Part shown: positions 1 through 64,000 of the stretch, piece by piece | Numbering within the stretch: the stretch's first letter is position 1 | How the letters are laid out: every line of letters begins with the position of its first letter | Assembly: GCA_963422645.2 (NCBI GenBank) | Contig: CAXXVO010000017.1 | Coordinates: 128,001-192,000 of the forward strand | Direction: 5' to 3' | From: Alphaproteobacteria bacterium | GTDB taxonomy: Bacteria > Pseudomonadota > Alphaproteobacteria > UBA828 | Length of the DNA stretch: 64,000 nucleotides | Notes under the pieces: model-generated | What the model was told of the DNA's origin: nothing | Seen by the model: only the letters and a program-made list of their open reading frames with translations | The model's database searches: none | Made by a program: the position numbers and the translations under genes

Positions 1-842
1 TGATCGGCCGGCTTCGCGGCTGGCGTGCGGCCCTTGCCGAGACACCGCACGCCGAGGTCGTAGGCAGGATGCTCGACGAATCCGGCTACACTGAGATGTG
101 GCAGAAGGACCGCTCGCCCGCCGCCCCCGGCCGGCTCGAGAACTTGCGGGAGCTGGTCGGCGCGCTCTCCGAATTCGAGGACCTCGCAGCCTTCCTCGAC
201 CACGTGAGCCTGATCATGGACCGCGAAGGCGAGGCGGGCGAGGAGATGGTCAACATCATGACGCTCCACGGCGCCAAGGGCCTGGAGTTCGGCACCGTGT
301 TCCTGCCCGGGTGGGAGGAAGGGCTGTTCCCGCACCAGCTCGCGCTCGACGAGTCCGGCCACGCCGGCCTGGAGGAGGAGCGGCGCCTGGCCTACGTCGG
401 GCTCACCCGCGCCCGCCGCCGCGCCCACGTCCTCTTCGCGGCGAACCGGCACCGGCACGGACAGTGGGTGAGCGCGATCCCTTCGCGCTTCGTCGACGAG
501 CTCGCGCCGGATCATGTGATGCCCGCCGAAGGCACGGGCATGCAAATGGCGCCCGGCGGGCTCTACCGCGGTCACGGAGGGGCCGGCCCCGCGCGGCGGC
601 TGATGTCCGAGCACGCGGCCTTCCGCAGCCGGCGGACGCCATCGGTCATCGACGCAACGCCCATGCCAGCCGGGGGCGGGGCGGGGTCGGCGGGCTATAG
701 GGCCGGCGATCGCGTCTTTCACCAGAAGTTCGGCTATGGGCGAATTCTGACGGTGGACGGCGACAAGCTGGAGATCGCCTTCGACAAGGCCGGCGCCAAA
801 AAGATCATCGACCGCTTCGTTCAGCCCGCCGACAGCGTCTGA
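1..842 (+). CDS. uvrD: UvrD/PcrA-family ATP-dependent DNA helicase, C-terminal part (5' end outside window)
   Basis: Motifs MTLHGAKGLEF and LEEERRLAYVGLTRA, and C-terminal GDRVFHQKFGYG tudor-like domain; frame open to window start. Confidence 0.9.
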   Translation, partial: IGRLRGWRAALAETPHAEVVGRMLDESGYTEMWQKDRSPAAPGRLENLRELVGALSEFEDLAAFLDHVSLIMDREGEAGEEMVNIMTLHGAKGLEFGTVFLPGWEEGLFPHQLALDESGHAGLEEERRLAYVGLTRARRRAHVLFAANRHRHGQWVSAIPSRFVDELAPDHVMPAEGTGMQMAPGGLYRGHGGAGPARRLMSEHAAFRSRRTPSVIDATPMPAGGGAGSAGYRAGDRVFHQKFGYGRILTVDGDKLEIAFDKAGAKKIIDRFVQPADSV

Positions 843-936
843 AGGTTGTATCCGCCGGACTGACCGTGCAGGCGCTTGCCCGGCCCGTGAGCCCGCGCCA
901 ATATCGCTGGCGCCACCACCGACCGGGATCCGCTCC

Positions 937-2847
937 ATGACCAGCCGCTACGACGATATCTACGCACGCTCGCTTGCCGAGCCCGAGGCCTTCTGGGCCG
1001 AAGCGGCCGAGGGCATCGACTGGGAAAAGCGGTGGGACCGCGTGCTCGACGATTCGCGGCCGCCCTTCAACCGCTGGTTTGTCGGCGCCGAGGTCAATAC
1101 CTGCCACAACGCGCTGGACCGCCACGTGGCCGCCGGCCGGGGCGCGCAGACGGCGCTGATCTACGACAGCCCCGTCACCGGCACCGTGAAGAGCTTCACC
1201 TATGCCGAGCTGCAGGCTCTCGCCGCGCGCTTCGCCGGCGCGCTCTCGGCCGGGGGCGTGGGCCGGGGCGACCGCGTGGTGCTCTACATGCCGATGGTCC
1301 CGGAGGCCGCCATCGCCATGCTGGCCTGCGCACGCATCGGCGCTGTCCATTCCGTGGTGTTCGGCGGCTTCGCGGCGAATGAGCTTGCGACCAGGATCGA
1401 CGACGCCAAGCCCGAGATCGTGGTCTGCGGCTCCTGCGGCATCGAGGGGGACCGCGTCATCGCCTACAAGCCCCTGCTCGATGCCGCGATCGAGCTCGCC
1501 AGCCACAAGCCGGAGCGCTGTATCGTGCTGCAACGGCCCGAGCTGGAGGCGCCGCTCACTGCCGGGCGCGACGAGACCTGGGGGGAGGCGATGGCCGGGG
1601 CGGAGCCGGCGGATTGCGTGCCCGTCGCCGCCACCGATCCGCTCTACATCCTCTACACCTCCGGTACCACGGGCGATCCCAAGGGCATCGTGCGCGACAA
1701 CGGCGGCCACCTGGTGGCACTCAATTGGACCATGAGTGGCGTCTACAACCGGGCGCCAGGCCAGGTGTGGTGGACGGCGTCGGATATCGGCTGGGTGGTC
1801 GGCCACTCCTATATCGTCTACGCACCGCTGATCTATGGCTGCCCGTCGATCCTCTACGAGGGCAAGCCGGTCGGCACGCCGGACGCCGGCGCCTACTGGC
1901 GGGTGATCTCGCAGCACGGCGTGAGCGCCATGTTCACGGCGCCGACCGCGTTTCGCGCAATCAAGCGTGACGACCCCCAAGCGACCCGCCTCGCGGACTA
2001 CGACATCTCCTGTTTCGACACGCTCTATCTTGCCGGTGAACGGACCGACCCCGACACCCTCGCCTGGGCCGAGGGGCATCTTGAGCGACCCGTCTACGAC
2101 CACTGGTGGCAGACCGAATCCGGCTGGCCCATGGGCGCCAACTGTGCCGGCCTCGGCGCCCTGCCGGTGAAGCCCGGCTCGCCGACCAAGGCGGTGCCGG
2201 GCTATCGCATCGAGGTGGTGGACGAGGGAGGTGCGCAGGTGCCAGCGGGCGGCATCGGCGCGATCGTGGTCAAGCTGCCGCTGCCGCCCGGCTTTACGCC
2301 GACGCTCTGGAACAACGACAGACGCTTCGAGGAGGCGTATTTCACGCGCTTCCCCGGCTACTACCTCACCGGCGATGCCGGCGTCGTCGATGAGGACGGC
2401 TATCTCTGGATCATGAGCCGCACCGACGACATCATCAATGTGGCTGGCCACCGTCTCTCCACCGGCGCCATGGAGGAGGTGCTGGCGGCGCACCAGGACG
2501 TGGCGGAATGCGCCGTCGTCGGCGTCGCCGACACGCTGAAGGGGCAGCTCCCATTGGGTTTCGTGGTGCTGAAGGCGGGCGTCAACCGGCCGTCAGACGA
2601 GATCGTGGTCGAGCTCGTGCACATGGTGCGCGAGAGCATCGGCCCGGTCGCCGCCTTCAAGCAGGCCGTGGTGGTGGAGCGGCTGCCCAAGACCCGCTCG
2701 GGCAAGATCCTGCGCGGCACCATGGCGAAAATCGCTGACGGCGAAGAGTTCAAGGCCCCGGCGACCATCGACGACCCGGCGATCCTGGGCGAGATTGCGG
2801 ACGCGGTGCGGCCGATCGGCTACGGCGGCGCGTCGGCTGAAGACTAG
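937..2847 (+). CDS. prpE: Propionyl-CoA synthetase (acetate/propionate-CoA ligase)
   Basis: AMP-binding motifs YILYTSGTTGDPKG, DHWWQTESGW and LPKTRSGKILR; PATIDDP C-terminus typical of PrpE. Confidence 0.85.
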   Translation: MTSRYDDIYARSLAEPEAFWAEAAEGIDWEKRWDRVLDDSRPPFNRWFVGAEVNTCHNALDRHVAAGRGAQTALIYDSPVTGTVKSFTYAELQALAARFAGALSAGGVGRGDRVVLYMPMVPEAAIAMLACARIGAVHSVVFGGFAANELATRIDDAKPEIVVCGSCGIEGDRVIAYKPLLDAAIELASHKPERCIVLQRPELEAPLTAGRDETWGEAMAGAEPADCVPVAATDPLYILYTSGTTGDPKGIVRDNGGHLVALNWTMSGVYNRAPGQVWWTASDIGWVVGHSYIVYAPLIYGCPSILYEGKPVGTPDAGAYWRVISQHGVSAMFTAPTAFRAIKRDDPQATRLADYDISCFDTLYLAGERTDPDTLAWAEGHLERPVYDHWWQTESGWPMGANCAGLGALPVKPGSPTKAVPGYRIEVVDEGGAQVPAGGIGAIVVKLPLPPGFTPTLWNNDRRFEEAYFTRFPGYYLTGDAGVVDEDGYLWIMSRTDDIINVAGHRLSTGAMEEVLAAHQDVAECAVVGVADTLKGQLPLGFVVLKAGVNRPSDEIVVELVHMVRESIGPVAAFKQAVVVERLPKTRSGKILRGTMAKIADGEEFKAPATIDDPAILGEIADAVRPIGYGGASAED

Positions 2848-2982
2848 AGCGTTTTGTCGCTCACGGCAGCCGGCCTCCGGCCGGCGCCTCCGCGTCGCGC
2901 GTCGACGCGCGCGGGCGCGCCGCATTTGCGGCAGGCCGCGGTCGCGGCCTGTCGCGCGTCCGTCAAGAACTGACGCGCTCTA
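2845..2982. repeat. TAGAGC...GCTCTA-bounded intergenic repeat (alphaproteobacterial MITE/REP-like)
   Basis: Terminal inverted TAGAGCG/CGCTCTA; the left ~28 bp recur in reverse complement at 41473-41500. Confidence 0.7.
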
Positions 2983-3543
2983 AGCCCGCTCCGAGGCCGG
3001 CGAGAGAAAGGTGAGCGCGCTTCTGCCGTAGCGGCGCTGGTCTTGCACCGTGAGCGACGCCGGGGGCTCGAAGGGGTCGTCCACCCCCTGCTCGACCACG
3101 ACGGTTGCCTCGGCATGGAGCCAGCCGCCTTCCACCAGCGCGCCCAGCGCCGGTACCGCGAGGCCGGAGCGGTAAGGCGGGTCGAGCAGGGCCAGGTCGC
3201 AAGTCTCGGCCGCCGGCGGCAGGCGGGTCGCGTCGCGAGCAAGGACGGTGGCTCGTGCGCCGCAGCCCAGGGCCTCGATGTTGGCGCGCAGCACCCCGCG
3301 CACGTCGGCTTCGCTTTCGACGGCGGTCAGGGACGCGGCGCCGCGGGAGAGCGCCTCCAGGCCGAGCGCGCCGGTGCCTGCGAACAGATCGACGACATGG
3401 GCGCCTTCGAGGGATCTCGCCATCGCGCCGTGGAGCAGGATGTCGAACAGCGCCTCGCGCACCCGCTCTCCGGTCGGGCGCACCCGCACGCCGGCCGGGG
3501 CCCGCAGCCTGCGGCCGCGCAGGCTACCGCCGACGATCCGCAC
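2980..3543 (-). CDS. rsmD: 16S rRNA m2G966 methyltransferase
   Basis: VRIVGGSLRGRRL start, RPTGERVREALF, DLFAGTGALGLEALSRGA and DPPY. Confidence 0.92.
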   Translation of the reverse strand: MRIVGGSLRGRRLRAPAGVRVRPTGERVREALFDILLHGAMARSLEGAHVVDLFAGTGALGLEALSRGAASLTAVESEADVRGVLRANIEALGCGARATVLARDATRLPPAAETCDLALLDPPYRSGLAVPALGALVEGGWLHAEATVVVEQGVDDPFEPPASLTVQDQRRYGRSALTFLSPASERA

Positions 3544-4303
3544 GCACCGAGCTCCGCTTGCTGCCGAGTTGCTCGCGAAGCACGCGCGGCGGGATTTCGG
3601 CGATCTCCCCGCGCGCAAGCCCGCCCAGTTGGAAGGGCCCGTAGGCCGTGCGGATGAGGCGGTTCACGGACAGGCCGAGATGCGCGAGCACGATGCGGAT
3701 CTCGCGGTAGCGGCCCTCGGTGAGCGCGAGGGTGAGCCAGGCATTCTGCCGGTTTTGGCGGTCGAGGTGAGCTTCGATCGGCCCGTAGCGGACGCCCTCT
3801 ACCGTGATTCCCTGCCCGAGGTCGGCGAGCGCTCTCTCCTCGGGGATGCCGCGCACGCGCACGCGATAGCGCCGCCGCCAGCCCCGCGACGGATGCTCCA
3901 GCTCGCGGGCGAGCGCGCCGTCGTTGGTCAAGAGCAGCAGACCCTCGGAATTGAAATCGAGCCGCCCTATGGAGACGACGTAACCGAGCTGTGTTGTCAC
4001 CTTCTCGAACACGGTCGGGCGGCCTTGCGGGTCGCGGTGGCTGGTGATGAGGCCGGGCGGCTTGTGATAGCGCCACAGCCGGGCAGGCACCGGCGCCGGC
4101 AGGGGCGCGCCATCCACGGTGATGAGGCTGGCGTCATCGACGTTGGTCGCGGGATTCCGCACGATTGCGCCGCCGAGAGCGACCCGGCCGGCGGCGATCA
4201 GCCGCTCGGCGTCGCGGCGTGAGCAGAGCCCGGCCCTGGCGATGCGCTTGGCGATGCGCTCACCGGGTTGGGCCGCGCCCGGCCGCTGGCGCTCAGCTGC
4301 CAT
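3524..4303 (-). CDS. rluB: 23S rRNA pseudouridine synthase (RluB/RsuA family, S4 domain)
   Basis: ERIAKRIARAGLCSRRDAE S4 domain; GRLDFNSEGLLLLTND catalytic motif. Confidence 0.85.
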   Translation of the reverse strand: MAAERQRPGAAQPGERIAKRIARAGLCSRRDAERLIAAGRVALGGAIVRNPATNVDDASLITVDGAPLPAPVPARLWRYHKPPGLITSHRDPQGRPTVFEKVTTQLGYVVSIGRLDFNSEGLLLLTNDGALARELEHPSRGWRRRYRVRVRGIPEERALADLGQGITVEGVRYGPIEAHLDRQNRQNAWLTLALTEGRYREIRIVLAHLGLSVNRLIRTAYGPFQLGGLARGEIAEIPPRVLREQLGSKRSSVRADRRR

Positions 4304-4597
4304 GTCGCTATCTCTCATCGTGAGGGCCGATTATGCCGCGCTTGCGCCCGCGTATGGCGCAAATTGCCGCCTTGGGGCAGTTCATCGTGGCACGAGGTGG
4401 CCCGGCAATCCAGCGAGAGAACGAGCCTAAACCAATTGCGCGAGCCGGGGTCTCGCTCTAGTGTCGGGGTCCGGCTTCGAACCAGCCGGCATCGCCCTCC
4501 GTGTCCGCCCCAGCGGCCGTCATGGCCGGCGGAGGCGGCGCGCCAACAGAGCGGAGTGGGCCGGCAGCAGTGCCGCAATCGAATAGCGGAGGAAGGG

Positions 4598-5269
4598 ATG
4601 TTCCGACGCAAAGGCGGAGATCAGGAAGAGGACGGGCGGGGCCAGGAAGGCGGCGAGGAGCGTCGCGCGCCCACCGTCATCGTCGAAGGAACGCGACGGA
4701 ACGTGCCCAACAAGACCGTCGTATTCCACCCGGATGTGCCGCGCGGCGCGCCCGACCCCGTGCCGGCGGATGCGCCGGGGCGCGTGGAGAGCGACCCCAA
4801 GCGGCTCACCGTCGGTCGGGAGACGACCATCAGCGGCGGCACGGTCCTCGATTGCGAGCGCCTGACCGTCGAAGGCACCGTCGAAGCCACGATGCCCGAC
4901 GGGCGCTTGCTCGAGATCGTCAAGGGCGGCATGTTCAAAGGCACCGTGACGGTGGATAGCGCCGACATCGCAGGCTCGTTCGAGGGCGATCTCAGGGTCA
5001 AGAAGAGGCTCTTCATCAGGGCGTCCGGCCGCGTCAACGGCACGATCCGCTACGGCCAATTCGAAGTCGAGCGGGGCGGGCGAATCGAAGGGAGAGCCCA
5101 GTACGATCCGGCGGATCGCGAAGCCGACCTACAGCCGGTGGCAATGCCGCAAGTCGTCGAGGAACAGGCGGAGGCAAAGGAGGGCTCGGACGGCGGCGGC
5201 GTGCGGCCGAGCGCGAGCCCGATCGAACTCCCCTCCGTGGCTGCGTCCAGCAAGCTGCGCGCCGACTAA
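4598..5269 (+). CDS. Bactofilin / polymer-forming cytoskeletal protein
   Basis: Beta-helical repeats (LTVEGTVEA, ADIAGSFEGDL, IRASGRVNGTIRYGQFEVERGGRIEG) flanked by disordered tails. Confidence 0.8.
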   Translation: MFRRKGGDQEEDGRGQEGGEERRAPTVIVEGTRRNVPNKTVVFHPDVPRGAPDPVPADAPGRVESDPKRLTVGRETTISGGTVLDCERLTVEGTVEATMPDGRLLEIVKGGMFKGTVTVDSADIAGSFEGDLRVKKRLFIRASGRVNGTIRYGQFEVERGGRIEGRAQYDPADREADLQPVAMPQVVEEQAEAKEGSDGGGVRPSASPIELPSVAASSKLRAD

Positions 5270-5277
5270 GGGGCCGA

Positions 5278-5910
5278 TTAAGTGGTCTTGCCCTTGTAGC
5301 GGCAGAGGTCACGCACGACACAGGCTGGGCAGTCCGGCGTCCTTGCCTTGCAGACGTAGCGCCCGTGCAGGATCAGCCAATGATGCGCGTGCTGCTTGAA
5401 GCGCGCGGGCACGATGCGGTTGAGGCCGTCTTCCACCGCACGGGGGGTCTTTCCGGGAGCGAGGCCGCTGCGGTTCGCGAGCCGGAAGATGTGGGTGTCG
5501 ACCGCGATGGTGGGCTCGCCGAAGACCGTGTTGAGCACCACGTTCGCCGTCTTGCGGCCGACCCCGGGGAGCGCCTCGAGCGCCGCCCGGTCGCTCGGCA
5601 CCGCGCTGCCGTGTTTCTCGATCAGAGTCTGGCTTAGCGCGATCACGTTCTTGGCCTTCATGTTGTAGAGGCCGATGGTCTTGATGTGCTCCTTGAGGCG
5701 TGCCTCGCCGAGGGCGAGCATCTCCGCTGGCGTCGCGACCTCGGCGAAGAGCGCCTTGGTCGCCTTGTTGACGCCCTTGTCGGTCGCCTGCGCAGACAGC
5801 ACCACGGCGACGAGCAGCGTGTAGGGATTTCGGTAGTCGAGCTCGGTGGTCGGCGCCTCGATGCGCGCTGCGAGCCGTTCGAAGAATTCGGTGACCGCTG
5901 CCTTTTTCAT
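5278..5910 (-). CDS. nth: Endonuclease III
   Basis: LLVAVVLSAQATD, HhH motif LPGVGRKTANVV, VDTH and C-x6-C-x2-C-x5-C Fe-S motif. Confidence 0.96.
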   Translation of the reverse strand: MKKAAVTEFFERLAARIEAPTTELDYRNPYTLLVAVVLSAQATDKGVNKATKALFAEVATPAEMLALGEARLKEHIKTIGLYNMKAKNVIALSQTLIEKHGSAVPSDRAALEALPGVGRKTANVVLNTVFGEPTIAVDTHIFRLANRSGLAPGKTPRAVEDGLNRIVPARFKQHAHHWLILHGRYVCKARTPDCPACVVRDLCRYKGKTT

Positions 5911-6071
5911 GGCAGACGGAGAGTATCCCGCCAGGCGGGCGGGGCAAGAGGCGAGGGGTCGGGAAAGGAGCCCACGGCGCTTGCGGCCTCCAGAGGGGGC
6001 GGGTAGCCTCTCGCCCGGTTGCCGAGCGCGGGCGTGAGCCGTGCCGCGCGGCGCCCACGAGCCCGGTGCCC

Positions 6072-7433
6072 ATGCAAAAGCTCCTGATCGCGAACCGGGG
6101 CGAAATCGCCTGCCGGATCATGCGAAGCGCGCGGTCGCTCGGCATCGCGACGGTCGCGGTCTATTCGGAGGCCGACGCCGCCGCCCGCCATGTCGCCGAG
6201 GCCGACAAGGCGCTGCCCATCGGCCCGCCGGCAGCCAAGGAGAGCTACCTCGTCGCAGACAAGATCATCGCTGCGGCGCGCGAGAGCGGCGCCGATGCGA
6301 TCCATCCGGGCTATGGCTTCCTCGCCGAGAACCCGGCCTTTGCGCAGGCGGTGGAGGACGCCGGCCTCGTCTGGGTCGGGCCGAGGGCGGAGAGCATCGC
6401 CGCCATGGGCGACAAGGAGCGCGCCCGCACGATCGCCCGCGACACGGGCCTTCCCATCGTCCCCGGCAGCGCGCGGCTCACGGCGGACGATCCCTCCGGC
6501 CTCGAGGAAGCGGCCGAGGCCGTGGGCTTCCCGCTGCTGGTGAAGGCGTCGGCCGGCGGCGGCGGCATCGGGATGCGGCAGGTGGACGATCGGGCCAAGC
6601 TCGCGGACGTCGTCGGCGCCACCCAGACCATGGCCGAGCGCGCGTTCGGCGACGGCACGGTCTACCTGGAGAAGCTGGTGCTCCAGCCGCGCCACGTCGA
6701 GATTCAGGTCTTCGGCCACGGCGACGGACGCGGCTTCCACCTGATGGAGCGCGAATGCTCGGTGCAGCGGCGCTTCCAGAAGATCGTGGAGGAGGCGCCT
6801 TCGCCTGCGGTGGACTCGGCGCTCCGAGCGCGCATGGCGGAGGCGGCGCTGGCCTTGGTGGAGCGGGAGCGCTACCGCGGCGCCGGCACGGTCGAGTTCA
6901 TCCTGGCGCCGGACGGCGAGTTCTACTTTCTGGAGATGAACACGCGCATCCAGGTCGAGCACCCGGCGACGGAGATGATCACAGGGCTCGATCTGGTGGG
7001 GCTACAGCTCCGGCTTGCGCAGGGCGAGGACCTATCGGGGCACTCCGCGCCGGCAGATGGGCCCGACGGCAACGCCATCGAGTGCCGCATTTATGCCGAG
7101 AACCCGGTCAAGAATTTTCTCCCCTCGCCGGGCCTGCTGGAGCGCTTCGCTCCGCCGCCGGAGGGTGACGGCATCCGTCTGGATACCGGCGTGACGGAAG
7201 GCGACCGGATCACGCCCTTCTACGACCCGATGATCGCCAAGCTCGTCGCCCACGGCAGCGCCCGCGACGGCGCCATCGACAGGATGCTGACGGCGCTCGG
7301 CGAATTCCGTATAGAGGGGATCGCTACTAACATCGACTTTCTGCGCCGCGTGATTGACCATGATGCCTTCCGCGCAGGCCATACCCACACCGGCTTCGTG
7401 GACGAGCATCGGTCCGATTTGATGGGCACCTGA
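6072..7433 (+). CDS. Biotin carboxylase subunit (AccC-like; urea carboxylase/acyl-CoA carboxylase type)
   Basis: LLIANRGEIA, IHPGYGFLAEN, KASAGGGGIGM, EMNTRIQVEH and FYDPMIAKL. Confidence 0.9.
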   Translation: MQKLLIANRGEIACRIMRSARSLGIATVAVYSEADAAARHVAEADKALPIGPPAAKESYLVADKIIAAARESGADAIHPGYGFLAENPAFAQAVEDAGLVWVGPRAESIAAMGDKERARTIARDTGLPIVPGSARLTADDPSGLEEAAEAVGFPLLVKASAGGGGIGMRQVDDRAKLADVVGATQTMAERAFGDGTVYLEKLVLQPRHVEIQVFGHGDGRGFHLMERECSVQRRFQKIVEEAPSPAVDSALRARMAEAALALVERERYRGAGTVEFILAPDGEFYFLEMNTRIQVEHPATEMITGLDLVGLQLRLAQGEDLSGHSAPADGPDGNAIECRIYAENPVKNFLPSPGLLERFAPPPEGDGIRLDTGVTEGDRITPFYDPMIAKLVAHGSARDGAIDRMLTALGEFRIEGIATNIDFLRRVIDHDAFRAGHTHTGFVDEHRSDLMGT

Positions 7434-7457
7434 ACGCCCGCCTGAGAAAGCAGCGCC

Positions 7458-8327
7458 ATGATCTACGACGAGCCCAAATTCCTTCCCGGCGGTGACCGCT
7501 ACGTCCTGATCGAGTTTGGCAACGAGATGAATCTCGAGCTGAACTTCATCGCCCAGGGGCTGGCGGCGCACATCGTCGCCGACAAGACCAAGGGCATCGT
7601 CGAGACCGCGCCCTGCTTCGCCTCCATGCTGGTTCACTACGAGCCGCGCGAGATTTCCTACGACGACGTGGTCAAGGAACTGAAGGCGCTGATCGCGAGC
7701 CTCGGCTCCTCCGACGGCATCGAGCTCGACAGCCGGCTCTTCCTCTTCGAGACCATGTATCTCGACCCTTGGACCAGGGAATGCATCGAGGACTACAGCG
7801 AGAAGATCACGCCCAAGGAATACGACCCGGACATGGTGGCGCGGCTCAACGGCCTCGCCGACCGTGACCAGCTCGTCCGCGTCCATTCGAGCTCCGAATA
7901 CTGGGTCGCTTCCCTCGGCTTCTGGCCGGGCCTGCCCTTCCTCCAGCCGCTGGACCCGCGGGCGATGATCACCGTGCCCAAGTACAACCCGCCCCGCACC
8001 TGGACCCCCCGGGGCACGGTCGGCATGGGGGGCTCGGCGAGCGCGATCTATCCGGTCAACACGCCGGGCGGCTATCAGCTTCTCGGCCGCACCCCGGTAC
8101 CGATCTGGGACACGGAGAAGCGCTTCGACGCCTTCGGCGGCGACATCGTGCTCTTCCAGCCGGGCGATCGGATCAAGTTCGTCCCCGTGACCCAGGACGG
8201 CTACGAACAGGCGGCGGCGCGGATTGAAGAGGGCACCTACCTCTACAACGTGGTCGAGTATCAGCGCTTCTCGGTGCACAACTACAGGACCTGGGTCGCG
8301 AAGCTGGACCAGAGCCAACGGTTCTGA
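7458..8327 (+). CDS. Carboxyltransferase / allophanate hydrolase subunit 1 (PxpB / urea-carboxylase CT-like)
   Basis: GDRYVLIEFG, GFWPGLP, KYNPPRTWTP and PGGYQLLGRT motifs. Confidence 0.8.
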   Translation: MIYDEPKFLPGGDRYVLIEFGNEMNLELNFIAQGLAAHIVADKTKGIVETAPCFASMLVHYEPREISYDDVVKELKALIASLGSSDGIELDSRLFLFETMYLDPWTRECIEDYSEKITPKEYDPDMVARLNGLADRDQLVRVHSSSEYWVASLGFWPGLPFLQPLDPRAMITVPKYNPPRTWTPRGTVGMGGSASAIYPVNTPGGYQLLGRTPVPIWDTEKRFDAFGGDIVLFQPGDRIKFVPVTQDGYEQAAARIEEGTYLYNVVEYQRFSVHNYRTWVAKLDQSQRF

Positions 8328-8359
8328 TCGAGGCTCCGGAGGGCGTCGGCGCCGTCACG

Positions 8360-8566
8360 TCACCATCTGCTGTACCGGTCGATCCGTCTCGCGCGCTCAG
8401 CATCGCCGGTCAACCCTGAATCGATATCCGTCCGAGAAAGGCCGATATCGGCAAGGTCGCGGTCGCTGAAGCCAGCGAGCTTGTTCGTGGTCAGGCTGAC
8501 CTCCCGCAAGTTGCGGACACCTCGAAGGATGGCTGCAACGTTCATGGTCTCATCCTCCTCTTCCAT
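8360..8566 (-). CDS. DUF1127 small protein
   Basis: LAGFSDRDLADIGLSRTDI signature; start could be 8545. Confidence 0.8.
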   Translation of the reverse strand: MEEEDETMNVAAILRGVRNLREVSLTTNKLAGFSDRDLADIGLSRTDIDSGLTGDAERARRIDRYSRW

Positions 8567-8618
8567 ATGTTCGCAGGAACAACCAAGCCCACTGCAAGGG
8601 CGGTTCCTCTTGATTTTG

Positions 8619-10506
8619 GTAACTGCCCAGGTTCTTGCTGTGAAAATTCTCTGGGATTCGGCACAACGCTACCCACGCGACGCCCGTGTGCTCCTCTGGG
8701 GTCGCCGGGTTTCACAGCTCACGATGCCCCTCTTGCGGACTGCGACCGGTAAGCTACCCCGATGTGGCCCGAAGTCCGCCCGCGCGACGGGCACCGATTT
8801 TCATTCTATGGGGTGGTCCAGCACGGCGTCGACCATGATCGTTTATGAGAATGGCTCCGCTGTTGGAGAACCCGTGCCAGGTGAGCTTACGCGCACTTGA
8901 CGGTGGCGATGAGCCGATCCGATGGGCTGGTCAGGGCTTCGATGATATTCCAGCCCTGCTTTCTGGCGGTGGTGATGACGCTGCGCAGGATGGCGAAGTT
9001 CTCGGCCCCCTGCGCGGACCGGAAGCCCCCGGAGATCTTCTGGCGCAGCTTCATCATCCGAAGGTCGCGCTCGGCCTCGTTGTTCGTGAACCCGACCTCG
9101 AGGTCGATCAGGAACCGGAGCACCGCGCATTTGTGGTCGCGCAGCCTCAAGGCCAGATTGTGACCGATCCTTCGCTTCCGGCGCTTCTTCCTCTTGCCAG
9201 GCGAGAACGGTGGTTGGCTCTCGTGAAAGGCCAGCGCATCGGCGATGATCTCGTCGTATCGGCGCTCGATCAGCGCCACAAGCCTCGCCGGAACGGCGAT
9301 ATCCTTGTCCAGCGCGATGCGGGCGGCGCGATTGGCTCGGCGCAGGAGCTGCTGCATCCGCCGGGCCCAAGCCTCCCCTTCGATGTCCACCAGCGCCTGC
9401 AACTCCCGCAGGTGATGGGCGTTGCACAGGCCGTGCTCCACCCCTTCCATCGCGAAGTACGGCTTCCAGTGATCGTGCACGACGATGCCGGAGACACCCG
9501 AGAGCAGGGCGCCGCGCTTGCCGCTGACCCGGTACGCCGCCAGCAGCGGCGTGCAGATCACATGAAGCCACTGCGTCTGACCGCCGATCCGCAAGCCGGT
9601 CTCGTCCATGTGTTTCACCCGCGCCGTGCCCGCCGCCAGGTCCTGTATGTGCAAGGCCGCGTCCCGCAGCCGCTCGGCCGCCCTCTCGCTCATCGTCGCC
9701 AACGTCGCAGCCGTCACCGGCGCGCCGAAGAGCTCGGCCATCACCTGCGACAGCCGATCCTCCGGCAGGAAGTGAGCGTGCTGAAGGTAGACCGCCACCC
9801 CGGCAATGCGCGGGCCGTACTGCACCGGCGCCGACACCCCGTCGGGGAACGCCGCCCGGGTCACCGTCCCGCAATGCCCGCAGCACTTGGCATGCGCCCG
9901 GTGCTCGGTCACCTCCAGGGGGCTCGGCTCGGGCAGATCGAACACCTGGCGGGCGACGGGCGTTCCCGCCCTGGCCGCGTCCGAAAGCGGCGAACCGCAT
10001 CCCTTGCAGGAAGCCGGGACGTGATCCTTCACCCGATCCGGGTGATCGGCGCGGCGCAGCGTCTTGCCCTTGTGGCCGGGCTGGCCACCGGGCTTGCGGC
10101 CCGATTTGCCGCGCAGGCTTCGGGTTCGCCGCTTCGAATTCGGCTTCCTCAGCCCATCGCTCGAAGGCGGCTTGCCGCTGTTGCCGCTGTTGAGGCCGAG
10201 ACGGCGCTCCAACTCCTCGATGCGCTCGACGAGACGCGCGACTTGCTCTTCCAGCCGCGCGTTCTGCTGCCGAAGCCAGGCATTTTCCTCCCGAAGCCGG
10301 GCGTTCTCCTCCTCCAGGCGGGCGATCTTCTGCGCGGGCGTTTCGGGCGCTGCTCCCGTCGAAGGGCCGCGCGGCGACTCGGGATTGCTCATGTCGTTGT
10401 TGAGTCATTTCCCGAAATTCCCGTCAAGCCCTTTCCACCAACTCCGAACGAGAAACGCCTCAATCCACTGGCCCAAAATGACAAATCAGACGACCTGGGC
10501 AGTTAC
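8619..10506 (-). mobile_element. IS66-family element (single-ORF, ISBst12-like), intact, 1888 bp
   Basis: TIRs GTAACTGCCCAGGT / ACCTGGGCAGTTAC; 8-bp TSD TGATTTTG at 8611-8618 and 10507-10514. Confidence 0.95.
8887..10392 (-). CDS. IS66-family transposase
   Basis: N-terminal coiled coil, NSGNSGKPPSSD, GGQPGHKG, Zn finger, HMDETG, CNAHHLREL and TNNEAERDLR. Confidence 0.95.
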   Translation of the reverse strand: MSNPESPRGPSTGAAPETPAQKIARLEEENARLREENAWLRQQNARLEEQVARLVERIEELERRLGLNSGNSGKPPSSDGLRKPNSKRRTRSLRGKSGRKPGGQPGHKGKTLRRADHPDRVKDHVPASCKGCGSPLSDAARAGTPVARQVFDLPEPSPLEVTEHRAHAKCCGHCGTVTRAAFPDGVSAPVQYGPRIAGVAVYLQHAHFLPEDRLSQVMAELFGAPVTAATLATMSERAAERLRDAALHIQDLAAGTARVKHMDETGLRIGGQTQWLHVICTPLLAAYRVSGKRGALLSGVSGIVVHDHWKPYFAMEGVEHGLCNAHHLRELQALVDIEGEAWARRMQQLLRRANRAARIALDKDIAVPARLVALIERRYDEIIADALAFHESQPPFSPGKRKKRRKRRIGHNLALRLRDHKCAVLRFLIDLEVGFTNNEAERDLRMMKLRQKISGGFRSAQGAENFAILRSVITTARKQGWNIIEALTSPSDRLIATVKCA

Positions 10507-10636
10507 TGATTTTGGATGTGGAGGGAAGGGTTTCCAATAGCGATTCCCTTGAATCTTCATAAGAAATTCTGGGGTTTGCCTCTAAAGCGAGTGGTCGGAA
10601 GTGGCGCTGCGTTTGAGCCCGGCGAGAAAGGCGGCC

Positions 10637-10848
10637 TAGTCACGTGACTCTAAAGTTCGTGGCATAAGTTTTGTTCGACCCTGAGGCAGAAGCGCTTGAC
10701 GGCGGCGAGGATGTCGTCAGCGGACTTGGCCCACTTGAAGGGCTTGGGGTCTTCGTTGTGCTTATCGATGAAGGCCCGGATGTCGGCTTCGAGTTGGCGG
10801 GTCGAGCGGTGCACGCCGCGCTGCAGTTGCTTCCGCGTCAACTCGGCG
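10637..10848 (-). pseudogene. IS630-family transposase remnant, 3' part and terminus
   Basis: ELTRKQLQRGVHRSTRQLEADIRAFIDKHNEDPKPFKWAKSADDIL...; terminus ends at a TA; continues at 13521 across the inserted element. Confidence 0.85.
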
Positions 10849-11020
10849 TGTAGCCGGCCGAAAGTCTTTGCGAATCGCGGCCGGAAGTCTTTGCGAATGG
10901 CCTGGAAAATCGGCTGGTTTTCGGGGCTGAATCGGGCTGGAAAAACCGGCCTGTGCATGGGCCGTGAAGGAGCGCTGCGCGGGGGGTTCAGGGCCCGTGC
11001 ACGGGCGGTGCGTGAGGGTT

Positions 11021-11689
11021 TCAGGCGCGGTCGGGACCGGGGCGGGCGCCGGGGCGGCACGGGCGTTCGAGTTCGGCCTTCCACCATTCGGGGTCTTCGA
11101 CGGCGCGTTCTGCGGCGTCGTATCCGTCGTGACCGGTCCATCTTCCGGGGTCGGCGTCGGCGTACCATCGGCCTGCGCCGCGGTGTCGTTCGAGGGCGTC
11201 GTCGATGCGGGCGATCCCGTCCGCCGGGCGTCCCCGGCAGAAGCGCTCGAAGAAGGCGTTGAGGCGGCATCGGGGGCAGCGTCCGCAGGGCTCTGCCGCG
11301 ACGGTGCATCGCCAGGTGAGCGCCTCCAGCCCGGGCGGGAGCAGGGCCTGGAGCATGAAGCGCCCGGCGACGGGTCCGAAGGGGTCGTCCCGCGACGGCG
11401 GCCACTGCGCGCCGTCCTCCCAGCCGGGGAAGAAGGGGAGTTCCATGGGGACGGCGGTGCGCGCGCGGTAGGCCGGATGCCAGTACATGCGGTGCATGTC
11501 GTCGGCGGTGTCCCACGAGGTGATGCCGAGCATCACCCGGTCGGCGCGGTGCCGTTCGGCCTCGTCGGCGTGGGTTGCGTACCGGTCGAGGCCCCAGGGA
11601 CCGAAGGTGGGGTCGCAGACGCCCTCCCACCCTCTCCCGTCCCTGATCGGGTATCCGGCGCCGGCGTCGAGGTCGAGGCGCAGGGCCAC
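11021..11689 (-). CDS. Hypothetical protein with QueC-like C-terminal Zn motif (probably 5'-truncated)
   Basis: LTWRCTVAAEPCGRCPRCRL resembles the QueC TWSC-x(n)-CGxCxxC motif; no PP-loop SGGxDS visible. Confidence 0.45.
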   Translation of the reverse strand: MALRLDLDAGAGYPIRDGRGWEGVCDPTFGPWGLDRYATHADEAERHRADRVMLGITSWDTADDMHRMYWHPAYRARTAVPMELPFFPGWEDGAQWPPSRDDPFGPVAGRFMLQALLPPGLEALTWRCTVAAEPCGRCPRCRLNAFFERFCRGRPADGIARIDDALERHRGAGRWYADADPGRWTGHDGYDAAERAVEDPEWWKAELERPCRPGARPGPDRA

Positions 11690-11693
11690 GGCG

Positions 11694-12308
11694 CCCACGC
11701 CCGGAACCGTCCGCGTCCACAACGAGAGCGAGACATGGCAGGCGCTCGCCCCGGACCTCGGCGGCCGCGACCTCGACGCAACATCCCGCCTCTTCCGCAA
11801 CCACCTGCTCGGCGGCGCCGGCATGCCCGAGCACTGGTTCGGCGGCGGCGGCGACGTCAACCGCGCAACCGCCGCAGAGATGGGCGATCCCGCCTTCAAG
11901 ACCCTCAAGATGCGCCAGAGGCTGTGGACCGAGATCCTGCGCCGGGCCGCAGACTACGCCATCGCCCGCAGGCTCGACCCCTCCGGCGCATCATGGCCCG
12001 ATCCCGCAGACCCCGCCCTCGCCGTCTCCGTCTCCGTCGAATGGCCCGAGATGGTGGTCGCCGACGCCTCCCGACACGCCGCCGCGCTCGCCCAGACCGC
12101 AGGCGCCGCGGCGCTGGCCATCGAGCGCGGCCTGCTCTCGGACGCCACCGCGCTCCGCGTCATCGCCGCGCTCACCGGGCGCCTCGGCGTCGAGATCGAC
12201 GCCGACGCCGAACTCGAGGCGGCGCGCGAAGACGCCGCCGGACGGGCCGAAGAAGACGCCTTCCGCGAGCCCCCGCAGGACGAGGACGCCGACGACGGCG
12301 AGGCGTAG
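11694..12308 (+). pseudogene. Phage portal-like protein, C-terminal fragment
   Basis: PGTVRVHNESETW...GMPEHWFGGGGDVNRATAAEMGDP resembles portals of Mu-like prophages; lies directly upstream of the minor head gene. Confidence 0.6.
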
Positions 12309-12311
12309 CAC

Positions 12312-13250
12312 GTGGCTACCGACCGTCAGCGCGAGCGCAGGCTCAAGGGCGAGCGATCCCGCCGTGCCCGCGCCCTGCCCCGCATCCAGAAGGACACCGC
12401 CGCCGAGGTCGGCCGCATCCTCGGGCGCGCCGAGCGCGACATCCGGGCCACCCTCGCCGGCGCGCCCTCCGATTACCAGGCATGGGCGCTGCCATCCCTC
12501 CAGGCCTCCGTCCGGGACGCCCTCGACAGCCTCGGCGCAGACGCCGGGCAGGCCATGGCCGAGGGCGCAACCCGCGCCTGGGACGCCGGCATCGATACCG
12601 TGGACGCCCCCGTCAACGCCGCCATGCGCCTCGATGCCCCCGACTTCCGCATCGCCGCCGTCCTGCCCGAGGTCGACACCCGCCAGCTCCTCGCCATGCG
12701 ATCCTTCCTCACCGCCAAAATGAAGGACGTCTCCACGACGCTTGCCGAACGCGTCAATACCGAACTCGGCCTGACCATGATCGGAACCCGCAGCGTCGGC
12801 GAGACCACCGGCCGCGTCGCCGCCATCCTCAAGACCGGCGGCAGGTCCCGCGCCCTGACAATCGTGCGGACCGAGCTCGGCCGCGCATACTCCATGGCCG
12901 GACAGCAGCGCATGGAGCAGGCCGCCGGGATCCTGCCGGGGCTGAGGAAGCAGTGGCGACGCTCCGGAAAGCTCAGAAGCCGCATCGCCCACGACGCCGT
13001 CGACGGACAGACCAGGGAAGCCGCCAGGCCCTTCGACGTCGGCGGCGCCTCGCTCATGTACCCCCGCGATCCCGCCGGACCCGCCGCCGAGACGATCAAC
13101 TGCGGATGCCAGTCGCTGCCATGGATGGAAAGCTGGGAGGTCGAGAACCCCGGGCGAAAGCCGTTCTCCGACGAGGAGATCGCACGCGACCCGCGGCGCG
13201 CCGATCTCGAAGGGAAGGAGGCCGGCGCGGGGACAACGCCGGCATCGTAG
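12312..13250 (+). CDS. Phage head morphogenesis / minor head protein (Mu gpF / SPP1 gp7 family)
   Basis: RALTIVRTE, KQWRRSG...H...DGQ and LMYPRDP...INCGC motifs. Confidence 0.85.
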   Translation: MATDRQRERRLKGERSRRARALPRIQKDTAAEVGRILGRAERDIRATLAGAPSDYQAWALPSLQASVRDALDSLGADAGQAMAEGATRAWDAGIDTVDAPVNAAMRLDAPDFRIAAVLPEVDTRQLLAMRSFLTAKMKDVSTTLAERVNTELGLTMIGTRSVGETTGRVAAILKTGGRSRALTIVRTELGRAYSMAGQQRMEQAAGILPGLRKQWRRSGKLRSRIAHDAVDGQTREAARPFDVGGASLMYPRDPAGPAAETINCGCQSLPWMESWEVENPGRKPFSDEEIARDPRRADLEGKEAGAGTTPAS

Positions 13251-13520
13251 ACCGGGCGAGGCGAAGCACCGCGCCGCACCCCGATTTACCGGCGAATCCG
13301 CACCCCCGGAACCGCGCCGATTTACAGGCCTTTCAGCACCCCTGAAACGCCCCGAAAATCACCGTTTCCAGCCAATTCACGGCCCTTTCCGGGCCGGATT
13401 CGCAAAGACTTTCGTCCGGCCCGCCAGACCCCGGAAACGCCGCCAACCCCTTGACCGTCCGCCCTCTTCCGCCTTCTTCCCGGCATCTTCCGGATTCGCA
13501 ATGACTTTCGTCCCCCTACA

Positions 13521-13662
13521 CGGCGAACCAGCGCTCGACCTGATTGATCCACACTTGCCGATGACGGAGCCGGTGGCGACATCGAGGGCGGCGAATAGCG
13601 AAGTGGTGCCGTTGCGCTTGTAATCGTGGGTGCGCCGCTCGGGCGCGCCCGGCAGCATCGGC
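13521..13662 (-). pseudogene. IS630-family transposase remnant, internal part (internally deleted)
   Basis: [34 protein letters not shown] joined out of frame to [10 protein letters not shown]; the intervening catalytic segment is missing. Confidence 0.85.
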
Positions 13663-13828
13663 GTATGTCTGACTTGGCTGCTTGCGCCGGCCCGGCGGCG
13701 CGGCCCCTTTGCCAGGGTGTCCCGTCGCGCCGGGGCGCTTGCTCGCAAGGCGCGGCGCTGGACTCGGAACACGCAGCACAGGGAGAGCCGAAACCCGTGG
13801 CTCGTCAGCTTCGCTCGGGTTCGGAGCT

Positions 13829-14676
13829 TCACTTCATGCCCTGGAACCGATCGTCGTTGGTGGATAGCAGCCTTGCCCGATACTCCAGGATCGTCTCGAT
13901 GAGATATCTGTCCAGTTCCACGGTCAGCCCAAGGTTGTCTCGCTCCAGCGATCGGCGGGCAGACGGCGTCATCAGCGCGGTCCGGCAAGGCTCAACCGCC
14001 AAGACCGTCATCTCGGCCGCCTGATCTCCGAAAGCAGCCTCGGCGACCAATACGTCGCCGGGTCCGTACTCGTCCATTCGTGCCCCGGCATCTTCCTCGC
14101 GCGCCATGGCCCGGCCCTGGGTCAGAAACTGCAGGCCCTCCTGCTCCTCGCCTCGCACCACGATGGTATCGCCAGCCTCATACGCGCGACTCCGTAGCCA
14201 GGGCTTGAGCCGTTCCGTCAGGGCCTCGAAACGGGCCTGCCTCTCCACTTCGCGCAACGCGTGGTCGACGGAAAGACCGAACAAGGCGTCCCTCGCGTCG
14301 TCCGACGCATCTTGCAGCCGATCCCACTCGGCGATGACGAGGTCCTCGCAGCGCTCGAGGCCGCGGTCGAGGTCCTCTTCGAAGATCAGACTACGCCACT
14401 CGCCCTCGGGGAGGCCGCGCCGCAGGATCGAACGGACATGCTCCGCCACGGCGCTCAGGACAATGTGCGTCCCCTGGGCGCGCGCCGTCCGGACGGCGCG
14501 GAAAACGATATTCGCGGCCGAAACATCGAAGCCGGAGACCGCGGCGAAGTCCAGCAACAGGCACAGCGGGGCCGGGTCGGCACTGAGGGCTTGCTTGAGA
14601 CGATGCCCCATGGGGGAGGCGTTGCCGAAAATGATGTAACCACGCAGCCTGTAGGCGCGCACACGCTCGCCGTGGT
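13829..14676 (-). pseudogene. SulP-type transporter C-terminal STAS + cNMP-binding domains, 5' part removed at IS21
   Basis: AYRLRGYIIFGNA, LLDFAAVSGFDVSA and DLDRGLERCED (STAS), then a cNMP-binding domain; frame cut at the IS21 end. Confidence 0.75.
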
Positions 14677-14878
14677 TGTCAATCGGCTTTCAATACTGAC
14701 CCCCGATCGGCGTGCAAAATTGACCCCCCTGAGTGGCACGGCGGAGGTTGTCCCGGTAGCCAATAGGGGGGACCCGCGCGGCTTCGTGTGGCGCCCTGCG
14801 CTACGCGGAGCGAAGCCGCGTGGGGGGTCCCTGTTGGCCCACCGGGGCAACCGGGCCGCAAGGGAGGCCGGCGGCGGG

Positions 14879-15607
14879 TCAGGAGCGGTTCTTGAAGCGC
14901 CAGCTCTCGTTGCCGGTCTCGATGATCTCGCAATGATGGGTGAGGCGATCGAGCAGCGCTGTGGTCATCTTGGGGTCGCCGAAGACGGATGGCCATTCGC
15001 CGAAGGCGAGGTTTGTGGTGATGACGATCGAGGTGCGCTCGTAGAGCCGGCTCATCAGATGGAAGAGCAGCTGCCCACCGGCCTGGGCGAAGGGCAGGTA
15101 GCCGAGCTCGTCGAGGATGACGAAGTCGCGGCGGACGAGCTGGTCTGCAGTGCGGCCCTGGCGTCCGGCGCGAAGCTCGGCCTCGAGGAGGTTGACCAGG
15201 TCGACGACGTTGTAGCACCGGCCGCGCGCGCCCTTGCGGATGCAGGACCGCGCGATGGCGACGGCGAGATGGGTCTTGCCGGTACCGGTGCCGCCGACCA
15301 GCACGATGTTGCGTTTGCCCTCGAGGAAGCCGCCGCCGGCGAGCTCCTGGATCAGGGGCTCGTTGACCGGCGAGGCGGCGAAGTCGAAGTCGGCCAGCTC
15401 CTTGACCGTCGGCAGCTTGGCGGAGGCCATCTGGTACTTGATCGAGCGGGCCCTCTTGTCGGCGATCTCGACCTGCAGCAGCGTACCGATGATCTGTTGC
15501 ACCGGATGGCGGCGCTTGAGCCCGTCGGCAAGGATGTCGTCGTAAGCGGCGCGCATACCTGCGAGCTTCAGCTGGGTCATCATCTCCAGCACATCATGAC
15601 GCTCCAT
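14879..15607 (-). CDS. istB: IS21 helper ATPase IstB
   Basis: Walker [24 protein letters not shown] and ALLDRLTHH. Confidence 0.95.
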
Positions 15608-17108
15608 GACCGGCCTCCCTCAGGCTGTCGTAGCGCTGACAGTCGGCTACCGGCTTGTGGCGAAGCTGCAGGCCCTCGGGCGTCGGGATGATTGCCGGCG
15701 GTGCCGGCTGGCGCTGCCGGGCGAGGATGTTGAGCACCACGTCGGCGCTGCAGGCACCGCAGTCGAGCGTCTCGGCACAGGCCGCCTCAACCGCCTCCAG
15801 TCCGTCCTCCAGCACCGCCGCGAGCACCTTGACGAACTGCCGGTCGCCGTCGTCGTGGCCCGCGAGCCGGGTTCGCAGGCGGCCGAGCGCGTTGGGCAAC
15901 TGCCAGTCCTTGAAGGGCGCGCCATTGCGTAGCGCGCCGGGCTTCCGCGTCAGGATCGGCACGTAATGCCACGGATCGTAGACGAACCGGCCGCGCCCGA
16001 AGCTGCGGGGGTGCTCGGCAACGGTCTCGCCGTCCTGGCGGATGACGATCCGATCGGCATAGGCCCGCACGTCCACCGGCCGGCCGACGGCGCGGGCCGC
16101 GACGCTGTACTGGTTGTTGTCGAAGCGCACCAGACAGGTCTTCGAGACCGACACCTCGCTGGCATGGAAGCCGTCGAAGGGGCCGCGATACGCCATCAGG
16201 AAGGGCTGCTCCTCCTCGAACACCTGCCACACCGTCTTGCCCGGGATTGTCGGATGCGGATGCTTCTTGGCGTCCTCGATGCACCGATCCATCAGCCACT
16301 CGTTGATCTCGGCGTAGGAGCGGCCCCGCGGGATGGGCACGAACAGGCGGCCGCGAAGGTCACCCACCTGCTTCTCGACCTGCCCCTTCTCCCAGCCAGC
16401 CCCTGGCGTGCACGCCACAGGCTCCACCAGATGGTGCGAGCACAGCTCCTGGAAGCGGCGGTTGTAGTCCCGCTTCTTGCCCACGAAGATCGTGCTCACC
16501 GCCGTCTTCATGTTGTCGTAGATGCCCCGCCGGCAGACCCCGCCGAAGAAGCGGAAGGCACGCTCGTGCGCCTCGAAGACCATCTCCTGGCTCTCGCGGG
16601 GAAAGATCTGGACCAGATACATCCGGCTGTGGCACAGCCGCATGTGCGCCGCCTTCACCCTGGTCGTCGCGCCCGACAGACGCGCGTACTCGTGGCTCCA
16701 GTCGAACTGGTAGGCCTCGCCGGGATCGAAGATCAGCGGCACATAGGCCTGCGCCGGCGACAACAGCCGCCACCGGCGCCGCCAGGCCCTGGCATAGCGG
16801 CGAACCGCGTCATAGCCGCCCTTGTAGCCCAGCGACACAAGGTCTTCATGAATCCGCAGAAGAGACAGCCGATCCTTGCGTGCCTTCTTCTCGTTGGCCT
16901 TCAGCTGGCGCTCAAGCTCCTCCACCCACAGCCCAAGCTTCGGCATCGGCTGGATCTTGCGCTCGTAGCTGTGCGAGGTCGCATCGCCCCGCACCACCTT
17001 GCGTATCGTGTTCTTGGAAACCCTCAAATCCCGGGCGAGCTTCTTGATCGGAACGCCCTTCACCAGATGATCCCGACGGATCTTCGCGATCGTTTCCACA
17101 ACCAGCAT
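15594..17108 (-). CDS. istA: IS21 transposase IstA
   Basis: N-terminal [26 protein letters not shown] and [11 protein letters not shown]. Confidence 0.95.
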
Positions 17109-17377
17109 CTCCCCCACCACCCCGTCCGTCCAAACGACGAGGTGTGTTCATGGACACAAATCCAAGGGGGTCAATTTTGGACGCCGATCACCCCCAATAG
17201 GGGGTCACTTTTCCACGCTTAACAACAGTCCGACTCGCGCACGTGTCCCCGGCGCCTCGACGATCGGAGCTCGCACGTCGGGATCGCCGCCGCACGAGAC
17301 CGTCAGGTGGCCGCCACGAGCAAGAGGGGGCCGGTCGAGTGTCGCGGACGGGCTCCCGTCCGCATCCCCGCCTGCGC

Positions 17378-18484
17378 TCAGGTGCGAGGCGCGACCAGTT
17401 CGTAGCTGGTGCTACGTCCGCCCGCCGCACCGCGGACCAGGATGCCGCGTTCGACCAGATCGCGGATGTCGCGGTTCGCCGTGTCCTGCGAGCAGCGGTT
17501 CATCCTCGCCCACTTCGACGAGGTGAGCTTGCCCTCGAAGCCGTCGAGAAGCCGGTTGAGGATCTTCAGCTGGCGCCGGTTGAACACATCGGAGGCGTGG
17601 GCCTCCCAGAATGCGGCCTTCGCCAGGACGGCGGCGAGAGTGTTGCGGGCGTTCCCGATCGCGCGCCCGAGGCACTCAAGAAACCAGACCTGCCAGGCGG
17701 TGATTTCCAGGCCGCCCTTCTGGGTGGCCTCGAGAATGTCGTAGTAGGCGCTCCGCTCCAGGCCGATCTGCGCCGACATGCTGTAGAAGCGCTCGGGGCT
17801 CTTCTCCGAGCGGGCCAGGGCCATGTCCGCGAGCGCCCGCGCGATGCGCCCGTTTCCGTCTTCGAAGGGATGGACCGTGACGAACCAGAGATGGGCAACA
17901 CCGGCGGCCAGCACCGGGTCCATGGTGTGCGAGCCTTCGAACCATCCCAGGAAGGCGGACATCTCGTCTGCGAGGCGTGCGGCAGGCGGAGCGGCATAGT
18001 GAACGCGTTGCCGTCCGACGGGGCCGGAGACCACCTGCATCGGCCCGTCCGCGTCGTCGCGCCATTGGCCGACGCGAATCGGGCGCATGCCGCTGTATCC
18101 GGTCGGGAAGAGCGCGGCATGCCAGGAGAACAGCCGCTCTGCAGACAGCGGCTCGGTGTAGTTGCGGGTGGCGTCGAGGGTCATCTCGACGACGCCGTCG
18201 ACGTTGCGGTCGGGCGCGACCAGGCCGCCGGCGTCCAGGCCGAGGCGGCTTGCAATGGACGAGCGCACCCGGTCGCGGGCGAGGATCTCGCCCTCGATCT
18301 CGCTGGTCTTCACCACGTCCTCGGTGAGCGTGCGCAAGGTGGCCTCGCTGCGCATCTTGAAGCCCAGGGCGTCCATGCGGCCGAGCAGCTTGCCCTGGGC
18401 GTGGCGTGTCTCGGCCAGGGCTGCGGAGAGCCGGGCCGTGTCCTGCTCGAAGCGTGGCCATTCGGGACGTTGCCATATGTACAT
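17378..18484 (-). CDS. Fic family protein (DUF4172 N-terminus, C-terminal HTH)
   Basis: Canonical Fic motif HPFEDGNGRIAR; MYIWQRPEWP N-terminus. Confidence 0.92.
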   Translation of the reverse strand: MYIWQRPEWPRFEQDTARLSAALAETRHAQGKLLGRMDALGFKMRSEATLRTLTEDVVKTSEIEGEILARDRVRSSIASRLGLDAGGLVAPDRNVDGVVEMTLDATRNYTEPLSAERLFSWHAALFPTGYSGMRPIRVGQWRDDADGPMQVVSGPVGRQRVHYAAPPAARLADEMSAFLGWFEGSHTMDPVLAAGVAHLWFVTVHPFEDGNGRIARALADMALARSEKSPERFYSMSAQIGLERSAYYDILEATQKGGLEITAWQVWFLECLGRAIGNARNTLAAVLAKAAFWEAHASDVFNRRQLKILNRLLDGFEGKLTSSKWARMNRCSQDTANRDIRDLVERGILVRGAAGGRSTSYELVAPRT

Positions 18485-19211
18485 GGGTCATGCTCCGCAC
18501 GAGTTGCGGTGAATGTAGGCCTATTCCCCGCAGCGGCAAGGCCGTCCGGGCCTGCATGGCGAAGAGCCGGCCTTCGATCCGGCCTGTGTTGGCGAGCGCG
18601 TCAGAGCGCGCTCGTTCGCTGAAGTTCGGCAGCCGGGTGTCTTTGTCCGGCGATCGGTGTACGCCGATCCCGTGTACTTGCCGCCGTGGTGGCCCTCTCC
18701 GTCCGCGGCCCATGACGGCCGGCGCGGCGTCCTCTGCGACGGGACGCCCGCCCGGCGCCCGCGTCACGGCCGCCCTTCGCCTCTCTGCGTCGCTCGGGCG
18801 CGGTGGGAATCGGGCAAGAGGAGCGCGGCGCCAGGCGGGATCGATCGCGCGAGCGCCGGGGATCGGCGGAAAGGGCACGCAGCGCTGGGAGGCGGAGGCC
18901 GCGCCGTGAAGTGACGGTGACCACCTGCCGGCAGAATACCGTGGCGGTCAGGCGCGCAGACCGAAGATCGCCCTGCTGTGCGGCAGCGGCGCGAGCTGTT
19001 CGACGATCGCGGCTGGATCGGCGCGGCGCGGCGCGCAGAAAGTCACCGCGGTCACCAGAGAGGCGGCGACGGGACCGCCACATGTTGCGCAAGGCCGGCC
19101 GCAGCCGCTCCGCGTTGGCGGGACCGCCGTCGCACAAGCGGTGCTGTTCGGAGGGTGGCGCGAGCCCTTCGCATTGGCGGCGGGAGGACCGCCGTCCGCG
19201 TGCACGGGCAG

Positions 19212-20132
19212 CTACATGGTCCCGTCGAAGAAGCCGAGGCACGCGCGAGCCTGCGGCCTCTGCCTTCCCTCCGGTGTGAGCGCGGCAGTGAAGCACCGGG
19301 CGGTCTCGACAAAGCCGTCGCCCAGCGCCACCAGAGCCCCGCTCTCCACGTACCGCCCGATCAGGTGACGCCAGCCCAGCACCAGGCCGCGGCCGGCAAC
19401 CGCTGCCTCCAGTGCGTACAGATGAATGTCGAACTCTTCATAGCATTGCCTGGAGGCCGGGCGGCCGGACGCGGCAAACCATCGCTTCCACGACGAAGCG
19501 CCCTCCCCGGGGCGGGCGAAGGCGAGAAAGGTCAGGCCGCCCCAGCCCGCCACCGGCCCGCTCAGGGTCTCTGCATGCTCAGCCGCGTAGCCGGGCGAGC
19601 AGAAGGGCCTCAACGCCTCCCGGGCGACGACAACGCGGTCCCCGGGTGTGGAGATCCCGGCGTCCCAGGCCAGGACCACGTCGGCGGGCGGCCGGGGCGG
19701 AACGTGGCCCATGGCGGGGGAGTGGACCTGGATGCGGAGGCGGACATGCTCCCCCAGGGCCTCCCTGAGCGCCTGGTAGCGTGGCATCAGGAAGAGATGC
19801 GACACCTCGTCCGCGCAGGCGATGGCCACCTCCGGCCGGGCCTCGCCCGAGAGCGATGCCGCGTCCGCCGCCCCCGCGCGAAGGGCGCCGAGACCCACGT
19901 GCACGGCGTCGCGAAAGAGCCGGCCGGGCTCGGTCAGGCGTACGCCCGTCCGGGAGCGCTCGAACAGCCGCGCGCGGAGCTGAGTCTCGAGGCGCGCCAT
20001 GTGGCGGCTGATCACGGATTGCGTGGTGCCGAGTTCCGCCGCCGCCCTCGAGAAGTTGCCGTAGTGCGCGGCGCTCTCGAAGGCGATCAAGGCGCTCGCG
20101 GGCGGTATCGAGTATGGCCCGCGATCGCTCAC
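19212..20132 (-). CDS. LysR-family transcriptional regulator (GcvA-like)
   Basis: IPPASALIAFESAAHYGNFSRAAAELGTTQSVISRH HTH; start uncertain (20132 or 20159). Confidence 0.88.
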   Translation of the reverse strand: MSDRGPYSIPPASALIAFESAAHYGNFSRAAAELGTTQSVISRHMARLETQLRARLFERSRTGVRLTEPGRLFRDAVHVGLGALRAGAADAASLSGEARPEVAIACADEVSHLFLMPRYQALREALGEHVRLRIQVHSPAMGHVPPRPPADVVLAWDAGISTPGDRVVVAREALRPFCSPGYAAEHAETLSGPVAGWGGLTFLAFARPGEGASSWKRWFAASGRPASRQCYEEFDIHLYALEAAVAGRGLVLGWRHLIGRYVESGALVALGDGFVETARCFTAALTPEGRQRPQARACLGFFDGTM

Positions 20133-20276
20133 GGTCGTGCCCGCGTGCTCAGTGTGCATGGGCTCGACCGGGCCCTGGTCCGGACGTCGCTGCGCCGTGC
20201 CGGCCGCGGCGAGACGCTGCCCGCCGGGTAGTATTGCCCGAACCACCGCCATCTCCGGGGCACCGGGCTTGCAGCG

Positions 20277-20699
20277 TCATGAGGCATCGTCCGGCGCGGT
20301 GCGCTTCGTCAGCGTCACGACGTTGCGGCCGTCCTGGCGCCGCCAAGCCGCGCCGTCTATGGTCTTGCGTACGAGATAGGTGCCGAGGCCGCCCCTGGCG
20401 TGGTCTACCAGCGGAGCGGACGAATCTCGCTTCGGCGCCTGCAGTGGGTCGAACGCCCTGCCGTCGTCTGCGATCTCAACGACCGGGGTGCCGCCTTCAA
20501 GGCGCAGGACGAGGTCGATCAAGTGCTGCCTGCCGTCGTCGTGGCCGTAGCCGATCGTGTTGGTCACCAGCTCATCAACCGCCAGAGTGGCGTCGAAGCA
20601 GATGCCGGGCGCCAAGCCGTGTGCCGTGCAAAATGCGTCAATCCTGGCGGCAGCGCTGCTAGTGCCACGCAGGTCGCTGGCAACCGAGAACTCAAGCAT
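20277..20699 (-). CDS. RsbW-like anti-sigma factor / HATPase_c_2 ATP-binding protein
   Basis: LAVDELVTNTIGYG, IADDGRAFDPL and GGLGTYLV. Confidence 0.85.
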   Translation of the reverse strand: MLEFSVASDLRGTSSAAARIDAFCTAHGLAPGICFDATLAVDELVTNTIGYGHDDGRQHLIDLVLRLEGGTPVVEIADDGRAFDPLQAPKRDSSAPLVDHARGGLGTYLVRKTIDGAAWRRQDGRNVVTLTKRTAPDDAS

Positions 20700-20787
20700 G
20701 TCGCCGCAGTTGTCGGTAATCGTCCGCCCGATGCTTCGATCCCGATCGACATTACGCGCGGCAACAGCGTCCGTCCCGCGCGCGGCC

Positions 20788-21063
20788 CTAACGCTGTGCC
20801 GGCTCGACGATGATGCGCCCCCGGCCGCGCCTGAGCAGATACCCGCCGCGCGGGATCGCGAGTGTGCCCTGCTGCACCAGCGGCCAGAGGGTGTCGACGA
20901 TGAGTTCGGCATTCCCGTCCGGCGCCGCTCCCGCAGCTGCCGGCTGCGACGACAGCCATTCGACGAAAGCACGATCGCCGATCTCGTCGCCTATGGACTT
21001 CCTCAGCGCATTGAGCTTCCTGTGCTGGCCCTTGGTCAATGCGGATTCGTTGATTGCGGACAT
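20788..21063 (-). CDS. Hypothetical protein (91 aa)
   Basis: GGAGGAAGGGG RBS-like sequence upstream; protein-like composition. Confidence 0.6.
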   Translation of the reverse strand: MSAINESALTKGQHRKLNALRKSIGDEIGDRAFVEWLSSQPAAAGAAPDGNAELIVDTLWPLVQQGTLAIPRGGYLLRRGRGRIIVEPAQR

Positions 21064-21101
21064 GCGATCCCCTTCCTCCGATGGCTGAAGCGTTGCCGGC
21101 G

Positions 21102-21270
21102 TCATATAGCAGGCTGAGCGGATTCCGGCGAACCTCGCCGGCCCGTCGCGGCGGCTGGACCGGTATCCGCGGCAGTCTTGCCGCCCAGCAGGTCGGCGCT
21201 GATACTGGCGGCGATCCGGGCCGCCGCATCATGCACGGAATCCCGCGCGAGGTGGGCGTAGCGCGCGCCC
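21102..21270 (-). pseudogene. Tyrosine integrase C-terminal remnant
   Basis: ARYAHLARDSVHDAAARIAASISADLL matches the catalytic-Tyr tail of phage integrases; upstream part absent. Confidence 0.7.
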
Positions 21271-21495
21271 TGGTCGCTTGCGGCGGTTCACGCCCTGCCG
21301 CACATTCATTGCCTGACGAAACTCATGGAAATGCGCGAATTTGAATGATTTTCGTAACTACCCAGGTACCCCAATCCTGAGTTGAGGACGGTGATTATGG
21401 CGGCGGCCGCGGTCTGGTTCTGCCACCGCGATTGGTTCTTGACCTCATAGAGTTGCGGGACTATGGACTGCTCTCTCGCGTGACGGGAGCGGTCC

Positions 21496-22160
21496 ATGGG
21501 GTATTTCGGCTCGAAGGCGACAGCAGGTCTGTGCCAAGCGCTGATTGCGCTGATGCCGCCGCACTCCGTCTACATCGAGAGCCACCTTGGGGCGGGGCGC
21601 TGACGAAGCGCAAGCCGCCGGCCGTGCGTTCGATCGGCATCGACCGCGATGCGCAGGCGCTCGAGGCCTTCGTCTGCGACTACCCGGTCGATCTGGTTCA
21701 CGGCTGTGCCCATGACTTCCTGGCCTCGTTCCCGTTCCTGGGCCCGGAGCTGGTTTACAGCGATCCGCCCTATCTGCACGCGACCCGCCGCTCGGCGCAG
21801 CGCTACCGCTTCGAGTACGAGGAGGCCGGCCACGTCGCGCTTCTCGCGCTGCTCAAGGCTCTGCCCTGCCAGGTCATGATCTCGGGCCATCCGTCGGCGC
21901 TCTATGACGAGGTGCTGGCGGGATGGCGCCGGCTGGCGCTGCAGGTCACGACCCAGGGTCTGGTGCGAACCGAGGTCGTCTGGTTCAACTACGCCCCCGA
22001 CCGGATGCATTGGGCCAGCCACGCAGGCCGGAACTTCACCGACCGCCAGCGCATCAAGCGCAAGGCAGCCAACTGGGGCCGGCGCTACCAGGCCTTGCCG
22101 CCGGGCGAACGCCTCGCCGTGCTCGCCGCCATGATGGCCGTCGAGGCCGAAGACACGTGA
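21496..22160 (+). pseudogene. DNA adenine methyltransferase (D12/Dam class), frameshifted near 21590
   Basis: MGYFGSKA...MPPHSVYIESHLG, then one base short in a G run before GGALTKRKPPA...DPPY. Confidence 0.8.
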
Positions 22161-22315
22161 CGGTGTCGCACTGGCACGAAGACCTCGCCGCCCGTAACGA
22201 GGCCTTCTGCTGCCTGTGAGCGTGCGCCCAGCATTTGATGGTGCGGTTTTCGGATTATTTGATGTTCGTGATGCGGCGCTTGGTTGATCTGCGAGAGCGG
22301 TGAGTGGCCTGGCTT

Positions 22316-23185
22316 TCATCGAGACCGCAGGAGCATCTCGTTCCAGTCCTTGGCGTGTCGTGGGCGCAACCTTTTCACCCTTGGATCGTTGAGCACGAGA
22401 TGCTCGGCGGCAGTGTCGCCGGCGCTGTCTGCGTCGTAGGCACAGACGATGCGACGTGGCTTCCACTCCTTGATCCAGGGCGGGACCGAGCTGGCGATGC
22501 CGGCGGTTGAGGCGACGACGGCGCCGTTCTCGCGCGTCCCCTCGACGCGCAGGCTTCGTGCAGAGATGGCGTCGACGGCGCTCTCGGTGAGGATGACGAG
22601 GGCGGGCTGGTTTCGGTCGCAGTGGAGCCAGAAGCCGCCACGCGCCTTGCGCGATCCCGGGGCCATGCCCCTGAAGCGTTTTGTTCCGGGCTGCGGCGCG
22701 GTGCCGAGGATCTCGGCGCCGGTCGTGTGCCCGCTGGCGTTTCGGCAGATGAAGACGGCGTTGATCCTGTCATCGGCGTAGAGGAGGCCTCGGCCGTGGC
22801 AGGCTTCGAGCACGTCGGTGCCGATAGCGCGTTGGCGGATGAGGGCGTCCCGGACCCTGGGCCAGGCGCGGGGACTGGGCCTTGGCAGCCGCAGGCGTCG
22901 CGGGGCGGCTGGGATGGTGGTGATCTCCCTCCGCCCCTCATGGCTTCCGAGGAAGCGGAGGGCTTCCGGGAAGCGGCATCCCGTCGCATGGATGACGAGG
23001 TCGATGGCGCCACCCCCTCCCGTGCCGCGCAGGTGATCGAAGAACTTCTCGCCGTTGATGCTGATGACCGAGCCCCCGCGCTTGAAGCGCGCCCGGTCGG
23101 TCGGGTCTCTGCGGTAGCCGAGGGCGGCGGCGACCCGGTCGAGGGGGATGTTGCGGCAGGTGGCCAGGGGATCGCCGCCGCTCAT
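22316..23185 (-). CDS. DUF3991/TOPRIM primase-like protein
   Basis: GGGGAIDLV primase N-terminal motif; TOPRIM motifs ILTESAVDA and CAYDADSAGD. Confidence 0.8.
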   Translation of the reverse strand: MSGGDPLATCRNIPLDRVAAALGYRRDPTDRARFKRGGSVISINGEKFFDHLRGTGGGGAIDLVIHATGCRFPEALRFLGSHEGRREITTIPAAPRRLRLPRPSPRAWPRVRDALIRQRAIGTDVLEACHGRGLLYADDRINAVFICRNASGHTTGAEILGTAPQPGTKRFRGMAPGSRKARGGFWLHCDRNQPALVILTESAVDAISARSLRVEGTRENGAVVASTAGIASSVPPWIKEWKPRRIVCAYDADSAGDTAAEHLVLNDPRVKRLRPRHAKDWNEMLLRSR

Positions 23186-23226
23186 TGCCGGGTCCCGGCG
23201 AAGGTCTGCTTGGAAGGGAGGCTGAC

Positions 23227-23287
23227 GGCGTTCCCGTTCCTGTACCCTTCAACGCTTAAGAGTTCCGGGAACGGGAACGGGAACGCC
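23227..23287. repeat. 14-bp perfect inverted repeat with tandem GGGAAC hexamers
   Basis: GGCGTTCCCGTTCC (23227-23240) / GGAACGGGAACGCC (23274-23287). Confidence 0.8.
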
Positions 23288-24286
23288 TCATCCCGCACTT
23301 CCGTTGATGGCGGCAGGGGATTGCGGCTCCCGGTGCGCCTCGGCGGCTGCGAGGCGATAGCCACCCCTGGGCGCCCGTTCGATGCGCCCCTCCCTGGTGA
23401 GGCTCTCGATGGCGGCAACGACGGTGGCGTTGCGGGCAGCGGCGCGTGAGCGGATCTGGGCTTTCGAGAGCGGCTTTTCGGCCTGCTCGATCGCCTTGAA
23501 GACGCGCTGCTCGACGGTGGCGGGCTCGTGCCTGTCTTCATCTGCCGCGTCCTGGTGCAGACGGAAGGCCGGCCCATGTCCGCCGTCGACGAGTTCCAGC
23601 TCGATGTCGTTGAGGCCCCGGGCGTCGCGCTGCTCGACCGTCATGACGATCTTCTTGTCGCGCCGGCGCAGGTACAGATTTGAGTCACCCCAAGCGTGCA
23701 GCTCGCTGCTCCCGCGCAGGGCCTGCCCCGGCCGGGTGCCGCCGCTCTTGCGGGCGTGGTGGACGAGGAGGACGGCGGTTTCGAAGCGGCGCTGCAGTTC
23801 GCGCAGGAAGCCGAGGATGGGGGCGATCTCTGCGACGGCGTTCTCGTCGACGCTGTGCAGGCGGACCAGGGGATCGAGGATCAGGAGGCGCGGTTCGATG
23901 CGCTCCACGGTCTGCTGCAGGCGTTGACGGTCGCCGGGCCGGTCGAGACGCAGGGTGGGCACGTCGATGACGGCGATGTCGAGTTCGTCGAAGGGGGTGG
24001 CGGCGGCGCGGGCGATCCCCTGCAGACGCTTGCGCACCCTGTGGCCGGCGTCCTCGGCGGCGAAGAGCAGCACGGTGCCGCTTGCGCTGGGGCGGTAGTG
24101 GCGCAGGCATGGGACGCCGGTGGCCACGGCGACGGCGAGATCGAGCGCGAGCAGGGATTTGCCGCACTTGGGCTCGCCGCCGACGATGCCCACGGCCTGC
24201 TCGGCCCACAGCGTGTCCACCATCCACTGTTGCGCCCGGGGGCGATCCTCGAGCTGCATCGGCGCCCGTGTCGGGAAGCCCTTCAC
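23288..24286 (-). CDS. RepA-like (AAA_25, RecA/DnaB-fold) helicase/ATPase
   Basis: Walker A GGEPKCGKS, FAAED, ILDPL, LVHHARK and LRGSS; GTG start overlaps the ExeA stop. Confidence 0.85.
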   Translation of the reverse strand: MKGFPTRAPMQLEDRPRAQQWMVDTLWAEQAVGIVGGEPKCGKSLLALDLAVAVATGVPCLRHYRPSASGTVLLFAAEDAGHRVRKRLQGIARAAATPFDELDIAVIDVPTLRLDRPGDRQRLQQTVERIEPRLLILDPLVRLHSVDENAVAEIAPILGFLRELQRRFETAVLLVHHARKSGGTRPGQALRGSSELHAWGDSNLYLRRRDKKIVMTVEQRDARGLNDIELELVDGGHGPAFRLHQDAADEDRHEPATVEQRVFKAIEQAEKPLSKAQIRSRAAARNATVVAAIESLTREGRIERAPRGGYRLAAAEAHREPQSPAAINGSAG

Positions 24287-24987
24287 CGCCGTGCCCTCTT
24301 CGGCTTGGCGGGCTCGCCCAGGATCTCCATGAAGAGCTTCTCGTCGAGAACCTCGCGGTTCTTCTCGGCGCCGGCGGCGAGCAGCATGTCGCCCATGACG
24401 GTAAGCGCCCTGGGGTTGCCGCCGGCGTGGGTGACCAGGGTGTCCTTGAGCTCTGCGCTCATGAGGCCCGGATTGCCGGCCTGCTCGACCAGATGGTCGA
24501 GCAGGGCCGCGAGGTCGCCGGCGTCTGCCTGGGTCATGACCAGGCGCTGGCGCAGGCGCGAGGCGATGGGCTGCAAGTCGGGCTGGCGGAGCCTGTCGAT
24601 CAGGCGGCTGTCGCCGGCGAAGACGACCGAGAGGATGGCGCGCGAGTCGAAGTCGGTGGACGCCAGCAGGCGGATCTCGGAGATCACCGAGGGCAGCAGC
24701 TCCTGGGCCTCGTCGATGAGCACCACGGGCCGCATGCGGGTGTCGTCGACATGGGTGAGCCATCGCTCGCGCAGGTTTTTGAAGCTGGCCCAGCGGTTGT
24801 TGTACATCAGGTCGACGCCGAACATCCCGCCGATCTCGCGGTAGAAGTCGGACAGCCTGGAAGAGGGGTGGGTGATGGCACAGACCCTGAGCCCGTCCGA
24901 GCGGCCGAGGCGGTCGGCGAGCACGCGCAACGCCACGCTCTTTCCGGTGCCGGGCTCGCCGGCGATCAACGCGAAGCCGCCCTGGCT
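24283..24987 (-). pseudogene. ExeA/TniB-like AAA+ ATPase, 5' end replaced by IS sequence
   Basis: FALIAGEPGTGKS, VLIDEAQ, PIASRL and AGGNPR; N-terminus fused to a truncated transposase. Confidence 0.8.
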
Positions 24988-26199
24988 GAGCTCCGGCTCG
25001 TCGGCGCCTGCCAGCGCCTGGCAAGGGCGAGCTGCCACGCCCGCACGCCGGCCTCGTCGTCGGCGATGAGAGCGATCTTGCGGCGCAGCGTCTTGACCTC
25101 GGGGCAGCGATCGAGGCCGAGAATGGCGCCCCATTCGCCCGGCGCCTGGTAGCGCAGGCTCTCGGGGTTGCGCACCCGCGCCAAGGTCATGAAGGCCAGG
25201 AAGAGCAGGATCGTAGGCAAGCCGTAATAGCCCTTCGGCAGCAATGGCAGGAGACCGGTCTCGGAGAGAAGACCTTCCTTCAGCAGGGCCGGCAGGGCGG
25301 CGAGCACGCCGCCGAAGCGGACACCGCGGGCGGCGGCGGCGAACTGCGGTTCGACCGGCCCCGCCTGTCCACAACTGGCCAGAACCCGAGCCGGAACATC
25401 GCAAGTCGCACGCCCCATCGGCGCCTGCCGGTCCCGCCGATCGCGCGCGCTGCGATCCGTTTGCGGCTGCGCTTCCAGCCCCGGCGCCGTCTCCGGCCCC
25501 GGGGCACCGGTACTCTCTTCATCGACACGGCCTTCAGGAGCCGCACCCGCGTCAGGCGGCGCAGCCAGCGCTGAGCGTCCGGGCTCCCCATCCGCCTCCG
25601 TGTTGCCGATCAGTCCCTGACGGCGCCACTTGTTGACCGATGGCGCTGACACGCCGAGAACCCGGGCCGCCGCAGAGCCGCTCAGGCCCGATGCCAGCAA
25701 CGCCGTCGCCTTCTCCGCCAACTCCGGAGTGAACACCGACGGCCCGCGACCGCGCCGGGGCTTCATGAACCCCGCTTCGCCCTCGGCCAGGTAGCGCCGT
25801 CGTGCGCGCTGCACCGTCGCGCGCGAGACAGCGAAAGCGTCAGCCAGTTCCTGCGGCGAGACCGCGCTGATCGCCGCGAGGCGGCCGATCCGCAAGAGCA
25901 TGGCCGTGCGGTCATCGGCGGCGTGGCTGTCAAAGGGAATGAGGTTGGAAAAGTAGGTGAAGGTGTCGTCCGAGATCAGGACGGCGAAGCAGCTGTTGCC
26001 GATCGAGACCGCCTCTGGAGGGCACATTGGGAGGGTACTGGGCATGGTTGAGACCGTGCAATTGGTATCAAATTATACTATCAGACCTCGGGCGCGACAC
26101 CCAGCGAAAAACCGCCTGAAACAACCGAAATGTATCAGAATTCAAGGAGTTCCCGGCACGCTGCCCAGAACAGCCAGCATCACGAGGTCAGGAAGTCTG
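24988..26199 (-). mobile_element. Truncated copy of the unclassified IS at 45616-48127 (left end and 5' half of transposase)
   Basis: Near-identical to 45616-~46826 in reverse complement; same CAGACTTCCTGACCTC end; homology stops at GAGCTC 24988-24993. Confidence 0.92.
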
Positions 26200-26309
26200 A
26201 TATTTTGACAGGAAAGAGAAAGAACGATGAGGAAACAGGAAATGGCAACCGAGTCCGCCGAGGTCATATCCCTGCGCCCCCGGGGCGGCGCAAAGGCTTC
26301 CGAGCAAAA

Positions 26310-28077
26310 CAGTCATGGTCCCCGCGGTTCTGAGCCACCCCGTGGCATGAAACAGGAGCGGTTCGGCTGACGTTTTCCTTGCGCTTGCACCCATTTGCCG
26401 TGTCAGGATGGGTATTGGCGGAGGTGGGGACGTGTGAGCGTCGTTATATCGGTGACGTAGTTCCCGATGACAAAACTGCTTCCGGCGGCCGGCTCCGCAC
26501 CCCGTATTGTACCCGGCCCGTGGCCGTGGACGCGCGGCAAATTGCACCGCACCCGCTCGTCGGATGCGTGTTCTTCCGACCGCTGTCCCCGCCTCCACCG
26601 TGGCGATGCCACGGCGTGATCGTACGCCGCCGTGGCGAGAGCGCAAATGAGGAGGAAGGCGATGAAGACGGAAGGCTTGCACGTCGTCCGGCCGCGCGCG
26701 GCGGGTCTGGACGTGCACAAGATGGAGATCACCGCGACGGTTCGCCTCTGTGAGGGCGAGGGTGAGCCGGTGGTGGAGACGCGCTGCTTCGGCACGCTGC
26801 CGAGCGGTCTGGAGGAGATGGTCGCGTGGCTGACCGGTCACGGCGTCGAGGCTGCGGTGATGGAAGGGACCGGGGTCTACTGGCAGGCGCCCTTCGCGGC
26901 CCTGGAGGCGGCCGGGCTCGAGGCGATCCTGGTGCATGCGCGTCAGGTGAAGCAGTTGAAGGGGCGCAAGACCGACGTGGCGGACAGCGTGTGGCTGGCC
27001 TGCGTGTGCCAGTTCGGGCTCTGCACGCCTTCCCACGTTCCGCCTGAGCCGTTCCGGGAGCTGCGCGCACTGAGCCGCCAGCGCCGCGTCCTGGTCAGGC
27101 AGCGCTCCGCCGTGCGCAACCGCGTGCAGAAGATCATCGACCGCGCCGGTGCGCGCATCGGCGGCATCCTCTCCGACGTCTTCGGCGTCAACGGCCGGAA
27201 GATCCTCGACGGCCTGGCGCAGGGGACGGCGCGCGAGGTCATCCTCGCCTCGCTCACCAGCCACGTTGCGAACAAGCTGGAGGGGCTCGGCGAGGCGCTC
27301 ACCCTGAGCCTGGGCGACAACGACCGCTTCATGCTCAACGACCTGCTGGAGGAGCATGACGCGCTTGAGGCGCGCATCGCGTCCTACACCAGGAAGATCG
27401 ACGGGCAGATGACACCGTGGGAGGAGCAGCTCCGTCTGCTGACCACCATCCCCGGCATCGACCGCACCGCCGCCTCGACCATCCTCATCGAGATCGGCCC
27501 CGACATCGGCGTGTTCGCCTCCAAGGAGCACTTCGCCGCCTGGGCCGGGCTCTGCCCCGGCAACAACGAGAGCGGGGGCAAGCGCCGCAACGCACGCACC
27601 CGCATGGGCTCCAAGACCCTGCGCGCCTGCCTCGTCGAGTGTGCCCACGGCGCGGCCCGAACCAAGGGGTGCCAGTTCGAGGCTCATCACCGCGCCCTCG
27701 CCGCCCGGCGCGGCTACAAGCGCGCCATCGTCGCCGGCGCTCACAAGATGCTGCGCATCATCTATGTGGTGCTCAAGACCGGCAGGCCCTACTACGACCG
27801 CACGGCCGACTACGACGCTCTGATGGTCAAGCGCAACGCTCCTCGGTGGATCCGCATGCTCCGCCGCTACGGCTACATCGAGCCCGTAGGCGCGGAACTC
27901 AAGGCCGCCTGAGCGGCCCGCATCTCGTCAGCCGGCTACGCGGGACCGCTTCGGACCACATCGGGGAAGTCCACCGCTCGTCTCCGCCGCGCCGACCCTG
28001 GCGGTCTCAGCCAACGCCGTGACCTCGGGGTTGGAGCGTCACCGCGCGTCCCTCGCCAGAATCTGTTTCACGGCAAA
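26310..28077 (+). mobile_element. IS110-family element with ~350 bp non-coding left end
   Basis: No TIR or classical TSD; boundaries defined by the restored HTH frame, with a shared AAA core at both junctions. Confidence 0.85.
26662..27912 (+). CDS. IS110-family DEDD recombinase/transposase
   Basis: AGLDVHK, VMEGTGVYW, RKTDVADS, TIPGI and WAGLCPGNNESGGK. Confidence 0.95.
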   Translation: MKTEGLHVVRPRAAGLDVHKMEITATVRLCEGEGEPVVETRCFGTLPSGLEEMVAWLTGHGVEAAVMEGTGVYWQAPFAALEAAGLEAILVHARQVKQLKGRKTDVADSVWLACVCQFGLCTPSHVPPEPFRELRALSRQRRVLVRQRSAVRNRVQKIIDRAGARIGGILSDVFGVNGRKILDGLAQGTAREVILASLTSHVANKLEGLGEALTLSLGDNDRFMLNDLLEEHDALEARIASYTRKIDGQMTPWEEQLRLLTTIPGIDRTAASTILIEIGPDIGVFASKEHFAAWAGLCPGNNESGGKRRNARTRMGSKTLRACLVECAHGAARTKGCQFEAHHRALAARRGYKRAIVAGAHKMLRIIYVVLKTGRPYYDRTADYDALMVKRNAPRWIRMLRRYGYIEPVGAELKAA

Positions 28078-28606
28078 GTGGGGCAAAGCCGTCATGGATC
28101 TAGGCTTCTGCATTGTGCCCTCCCTGCTGCTTCGGGCTCAGGCGAGATTGAGGCTGAGTCCGACTCAGCTGGCGGTGTTGATGCACCTGGCCGATTATTG
28201 GTGGGACGTAGAGCGCAAGCCATGGCCCAAGAAGCAGACGCTCGGCGATCGCCTAAACCTGAGCGCCCGGCAAGTGCAGCGCCATATCGCCCAGCTTGAG
28301 GAAATGGGATACGTCAAGCGAATCGAACGCACAGCCCCCCACAAGGGCAAGCTCAGCAACGAATACGACCTTAGCGGCCTCGTGCAGCGGCTCCAGGAGA
28401 TCGAGCCAGAATTCCGAAGAGTCGAGGAGGAAAACAAAAGGCGTCGTCGGGAAGTGGCTCGCCCAGGTTTCCGTCGGCGACCAGTTGAGGCCCCTGGCTA
28501 GGGCTTCACCCTAGACTGAGGACCCTGTACGCCAAGATCACAGCCCTGAATGTTTGTTGGCAGACCGACATGTCGGGGAGATGTTTCCAGGGTCCGAGGG
28601 CTTCAT

Positions 28607-28640
28607 ATAGGGGCTTCCGGCTATGGCAGGAAGCCCCTAT
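28607..28640. terminator. Hairpin, probable (bidirectional) intrinsic terminator
   Basis: ATAGGGGCTTCC-N10-GGAAGCCCCTAT between convergent genes. Confidence 0.55.
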
Positions 28641-28725
28641 TTCAAATTCGTGGATCAGAATAGGGAGTGCCTTGAGCCGAGAGAGGATCGACACCGACCG
28701 AGTGTTGCGCTGATGTAAACTCGGC

Positions 28726-30015
28726 TCATTCCACCTTGGAAGGGCCCTGGCGCACGAGCTTGGTGCCGAAGCCGCGGCCCCTGACGATGGCGTCCTCCCC
28801 GAACTTTTCGCGCACTGCATCCAGCGCCTTGTTGACCTTGTCCTCGGCGGGTGCGGCACTACTAAAGAGATCGCCCTGGACGGCTTCTGCGGCCGGGGCG
28901 AGGTCATGGGCGCCTATGCCGATCAGGCGGAACGCGCGGCCGTCCGCCTCGCGCGCGAGCAGCGGCTCGGCCGCGCGGAACATCTCGTCCGCCGATTGGG
29001 TGGCGGCGCCGAGGCGGCGGGCGCGGGTGAGGATGCGGAAGTCGGCGGTCTTGAGCTTGAGCGTGACGCCACCGCCGGCGAGGCCAGCTTTCTTCAGGCG
29101 CCGTGCCACCGTCTCGGTAAGGCGCCACAGGATCGGGCGGAGTTTCTCAGGATCGGACAGGTCCTCGTCGAGTGTGATCTCCGAGGAGATGCTCTTGGTC
29201 TCGCGCTCGGGATTGACCGGGCGGTCGTCCTCGCCGCGCGCGCACAGATGGAGCCGCTTGCCGATCTTGCCGTAACGCGCGACGAGCGTCGCCTCGTCGA
29301 GGCGGGCAAGCTCGCCGATCAGCGTGATGCCGTCGCGGGCGAGGCGCCGCTGCATGGCCGCGCCCACACCCCACAGCAACCCCACCGGCTTGTCGGCGAG
29401 GAAGGCGCGGGCCTCGGCCCGGCCGATCATCGCGAAGCCGCGCGGCTTGTCGAGATCGGAGGCGATCTTGGCCAGGAACTTGTTGTAGCTGAGGCCGATG
29501 GAGACGGTGATGGAGAGCGCCTCCTCCACCCGGAGTGCGAGGGCCGCGAGCGTCTCGACCGCGCTCGCGCGGTGGAGCGCTTCGGTGCCGGAGAGGTCCA
29601 TGAACGCTTCGTCGATGGAGAGCGGTTCCACCAGCGGCGTGCACTCCAGCATCATCGCCCGGACTTCGCGGCCGACCGCCGTATACTTCTTCATGTCGGG
29701 CTTGATGACTTCGGCCTCGGGGCAGGCACGAAGCGCCTTGAACATGGGCATCGCAGAGCGCACGCCGTAGGTGCGGGCGATGTAGCAGCAGGCGGCAACC
29801 ACGCCCCGGTGGCGGCCGCCCACGATCACCGGGCGGTCGCGGAGCTCCGGGCGGTCGCGCTTCTCGATGGCAGCGTAGAAGGCGTCGCAGTCGAGATGGG
29901 CGATGGCGAGATTGCGAAGCTCGGCGTGGCTCAGGAGGCGTGCGGAACCGCAGGCCGGGCAGGTGCCGGCTGGGCCGAGCGGCCGGTGGCCGCAGTCGCG
30001 GCACAGTGTCTCCAC
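28726..30015 (-). CDS. dinB: DNA polymerase IV
   Basis: HLDCDAFYA, SIDEAF and NKFLAKIASD; alphaproteobacterial N-terminal CxxC...CxxC. Confidence 0.93.
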   Translation of the reverse strand: METLCRDCGHRPLGPAGTCPACGSARLLSHAELRNLAIAHLDCDAFYAAIEKRDRPELRDRPVIVGGRHRGVVAACCYIARTYGVRSAMPMFKALRACPEAEVIKPDMKKYTAVGREVRAMMLECTPLVEPLSIDEAFMDLSGTEALHRASAVETLAALALRVEEALSITVSIGLSYNKFLAKIASDLDKPRGFAMIGRAEARAFLADKPVGLLWGVGAAMQRRLARDGITLIGELARLDEATLVARYGKIGKRLHLCARGEDDRPVNPERETKSISSEITLDEDLSDPEKLRPILWRLTETVARRLKKAGLAGGGVTLKLKTADFRILTRARRLGAATQSADEMFRAAEPLLAREADGRAFRLIGIGAHDLAPAAEAVQGDLFSSAAPAEDKVNKALDAVREKFGEDAIVRGRGFGTKLVRQGPSKVE

Positions 30016-30297
30016 GGGGCGATCATAGGACTCGAAGCGTGCCGTGCGAAGGCGAATGGAACGCGCCCTGGCATGCGTCGTCCCCAACGAATGACCGCCA
30101 AGGCATGAAATTCGCGGCGCAGGGCATTTCCTCTATCAGCTGTCGCTTGCTATTGCGGGCAGCGTGCGAGGGAGAACCCTGGGAGGGCGTCTCCAAACTG
30201 GCGCCGGCAGCCGCCGGCGCCAGTGTTTGAGCCCTCGGCGACAACAGATGCCTGCCAATCGTCCCGAGATTCGGGGACGTCACCGCTTGGGAGAGCC

Positions 30298-30978
30298 ATG
30301 ACAGTCAAATTCCTCCTGCTCGATGCGATGGATGAATTCCCGGCGCAGCTCAAGGACGACGTCACGGGCGAGCTTGAAGCAGCGAACGGGCAGATCGCGG
30401 ATTTCGTTCAACTGGACCGCCTCGATATCGTCGTGGCGCCCGATGCCTGGGTGGGGCAGGCCTACGGTTTCAGCGGCTATCCGAACAGTCCCGGTCGAAT
30501 CACCATAGGTTTGGACCCGACTTCTCCCCGGCTGCACGACCCTGAGCGGTCCGACAGGCTTCTCGGTACGCTCGCACACGAAATGCACCACGTGGCGCGG
30601 CTTCGAAGCGGTGTCGAGACCTATACCCTGGGCGGTCGCTTCGTCAGCGAGGGGCTCGCCCAATGCTTCGAGGAGGAGGTTGGCGCGCCCACGCCCTTCT
30701 ACGCGGTGGCCCTCGACGACACGGCTCTAAACACGATGGCGGAGCGCGCTCGTCCGCTCCTTTCAGCGACCGACTACGATCACGACGCCTGGATGTTCGG
30801 TCGCAAGGGCGATCCCGATTGGCCCCGAAGTGCGGGGTATTCCCTGGGGTATGCGCTGGTGAGTGCGTGGCTTGCCGAGAGGAATATGTCCGCCATCGAC
30901 GCCGCCGGCGTCCCGGCCACCGAGATAACCGACGACTGGCTGTCCGGTCGGTTGTCTGTCTTCGCCGCGTCCGGCTAG
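30298..30978 (+). CDS. DUF2268 putative Zn-dependent protease
   Basis: HEMHH zincin motif, VSEGLA and AGYSLGY. Confidence 0.8.
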   Translation: MTVKFLLLDAMDEFPAQLKDDVTGELEAANGQIADFVQLDRLDIVVAPDAWVGQAYGFSGYPNSPGRITIGLDPTSPRLHDPERSDRLLGTLAHEMHHVARLRSGVETYTLGGRFVSEGLAQCFEEEVGAPTPFYAVALDDTALNTMAERARPLLSATDYDHDAWMFGRKGDPDWPRSAGYSLGYALVSAWLAERNMSAIDAAGVPATEITDDWLSGRLSVFAASG

Positions 30979-30982
30979 GGCG

Positions 30983-32167
30983 CTACTCGAAGCCGCAGGC
31001 CGCCGCCGTCGTCCCGATCGAGGCCCAGCGGCCCTCCCGCTCGCCGAAGCAACCGTCGCGCCAGTCTCCCTCGAAGATGGTGCCGTCGGCTTGCGCGTAG
31101 GTGCCGTGGCCGTGTGGCCTGCCCTCGCGCCATCCACCCACGTAGCGCGCGCCGGTGGCTTGGGTGAGTGTCCCCTGCCCGTGCTGCTTCCCGTCGCGAA
31201 GCTCGCCCTCGTAGCGGAGGCCGTTGGCCCAGTCCAGAACCCCGCGTCCGTGCATCTTGCCGCCCTGCATGGCGCCGTCGTACACGCCCTCGCCGCTACG
31301 AAAAACCAGGCGCCCGCTGCCTGAGGCCTTGCCGTTCATGCAAGGGCCCGACCAGGTGAGCGGCTCGTAGTCCGTGTTGCCGTAGTTCCACACCTCGCAG
31401 GGCTGGTTCTCCGCGATCGACCAGCTCGAGCCTGAGGCCTGAGGAGAGGCTGACGCCTCGTCCGCCGATGGGGTCGACGCGCTTTCCGTCGCGCGCGGCA
31501 GCTGCTTCACCAATCTCAGGAGTGGACCGTAGATGTACGCCTCATCGCCGCTGCGCGGGTATTCCACCCGCAGCCAGTCTCGCCCCCGGACCTCGCCGGT
31601 CACGTGCAGCTCGTCGCCGGACCTCACCGTCCCCACGATGTCGTAGTCGGGGCTGGGGCCGGTCCTGACATTGGCCGCTTCTCTCGCCGACATCAGGCGA
31701 TTCACCGGCTTTACCCTGTGGCGTCCCCCCAGCGTGGTTTCCAGTGCGCCTTCATCTTCCTGCTCACCGGCAACGTCATCGACCGGGAGAGGATCTTCGG
31801 TCCCGCACTTGGAGCGCTCGAACGAGAAGTGCCCGACGCACGCGCGCGCCTGGTCTCGGAACTTGGGCAGACAGTCGGCGAACTCCTGGTTCTCGGCCTC
31901 GGTGGCGAACCGGTTGTTCTCCCAGCAGAGCGCGATCTTGCGGTCGATGGTGCCGAGGCACTGCGCCCGCTGGGCGGGGAGGTCGGTGTACGTGCCGCCT
32001 TCGATATCGCCGTGCAGGGGCTTCACCACGCGCCCGTCGGGCGTCTCGCACTCGAAGGAGAAGCTCCGGATTTCCGCTTCCGCCGCCTCGGCCCCAGACC
32101 AAAGCATCAGCGCGGCAAGCCCCGCTGCTAGCGCTGCGAAGATGCTTATGCGCATGCGGTGCTGCAT
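30983..32167 (-). CDS. Secreted SH3 + MORN-repeat protein
   Basis: Signal peptide, Cys-rich N-terminal domain, ANVRTGPS SH3b motif and YxGxxxxGxxHGxG MORN repeats. Confidence 0.8.
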   Translation of the reverse strand: MQHRMRISIFAALAAGLAALMLWSGAEAAEAEIRSFSFECETPDGRVVKPLHGDIEGGTYTDLPAQRAQCLGTIDRKIALCWENNRFATEAENQEFADCLPKFRDQARACVGHFSFERSKCGTEDPLPVDDVAGEQEDEGALETTLGGRHRVKPVNRLMSAREAANVRTGPSPDYDIVGTVRSGDELHVTGEVRGRDWLRVEYPRSGDEAYIYGPLLRLVKQLPRATESASTPSADEASASPQASGSSWSIAENQPCEVWNYGNTDYEPLTWSGPCMNGKASGSGRLVFRSGEGVYDGAMQGGKMHGRGVLDWANGLRYEGELRDGKQHGQGTLTQATGARYVGGWREGRPHGHGTYAQADGTIFEGDWRDGCFGEREGRWASIGTTAAACGFE

Positions 32168-32306
32168 GTCCTGCACCAGCCCCTGAGCCCAATCCTGTGA
32201 CCGCCTGGCACGGGTACGTGCCACCGTGGCCTGAGTATAGTACAGGGAGCGGCGGCGCAGAATCCCTGAAGGCATAGCCGCCTCGTCCGGAGAAGGAAGG
32301 CCGCCG

Positions 32307-32726
32307 ATGGAGGCCGACGAGATTATCTCCCGCTACGGGCTGACGCCTCACCCGGAAGGCGGCCACTACCGGGAGATCTTTCGCGCGCACGCGGAAGAGG
32401 GCGGGCGCGGCGCGGTGACCTCCATCTACTACCTCTTGCGGGCTGGCGAGGTCTCGGCCTGGCACCGGGTCGATGCGGTGGAGATCTGGCACTACCACGC
32501 TGGCGATGACCTCTGGCTCGAGCTTTCGCTCGATGGCGTGAAGACCACGAGTCACCGGCTCGGCGTCGGCGACGGTGCCTGGCCGCAGGTCGTGGTTCCT
32601 GTCGGCGCCTGGCAGAGCGCGAGTCCGGAGGGTGCGTGGACCCTGGTGGGCTGTACGGTAGCGCCTGCCTTCGATTTCGCCGGCTTCGAGCTTGCCCCGC
32701 CCGGCTGGCAGCCGGGTGCCGCGTGA
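32307..32726 (+). CDS. Cupin (DUF985) protein
   Basis: LTPHPEGGHYRE, TSIYYLL, WHRVD and CTVAPAFDF. Confidence 0.9.
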   Translation: MEADEIISRYGLTPHPEGGHYREIFRAHAEEGGRGAVTSIYYLLRAGEVSAWHRVDAVEIWHYHAGDDLWLELSLDGVKTTSHRLGVGDGAWPQVVVPVGAWQSASPEGAWTLVGCTVAPAFDFAGFELAPPGWQPGAA

Positions 32727-32747
32727 TTCTCGTGTAGGGACGCCGGG

Positions 32748-34151
32748 TTAGCCCCGCTCTGCGGCGAAGGCTGCGAGCCGCTCCACGACGAAACGGAGCG
32801 ACTCTTCGGTCGTTCTGCGGCTGATGATGCCGAGGCGGACCGCCTCGGGCTCGTCCGACCGAAGCGCCTCGGCCCAGGCCAGTACGCCTTCGGCCCGCAG
32901 ATGCCGGACGGCGTCAGCCGCGCTGAAGGCACCGGCCCGCATCGCCGGGTGAAGGGTGCAGACGACCGGCAACGGCGTCCGGTTCACGATCTCCCACCCC
33001 GCCTCGCGTAGCAGGCGCCGCAGCGTGTCGCCCAGCGCCGCCTCCCCCTCGATCCGCTGTGTTAGCGCCGCCGGCTGGAGCACCGACGTCAGCACCCTGA
33101 GCCCGCTGTTGGCGCGTGAGCCCTGGAGGGACATGGAGGAGAACTCGTGCCGCTCAACGGGCCCGCCGGAGGCGTTGAACGCGCGCTCGACCGCCGCGCG
33201 ATGACGGCAGAGAAACATGCCGCACCCGCCCGCGCCGAGCGGCACCAGAGTCTTGTGGGGGTCGAATATCAGCGAGTCCGCGGTGTCGAGGCCGGCGAGA
33301 CAGGCCTCGCGCAGACGCGGCGAAAAGGCCGCGATGGCGCCCCACGGCGCATCCACGTGGAACCACGCGCCGTGGCGGCGGCAAGCCTCGCCGATCTCGG
33401 CCAGCGGATCGACGATCCCGGACGGCGTCGCACCGACCGAGCCGATGACCATGAAGGGCAGGTACGCGCCCGAAGCGGCGTCCGCCGCCATCGTGTCCTC
33501 CAGCGCGGCCGTGTCCATGCGCAGGTCGCCGTCCACCGGCACGGTACGGACCGACGCGGCGCCGACTAGGTTGCGCGCGTTCTTCTCAATGGAGACGTGG
33601 GTCTGGGGCGTGACGTAGAGGACAGGCCGTACTTGCAGCGGCATCGAGCCGTGGCGCCAGTACTCGTAAGGCTCCTCGCGCCCGGACGCATCTCTGCAGA
33701 GCGCCGGGTCGTAGGCGGTGCAGCGCGGGTTGCGGTGGGAAAGCCGGTCGGTGAGCGCGACGATCATGGCGGTCTGGTTCGCCTCGGTGCCGCAGGCGGT
33801 GAAGTGCCCGGCCCCGCTTTCGGGATCGATGCCGAAGGTCTCCATGATCAGGTCGACGCCGTACTGCTCGAAGGCGGCGGAGGCCGGATGCTGGCCCCTG
33901 ACCGCGACATTCGCGCCGCGGCGGTTGGTCTCGTCCATGGCGGCGATCGAGGCCGCATCGGCATCGATGCAGAAGTAACCCATGTTCAGCGGGCTGCTCA
34001 CATCGGTATCGTAGAGGTCGGCGAGCCGGCGGAAGACCTGCATGAGCCGGTCCACCGGGATATCGCCGGCGCCCGGGTCGAGGTTCTCGCGCACGAGGGT
34101 ATAGAGCGCCTCGAAGGCCGGGGCGTCGCGGGTCGCAGGCGTTTGCATCAT
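32748..34151 (-). CDS. Group II PLP-dependent amino-acid decarboxylase
   Basis: GTEAN, HVSIEK, WFHVDAPWG and DSLIFDPHK (PLP lysine). Confidence 0.85.
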   Translation of the reverse strand: MMQTPATRDAPAFEALYTLVRENLDPGAGDIPVDRLMQVFRRLADLYDTDVSSPLNMGYFCIDADAASIAAMDETNRRGANVAVRGQHPASAAFEQYGVDLIMETFGIDPESGAGHFTACGTEANQTAMIVALTDRLSHRNPRCTAYDPALCRDASGREEPYEYWRHGSMPLQVRPVLYVTPQTHVSIEKNARNLVGAASVRTVPVDGDLRMDTAALEDTMAADAASGAYLPFMVIGSVGATPSGIVDPLAEIGEACRRHGAWFHVDAPWGAIAAFSPRLREACLAGLDTADSLIFDPHKTLVPLGAGGCGMFLCRHRAAVERAFNASGGPVERHEFSSMSLQGSRANSGLRVLTSVLQPAALTQRIEGEAALGDTLRRLLREAGWEIVNRTPLPVVCTLHPAMRAGAFSAADAVRHLRAEGVLAWAEALRSDEPEAVRLGIISRRTTEESLRFVVERLAAFAAERG

Positions 34152-34308
34152 GGCAGAGGCTCCGTAGCCGCGGGCCGCTGGTGCACGCGGAACGACCCTT
34201 CTTTTGTAGCAACCAAGAGTAGACGTGAAGATTCGCGTTTGACATTTTCAAGCATATCTTCAATATACTCGCGATGACTACCCAGTCACCTATGGTAAAG
34301 ATACTGAA

Positions 34309-34800
34309 ATGAGCGATCAGACAGAAAATGCCGGCGCGGACCATGATCTGTTACGCATGACTGCAGATGTGGTGACGGCATATGTCGGCAATAATACCGT
34401 GGCACCGACCGATCTTGGGGAGGTCATTCGTACGGTCCACGCCTCGCTACGGGAGGCGCATGCCGGCGCGACCGCCGTTGCGGCGCCGCCGAAGCCCGCC
34501 GTCCCCATCAAGAAATCGATCACGCCCGACTATCTGATCTGCCTCGAGGACGGACGCGAGTTGAAGATGCTCAAGCGGCATCTCCGCACGACCTACAACA
34601 TGACCCCCGACGAATACCGGGCAAAGTGGGGCCTCGAGGCCGACTATCCGATGGTCGCGCCCAACTATGCGCGGCGGCGGTCGGAGTTTGCGAAGCAGAT
34701 CGGCCTCGGCCAGAAGCGGCGGAAGACCGAGACTTCGGAGAGCGACGTGGCTTCGGCCGAAGGCGGCGCGTCGTCTGCGGGAGGCGGCGGCACCTATTAG
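34309..34800 (+). CDS. mucR: MucR/Ros family transcriptional regulator
   Basis: PAVPIKKSITPDYLICLEDG...LKRHL...YPMVAPNYA; AT-rich upstream region. Confidence 0.93.
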   Translation: MSDQTENAGADHDLLRMTADVVTAYVGNNTVAPTDLGEVIRTVHASLREAHAGATAVAAPPKPAVPIKKSITPDYLICLEDGRELKMLKRHLRTTYNMTPDEYRAKWGLEADYPMVAPNYARRRSEFAKQIGLGQKRRKTETSESDVASAEGGASSAGGGGTY

Positions 34801-34818
34801 CCCCCTCAGGGCCTCGCG

Positions 34819-35727
34819 CTAGCCCGCCTTGCCTTCCTTGCGGCCCGTGGTGGTCACGAGGAAGAGCCCGGCGAACATCAGGACCACCGCGCCCCAGATA
34901 TAGACCGACGGCGCTTCGCCGAAGAACCACATGCCGAAGCCCATGCCGGAGAGTGTCGCGATATAGTTGACGGTGGAGAAGATCACCGGGCCGGCGCGGC
35001 GAATCACCTCGAACACCAGATAGAACGACACGCAGTTGTTGGCCATCGCGCCGATCGTCGCCCCGTGGCCGATGCCGAATGAGCCGCCAAAGGCCCACCA
35101 CTCACCCGTGGCGGCCATCACGATGAGCACGTAGCCCGCCGATGCAAGCATGAGGCCGCCTGCAAGCGGCAGCGAGCCCGTCTCCGGCGGGCGCCAGCGC
35201 GCGACCAGTACGGCGTTGACCGCGTAGGAGAGCGAGGGCAGGAGGCCGAGCGCCACCCAGCCGGCCATGCCGGGCGCCGGCAGGCTCGCCTGCGGCAGCA
35301 GCACCACGAGGATGCCGGCGAGCCCCAGCAGAATGCCGCCGAAACGGAGCACATGGAAGCGATCCTGCCTGAGCGTGAGCGCCAGTGCGTAGATCATCAC
35401 CGGGACCAGCGAAAGCCCGAGAGTGAGCAGACTCGCCGGCACCTTGGCGGCAAGGTAGGCGAGCAGCATGTAGGGGAAGGAGAGGTTCAGCGCGCCGGTC
35501 GTAAGGAATATCCGCAGATGGCGGAAGTCGATGGGCGGCAGGCGGCGCAGGGCGGCAGCCATCAGCATCAGCGCCACGCCCCCGCCGAGCGATTGCCAGA
35601 ACACATAGGCCTGGAAGGGGACGCCGTCGTCCACGGCGAAGCGGTTGAGCGAGATCGCCAGCGCGAAAGAAACGCCGAGGGCGAAGAGCATTCCGATCGT
35701 GACCGGGCTCGGGCGGGCGACGGGCAT
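34819..35727 (-). CDS. EamA/DMT family transporter
   Basis: About 10 hydrophobic segments with an EamA-like repeat. Confidence 0.8.
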   Translation of the reverse strand: MPVARPSPVTIGMLFALGVSFALAISLNRFAVDDGVPFQAYVFWQSLGGGVALMLMAAALRRLPPIDFRHLRIFLTTGALNLSFPYMLLAYLAAKVPASLLTLGLSLVPVMIYALALTLRQDRFHVLRFGGILLGLAGILVVLLPQASLPAPGMAGWVALGLLPSLSYAVNAVLVARWRPPETGSLPLAGGLMLASAGYVLIVMAATGEWWAFGGSFGIGHGATIGAMANNCVSFYLVFEVIRRAGPVIFSTVNYIATLSGMGFGMWFFGEAPSVYIWGAVVLMFAGLFLVTTTGRKEGKAG

Positions 35728-35828
35728 GAGCGGAGCCTCCCACGGATCGCGGCGGTGCCGAAGGATCGGGGCGGTCTTGGTACGTCCCGGCCCGGATGCT
35801 AGAAAAACGCGTCGTTCAGGAGGGAATC

Positions 35829-37043
35829 ATGGGCCAAACCGCCGCGGCCGCCAAGGCCGCACCGTCCCGCACAAAAGCGATGTTCCAGTGGGACGATCCC
35901 TTCCTGCTCGACGACCAGCTCAGCGAGGACGAGCGGCTGGTGCGCGACACCACCCGCGCCTACGCCCAGGAAAAGCTGATGCCACGCATCCTCGAGGCGA
36001 ACCGGCACGAGCGCTTCGACCGCGAGATCATGAACGAAATGGGCGCTCTCGGCCTCCTGGGCTCGACCATCCAGGGCTACGGTTGCGCCGGTGTCAGCTA
36101 TGTCTGCTACGGCCTTGCCGCGCGTGAGGTGGAGGCGGTCGATTCCGGCTATCGCTCGGCGATGAGCGTGCAATCGAGCCTGGTGATGTATCCCATCGAC
36201 GCCTACGGCACCGAGGCGCAGAAGCAGGAGTGGCTGCCTCGGCTCGCAAGTGGCGAGGCCGTCGGCTGTTTCGGGCTCACCGAGCCCGATTTCGGCTCCG
36301 ACCCCGGCGGCATGACGACGCGCGCACGTTCGGTCGACGGCGGATTCCTGATTTCGGGTGCAAAGAACTGGATCTCCAACTCGCCCATCGCCGATGTCTT
36401 CCTGGTCTGGGCCAAGAACGACGAGGGCACGATCCGGGGCTACCTGCTCGAGAAGGGCATGAAGGGGCTGGCGGCACCCAAGATCGAGGGCAAGTTCTCG
36501 CTGCGCGCCTCGGTCACCGGCATGATCCAGATGGACGAGGTGTTCGTGCCGGCGGAAAACGAGCTCCCCGGCGCGAGCGGGCTCCCGGGGCCCTTCCGCT
36601 GCCTCAACCGGGCCCGCTACGGCATCGGCTGGGGCGCGCTGGGTGCCGCCGAGTTCTGTTGGCGTGCCGCCCGCGACTACACGCTGGACCGGCAACAGTT
36701 CGGCCGGCCGCTCGCGGCCAACCAGCTCATCCAGAAGAAGCTCGCCGACATGCAGACCGAGATCGCCATCGGCCTGCAGGCCTGCCTGCGCGTCGGCCGG
36801 CTCTTCGACGAGGGCAGGGCCACGCCCGAGATGATCTCGCTGATCAAGCGCAACTCCTGCGGCAAGGCGCTGGAGATGGCGCGCACCGCCCGCGACATGC
36901 ACGGCGGCAACGGCATCAGCGACGAGTTTCACGTGATCCGCCACGTCATGAATCTCGAGGCGGTCAACACCTACGAGGGCACCCACGATATCCACGCCCT
37001 GATCCTCGGCCGGTCGCAGACCGGCATCCAAGCCTTCGCCTGA
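35829..37043 (+). CDS. gcdH: Glutaryl-CoA dehydrogenase
   Basis: [28 protein letters not shown] and [20 protein letters not shown]. Confidence 0.9.
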
Positions 37044-37047
37044 CGCC

Positions 37048-38346
37048 ATGGCGCGGCACGGCGGGAAGGGGCAAGCAGCGAGGCTCCTGCTCGGCGCGAT
37101 TGCCGACGACCTCACCGGGGCCACCGACCTCTGCAACACGCTGGTAGCGGCGGGCATGCGCACGGTCCAGGTGATCGGCGTTCCCCGCCCTGAGACTGCC
37201 GCACCCGATGCCGACGCCGTCGTGGTGGCGCTCAAGTCCCGCACGGTGCCGGCCGCGAAGGCGGTGTGCGAGTCTCGCGCGGCGCTCGCCTGGCTGCAGA
37301 AGGGCGGCGCGCGTCAAATCTTCTTCAAGTACTGCTCGACCTTCGATTCCACGCCGCGCGGCAACATCGGGCCGGTGGCCGATGCGTTGCTGGACGATCT
37401 CGGCGCCGATCTCACCATCGCCTGCCCGGCCTTCCCCACCAACGGGCGCACCGTCTACAAGGGGCACCTCTTCGTCGGCGAGGTGCTGCTCGAGAACTCG
37501 GGCATGCGCAACCATCCGCTGACCCCGATGCGGGATTCCAATCTCGTGGCCGTGCTCGGCGCGCAGACGCCCCTCCCCGTGGGGCTGGTCGGGCATGAGA
37601 CCGTACGCAAGGGCACCGATGTGATCCGCCGCGCGCTCGAAGGGCTGCGCGAGACGGGCACGCGCCACGCCGTCGTCGATGCCACCGCCGATAATGACTT
37701 GATGGCGATCGGCGCGGCCTGCGCCGACTTGCCACTCGTCACCGGCGGCTCAGGTGTCGCCATGGGACTGCCGGCGAACTTCCGGGAGAGTGGCCTGCTC
37801 GGAGAGGCCGGGGAGGCGGCCACGCTGCCGGCCGCTTCCGGCTACGCGGTGGTAATCGCCGGCAGTTGCTCGCCCGCGACGCTCGGGCAGATCGAGCACA
37901 TGGCGGCTTCCTGCCCGGCGTTCTTCGTCGATGCCGAAGCGCTCGCCGCGCGCCGGCGGGTGGCGGCGGAGGCGCTGGCCTGGGCGCGTCCCCGGCTCGC
38001 CGACGGGCCGGTGCTGGTCTACGCCAGCGCCGCGCCGGCGCGAGTCAGGCGGATTCAGAAGCAGCTCGGCGCGGACAGGGCCGGCGCGATGATCGAGCGT
38101 TGCCTTGCGCGTATCGCAACCGGCCTGGTCGATGCCGGCGTCGGCCGGCTGGTGGTGGCCGGCGGCGAGACCGCAGGCGCGGTAGTGAGCGCGCTTGGGG
38201 TTCAGGCGCTCCGCATCGGGGCCGAAATCGACCCCGGCGTGCCGTGGACCATGAGTGTCGGCGAGCCCCGGCTCCATCTCGCGTTGAAATCCGGCAATTT
38301 TGGCGCACCCGATTTCTTCACCCGCGCATTCACGGTCCTGCCGTGA
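37048..38346 (+). CDS. otnK: 3-oxo-tetronate kinase (DUF1537 family)
   Basis: GAIADDLTGATD, ALKSRT, FKYCSTFDST and LKSGNFG. Confidence 0.88.
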   Translation: MARHGGKGQAARLLLGAIADDLTGATDLCNTLVAAGMRTVQVIGVPRPETAAPDADAVVVALKSRTVPAAKAVCESRAALAWLQKGGARQIFFKYCSTFDSTPRGNIGPVADALLDDLGADLTIACPAFPTNGRTVYKGHLFVGEVLLENSGMRNHPLTPMRDSNLVAVLGAQTPLPVGLVGHETVRKGTDVIRRALEGLRETGTRHAVVDATADNDLMAIGAACADLPLVTGGSGVAMGLPANFRESGLLGEAGEAATLPAASGYAVVIAGSCSPATLGQIEHMAASCPAFFVDAEALAARRRVAAEALAWARPRLADGPVLVYASAAPARVRRIQKQLGADRAGAMIERCLARIATGLVDAGVGRLVVAGGETAGAVVSALGVQALRIGAEIDPGVPWTMSVGEPRLHLALKSGNFGAPDFFTRAFTVLP

Positions 38347-38975
38347 GTGAGACCGCGCTCCGCAAACAGATTGCTTTACACGGCGAATCCCTTTTCACGC
38401 GCGGCTATGGCTGCGGCGCGTCGGGCAACATCAGCGCGCTGCTCGACGACGGCGTGCTGGTAACGCCGACCAACTCCTGCCTCGGCCGGCTCGACCCCGC
38501 GCGGATCGCGAAGCTCGGGCCTGACGGCACCCACCTCGCCGGCGATCCGCCGTCGAAGGAGGCGTTCCTGCACCAATCCATGTACCGGGCGAGGCCGGAT
38601 GCGCGCGCCATCGTGCACCTGCACAGCACGTGCTCGGTGGCGGTCTCCTGCCTCGCCGACGTCGACCCCGTCGACGTGCTGCCGCCGATCACCGCCTACT
38701 ACGTGATGCGCGTGGGCCGGCTGCCGCTCATCCCTTACTTTCGGCCAGGCGACCGCGCGCTCGCCGACGCCGTGCACGACGCAGCCCGCACGCATCATGC
38801 CGTGCTGCTGGCCAATCATGGGCCCGTGGTGGCGGGGAAAGCGCTGGATGCTGCGGTCTATGCTGCGGAAGAGCTTGAAGAGACGGCGAAGCTGCACCTG
38901 CTGCTGCGCGGCGCGCCGGTCAGGCTGCTCACCGACGAGCAGGTCGCCGAGTTGAGAGAGGTGTTCCCGACCTGA
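38343..38975 (+). CDS. otnC: 3-oxo-tetronate 4-phosphate decarboxylase (class II aldolase family)
   Basis: GASGNIS, PSKEAFLH, VHLHS and LANHGPVV; GTGA overlap with otnK. Confidence 0.85.
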   Translation: MSETALRKQIALHGESLFTRGYGCGASGNISALLDDGVLVTPTNSCLGRLDPARIAKLGPDGTHLAGDPPSKEAFLHQSMYRARPDARAIVHLHSTCSVAVSCLADVDPVDVLPPITAYYVMRVGRLPLIPYFRPGDRALADAVHDAARTHHAVLLANHGPVVAGKALDAAVYAAEELEETAKLHLLLRGAPVRLLTDEQVAELREVFPT

Positions 38976-39015
38976 GCCGGGGTGCGTGGAGGGGTGCGCG
39001 GCGCGGGCTGGCGGT

Positions 39016-39447
39016 TTACGCCGCCTCGCTCTCCTCTTCCTCCTCGTCGTCGCCCGGCACGGGGCCCGAATCCTTGCCCTTCTCGTCCTCGTCCCGGTCG
39101 ACCAGCTCGATGATCGCCATGGGCGCGGCGTCGCCGTAGCGGTGACCGGCCTTCAGCACGCGGGTGTAACCGCCCGGGCGCTCGGCATAGCAGGGCCCCA
39201 GCGTGTCGAAGAGCTTGCGCACGACCGCCTCGTCGACGAGGTAGCCCAGCGCCTGCCGACGGGCGTGGAGGTCGCCGCGCTTGCCGAGCGTGATCATGCG
39301 CTCGACGACACCGCGCAACTCCTTCGCCTTCGGCACCGTGGTCTCGATCTGCTCGTGCTTGAGCAGCGACGTCGCCATGTTGCGGAACATCGCGCGGCGG
39401 TGGCTCGACGTCCGGTTCAGCTTGCGTTGGCCATGTCGATGGCGCAT
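39016..39447 (-). CDS. rplQ: 50S ribosomal protein L17
   Basis: [20 protein letters not shown] and [10 protein letters not shown]. Confidence 0.98.
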
Positions 39448-39482
39448 GGCGTATCCCCCTGCGGCGTGCCTTGGGTCGGCCC

Positions 39483-40496
39483 TTAGTAGGGCTCGTCCAG
39501 CCTCTTGGCCAGCTCCTCGATGTTCTCGGGCGGCCAGTCGGAGAGCTCCATGCCGAGATAGAGGCCCATGCCGGCGAGCACGTCCTTGATCTCGTTGAGC
39601 GACTTGCGTCCGAAGTTGGGCGTCCGCAGCATTTCGGCCTCCGAATACTGCACCAGGTCGCCGATATAGATGATGTTGTCGTTCTTGAGGCAGTTTGCGG
39701 AGCGGACAGAAAGCTCCAGCTCGTCCACCTTGCGCAGCAGGTTCGGGTTGAACTCGGGCTCGACCGCTTCCTCGGCGCGCGGCAGCTCGCGCGGCTCTTC
39801 GAAGTTGATGAACATCTGAAGCTGATCCTGGAGGATCCGGGCGGCGAGCGCGGCCGAGTCTTCCGGCGACACGGTGCCGTCGGTCTCGATCCGCATCGTC
39901 AGCTTGTCGTAGTCAGTCACCTGGCCGACGCGGGTGTTCTCCACCTTGTAGGCCACCTTGCGAACCGGGCTATAGAGCGCATCCACCGGGATCAGCCCGA
40001 TCGGCGCGTCCTCGGGCCGATTCTGCGCAGCGGGGACATAGCCCTTGCCGGTCTCGACCGTGAACTCCATTTCGATTTTGGCATTCTCGTCCAGAGTGCA
40101 GATCACCACGTCCGGATCGACGATCTGAATGCCGTGACCGGCCTGGATCTGCGCCGCCGTGACCTCGCCCGGCCCGGAGGCGGTCAGCGTCATCCGCCGG
40201 GGCCCCTCGCCGTACATGCGGAGCGCCAGAAGCTTCACGTTGAGCACGATGTCGGTGATGTCCTCGCGCACGCCCTGGAGCGAGGAGAACTCGTGCAGCA
40301 CGCCGTTGATCTGCATCGACGTGACCGCGGCACCCTGCAGCGACGACAGCAGGATGCGCCTGAGCGAGTTACCGAGAGTGAGCCCGAAGCCGCGTTCCAG
40401 CGGCTCGGCCACGACACGGGCGAAGCGGGAGCCGTCTCCCTCGGGCGTCACTTCGAGCTTGTGCGGCTTGATGAGTTCCTGCCAGTTCTTCTTCAT
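39483..40496 (-). CDS. rpoA: RNA polymerase alpha subunit
   Basis: [33 protein letters not shown] and [11 protein letters not shown]. Confidence 0.99.
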
Positions 40497-40577
40497 GACA
40501 CAAATTATCCCGTGTGATGGGTTGTACGCCCGTTGAATGAACGAGGTGGCGCGCCATGGCGCGCCGGAACGGTGCCG

Positions 40578-40964
40578 TCAGACGCGCCGCCGTTTCGGCG
40601 GCCGGCACCCATTGTGCGGGATCGGCGTGACGTCGCGGATTGCGGTGATCACGAAGCCCGCGCTCTGCAATGCGCGCAGTGCTGATTCACGCCCCGAGCC
40701 CGGCCCCTTGACCTCGACCTCGAGGGACTTGACGCCGTGCTCGGCGGCCTTGCGGCCGGCCTCCTCCGCCGCCATCTGAGCAGCGTAGGGGGTCGACTTG
40801 CGCGAGCCGCGAAAGCCCATGCTGCCGGCCGACGACCAGGCGATCGCGTTGCCCTGGACGTCGGTGATGGTAATCATCGTGCTGTTGAAGGTGGCGCTTA
40901 CATGGGCGATTCCGGAAGAGATGTTCTTTCGCTCGCGGCGCCGTGTGCGCGTGGGTTTCGCCAT
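40578..40964 (-). CDS. rpsK: 30S ribosomal protein S11
   Basis: [13 protein letters not shown] and [18 protein letters not shown]. Confidence 0.99.
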
Positions 40965-40976
40965 CCTCGCTACCCT

Positions 40977-41345
40977 CTACTTCTTCCTGCCTGCGATCGG
41001 GCGAGCCGGCCCCTTGCGCGTGCGTGCGTTGGTGTGGGTGCGCTGGCCGCGCACCGGGAGGCCACGCCTGTGCCGGAGCCCCCGGTAGGTGCCGAGGTCC
41101 ATCAGCCGCTTGATGTTCATCGCGACCTCGCGGCGGAGGTCGCCCTCGACCACATAGCTCTGGTCGATCACCTCGCGGATGCGGATGACTTCTGCATCGC
41201 TCAGCTGGCTTACCCGCTTCTCGGCCGGCAGGCCCACCGTCTCGCGAATTTGCCGGGCCTTAGTGCGCCCGATACCGTGGATATAGGTCAACGAGATCTC
41301 GACCCGCTTATTGGTCGGGATGTTGACGCCGGCGATACGCGCCAC
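40977..41345 (-). CDS. rpsM: 30S ribosomal protein S13
   Basis: [10 protein letters not shown] and [17 protein letters not shown]. Confidence 0.99.
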
Positions 41346-41411
41346 GCTGGAGCCTCCTCGCAGGGGGAAAGGTACGCGGCGATGCTGCGGCGCGCACCCT
41401 TAACGGCGCTT

Positions 41412-41440
41412 CGATTACACCGCGCGTGCGCTCGAGTCAA
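41412..41440 (-). promoter_or_regulatory. Candidate sigma70 promoter of rpsM operon
   Basis: TTGACT-N17-TAATCG on the minus strand, ~65 bp upstream of rpsM. Confidence 0.45.
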
Positions 41441-41472
41441 TGGCGCGTGGCTGCTCGCGGCACCTCGGCGCC

Positions 41473-41533
41473 GGCCGGCTGCCGTGAGCGACAAAACGCT
41501 AGAGCGTTTCCGCGTAAGACGGAAACGCTCTAG
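41473..41533. repeat. Partial TAGAGC-family repeat merged with a perfect 14-bp hairpin
   Basis: GGCCGGCTGCCGTGAGCGACAAAACGCT (reverse complement of 2848-2875), then CTAGAGCGTTTCCG-N7-CGGAAACGCTCTAG. Confidence 0.75.
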
Positions 41534-41565
41534 CATGGCGCCGCCGGCGAGGGGAGGCTCTGTCC

Positions 41566-42621
41566 ATGGCGCACTATCGAATTGCGGTGATTCCAGGCGA
41601 TGGCATCGGCAACGAGGTCATGCCCGAGGCCATGCGGGTGCTGGAGGCCGCCGGCCGGCGCTTCGATATCGGCTTCGATTGGCAGCACTTCGGCTGGAAC
41701 TGCGAGACCTACGGCAAGACCGGCCGGATGATGCCGGAGGACGGGATCGAGGTGCTGCGCCCCTTCGACGCGATCCTGCTGGGCGCGGTGGGCTTCCCAG
41801 GCGTGCCGGACCACGTATCGCTCTGGGGCCTGCTGATCCCGCTGCGCCGGGCCTTCCGCCAGTACGTCAATCTGCGCCCGATCAAGCTGCTCCGGGGCGT
41901 GACCTCGCCGCTCGCAGGCCGCACCTCGGCGGACATCGATTTCGTTATCGTGCGTGAGAACAACGAGGGCGAGTATTCCGAGATGGGCGGGCGCATCTAC
42001 GCCGGCACCGAGCAGGAGGCGGTGGTGCAGGAGAGCGTCTTCACCCGACAGGGCGTCGACCGGGTGATGCGCTACGCCTTCGAGCTCGCGCGGATCCGAC
42101 GCGGCCGCGTGGCCTCGGCGACCAAATCCAACGGCATCATCCACACCATGCCCTACTGGGACGAGCGCTTCGCGGTTCATGCTGCAGAGTTCCCGGATGT
42201 GGAGACCGACAGCTTTCATATCGACATTCTGAGCGCCCACTTCGTGCAGCATCCAGACTGGTTCGACGTGGTGGTGGGCAGCAATCTCTTCGGCGACATC
42301 CTCTCGGACCTCGGCGCCGCCGTGGCGGGCGGCATGGGCCTGGCACCGGCCGCCAACCTCAACCCGGATCGCGACCATCCCTCCATGTTCGAGCCGGTGC
42401 ACGGCTCCGCGCCCGACATCGCCGGCCGCGCCATCGCCAATCCGGTCGCCATGATCTGGACCGGCGCGATGATGGTGGACCATCTCGGCCACGGCGACGC
42501 GGCCCGCGCCATCGAGGGCGCCATCGAGACGGTGCTCGGCGAAGGCGCGCCGCTGACCCCAGATCTCGGCGGCAGCGCCAGCACGGAAGACGTGGGCAAA
42601 GCGGTGGCTGCGGCGCTTTGA
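41566..42621 (+). CDS. Tartrate dehydrogenase/D-malate dehydrogenase (decarboxylating)
   Basis: IPGDGIG, VPDHVSLWGLLIPLRR, TKSNG...MPYWD and FEPVHGSAPDIAG. Confidence 0.88.
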   Translation: MAHYRIAVIPGDGIGNEVMPEAMRVLEAAGRRFDIGFDWQHFGWNCETYGKTGRMMPEDGIEVLRPFDAILLGAVGFPGVPDHVSLWGLLIPLRRAFRQYVNLRPIKLLRGVTSPLAGRTSADIDFVIVRENNEGEYSEMGGRIYAGTEQEAVVQESVFTRQGVDRVMRYAFELARIRRGRVASATKSNGIIHTMPYWDERFAVHAAEFPDVETDSFHIDILSAHFVQHPDWFDVVVGSNLFGDILSDLGAAVAGGMGLAPAANLNPDRDHPSMFEPVHGSAPDIAGRAIANPVAMIWTGAMMVDHLGHGDAARAIEGAIETVLGEGAPLTPDLGGSASTEDVGKAVAAAL

Positions 42622-42670
42622 ATGCTGCCCCGCCCCGCGTGTCGCGGCCGGGACCGAGGCCCAATCCCGC

Positions 42671-42708
42671 TTGCGCCATGGCGCGGCGACGCCTAAGTTA
42701 CATGTAAC
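42671..42708 (+). promoter_or_regulatory. TA promoter with operator palindrome
   Basis: TTGCGC-N17-TAAGTT overlapped by palindrome GTTACATGTAAC (42697-42708). Confidence 0.6.
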
Positions 42709-42725
42709 CAACGGGATGACGATCC

Positions 42726-42953
42726 GTGGCAAGCCCGCCGAAGAGCTCGAAGGCAGCGAACGAGAAGGTTCGCCGGCATCGTGTGCGCCTGCGTGAGCAG
42801 GGGCTTCGCCCCTTGCAAGTCTGGGTGCCCGACACCCGAACACCGGGTTTTGCGGAGGAGGCGCGCAGACAGTCGCTGGCCGTGGCCGCGAGCGTTCATG
42901 CCAAGGCGGACCAGAGGTTTGTCGACGCCATCAGCGAGATCGATATCGCGTGA
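42726..42953 (+). CDS. MazE-like antitoxin (DUF3018)
   Basis: VRRHRVRLREQGLRPLQVWVPDTR...FAEEARRQS. Confidence 0.88.
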   Translation: MASPPKSSKAANEKVRRHRVRLREQGLRPLQVWVPDTRTPGFAEEARRQSLAVAASVHAKADQRFVDAISEIDIA

Positions 42954-43276
42954 GGCGGGGTGAGTTGTGGGTCGCTGCGGGCGGCGGCGACTATACGGGC
43001 AAGCCAAGACCCGTCGTGATCGTTCAGGACGACCGCTTCGAGCATTCCAACTCGGTGACGGTCTGTGCATTGACCAGCGACCCGACCGATGCGCCGCTCT
43101 TTCGCGTCGCGCTCTCCCCGAGTCCCGAGAACGGCCTGTTCGAGGCCTGCCGGGTCATGGTCGACAAGATCACCACCGTCCGACGGGAGCGTCTGAGTCG
43201 ACGGATCGGTGCCCTCTCCGACAGGGATATGCGAAGGATCGGTCAGGCAATTCTCGTCTTTCTAGGCATCGCCTGA
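42950..43276 (+). CDS. mazF: PemK/MazF toxin
   Basis: MRRGELW...GKPRPVVIVQDD...MVDKITTV; overlaps the antitoxin stop. Confidence 0.9.
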   Translation: MRRGELWVAAGGGDYTGKPRPVVIVQDDRFEHSNSVTVCALTSDPTDAPLFRVALSPSPENGLFEACRVMVDKITTVRRERLSRRIGALSDRDMRRIGQAILVFLGIA

Positions 43277-43432
43277 TGGAATGTTTGCCCCACGGGCCGG
43301 TCGTACGCCCCGGCGCGTTCGCTTGACAGCCTTGCGGCGGGTGCTAGGGTCGGAGGCCTGCGAAAGGGGCAGGGAGCGGCACGATTGGCGGGTCGCGCGA
43401 CCTCCAGTGAAGCCCCGACACACGGCGAGGCC

Positions 43433-44851
43433 GTGGCGAAAAAGCTCTACGTCAAGACCTTCGGCTGCCAGATGAACGTCTACGACTCCGCCCGCATGGC
43501 GGACGTCCTGGCGCCGCTCGGCTATCGCTCGACAACGGAGATCGAGGACGCCGATCTGGTCGTCCTCAACACCTGCCACATCCGTGAGAAGGCGGCGGAG
43601 AAAGTCTATTCCGAGCTCGGGCGGTTGCGCGCGCTGAAGCAGGCGCGCCAACGGCGCGGCGGGGAGATGCTGCTCGCCGTCGCAGGCTGCGTCGCCCAGG
43701 CCGAGGGTGAGGAGGTTGCTGCCCGCGCGCCCTTCGTCGATATCGTCGTCGGACCCCAAGCGTATCATCGCTTGCCGGACATGGTGACGCGCGCCCGACG
43801 CGAGCGACGCGCTGTCGTCGATACGTCCATGCCGGCGGACTCCCGCTTCGACCACTTGCCTGAGGAGCTTGCAGGCCGGCAGCCGGGACGAGGCGTCTCG
43901 TCCTTCCTCACGATTCAGGAAGGGTGTGATCGTTTCTGCACCTTCTGCGTCGTGCCCTATACCCGGGGAGCCGAGGAGTCACGCCCCGCCGCAGATGTCG
44001 AAGCCGAGGCGCGCCGCCTCGTCGCCGCCGGCGCCCGCGAGATCGTGCTGCTGGGCCAGAACGTCAACGCCTACCACGGTGCGGCCGACGCCAACGGGGG
44101 CGAGAGCGATTTGGCGGGGTTGATCGGCCGCCTGGCTGCCATCGGGGGGCTGGAGCGGCTGCGCTACACCACCTCGCATCCACGCGACATGACGCCTGCG
44201 CTGATCGAGGCACACGGGGCCGAGCCGAAGCTGATGCCCTTCCTGCACCTGCCTGTTCAGTCCGGGTCCGACCCTATCCTCGCCGCCATGAACCGAGGCC
44301 ATGGCGCCGATCGCTACCTGCGCCTTGTGGACGCACTCCGCGCCGCGCAGCCCGAGATCGCGCTCTCCAGCGACTTTATCGTGGGCTTCCCCGGCGAGAC
44401 AGAGGCGGATTTCGAGGAGACGATGGCGCTCGTACGAGAGGTCGAGTACGCGCAGGCCTTCTCCTTCAAGTACAGCCCACGTCCAGGCACCCCGGCGGCC
44501 GAGCGCGACGACCGCGTGGCCGAAGCGGTCGCGGCCGAGCGCCTCAGCAGGCTCCAGCGCCTGCTCGACGTTCAGAAGCGGCGCTTCAACGCGAGCCTGG
44601 TGGGGCGGACGCTCCCGGTGCTCTTCGAGAGGCACGGCCGCCACCCTGGTCAGGTCGCAGGCCGCACGCCATATATGCAGTGGCTCCATGTGGAGGGCGA
44701 TGAGGCGTTGATCGGCACCGTTGCAGAGGCAATCGTGACTGACGCCTCGCCTAACGGCCTCGCAGGCATGCTGGCGAGCGGCGCGGGCGCGAGCACCCAT
44801 GGCCGCGCGGGCGCGGCTGGCCTGGGCGTTGCAGGAGTCGTTCCCGCGTGA
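43433..44851 (+). CDS. miaB: tRNA methylthiotransferase MiaB
   Basis: [20 protein letters not shown], radical [11 protein letters not shown] and TRAM domain. Confidence 0.97.
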
Positions 44852-45615
44852 GCCGCCCTGCACCCCAATGGCATTCATTTGGCGCGAAGATTGTTCCGGG
44901 GTTTTTTTGGTGGTGTCGTAACGAGTTGGTAACTGCCCAGGTTCTTGCTGTGAAAATTCTCTGGGATTCGGCACAACGCTACCCACGCGACGCCCGTGTG
45001 CTCCTCTGGGGTCGCCGGGTTTCACAGCTCACGATGCCCCTCTTGCGGACTGCGACCGGTAAGCTACCCCGATGTGGCCCGAAGTCCGCCCGCGCGACGG
45101 GCACCGATTTTCATTCTATGGGGTGGTCCAGCACGGCGTCGACCATGATCGTTTATGAGAATGGCTCCGCTGTTGGAGAACCCGTGCCAGGTGAGCTTAC
45201 GCGCACTTGACGGTGGCGATGAGCCGATCCGATGGGCTGGTCAGGGCTTCGATGATATTCCAGCCCTGCTTTCTGGCGGTGGTGATGACGCTGCGCAGGA
45301 TGGCGAAGTTCTCGGCCCCCTGCGCGGACCGGAAGCCCCCGGAGATCTTCTGGCGCAGCTTCATCATCCGAAGGTCGCGCTCGGCCTCGTTGTTCGTGAA
45401 CCCGACCTCGAGGTCGATCAGGAACCGGAGCACCGCGCATTTGTGGTCGCGCAGCCTCAAGGCCAGATTGTGACCGATCCTTCGCTTCCGGCGCTTCTTC
45501 CTCTTGCCAGGCGAGAACGGTGGTTGGCTCTCGTGAAAGGCCAGCGCATCGGCGATGATCTCGTCGTATCGGCGCTCGATCAGCGCCACAAGCCTCGCCG
45601 GAACGGCGATATCCT

Positions 45616-48127
45616 CAGACTTCCTGACCTCGTGATGCTGGCTGTTCTGGGCAGCGTGCCGGGAACTCCTTGAATTCTGATACATTTCGGTTGTTTCAGG
45701 CGGTTTTTCGCTGGGTGTCGCGCCCGAGGTCTGATATTATAATTTGATACCAATTGCACGGTCTCAACCATGCCCAGTACCCTCCCAATGTGCCCTCCAG
45801 AGGCGGTCTCGATCGGCAACAGCTGCTTCGCCGTCCTGATCTCGGACGACACCTTCACCTACTTTTCCAACCTCATTCCCTTTGACAGCCACGCCGCCGA
45901 TGACCGCACGGCCATGCTCTTGCGGATCGGCCGCCTCGCGGCGATCAGCGCGGTCTCGCCGCAGGAACTGGCTGACGCTTTCGCTGTCTCGCGCGCGACG
46001 GTGCAGCGCGCACGACGGCGCTACCTGGCCGAGGGCGAAGCGGGGTTCATGAAGCCCCGGCGCGGTCGCGGGCCGTCGGTGTTCACTCCGGAGTTGGCGG
46101 AGAAGGCGACGGCGTTGCTGGCATCGGGCCTGAGCGGCTCTGCGGCGGCCCGGGTTCTCGGCGTGTCAGCGCCATCGGTCAACAAGTGGCGCCGTCAGGG
46201 ACTGATCGGCAACACGGAGGCGGATGGGGAGCCCGGACGCTCAGCGCTGGCTGCGCCGCCTGACGCGGGTGCGGCTCCTGAAGGCCGTGTCGATGAAGAG
46301 AGTACCGGTGCCCCGGGGCCGGAGACGGCGCCGGGGCTGGAAGCGCAGCCGCAAACGGATCGCAGCGCGCGCGATCGGCGGGACCGGCAGGCGCCGATGG
46401 GGCGTGCGACTTGCGATGTTCCGGCTCGGGTTCTGGCCAGTTGTGGACAGGCGGGGCCGGTCGAACCGCAGTTCGCCGCCGCCGCCCGCGGTGTCCGCTT
46501 CGGCGGCGTGCTCGCCGCCCTGCCGGCCCTGCTGAAGGAAGGTCTTCTCTCCGAGACCGGTCTCCTGCCATTGCTGCCGAAGGGCTATTACGGCTTGCCT
46601 ACGATCCTGCTCTTCCTGGCCTTCATGACCTTGGCGCGGGTGCGCAACCCCGAGAGCCTGCGCTACCAGGCGCCGGGCGAATGGGGCGCCATTCTCGGCC
46701 TCGATCGCTGCCCCGAGGTCAAGACGCTGCGCCGCAAGATCGCTCTCATCGCCGACGACGAGGCCGGCGTGCGGGCGTGGCAGCTCGCCCTTGCCAGGCG
46801 CTGGCAAGGCCGACGAGCCGGAGCTCTGGGCGACGCTGGCCATCGACGGGCACGTCAAGGTCTACTCCGGCCGCAAGGGGCGCTTGCCCAAGCACTTCGT
46901 CTCGCGCGAGAAGCTGTGCCTGCCGGCGAGCGCCAGCTACTGGATCAACGCTCTGGGCGGCAAGCCGCTGCTCTGTCTGCACAAGCCGCTGGACCCGAAG
47001 ATGGTCGCGGCCATCGAAGCCGACGTGGTGCCGGCGCTGCAGGAGCTTGGGATCGTTGGCGCCGGGGCGCCGGACCTGACCGCCGAGCATCCCGGCCAGC
47101 CGGCGCTCACCCTGGTCTTCGACCGCGAGGGCTGGAGCCCGGATCTGTTCCGCCGGCTGGCGAGGCGCGGCGTCGCCTGCCTGACCTGGCACAAGAACTT
47201 CAGGGGCGAGGACTGGCCGGCCGAGGACTTCGGCGCGATGACCGTTCCCATTCACGGACCGGCGGCGGACGGCAGCGCCACCATGCGGCTGGCTGAGAAG
47301 CCGGTGACGTTGCCGAACGGCTTCAGGGTGCGCCAGATCCGCCGCCTGCTCGACAACGGCCGTCAGGTGCCGCTGATCACCACCGATCCGCACAAGCCGA
47401 TGGCTGAGGTTGCGGGCGCCATGTTCTCGCGCTGGTCGCAGGAGAACTTCTTCAAGTACATGCGTGACGAGTTCAATCTCGACGCCCTGCCGACCCACGA
47501 GCTCGAGCCTCTCGATCCCGCCGCCATGGTCGTCAACCCGCTGCGGCGGGCCTATGACAAGGCAATCCATCGCCTCGACCGCCAGCTTGGCCGCCTGCGC
47601 AACCGCATCGCCGACACGGCCCGGAAGAAGCAGCCGACGGCGGAACTCAGGAGGGAAGTCAGGGACCTCCAGGATGTCCGCGACATCGTCAGGGCCAGCC
47701 GCAGGGAGACGCCCAAGCACTGCCGGGCCGGCGACCTCGACGAAGCCGAGCAGCTCGATGCCTTGCCCGCGCGCGAGCGCCTCCTCCTCGACGTCATCCG
47801 GATGATCGCCTACCGCGCCGAAACCCGCATGATGCTTCCCGTCATGCAGGCGCAGGGCCACAAGCCCCATCCCCGGAAACTGCTTCAAGCGCTGCTCACC
47901 GCCGATGCCGACATCCTGCCGGATCCTGGCAATGGCCTCCTGCGGGTCCACATTCTTGGCCTCGCAAACGACGCCTGCGACCGTTGGATCGATGCGGTTC
48001 TGAGCGACCTGAACGCCACCGAAACGGTCTTCCCCGGCACCCGTCTGCGCATAGTCTACGACATCGACGGGGCCTCGGAATCCGCGCGGCTCGTGTCACC
48101 TAAAATCAGCAGAGGTCAGGAAGTCTG
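45616..48127 (+). mobile_element. Unclassified DDE IS (large HTH-containing transposase, ISNCY-like), 2512 bp
   Basis: TIRs CAGACTTCCTGACCTC / GAGGTCAGGAAGTCTG; TSD ATCCT (or TCC if the flanking T/A belong to the TIR). Confidence 0.9.
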
Positions 48128-48128
48128 A
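45770..48128 (+). pseudogene. Transposase (~785 aa if corrected) with +1 frameshift at ~46806
   Basis: Two N-terminal HTHs, then AIDGH, VFDREG and RWSQENFFK (DDE) in the +1 frame; stop codon formed at the element end (RGQEV*). Confidence 0.85.
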
Positions 48129-49448
48129 TCCTTGTCCAGCGCGATGCGGGCGGCGCGATTGGCTCGGCGCAGGAGCTGCTGCATCCGCCGGGCCCAAGCC
48201 TCCCCTTCGATGTCCACCAGCGCCTGCAACTCCCGCAGGTGATGGGCGTTGCACAGGCCGTGCTCCACCCCTTCCATCGCGAAGTACGGCTTCCAGTGAT
48301 CGTGCACGACGATGCCGGAGACACCCGAGAGCAGGGCGCCGCGCTTGCCGCTGACCCGGTACGCCGCCAGCAGCGGCGTGCAGATCACATGAAGCCACTG
48401 CGTCTGACCGCCGATCCGCAAGCCGGTCTCGTCCATGTGTTTCACCCGCGCCGTGCCCGCCGCCAGGTCCTGTATGTGCAAGGCCGCGTCCCGCAGCCGC
48501 TCGGCCGCCCTCTCGCTCATCGTCGCCAACGTCGCAGCCGTCACCGGCGCGCCGAAGAGCTCGGCCATCACCTGCGACAGCCGATCCTCCGGCAGGAAGT
48601 GAGCGTGCTGAAGGTAGACCGCCACCCCGGCAATGCGCGGGCCGTACTGCACCGGCGCCGACACCCCGTCGGGGAACGCCGCCCGGGTCACCGTCCCGCA
48701 ATGCCCGCAGCACTTGGCATGCGCCCGGTGCTCGGTCACCTCCAGGGGGCTCGGCTCGGGCAGATCGAACACCTGGCGGGCGACGGGCGTTCCCGCCCTG
48801 GCCGCGTCCGAAAGCGGCGAACCGCATCCCTTGCAGGAAGCCGGGACGTGATCCTTCACCCGATCCGGGTGATCGGCGCGGCGCAGCGTCTTGCCCTTGT
48901 GGCCGGGCTGGCCACCGGGCTTGCGGCCCGATTTGCCGCGCAGGCTTCGGGTTCGCCGCTTCGAATTCGGCTTCCTCAGCCCATCGCTCGAAGGCGGCTT
49001 GCCGCTGTTGCCGCTGTTGAGGCCGAGACGGCGCTCCAACTCCTCGATGCGCTCGACGAGACGCGCGACTTGCTCTTCCAGCCGCGCGTTCTGCTGCCGA
49101 AGCCAGGCATTTTCCTCCCGAAGCCGGGCGTTCTCCTCCTCCAGGCGGGCGATCTTCTGCGCGGGCGTTTCGGGCGCTGCTCCCGTCGAAGGGCCGCGCG
49201 GCGACTCGGGATTGCTCATGTCGTTGTTGAGTCATTTCCCGAAATTCCCGTCAAGCCCTTTCCACCAACTCCGAACGAGAAACGCCTCAATCCACTGGCC
49301 CAAAATGACAAATCAGACGACCTGGGCAGTTACACGAGTTGATTTCTTGTGTGGATTGTCGGTCTCGGCGTTTCCCGCACGAGGGGGATTGACCGGCGGC
49401 GTGTGCTTTGGCACACTGTGGCTGTCCCCCTGTCAGTGGAGCCGGCCC

Positions 49449-51662
49449 ATGGACCCCCGCATCACCGCGCTGAAGTCGACGACCTTTTTCGGCAGACGTC
49501 TGACCCGCCGGCAGATTGCCGACATCCAGGAGACGGTGGCGCTGTTTCCGGCGATCAGCCGCAACGAGCTCGGGCACACGATCTGCGAGCATTTGAACTG
49601 GCGCGCGCCGAGCGGGCGGAACCGTGTCGCGGTCTGCCTGCGGATGCTGGAGGAGTTGGAGCGGCTGGGCATCCTGACCCTGCCGGCGCGGGACGAGGCG
49701 CAGGTGCGGGGGCCGCAGGAGGCGATGGCCCGGAGCGAGCGGACGGCGCCGGCCGCGGCGATCGCGGAGGACCTGGCCGCGCTGATGCCGCTGCGCCTGT
49801 CGATTGCGGCGGGCAAGGAGGAGGGCGGGCTGTGGAACGAGTTCGTCGCGCGCCACCACTATCTCGGGCTGCATCGTCTGGTCGGCGCGCATCTGCGCTA
49901 TTTTCTCCTGGACCGCCACGGGCGGCCTCTGGGCTGCCTTCTGTTTGCCCGGGCGTCGCGCACGCTGCCCTGCCGCGACGAGTGGATCGGGTGGCCGGCG
50001 GAAGGCTTCCGCAAGCACCTCGATCTGGTCGTGGGTCACACGCGTTTCCTGATCTTTCCCTGGGTCCGGGTCGACAACCTGGCGTCGAAAGCGCTGTCGA
50101 TGGCGCTGCGCCAGCTGCCCGGCGACTGGGAGGCGCGCTTCGGAGCGCGCCCGGTTCTGGTGGAGACCTTCGTGGACCCCAGCCTCTTCGACGGCGCCTG
50201 CTACCGCGCGGCCAACTGGCGCTGTCTCGGCGAGACCGGGGGCGGCAAGGGCAAGACCCGCAAAAGCGTCTACGTCTACCCGCTGACGCCGGACTTCCGC
50301 TCGATCCTGCTCGAAGGCCCGCGGCCGGCGCGGCGCGGGAACAGGACACGGCCGGCAGCGCTGGCGCCGGACGATCCCTTCGTGGCGCTGTGGCAGGACC
50401 TGATCGGCGCACTGGCGGCGGTGGCCGCCGATCACGACCGGGTGTGGCAGAGCCGCCGGCGGGTCCTCGACACCCTTCTCGTCATGCTCTTCATCTTCCG
50501 GCTGGCGTTCTCGAACGGCCGCGCGGGCTACGCCACGACGCTGGCCGGGCTGTGGGAGCAGTGCCGGGTCCTGGGCGTCGCACTGCCGCAGCCGGCGCCG
50601 GTCTCGGCCTCGGCGATGTGCATGGCGCGGGCCAAGGTCGACGAGGCGGTGTTCAAGACGCTGCACGCCGAGATCCTCAAGCGCGCCGACGGCCCGGCCT
50701 GGAAGGGCCACCGCGTGTTCGCGGTCGACGGCTCCAAGCTCAACCTGCCGCGGCCGCTGCTCAAGGCCGGCTACCGCACGCCCTCCGAGGCGGCCCACTA
50801 CCCGCAGGGCCTGCTGAGTTGCCTCTACCGGCTGCACGCGAACATCCCGGTGGACTTCGACCTGGTCGCGCACGGCGACGAAAGAAGGGCCGCCCTCGCC
50901 CACCTCAAGGCGCTCTCGGCCAACGACATCGTGGTCTATGACCGCGGCTACTACTCTTGGGAGATGCTGCACGCCCATGTCGCCCGCGGCCTGCACCCCG
51001 TGTTCCGGATCAAGAAGAAGGCAGGCGCCGCCCTCGACGCCTTCATCGCCGACGGCCGCACGGACGCGCCGATCACCGTCGCTCCCGGAAAGGACACCCT
51101 GAGAAAGCTGCGCCGCAAGACGCCGCACGTCGACGCCACCCCGCTGCGCCTGCGACTGGTCCGCTACCGCATCGGCAGCACGGTCTTCATCCTCGCCACC
51201 ACCCTCCTCGACCCCAAGGCCTGGAGCGTCGCGGAACTGGCCGAGCTCTATCACGCGCGCTGGGGAATCGAGGAACTCTACAAGACCTCGAAACAGGCCA
51301 TGGCCGTCGAGGCCTTCCACAGCCAGACCGAGCGCGGCGTCCGCCAGGAGCTCTTCGCCCACTTCAACCTCATCGCCATGACCCGGCTCTTCACCAACCG
51401 CAGCAACGCAAGCCTCGACGCCGAGCGCCCTGCCGACGGCAAGCCGGCGATGAAAGCCAACTTCAGCAACGGCCTCGCCACCGTCGCGCGCAACCTCGAA
51501 GCGCTGCTGCTGCGCCATACGGCGATGGTCGCCGAAACCCTCAGCCATGTCCTCTCCTGCATCAACCAGGCGCGTCAGCGCCCGCGCCCCGGCCGGTCCT
51601 GCGAACGCAGGTCGCGCAAACCCCGCGGCAAGTGGGCACGCGCAAAGCGGGCCGTCGCCTGA
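49449..51662 (+). CDS. DUF4338 (DruA-like) - IS4 DDE transposase fusion, 737 aa
   Basis: N half WNEFVARHHYLG, RDEWIGW, RFLIFPWV..NLASKAL, VETFVDP..GACYRAANW; C half AVDGS, VYDRGY and YHARWGIEELYK. Confidence 0.88.
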   Translation: MDPRITALKSTTFFGRRLTRRQIADIQETVALFPAISRNELGHTICEHLNWRAPSGRNRVAVCLRMLEELERLGILTLPARDEAQVRGPQEAMARSERTAPAAAIAEDLAALMPLRLSIAAGKEEGGLWNEFVARHHYLGLHRLVGAHLRYFLLDRHGRPLGCLLFARASRTLPCRDEWIGWPAEGFRKHLDLVVGHTRFLIFPWVRVDNLASKALSMALRQLPGDWEARFGARPVLVETFVDPSLFDGACYRAANWRCLGETGGGKGKTRKSVYVYPLTPDFRSILLEGPRPARRGNRTRPAALAPDDPFVALWQDLIGALAAVAADHDRVWQSRRRVLDTLLVMLFIFRLAFSNGRAGYATTLAGLWEQCRVLGVALPQPAPVSASAMCMARAKVDEAVFKTLHAEILKRADGPAWKGHRVFAVDGSKLNLPRPLLKAGYRTPSEAAHYPQGLLSCLYRLHANIPVDFDLVAHGDERRAALAHLKALSANDIVVYDRGYYSWEMLHAHVARGLHPVFRIKKKAGAALDAFIADGRTDAPITVAPGKDTLRKLRRKTPHVDATPLRLRLVRYRIGSTVFILATTLLDPKAWSVAELAELYHARWGIEELYKTSKQAMAVEAFHSQTERGVRQELFAHFNLIAMTRLFTNRSNASLDAERPADGKPAMKANFSNGLATVARNLEALLLRHTAMVAETLSHVLSCINQARQRPRPGRSCERRSRKPRGKWARAKRAVA

Positions 51663-51717
51663 ACACCTGAACGACAGAAACGCACGCAACCGACAGCGCA
51701 AGAACACGACTCCTTAA

Positions 51718-52800
51718 GTGAACAGTCGAAAACCGCTAAGTGAATGCCATTGCCCTGCACCCGGGGCGCCGGGCGAGGCCAGCGCGCAGATTAGCTTCGA
51801 CGACAACACGTTGCTGCCGCTCCTCTTCGGCGACCACGACCGTCATCTGGTGCGGATCGAGCACGCGTTGGGCGTGGTGCTGCGCTCGCGCGGCAACGAG
51901 GTCGCGATCAGCGGCCCGCCCTCTTCGGTCGCGGCGACGGAGGAGGTGCTGCGGACGCTCTACGACAAGCTGAAGCAGGGCCTGCCGATGGGCGGCGGCG
52001 AGGTCGAAGGCGCGATCCGCATGGCGATGGGGCCGGGGAGTGGGGGCGCGGTCGGCACAGCGGGCGGGCGGGCCGAGCCCGCGCTCACACTCCGCACCCG
52101 CAAGCGCCCGGTCAGCCCGCGCTCGCCGCGCCAGGCCGACTACGTGCGTGCGATGCAGAACAACGATCTGGTGTTGGGGCTCGGCCCCGCCGGCACCGGC
52201 AAGACCTATCTCGCGGTGGCGATGGCGGTCTCCCTCTACCTTGCGGGCCGGGTCGAGCGCATCGTGCTCTCGAGACCGGCGGTCGAGGCCGGTGAGCGTC
52301 TCGGCTTCCTGCCCGGCGATCTGAAGGACAAGGTCGACCCTTACCTCCGCCCGCTCTACGACGCGCTCTACGACATGCTGCCGGCGGACCTGGTGGCGCG
52401 CCGCATGGATTCGGCGGAGATCGAGATCGCCCCGCTCGCCTTCATGCGCGGGCGCACACTCTCCCAGTCGTTCATCATCCTGGACGAGGCGCAGAACACG
52501 ACGCCGCTGCAGATGAAGATGTTCCTCACCCGGCTTGGCGAGGGCTCGCGCATGGTCGTCACGGGCGACCTTACCCAGGTTGATCTCCCGGCCGGTGCGC
52601 AATCGGGCCTCCGCCATGCCGTCGCGACCCTGGAGGGGCTGCGCGAGGTCACCTTCGTCCGCTTCGGCACTGCCGATGTCATGCGCCATTCCCTGGTGAC
52701 ACGCATCCTCGAGGCCTATGACGCCGCAACCCCCGGCGATGACCGAGATCGAGATCGCGATCAGCCTCCGCGATTCGGCGTGGTCGACCGCTCTTCCTGA
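51718..52800 (+). CDS. phoH: PhoH-family ATPase (native start at 44848 displaced by IS4; IS-derived GTG in frame)
   Basis: GPAGTGKTYLA, RPAVEAGERLGFLPGD, AFMRGRTL and DEAQN. Confidence 0.92.
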   Translation: MNSRKPLSECHCPAPGAPGEASAQISFDDNTLLPLLFGDHDRHLVRIEHALGVVLRSRGNEVAISGPPSSVAATEEVLRTLYDKLKQGLPMGGGEVEGAIRMAMGPGSGGAVGTAGGRAEPALTLRTRKRPVSPRSPRQADYVRAMQNNDLVLGLGPAGTGKTYLAVAMAVSLYLAGRVERIVLSRPAVEAGERLGFLPGDLKDKVDPYLRPLYDALYDMLPADLVARRMDSAEIEIAPLAFMRGRTLSQSFIILDEAQNTTPLQMKMFLTRLGEGSRMVVTGDLTQVDLPAGAQSGLRHAVATLEGLREVTFVRFGTADVMRHSLVTRILEAYDAATPGDDRDRDRDQPPRFGVVDRSS

Positions 52801-53233
52801 GGCCGCCGCCCTGGCTCGCCGCGCCGCCGCTGCGGCCCTGGAGGCCGCGCCCGAACTCTCCGGTCCGGTCGAGCTCGGCGTCGTGCTGGCGGACGATGCG
52901 TTCGTGCGCACCCTCAACAGGGACTACCGCGGGCAGGACCGCGCGACGGACGTGCTCTCCTTCCCCGTGGACGACCCGCCGCGCCTCGACCCGCCGCCGG
53001 GGCAAATGCCGCTCATGCTGGGCGACGTCGTGCTCGCCCGCGAGACCGTCCAGCGCGACAGCGCATCGGCCGGCGTTGGCCTCGCCGACCGGGTGAGCCA
53101 TCTGGTGGTCCACGGCGTGCTCCACCTGCTCGGCCACGACCATGACGAGCCGGATGCCGAGCGCCGCATGCGTGCGCTCGAATCCCAAACACTATTGGCA
53201 CTTGGCTTATGCGATCCCTACGTTAACCTGTGA
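52739..53233 (+). CDS. ybeY: rRNA maturation RNase YbeY
   Basis: LNRDYRGQDRATDVLSF and HGVLHLLGHDH. Confidence 0.95.
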   Translation: MTEIEIAISLRDSAWSTALPEAAALARRAAAAALEAAPELSGPVELGVVLADDAFVRTLNRDYRGQDRATDVLSFPVDDPPRLDPPPGQMPLMLGDVVLARETVQRDSASAGVGLADRVSHLVVHGVLHLLGHDHDEPDAERRMRALESQTLLALGLCDPYVNL

Positions 53234-53276
53234 CAGTCCGAGTTGCCCCGCGGTCACGGACCGCGGAGGCGGAACG

Positions 53277-54203
53277 ATGAGCGAAGACGACAAACCTCCA
53301 TCTAGCAGCGACAGTGTCGGCGGCGACCGAAGCGGGCGGGTCCGCGCGTCGGTCGCGGGCCTGATCGGCAATTGGCTGCGCAAGGGGCTCGGCCGCGGCA
53401 ACGGCTTATCCTGGCGCGAGTCACTCGGCGAAGTCCTCGCTGAAGAGGAGATCGCCGAGCAGATCAGCCCGCATGAGCGCGACCTGCTGCTCAATCTTCT
53501 CCGCTTCGGCAGCCTGACCGCCGAAGACGCGATGGTGCCCCGCAACGACATCACGGCGGTCGAGATCACGGCTCCGCTGGACGAGGTCGTTGCCACCATC
53601 AAGGAGAAAGGCTATTCGCGCATGCCGCTCTACCGCGGCAATCTCGACGACATCGCCGGCATGATTCACATCCGCGACGTCATGCGCCATTGGGGCGGGG
53701 ACGGCCCCTTCGACCTGGAAGCGATCAGGCGCGAGATCCTGTTCGTGCCCGAGTCCATGCCGATCCCCGCCTTGCTGAAGGAAATGCGCGAGACGCGGCT
53801 GCACATGGCGGTGATCGTCGACGAGTACGGCGGCACTCACGGCCTGGTCACGATCGAGGACGTGGTGGAGGAGATCGTCGGCGAGATCGAGGACGAGCAC
53901 GACGAGATCGAGGCGCCGGCCCTGATCCGCCTTGCCGACGGCGCCATGGAGGCGGACGCGCGCGTGCGCGTCGACGAGCTGGAGCGCCATCTGGCGGTCC
54001 CGCTGCTCGACGGCGACGAGGAGGACGCGGTCGATACCCTCGGCGGGCTCGTGTTCACGCTCGCCGAGCGCGTGCCGCGTGTCGGCGAGCGAATATGCCA
54101 TCCGGCCGGCTTCGCCTTCGATGTGCTGGAGGCCGACCCGCGGCGGATCAAGAGGCTGCGCGTCAGCCGCACCGAATCACACCCGGCGCACGGTCGCCTG
54201 TGA
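53277..54203 (+). CDS. corC: CorC/HlyC CBS-domain transporter-associated protein
   Basis: MVPRNDI, YSRMP, VDEYGGTHGLVTIEDVVEEIVGEIEDEHD and a CorC domain. Confidence 0.88.
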   Translation: MSEDDKPPSSSDSVGGDRSGRVRASVAGLIGNWLRKGLGRGNGLSWRESLGEVLAEEEIAEQISPHERDLLLNLLRFGSLTAEDAMVPRNDITAVEITAPLDEVVATIKEKGYSRMPLYRGNLDDIAGMIHIRDVMRHWGGDGPFDLEAIRREILFVPESMPIPALLKEMRETRLHMAVIVDEYGGTHGLVTIEDVVEEIVGEIEDEHDEIEAPALIRLADGAMEADARVRVDELERHLAVPLLDGDEEDAVDTLGGLVFTLAERVPRVGERICHPAGFAFDVLEADPRRIKRLRVSRTESHPAHGRL

Positions 54204-55828
54204 GCGGCTTCGGCCGCTCCGCCGCCGCGCGGCTCACAGCGCTCGCGCATGCCCTCGGCGCCGCATCCGGCTGGCGCCGCTCGGGGATCGCCGCCGGCCT
54301 CGGTGCCCTCTCCGCGACCGCGCTGCCGCCGGGGCACGCACTCCCCCTGCTGGTGGTTTCGTTCACGGGCCTGGTCTGGTTGATCCACGCCAGCCGCTCG
54401 CCGTGGCGGGCCGCCGTCGCGGGCTGGTGGTTCGGCTTCGCTCACTTTCTCTTCAGCATTTACTGGATCGGTGCGGCCATGCTGACCGATCCCTCGCGCT
54501 TCGGCTGGATGGTGGCGCCGGCGGTGATCGGGCTCTCGGCGGGCTTTGCACTCTTCCCGGCGTTGGCTGCGTTCGCTACGCGGCTGCCCGCCCTGCCGAT
54601 CGCGGGCCGCGTGCTCGCCCTCGCCATCGCCTGGACCGCAGCCGAGTGGCTGCGCGGCAACATCCTGACCGGCTTTCCCATGAACCTGATGGGCACGGTC
54701 TGGATGCCATCCGTGGGCATGATCCAGTCCGTGGCCGTCGTCGGGGTCTATGGGCTGAGCTTCGTGACCATCCTCGGTGCGTCGGCACCGGCGGCCTTGG
54801 TGCCGCCGCTTGCGGACGAGCGCCGCGCCCGCTGGCCCTGGCTGCTGCCTGCCGTCGCGTTCGGGCTACTGGCAGCGGTCTGGGTCGGCGGGCAGGCGCG
54901 CCTTGCGCTGGCGCCCGATCATGCGCCGACCGAAGTCACGCTCCGCCTGGTTCAGGCCAATATCGATCAGACCCGGAAGTGGGAGGACGGCTCGCGCGAG
55001 GCGGGGCTCGCGCACCACGTCGTGCTCTCGCACGAGCCGGGGCTCGACGAGACGGACATCGTGATCTGGCCCGAGACGGCCGCGCCCTTTTTCCTGGACG
55101 AGAGCCCGACGCTCCAGGCCTTCGTGTCGCGGGCCGCGCCCTTCGGCGGTTACGTGATCACCGGTGCGCCCCGGCGCACGCGCTCGGCGGGGCGAACCAT
55201 TGCCGTCTGGAACAGCCTTCACACCCTGGGCCCGGAGGGCGTCATCACGGCCTCCTACGACAAGCATCACCTGGTGCCCTTCGGCGAGTACATGCCGCTG
55301 CGCGGGATCATCAATCTGCGCAGGTTGGCCTATGGGGCGGTCGACAGCTCCGCCGGGCCGGGGCCGCGCACGCTCAGGCTGCCCGGCGTGCCGCCCTTCA
55401 GCCCGCTGATCTGCTACGAGGCGATCTTCCCCGGCGAGGTGGTGGCCGACGGCACGGCGCGGGGCGATCGGCCGCAATGGCTGCTCAACGTCACCAACGA
55501 CGCATGGTTCGGGCACACGGCCGGGCCCTATCAGCACTTTCAGTCGGCTCGCCTCCGAGCCGTTGAAGAGGGCATGCCGCTGGTGCGGGTAGCGAACACC
55601 GGTATTTCCGCCGTCGTCGATTCCTACGGCCGCGTGGCTGGCCGGCTCGGGCTGGGAGAGATCGGCGTCCTCGACGCGCCGCTGCCGCCGGCGCTCGAGG
55701 CGCCGACGCCGATGGCCCGGCTCGGAGACTGGATCCTCGCGATTCTCCTGCTGATCGCATCAGCGGCCGCCCTCGCCATCGGCGTCCGGCACTGGTTGCG
55801 CGGCAGGCGGCCCGGTCAGGGCGAATAA
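54200..55828 (+). CDS. lnt: Apolipoprotein N-acyltransferase
   Basis: WPE, YDKHHLVPFGEY, ICYE, TNDAWFG and ANTGIS. Confidence 0.95.
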   Translation: MSGFGRSAAARLTALAHALGAASGWRRSGIAAGLGALSATALPPGHALPLLVVSFTGLVWLIHASRSPWRAAVAGWWFGFAHFLFSIYWIGAAMLTDPSRFGWMVAPAVIGLSAGFALFPALAAFATRLPALPIAGRVLALAIAWTAAEWLRGNILTGFPMNLMGTVWMPSVGMIQSVAVVGVYGLSFVTILGASAPAALVPPLADERRARWPWLLPAVAFGLLAAVWVGGQARLALAPDHAPTEVTLRLVQANIDQTRKWEDGSREAGLAHHVVLSHEPGLDETDIVIWPETAAPFFLDESPTLQAFVSRAAPFGGYVITGAPRRTRSAGRTIAVWNSLHTLGPEGVITASYDKHHLVPFGEYMPLRGIINLRRLAYGAVDSSAGPGPRTLRLPGVPPFSPLICYEAIFPGEVVADGTARGDRPQWLLNVTNDAWFGHTAGPYQHFQSARLRAVEEGMPLVRVANTGISAVVDSYGRVAGRLGLGEIGVLDAPLPPALEAPTPMARLGDWILAILLLIASAAALAIGVRHWLRGRRPGQGE

Positions 55829-56670
55829 GACCAGGGCGGCTCCCCGCCGCTGATTGTGGTTGCCAGCATCAGTGCGAAGGCTGCTGCGGCGTAAGCGTCG
55901 CCCCGGTCCAGAATGCCGCCGTGGCCGGGGATCAGCCGGCCCGAATCGTCCGCGCCGACCCGCCGCTTGAGGGCGGATTCGGCGAGGTCGCCCATCTGTC
56001 CCACGATCGAGCCGAGCACGCCGGCCACAGCCAGCAGGGCGAGCGAGGGGCGCTCCGCCACCCAGCCGGCGAGCGGCATTAGCCAGCCCAGCAGGATGCT
56101 CGCGCCCACCGCCGCGACCACACCGCCGGCCGCGCCGGCCCAGGTCTTGGCCGGGCTGATGCGGGGCGCGAGGCGGGGGCCACCGAAGGTTCTGCCGGCC
56201 GCGTAGGCTCCGCTGTCGCTCGCCCAAACCACGGCGAAGAGCCAGAAGACCGTGGCTCGGCCCGCCGGATCGTCTCCGCGCAGCGCGAGGGTGGCGACGA
56301 CGAGCAGGAGGATGATGCCAGCCCCCACCAGCCCCGTCGCGCGCTCCCGCAAGCGCCCACGCTCCGCCCCTGCGACGACGAGCGCGGCCGCCGCAGCGGC
56401 GGCTGCGGCTGCAAGGGCGCCAACCGTGGCGAAGAGCGCGCAGGCTGCAGCCAGGCCCGCGATGCCGGCCACGCTCGCGGCATCCACAGCCGGCCGGCCC
56501 AGAAGCCTGCGCAATTCGAACCAGGCAAGCACCCCCGCCGCTCCCGCAGCGGCGATGAAGACGGGGCCGCCCAAATATGCCGTGCCCAGGGCAACGGGTA
56601 CGAGAACCGCAGCCGACGCTGCGCGTAGACCGAGGCCGCTCCCGCCGCCCGTCGCCCGCTGGCCCGTCAT
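55816..56670 (-). CDS. cdsA: Phosphatidate cytidylyltransferase
   Basis: SDSGAY, ISPAKTWAG, GDLAESALKR and SGRLIPGHGGILDR. Confidence 0.9.
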   Translation of the reverse strand: MTGQRATGGGSGLGLRAASAAVLVPVALGTAYLGGPVFIAAAGAAGVLAWFELRRLLGRPAVDAASVAGIAGLAAACALFATVGALAAAAAAAAAALVVAGAERGRLRERATGLVGAGIILLLVVATLALRGDDPAGRATVFWLFAVVWASDSGAYAAGRTFGGPRLAPRISPAKTWAGAAGGVVAAVGASILLGWLMPLAGWVAERPSLALLAVAGVLGSIVGQMGDLAESALKRRVGADDSGRLIPGHGGILDRGDAYAAAAFALMLATTISGGEPPWSYSP

Positions 56671-56928
56671 GCCCGATTCTTCTGCCACATCAATGCCACA
56701 ATCGACCCTTAAATCAGGTTGCGGGTGACGGTGAAGCGCTTCGTCCCTCCCGCTGTCTCCCACACGACTGGTCGGTCCTCCGGCTGGGGCGGTCCTTGCG
56801 GCCGCCCCAGTTCTTTGTGGGTCTCGGCCGCGCGCGCGCCTGGCGCCGCCGGCCCCGTCGGGGCGCCATTCCGGCTATGCGGTCGATGGGATAGCATGGC
56901 GCCCCATCGCCGACCACAGGACTTCGCC

Positions 56929-57363
56929 ATGCCGATCACGCCGATCCATCATATCCCCCTCAAGCCGGAATACCGCAGCCCCTTCAGCGCCGCCTTCGCG
57001 GTGGAGAACGCGCGGTTGCTGCTGTTCTCGGGCTGCGGGCCGATCCCGATTTATCACGCGCACCCGCACGATCCGGTGGCCGAGGCGGAGTGGCTGGCAG
57101 GCGGCATCCGCCAGCAGACCGAGAAGACCTTCGGCAACATCGGCACCATCCTGGAGGCGGCGAGGGCCGACTTTTCCCAGATCGTCAAGCTCAACATCTA
57201 TCTCACGGACATGTCGGGGCAGAACGTCGTGAACGAGATCTCCGCTCGAATTTTCGACCCAGCGAACCCGCCGCCGCGCACCCTTGTCGGCGTGACAGAA
57301 CTCGCCCACCCCGGAATGCTGATCGAGATCGAGGGCATGGTGGCGACGCCGCTCGGCGCCTGA
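56929..57363 (+). CDS. RidA/YjgF family protein
   Basis: PPPRTLVGV..LAHPGMLIEIE. Confidence 0.85.
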   Translation: MPITPIHHIPLKPEYRSPFSAAFAVENARLLLFSGCGPIPIYHAHPHDPVAEAEWLAGGIRQQTEKTFGNIGTILEAARADFSQIVKLNIYLTDMSGQNVVNEISARIFDPANPPPRTLVGVTELAHPGMLIEIEGMVATPLGA

Positions 57364-57481
57364 GCGGCCTTCCGGCCGTTTGATCGGGCCCGCGGGCGGC
57401 GGCACAATGAGCCAGAACAAGAACGAGCAAGGGCGATAAACGCATACCGCCCGGCGCGCGGGCGGAGAAGGGGAGGCGGTC

Positions 57482-58558
57482 ATGCAGAACGGAGCAATCA
57501 GGGTGCTCGTGGTGGGCGTCGGCAACATGGGGCTTAGCCACGCACTCGCATACGACAAGATCGAGGGCTTCGAGATCGTCGGGCTGTGCAGCCGCAGCAT
57601 TCGCGGGCGCAACGACCTGCCCGCTGAGCTCGCGTCGCTGCCCCGCTACGAGAGCGTCGACGAGGCGCTTGCCGAAGTCCGGCCCGATGCGGTCTCGATC
57701 AACACCTACCCAAACACGCACGAGGAATTCTGCCTCAAGGCCTTCGACGCTGGCTGCCACGTCTTCGTCGAGAAGCCGCTGGCCACCACCGTGGAGGGTG
57801 CCCAGGCGGTGGTGGACAAGGCGCGCGAGACCGGCAAGAAGCTGGTGATCGGCTATATCCTCCGCGTGCATCCCGCCTGGCAGGAGTTCATCGAACGCGC
57901 GCGGACTCTCGGCAAACCGCTGGTCATGCGCATGAACCTCAACCAGCAGAGCCGGGGGCCGGCCTGGAACTGGCACCGCAACCTGATGGAGTCGCTGACG
58001 CCCATCGTCGATTGCGGGGTCCACTACGTGGACGTCATGTGCCAGATGACCGGCGCCCAGCCGGTGCGTGTGCACGGTATCGGCGCGCAGCTCTCCGACC
58101 AGACCAAGCGGCAGAACTACGGCCACCTTCACGTCGAGTTCGATGACGGCTCGGTGGGCTGGTACGAGGCCGGCTGGGGCCCGATGATGAGCGAGGTCGC
58201 GTTCTTCGTGAAGGATGTGGTCGGGCCCAAGGGCTGCGTCAGCATCGTCATGCCGCAGGAGGGGCAGGACCACGCGGCCTCCGACGACATCGACTCGCAC
58301 ACCAAGACCAATGCTTTGCTCTGCCATTCCAGCGAAATCGACGAGGCCAACAACTTCGTGCACGAGGACGAGTGGGTCGACATGGCCGACGAGCCGACCC
58401 ATCAGGAGCTGTGCGACCGCGAACAGGCGTTCCTGCTCCAGGCGATCCGCGAGGACCTCGACCTCTCGGAGCACATGGAGAGCGCGGTCAACAGCCTGCG
58501 CATCGTCATCGCCGCCGACGAGAGCATCAAGCGTCGGGAGGTCGTGCATCTCGCCTGA
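57482..58558 (+). CDS. Gfo/Idh/MocA family oxidoreductase
   Basis: VGVGNMG, HVFVEKPLA and DCGVHYVD. Confidence 0.9.
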   Translation: MQNGAIRVLVVGVGNMGLSHALAYDKIEGFEIVGLCSRSIRGRNDLPAELASLPRYESVDEALAEVRPDAVSINTYPNTHEEFCLKAFDAGCHVFVEKPLATTVEGAQAVVDKARETGKKLVIGYILRVHPAWQEFIERARTLGKPLVMRMNLNQQSRGPAWNWHRNLMESLTPIVDCGVHYVDVMCQMTGAQPVRVHGIGAQLSDQTKRQNYGHLHVEFDDGSVGWYEAGWGPMMSEVAFFVKDVVGPKGCVSIVMPQEGQDHAASDDIDSHTKTNALLCHSSEIDEANNFVHEDEWVDMADEPTHQELCDREQAFLLQAIREDLDLSEHMESAVNSLRIVIAADESIKRREVVHLA

Positions 58559-58621
58559 CCGGCGCATCTTCGCGACCGGGCACGCAATGGGAGGCCTGAA
58601 AGGGCCAAGGGGAGGCGTATC

Positions 58622-60049
58622 ATGGCATCGGCGGATCTCGAACTCTGTTATCTGACGGCGAGCGAGGCGCTGGAGCGCTTCAGGGCGCGCACGCTCTCGC
58701 CGGTCGAGCTGCTGGACGCGCAGATCGCGCGCGCGCAGGCGATCAACCCCAAGGTCAACGCCATCACCTACGACTTCTTCGACCGGGCGCGCGAGCAGGC
58801 GCAGAAGGCCGAGGCCAAGTACGGCAAGACCGACGGCCGCCTCCGTGCCCTCGAAGGGATACCGGTGGCGATCAAGGACTTCCACCCGGTCAAGGGCGAG
58901 ATCACCACCTTCGGCTCCAAGATCTTCGAGGATTTCAGGCCGGACTACACCGCGGCGACGGTGGACCGGCTGCTGCGCGCCGGCGCCATCATGCACATGC
59001 GCACCACGTCGCCGGAGTTCGCCTATTCCGGCGCGACCCACAGCCCGCTCTGGGGCATCACGCCCAATCCGTGGAACCTGGAATACACCTCGGGCGGCTC
59101 TTCCGGCGGCGCGGGCGCGGCGGTCGCCGGCGGCATGACCACTTTGGCCGACGGCACCGACGGCGGCGGCTCGATCCGCATTCCGGCCTCGGCGTGCGGC
59201 ATCTTCGGCTACAAGCCGCCCTTCGGCCGCAACCCGCTGGACCGCGACCATCCGCTTGAGACCATCCTGCACTATGGCCCCATGGTCCGGAGCGTCGGCG
59301 ACGCCGCGTTGATGCAGAACGTCATGTCGGGGCCCCATCTGGACGATCTCTGCAGCCTGCCGAACAAGGTGCGGCTGCCTGCGACCCACGACGATATCCG
59401 CGGCTGGAAGGTCGCCTTTTCAATGGACCTCGACTACCTCCAGATCGACCCGGAGGTGCAGGAGAACACGCGGCGTGCGGCCGACACCTTGCGCGAGCTC
59501 GGCTGCACCGTGGAGGAGGTCGATGTCGGCTGGAACTTCGGCGTCCTCGATTGCTGGATGACGTGGTGGGAGGGCCTCTTCGCCGGGATCGCCGGCCATT
59601 TTCTGCCCCGCTGGCGCTACGAGATGGACCCCTTCGTCGTCAGGCTTCTGGAGAGCGGGCTCGGCCACAGCGCGGCGCGGCTCTATCAATGCCAGGTGTT
59701 CCGCGGATGGATGTGGCAGCAGCTGCAGCCGATCCTCAAGTCCTACAACATCCTGATCTGCCCGACGCTCGCGGTGCCGGCGGTCAAGGCCGACCACGAC
59801 GACGCCGATCCCAACTTCGAAATCAACGGGGTTCCGCTGCCGGCCTACGTCGGCTGGGTCTGCACCAACCCCTTCAACCTGGTGAGCCAGTGCCCGGCGA
59901 TGAGCGTGCCGACCGGCTTCTCGTCATACGGTGTGCCCACCGGCATGCAGATCGTTGGCCGGCCCTACGACGATCTGAGCGTGTTCCGCGCTGCCGCCGC
60001 TTTCGAGGGTGCGACCCAGCCCTGGCGCGACAAGCGGCCCGCAATCTAG
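58622..60049 (+). CDS. Amidase-signature family enzyme
   Basis: IKD, GGSSGG and GTDGGGSIRIPA (Ser-cisSer-Lys triad). Confidence 0.92.
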   Translation: MASADLELCYLTASEALERFRARTLSPVELLDAQIARAQAINPKVNAITYDFFDRAREQAQKAEAKYGKTDGRLRALEGIPVAIKDFHPVKGEITTFGSKIFEDFRPDYTAATVDRLLRAGAIMHMRTTSPEFAYSGATHSPLWGITPNPWNLEYTSGGSSGGAGAAVAGGMTTLADGTDGGGSIRIPASACGIFGYKPPFGRNPLDRDHPLETILHYGPMVRSVGDAALMQNVMSGPHLDDLCSLPNKVRLPATHDDIRGWKVAFSMDLDYLQIDPEVQENTRRAADTLRELGCTVEEVDVGWNFGVLDCWMTWWEGLFAGIAGHFLPRWRYEMDPFVVRLLESGLGHSAARLYQCQVFRGWMWQQLQPILKSYNILICPTLAVPAVKADHDDADPNFEINGVPLPAYVGWVCTNPFNLVSQCPAMSVPTGFSSYGVPTGMQIVGRPYDDLSVFRAAAAFEGATQPWRDKRPAI

Positions 60050-60080
60050 GAGCCAAGGGCCGGACCATAAGGAGGACGCA

Positions 60081-60710
60081 ATGAAGCTTTACAGTTGGGG
60101 TGCTGCGCCCAATCCGCGCCGGGTGCTGATCTACATGGCGGAGAAGGGCATCGAGATCCCGGTGGTGGAGGCCGGCGAAGGCGCGCATCTCACGGACGAC
60201 TTCCTCGCCCGCTACGACGGGCGCATGGTGCCGATGCTGGAGCTCGACGACGGCACGCAGATCGGCGAGGCGATGGCGATCTGCCGCTTCCTCGAAGAGG
60301 CGTATCCGGCCCCGCCGCTCTTCGGTGTGAACCGGCGGGACCGTGCTCTTGTCGACATGTGGGAGCGACGCGCAGAGACCGAATGCTTCGCCGGCGCGGC
60401 GGAGGTGTTCCGCAATTCCGCTCCCGCTTTCGCGGACCGGGGCCTGCCGGGGTTCGAAGAACCGATCGAGCAGATTCCGGCTTTGATCGAGCGCGGCAAG
60501 AAGCGTCTCGCCCGCTTCTATGGGCGTATCGAGCGCCAACTTGCGGACAACCGGTTCATCGCCGGTCCCCGTTTTAGCGTCGCCGACATCACCGCGCTCT
60601 GCATCATCGACTTCGCGACCAAGGGCGCCAAGGTCGGGCTGCCGGAGGATCACACCAACGCCTGGCGCTGGCACGCCGAGGTTTCCGCCCGCCCCAGCAT
60701 CGCCGGCTAG
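60081..60710 (+). CDS. Glutathione S-transferase family protein
   Basis: APNPRRV, VPMLELDDG and FSVADI. Confidence 0.88.
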   Translation: MKLYSWGAAPNPRRVLIYMAEKGIEIPVVEAGEGAHLTDDFLARYDGRMVPMLELDDGTQIGEAMAICRFLEEAYPAPPLFGVNRRDRALVDMWERRAETECFAGAAEVFRNSAPAFADRGLPGFEEPIEQIPALIERGKKRLARFYGRIERQLADNRFIAGPRFSVADITALCIIDFATKGAKVGLPEDHTNAWRWHAEVSARPSIAG

Positions 60711-60749
60711 CCGGCGGCGGGACCGGTCAGAGAACCTTGGGTAAGGTCC

Positions 60750-60778
60750 TTGCGCTGGCCTTCAATTGTAGCTACATT
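60750..60778 (+). promoter_or_regulatory. dinJ-yafQ promoter with operator palindrome
   Basis: TTGCGC-N17-TACATT with palindrome TGTAGCTACA (60767-60776) over the -10. Confidence 0.65.
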
Positions 60779-60804
60779 AAAGCTACGCATTCGGAGTGAG
60801 ACAA

Positions 60805-61062
60805 ATGAGCTCTGATTCGGTGGTGAGGGCTCGCATCGACAGCGACACCAAGGCACGGGCCACGGAAGCACTGAGTGCCATGGGCCTGACGGTGTCCGAC
60901 GCGATCCGCCTCATGTTGCTGCGCGTGGCGGACGAGAAGCGGTTGCCGTTCGCAGTACAGGCGCCGAACGCCACCACCGTCAAAGCCATGAAGGAGCTGG
61001 AAGCGGGCAAGGGCAAGCGCTTCAACGACGCGGACGAGCTGTTCGAGGACATCGGCGCCTGA
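60805..61062 (+). CDS. dinJ: RelB/DinJ antitoxin
   Basis: VVRARID..K..A...L..MGLTVSDAIR...LPF...PNATT. Confidence 0.9.
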   Translation: MSSDSVVRARIDSDTKARATEALSAMGLTVSDAIRLMLLRVADEKRLPFAVQAPNATTVKAMKELEAGKGKRFNDADELFEDIGA

Positions 61063-61063
61063 C

Positions 61064-61336
61064 GTGCTCAATCCGGTCCGCTCCACGCAGTTCAGGCGTG
61101 ACGTGAAGCGGATGCAGAGGCGTGGCAAAGACCTGAGAAAGCTCCGCCCGCCGCTGGCGACATTGCTCCGACAAGCTCCACTTCCCACCCGCTATCGCGA
61201 TCACCCGCTACGAGGCAACTGGCGGGGTTATCGTGAATTCCACATTGAGGCGGATTGGTTGCTGATCTACCGCGTCGAGGGAGACGAATTGCAGCTGGTC
61301 CGCACGGGCTCCCACGCCGACCTCTTCAACGAGTGA
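61064..61336 (+). CDS. yafQ: YafQ mRNA interferase toxin
   Basis: FRRDVK, RDHPLRGNW..YREFHI and RTGSHADLF. Confidence 0.92.
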   Translation: MLNPVRSTQFRRDVKRMQRRGKDLRKLRPPLATLLRQAPLPTRYRDHPLRGNWRGYREFHIEADWLLIYRVEGDELQLVRTGSHADLFNE

Positions 61337-61393
61337 CACTAAGGGCTTGGCCTGCGGCTTGCTGCGGATCGGGGCACACCCTAGACTCTTTGC

Positions 61394-61642
61394 ATGGGCG
61401 AGGGCGGAGAGAAGGACGGCGAGGCGCAGACCTTCGAGGGCGCGATGCGCGAGCTCGAAGGGATCGTGCACGAGCTGGAGGCCGGCGAGACCGGCCTCGA
61501 AGCGGCGATCGCGGCGTATGAGCGCGGCGTCAAGTTGAAGACCTTCTGCGAAGAGAAGCTCAGGCAGGCCGAGCTCCGGGTCGAGAAGATCGATAGCGAT
61601 GCGGCCGGCAACGTCCGCACGGAGCCCTTCGAGACCGGCTGA
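61394..61642 (+). CDS. xseB: Exodeoxyribonuclease VII small subunit
   Basis: FEGAMRELEGIV..LE...YERG..L...CEEKL. Confidence 0.92.
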   Translation: MGEGGEKDGEAQTFEGAMRELEGIVHELEAGETGLEAAIAAYERGVKLKTFCEEKLRQAELRVEKIDSDAAGNVRTEPFETG

Positions 61643-61651
61643 GGACGCCGG

Positions 61652-62539
61652 GTGAGTTCGCTTGAGGGTGCGCTCCGCGAGGCCGCAGAAGCCGTAGACG
61701 AAGCGCTCGAATCGCTGGTTCCCGCGCAGGGCGGCGCCGACGGGCGGCTCTTCGAGGCGATGCGCTACTCCCTCTTCGCCGGCGGCAAGCGGCTCAGACC
61801 CTTCCTCGTCCTCTCGGGCGCCGACCTCTTCGAGGTGCCGCGCGCTTGGTCCGTCTATACCGCCGCCGCCATCGAAATGGTGCATACCTACTCGCTGGTC
61901 CACGACGACCTGCCCGCGATGGACGACGACGACCTGCGCCGGGGCAAGCCGACCTGCCATATCACCTTCGACGAGGCGACCGCGATCCTCGTGGGCGATT
62001 CCCTGCTCACGCTCGCCTTCGAGGCGGTGACGACTCCGGCCGGACATCCGGACGCCGCCGTGCGTGCCGAACTCGCCTGCGCGCTGGCGCAGGCGGCCGG
62101 CGCAGACGGCATGGCCGGCGGTCAGGCGATCGACCTCGCGGCGGAAAGCCGGAATCTCACCCTCGACGAGGTGATCCGCCTGCAGCAGCTCAAGACCGGC
62201 GCGCTCTTCGGCTTCTCCTGCGAGGCCGGCGCCATCCTCGCGCGGGAGGACGGTGCGGCGCGCAAGGCGCTCCGCGACTATGCCGCGTGCATCGGTCTCG
62301 CGTTCCAGATCGCCGACGACCTGCTCGACCACGAGGGCTCGGAGGCCGACCTCGGCAAGGCGGTGGGCAAGGACGCCGCCGCCGGCAAGGCAACCTTCGT
62401 GGGCCTCCTGGGTGCCGAAGAGGCACGCTGGCGGGCCGAGGCGCTGGCGGATGACGCCATCGCGGCGCTCGACCCCTTCGACGAGAAGGCCGCGCCGCTT
62501 CGCGCCGTCGCCCGCTATATCGTGGAGCGGCGCCACTGA
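61652..62539 (+). CDS. ispA: Farnesyl diphosphate synthase
   Basis: GGKRLRP, HDDLPAMDDDDLRRG, KTGALF, FQIADD and GKD. Confidence 0.93.
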   Translation: MSSLEGALREAAEAVDEALESLVPAQGGADGRLFEAMRYSLFAGGKRLRPFLVLSGADLFEVPRAWSVYTAAAIEMVHTYSLVHDDLPAMDDDDLRRGKPTCHITFDEATAILVGDSLLTLAFEAVTTPAGHPDAAVRAELACALAQAAGADGMAGGQAIDLAAESRNLTLDEVIRLQQLKTGALFGFSCEAGAILAREDGAARKALRDYAACIGLAFQIADDLLDHEGSEADLGKAVGKDAAAGKATFVGLLGAEEARWRAEALADDAIAALDPFDEKAAPLRAVARYIVERRH

Positions 62540-63288
62540 GCCGCGAGGCGCGGGGCAAGGAGCGGCTCGACACCCTGCTGGTTGCCCGCGGCCTCGCCGA
62601 GACCAGGGCCAGGGCGCAGGCGCTGCTGCTGGCGGGCCGGGTCTACTCAGGCGAGCGCCGGCTCGAGAAGCCGGGTATGCAGGTCGACCACGCGCTCCCG
62701 CTCACGGTGAGGGGCACCGACCACCCCTGGGTCTCGCGCGGCGGCATCAAGCTGGACCACGCGCTCACGCATTTCGAGATCGACCCGAGCGGGCTGATCG
62801 CGCTGGATATCGGCGCCTCCACTGGCGGCTTCACTGATGTGCTCTGCCAGCGGGGCGCACGGAGGGTCTACGCGGTCGATGTCGGCTATGGCCAGCTCGA
62901 CGTACGCCTGCGCGACGATGCCCGCATCGCGGTGCTGGAGCGGACCAACGCGCGCTACCTCTCGCGGGCCGAGGTGCCGGAGCCGATCGACCTGATCGTC
63001 TGCGACGCGAGCTTCATCGGCCTGCGCACGATCCTGCCGGCCCCGCTCGCGCTCGCCCGGCCCGGCGCGCGCCTCATCGCCCTGATCAAGCCGCAGTTCG
63101 AGGCCGGGCGTGGCCGCGTGGGCAAGGGCGGCATCGTCCGCGACCCCGCCGTTCACGCTGACGTCTGCGAAACGATCCGTGACTGGCTCGCCGGGGAGGG
63201 CTGGCCGGTGATCGGCCTCACGGAAAGCCCGATCAAGGGCCGCGACGGCAACACCGAGTTCCTGATCGCTGCGCGGAGTGCATCGTAA
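62536..63288 (+). CDS. tlyA: TlyA rRNA 2'-O-methyltransferase (S4 + FtsJ), apparent CTG start
   Basis: KERLDTLLVARGL S4 domain, WVSRGGIKL, DIGASTGGFTD and IKPQFE. Confidence 0.9.
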   Translation: MSREARGKERLDTLLVARGLAETRARAQALLLAGRVYSGERRLEKPGMQVDHALPLTVRGTDHPWVSRGGIKLDHALTHFEIDPSGLIALDIGASTGGFTDVLCQRGARRVYAVDVGYGQLDVRLRDDARIAVLERTNARYLSRAEVPEPIDLIVCDASFIGLRTILPAPLALARPGARLIALIKPQFEAGRGRVGKGGIVRDPAVHADVCETIRDWLAGEGWPVIGLTESPIKGRDGNTEFLIAARSAS

Positions 63289-63297
63289 GGGGTTCAA

Positions 63298-64000
63298 TCA
63301 GGCGAGGGGCAGGAGTTCGGCGATCTCTCGGTTGAAGGGAACCTCGTCGCTGCTAACGGCGGGGCCGTCCAGCTCCTCCGCATAGCGCCGCCCCGCGTAG
63401 ACCGCGTGAGCGATGGTCGCCGGCGCGAGCGCGTCGCCGATGGTGGTGACCCTTTCGATGCCGGCGTCCTTCCAGTCCTCGCCGCGCGCCGCGAGCTCGC
63501 GGGAGAGGCGGTCTACCGGCTCCCGCGACGTGACCAGCACCACGGCGTCAGCTTCGATCTCCTCCGTGCGCCCGGTGAAGACGCAGGAGGCCGCGATGGA
63601 GCCTTCCGAGACGGCGTCGAGATTGGTGAAGCTCCGGATCGTCACGCCCTTCTCCAGGAGCCGTGCCTGGATGAAGTGCTGCTCCATCGTGTTCCGGGTC
63701 CAGGTCGAGGCTTCGGGTGCCGGTGTCAGGTAGGACGTCTGGCAACCCTCGTCGGCGAGCAGTTCCGCCAGCACGCCGCCCATGTAGTAGTGCTCGTCGT
63801 CCCAAACCACGACGCGCGCCCCATTCGCCGGCACAGTGCCTTCCATGATGTCGTCGGGAGTCAGCACCCGCGCGCTCGCCGCGATGGGCATGGGCCGCGC
63901 CCAGTGGTGGCCGACGCCGTCCGCCCGCCAGCGCGCGCCGGTGGCGACGACGACGCGAGGCACCCCGAATTCAAGCACGGAGTCCGCATCGAGGTCGGAA
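63298..64000 (-). CDS. Trimethylamine/dimethylamine/histamine dehydrogenase-like flavoprotein, C-terminal part (5' end outside window)
   Basis: VVVATGARWRADG, WDDEHYYMGGVLAE and IGDALAPATIAHAVYAG. Confidence 0.75.
   Translation of the reverse strand, partial: SDLDADSVLEFGVPRVVVATGARWRADGVGHHWARPMPIAASARVLTPDDIMEGTVPANGARVVVWDDEHYYMGGVLAELLADEGCQTSYLTPAPEASTWTRNTMEQHFIQARLLEKGVTIRSFTNLDAVSEGSIAASCVFTGRTEEIEADAVVLVTSREPVDRLSRELAARGEDWKDAGIERVTTIGDALAPATIAHAVYAGRRYAEELDGPAVSSDEVPFNREIAELLPLA

Follow-up and report, generated by a model that had tools for sequence, protein, structure and literature searches.

A natural mini-Mu-like element, probably derived from a KS10-type transposable prophage, in a genome carrying 86 Mu-type ends

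Introduction

An insertion of 2,672 bp at positions 10849–13520 of the window (the whole 64,000-nucleotide stretch analysed, to which coordinates refer unless a contig is named) carries phage head genes between ends resembling those of bacteriophage Mu. A preliminary description, made from the sequence before any database search, left two readings: a prophage that collapsed in place, or a mini element mobilised in trans by a helper transposable phage and possibly interacting with capsid assembly of that helper. The question is which of these the locus represents. It was approached through the element itself and through related sequences elsewhere in the source genome (5.9 Mb in 23 contigs, completeness 99.6%, contamination 8.5%).

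Results and Discussion

The element has Mu-like ends and a 5-bp target duplication

The ends of the element and the sequence that it interrupts are as follows.

10650..10848, minus strand: target, 3' part, an interrupted and already broken IS630-like transposase gene, from paralog alignment
10844..10848, plus strand: left copy of the target duplication (CGGCG)
10849..10898, plus strand: tail-side end (Mu R-like) with TG terminus, sites at 10860–10875 and 10883–10898, spacing 23 bp
13375..13520, minus strand: gpF-side end (Mu L-like) with CA terminus, sites at 13494–13509 and 13398–13413, spacing 96 bp
13521..13525, plus strand: right copy of the target duplication (CGGCG)
13526..13660, minus strand: target, 5' part, which carries a further internal deletion near 13552; the outer limit is approximate

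The TGTAG...CTACA termini and the exact CGGCG duplication noted in the preliminary description were confirmed, as were the paired end sites, a 16-bp sequence present as a tandem pair at the left end and as an inverted pair at the right. A possible degenerate third site at 13375–13390, 23 bp past the second right-hand site, matches at 9 of 16 letters when compared by eye, and there is no clear third copy at either end. These repeats are putative transposase-binding sites. According to the available part of one account (PMC3145075) each Mu end has three MuA sites of differing spacing, with a spacer between L1 and L2; because of that spacer the 96-bp-spaced end is, by resemblance, L-like and the tandem end R-like. 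Excision of the element in silico restored the target reading frame (16 protein letters), and seven target paralogs of 83–89% identity align straight over the rejoined site, bearing out the clean rejoining described earlier. A profile scan of the 65-aa target piece gave no transposase-family match, and the IS630 label rests on the earlier reading. The CGGCG duplication fits only partially the Mu target consensus NYSRN (PMC12486242, available in part).

Two phage arms are joined at a short microhomology

Between these ends lie one whole gene and two gene remnants.

11021..11686, minus strand: QueC-like gene, 3' remnant, 221 of 298 aa; start and PP-loop gone, C-terminal cysteine cluster present
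11682..11686, plus strand: deletion junction, 5-bp microhomology AGGGC, common to both parental arms and unique in the genome
11682..12308, plus strand: portal gene, 3' remnant, residues 271–476 of 476 (phrog_10963, E 1.4e-24); own start absent
12312..13250, plus strand: intact gpF-like (Mu F) minor head gene, 312 aa (phrog_2468, E 2e-31)

The element consists of an 838-bp tail-side arm and a 1,839-bp gpF-side arm joined at a common AGGGC. There is no IS at the 11686 junction, and other genomic copies run on beyond this point on either arm. Both the 60-mer and the 24-mer spanning the junction occur once in the 5.9-Mb genome, so the identical 2.67-kb copies at other sites that the preliminary description had proposed to look for were not found there. 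The long ORFs at 11021–11908 and 11487–12308 are chimeric: each reads through the junction and continues on the antisense strand of the opposite arm. The gene content first described held for the portal fragment and the intact gpF-like gene, the latter also matching PF04233 at E 2.2e-5, below the curated cut-off. It did not hold for the QueC-like ORF, which is the last 221 residues of a 298-residue protein and lacks the N-terminal 77 residues including the GGGIDS PP-loop. A full-length copy elsewhere in the genome has both an N-terminal SGGxDS-type loop and the C-terminal cysteine cluster; its structural model (pLDDT 84) gave QueC as best PDB match at a modest E of 3.3e-5 with a TM of 0.40–0.57, indicating that the parental gene encodes a predicted QueC-like PP-loop ATPase of QueC fold. 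The reported absence of a transposase is supported, with neither MuA nor MuB encoded, as both would be in a functional Mu-like prophage, and no integrase, replicon or regulator genes were found in the element. A scan of 10600–13800, including the region upstream of gpF, found no sigma-70-type promoter.

The parent phage had a split KS10-type layout

Longer copies in the genome show what lay beyond the junction. One arm carries GemA, Mor-like activator, lysis, gp27/TerS, TerL, portal and gpF genes before the end, and the other a J-type fibre, a tail-fibre gene and the QueC-like gene before the end, with transcription outward on both arms; interior relics also bear repressor, Dam methylase, protease, major head and neck genes. 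The longer copies thus contain Mu-type marker genes (gp27/TerS, GemA, Mor-like, gpF and portal) from which the element keeps gpF and a portal piece. Two gpF-side arm types occur, with different portal families (phrog_10963 versus phrog_113). Gene order shows a parent with a KS10-type split layout, in which portal and gpF lie at one end and the opposite end holds the tail genes. Its size would have been about 40 kb, and gpF was probably expressed last in a long late arm. Since portal and gpF are terminal in this parent, head genes in a stub reflect position only. The available part of the KS10 description gives a split layout that starts with a MuF-like gene and continues through portal, TerL, TerS, lysis and transposition genes to a second head module, with the tail genes occupying the far end (PMC2628397), and two divergent arms have been named the B3 organisation (PMC8705779, available in part). 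The same KS10 source describes a complete 37.6-kb phage treated alongside contractile-tailed Mu-like phages (PMC2628397), whereas the tail end of the relics has a QueC-like gene together with a central tail fibre of J type, and 2.7 kb is left in the element.

Among viral records, IMGVR_UViG_3300029651_000002 (hereafter G041; 43,635 bp, 95% complete) has portal and gpF proteins 55% and 45% identical to those of the relics. It shows the split layout in complete form: a transposase of 592 aa, matching phrog_310 at E 4e-80, lies in the middle along with Gam and a MuB-like gene, GemA and Mor genes are also present, and gpF is its last gene; a Dam methylase stands where the relics have the QueC-like gene. 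In PP438414.1, whose portal is 52.5% identical, gene order differs as deposited. Both records, compared by their genes, are too distant to be the parent.

Mu-type ends are abundant in the genome

A 27-nt end pattern, derived from the source genome's own ends and one that divergent families would escape, gave 86 matches in the genome against 0 for the reversed control, and is therefore far above chance; each of 48 related genomes had 0–1 matches. The Mu-like character first ascribed to the ends is supported. The matches comprise 40 ends of the tandem type (28 SA, 12 SB), 44 of the spaced type (24 LA, 20 LB) and 2 unclassified; the tail-side end of the element is one of the 40 and its gpF-side end one of the 44. 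All appear intact, with 4–7 haplotypes per type and one for SB. Facing ends within 60 kb formed 26 pairings, 20 of which are flanked by an exact 5-bp duplication. These 20 pairs have 20 different lengths, from 893 to 22,672 bp, and all four end-type combinations are represented (9, 6, 3 and 2 pairs). The other 46 ends have no duplication-bearing partner, and between 43 and 66 insertions are estimated from the intact pairs and these remaining ends. Matching duplications between orphan ends were considered as a means of re-pairing and rejected; five were found, which is near chance as 11 of about 1,820 non-partner pairings also match. Flanking 5-mers fit NYSRN in 37 of 86 cases against a background of 19.5% (p about 6e-7), and the third base is C or G in 83 of the 86. 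Together the arms occupy 2.6% of the genome. In a literature search beyond whose reach most subscription papers lay, no title or abstract opening described such a load of Mu ends.

About 45 of the 86 arms end at a resident transposon, by motif: 29 at IS21 and 16 at a separate 5.2-kb transposon, here called transposon X, with its own ends TGAGCG..CGCTCA. Copies of both are nearly all 99.4–100% identical and IS21 copies rarely have a target duplication, which argues for recent deletion and rearrangement of DNA by both elements in this lineage. When 84 arm junctions were tested, one genuine junction, between IS21 and position 198 of the gpF-side arm, was common to two loci; two further repeated matches were discounted, one reflecting a contig duplication and the other an arm end that had been mis-set. 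The two loci sharing it differ in their other arm, and a third locus has the opposite IS21 end at position 198. CRISPR self-targeting was rejected as a driver of the deletions, none of the 15 spacers in two arrays matching the arms or the loci examined.

No intact MuA or MuB was found in the genome

Neither MuA nor MuB was found intact when the genome was searched with phrog_310, phrog_296 and the transposase and ATPase proteins from three complete relatives. The best phrog_310 and phrog_296 matches (E 4e-35 and 6e-20) were to transposon X, followed by weaker IS-type genes; phrog_310 matches weaker than E 1e-17 were characterised in part, and a block at E 1.6e-9 coincides with IS21 copies. Transposon X was rejected as the cognate transposase, having its own ends and many copies away from the phage ends. 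Proteins of the three relatives gave weak matches at the level of transposon X and one frameshifted 109-aa fragment of transposase/ATPase type, cut by IS21, at C10:193,957–194,280. Profiles PF09299, PF02914 and PF02316 gave no match and are accorded no weight, as controls were also silent and PF09299 missed the real transposase of G041. By a rough exponential estimate, in which arm lengths were limited by the references, arms would rarely be expected to reach the position of the transposase. It is possible that a resident prophage was missed by the 23-contig assembly.

The element is probably a prophage gutted after insertion

These data indicate a natural stub, mini-Mu-like in form, that a KS10-type transposable prophage left behind; it is a derivative of known kind. 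It probably represents the two end arms of one such phage with the middle deleted in place, one case among repeated recent insertions each of which was gutted. A full-size KS10-type Mu-like phage of about 40 kb would have inserted by MuA-type transposition, duplicating 5 bp, and its whole middle would then have been lost by deletion between two AGGGC microhomologies, leaving a stub resembling mini-Mu(LR) that would stay inert until a matching transposase arrived. The same process may have occurred 43–66 times in this genome, from many recombinant phage genotypes arriving by repeated infection, the prophages being disarmed by IS-linked or microhomology deletions and the ends perhaps persisting as longer-reaching deletions would take host DNA. 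The parent size, the order of insertion before deletion, the serial infection and the reason for end persistence are the interpretive parts of this scheme. Of the two readings in the preliminary description, the collapsed prophage is accordingly favoured by the data, and a satellite or mobilised unit is not, given the single copy and the terminal position of its genes in the parent.

The order of events bears on the principal alternative, in which deletion came first. A mini-genome arising in lytic growth or in another cell would have been copied by helper MuA and MuB, packaged with host DNA and inserted as a 2.67-kb unit without function of its own. This order is unlikely, and several observations nonetheless leave room for it. 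Mini-Mu(LR) units consisting of the ends only are complemented in trans (PMC3145075, available in part). The insertion looks young, one arm having a single private substitution over its first 900 bp and the other none over its first 735 bp. Four of nine sequencing runs were compared, as contigs, and one of them, X1, has a joint from 10843 to 13521 that skips exactly the element and one duplication, with flanking contigs identical to the source genome. This is a probable empty allele, although only 28 letters flank the joint on its shorter side and a close target paralog could be its source instead, those in the genome being 83–89% identical. If orthologous, it would mean that a very recent insertion has already shrunk to about 6% of the length of a 43-kb parent; this joint, the intact ends and the IS-free junction therefore allow deletion before insertion. 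No contig bridging the 11686 junction was present among the contigs listed from the four runs, and no longer prophage was seen at the CGGCG site in any strain examined. Against deletion first stand the 20 two-ended elements, all different in length and structure, and the single recurrence among 84 junctions. No resident helper was found in the genome, Mu transposition is boosted more than 100-fold by an internal enhancer (PMC3145075, same part), and the end patterns were absent from the viral and metagenome contigs scanned, which argues weakly since near-identical records may fall outside that set.

The same order can be extended to the whole genome as a sink for natural mini-Mus: gutted elements with perfect ends would be copied and packaged on infection by a related phage and inserted ready-made, the 2.67-kb element being one that arrived after its deletion. 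We regard this as quite unlikely. Were it true, it would amount to a reductive path to a transposon-type phage hitcher able to move host DNA between cells. A mobilised non-autonomous family would present one unit at several sites with different duplications; here the junction occurs once and the 20 pairs have 20 lengths.

The copies are mosaic and probably come from a recombining phage population

The prophages gutted in this genome appear to have come from many phage genotypes. Among the arm haplotypes compared, 12 of 13 and 18 of 20 were distinct, and four-gamete conflicts grow with distance, from 65 of 411 near pairs to 517 of 1024 far pairs and from 5 of 32 to 102 of 195. In the type-A portal and TerL genes differences are mostly synonymous (pN/pS 0.25 and 0.14; 7 synonymous versus 0 non-synonymous), which argues that they arose in working phages. 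This bias is not general, being unclear in gpF and the type-B genes: values were 0.48/0.60 for type-A gpF and 0.95/0.80 for type-B gpF, whose reference is probably frameshifted, and the type-B portal has 2 synonymous and 13 non-synonymous differences. The pattern suggests repeated infection by a recombining phage population with each prophage gutted later, and gene conversion between resident copies may add mosaics within one arm type.

It is very improbable that one or two founder prophages were instead amplified by a burst of replicative transposition in a single surviving lineage, with conversion and decay to follow. Transposition inside surviving lysogens is documented for DMS3 (PMC11406979, available in part) and some arms are identical between sites: the tail-side arm of the element has 0 differences in 833 positions from that at C8:583393, and two tail-side arms are 99.97% identical over 5.8 kb. 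However, the other arm of that same copy at C8:583393 differs from that of the element at 30 of 913 sites. In addition, each gpF-side arm type, despite the different portal families, is found paired with either tail-side type between exact duplications, an arrangement hard to obtain by in-place conversion; Mu polylysogens are only rarely isolated (PMC11406979, same part). This alternative bears on the origin of the copies, and the element would still be a decayed stub under it.

Comparison with phage satellites and mini-Mu

Phage satellites have a conserved size and gene set and their own integration, replication or regulatory genes. Most improbable of all is that the element is a true transposable-phage satellite retaining gpF and the portal piece to disturb or redirect helper capsid assembly: gpF is intact, a genome of a relative (G028) has a similar stub of portal piece plus gpF, and the chimeric ORF at 11487–12308 might in principle express the portal C-terminus, but any stub would retain these terminal genes, gpF itself is cut in many copies (13 of 24 type-A gpF-side arms fall short of the approximately 1,209 bp that it needs), size and gene set are not conserved among copies and genomes, the element has neither a detected promoter nor an integrase, replicon or regulator, and the G028 stub has a different junction and is nested in a longer relic of the same genome. 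With satellites and hitchers (P4, PICI, cf-PICI, PLE, PICMI and MITEs) the element shares being non-autonomous, and helper mobilisation through DNA motifs alone, as for MITEs, is possible in principle; it differs in having no conserved unit, repeated copy, integrase, replication or regulatory genes of its own, or sign of selection. Defective prophages are listed as possible proto-hitchers in a review available in part (PMC11389934), and the element can be called at most that.

Closer parallels are Mu and mini-Mu(LR), as far as the available parts of two sources describe them (PMC3145075, PMC10052514). Like these, the element has two ends of differing site spacing with a spacer after the first left site, an internal deletion with both ends kept, no transposase, a 5-bp duplication and, across the set, a bias towards NYSRN. 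It differs from mini-Mu(LR) in being natural and in having its own site sequence, with two clear sites per end plus one degenerate site. The Mu left end carries the repressor, whereas the L-like end of the element carries gpF. By analogy, the element would be mobile in the manner of mini-Mu(LR) only if a cognate MuA arrived.

Taken singly, the element is an ordinary prophage remnant; its setting, 86 ends and no intact copy found, is less so. The relic set is a natural deletion series from which terminal gene order, target preference and a recombining phage population can be read in one host, and it suits testing whether defective transposable prophages can turn into hitchers. Should the stubs turn out to be mobilised in trans, they would form a wild equivalent of the mini-Mu used in the laboratory and offer a path to gene transfer and genome rearrangement.

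Gutted relics in related genomes

Similar gutted relics were observed in four related genomes: two in G028, with a junction of their own, and others in G012, G015 and G016. A further gutted relic in G063 has an arm 83–87% identical and is IS-broken. At E 1e-30 phrog_310 had no match in G012, G028 or G063, and the G041 transposase had none at E 1e-20 in 44 family genomes, an insensitive search as G061 bears a distant one. Matches to the gp27 family in relatives, judged on five of nine, were mostly to stand-alone genes rather than prophages.

Phage relics in G000 and relatives in other genomes

The sole phage transposase trace detected in the genome that holds the window (G000) was a frameshifted MuA-like fragment cut by IS21. 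Interior phage relics on contig C16 and at extracted locus L001 retain repressor-like genes, Dam methylase and head genes, and these relics could still confer immunity against some phage variants. A divergent phage end was observed on a 28-kb contig (C1), the two ends of which repeat parts of the contig; its gpF (Mu F-like minor head gene) pieces show about 74% identity, and integrase, HipA, HicAB-like, subtilase and DksA-like genes are also present.

G000:C10:193957-194280, MuA-like gene, 5' fragment
G000:C16:160077-171112, interior phage relic
L001:11776-12342, interior phage relic
G000:C1 position 17642 (L007, L008), divergent phage end

An apparently complete, Mu-ordered transposable prophage is present on a 43.5-kb contig of another genome from the same bacterial family (G061:C21; L057, L058), with a transposase of 676 aa and a TerL 64% identical to that of the type-A phage arms of G000. 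Two other genomes of the genus each contain one lone end with the same core motif, and the end in G006 adjoins tail genes whose products, judged by eye, resemble contractile-tail baseplate proteins.

G006:C30:8585, lone phage end
G010:C234:1490, lone phage end

The QueC-like gene at the tail-side phage end occupies the position of the Dam methylase in G041, a 43,635-bp viral relative. Searches of this family (homologs P0001-P0021) against Pfam and NCBIfam profiles gave no match, leaving it unnamed; it may be an anti-defence gene, modifying DNA or protein.

L013:722-1603, minus strand, QueC-like gene

Two short CRISPR arrays were found in G000, where cas1 on contig C7 is split in two pieces, and none of their 15 spacers matched the phage arms.

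G000:C7:274631-279284, CRISPR array
G000:C16:198239-200277, CRISPR array

Transposon X and insertion sequences

About 16 phage arms in G000 stop at transposon X, which encodes a 205-aa unknown protein, a 516-aa IS481/Mu-related DDE transposase, an AAA ATPase, an AAA_25 helicase and a Toprim/DUF3991 protein; possession of its own primase-helicase pair is unusual for a transposon. Nearly all of its 42 pieces longer than 250 bp in G000 are 99.4-100% identical.

L006:3.1-8.3 kb region (G000:C8:807.7-812.9 kb), full 5.2-kb copy with TGAGCG..CGCTCA ends
Window about 22216-24986 (G000:C18:150216-152986), transposon X piece

The IS load of G000 is extreme, with 94 near-full copies of IS66 and 68 of IS21, and multi-copy DNA makes up about a third of the window. 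IS21 copies seldom retain a target duplication, and a few target sites are used repeatedly, with either IS21 end.

Window 8612-10514, 14668-17240, 24988-28081 and 44926-51759, multi-copy IS DNA

Copies of gp27/DUF3486-like genes in the genus

Across the genus, 17 of 20 genomes carry genes of gp27/DUF3486-like type, at 1-15 copies each. The copies inspected were solitary amid host genes and outside prophages; this phage gene may have been domesticated, or may be mobile on its own.

L052-L055; G000:C10:199536, C13:74972, C13:180324, C7:18573 and C7:2174, gp27/DUF3486-like genes
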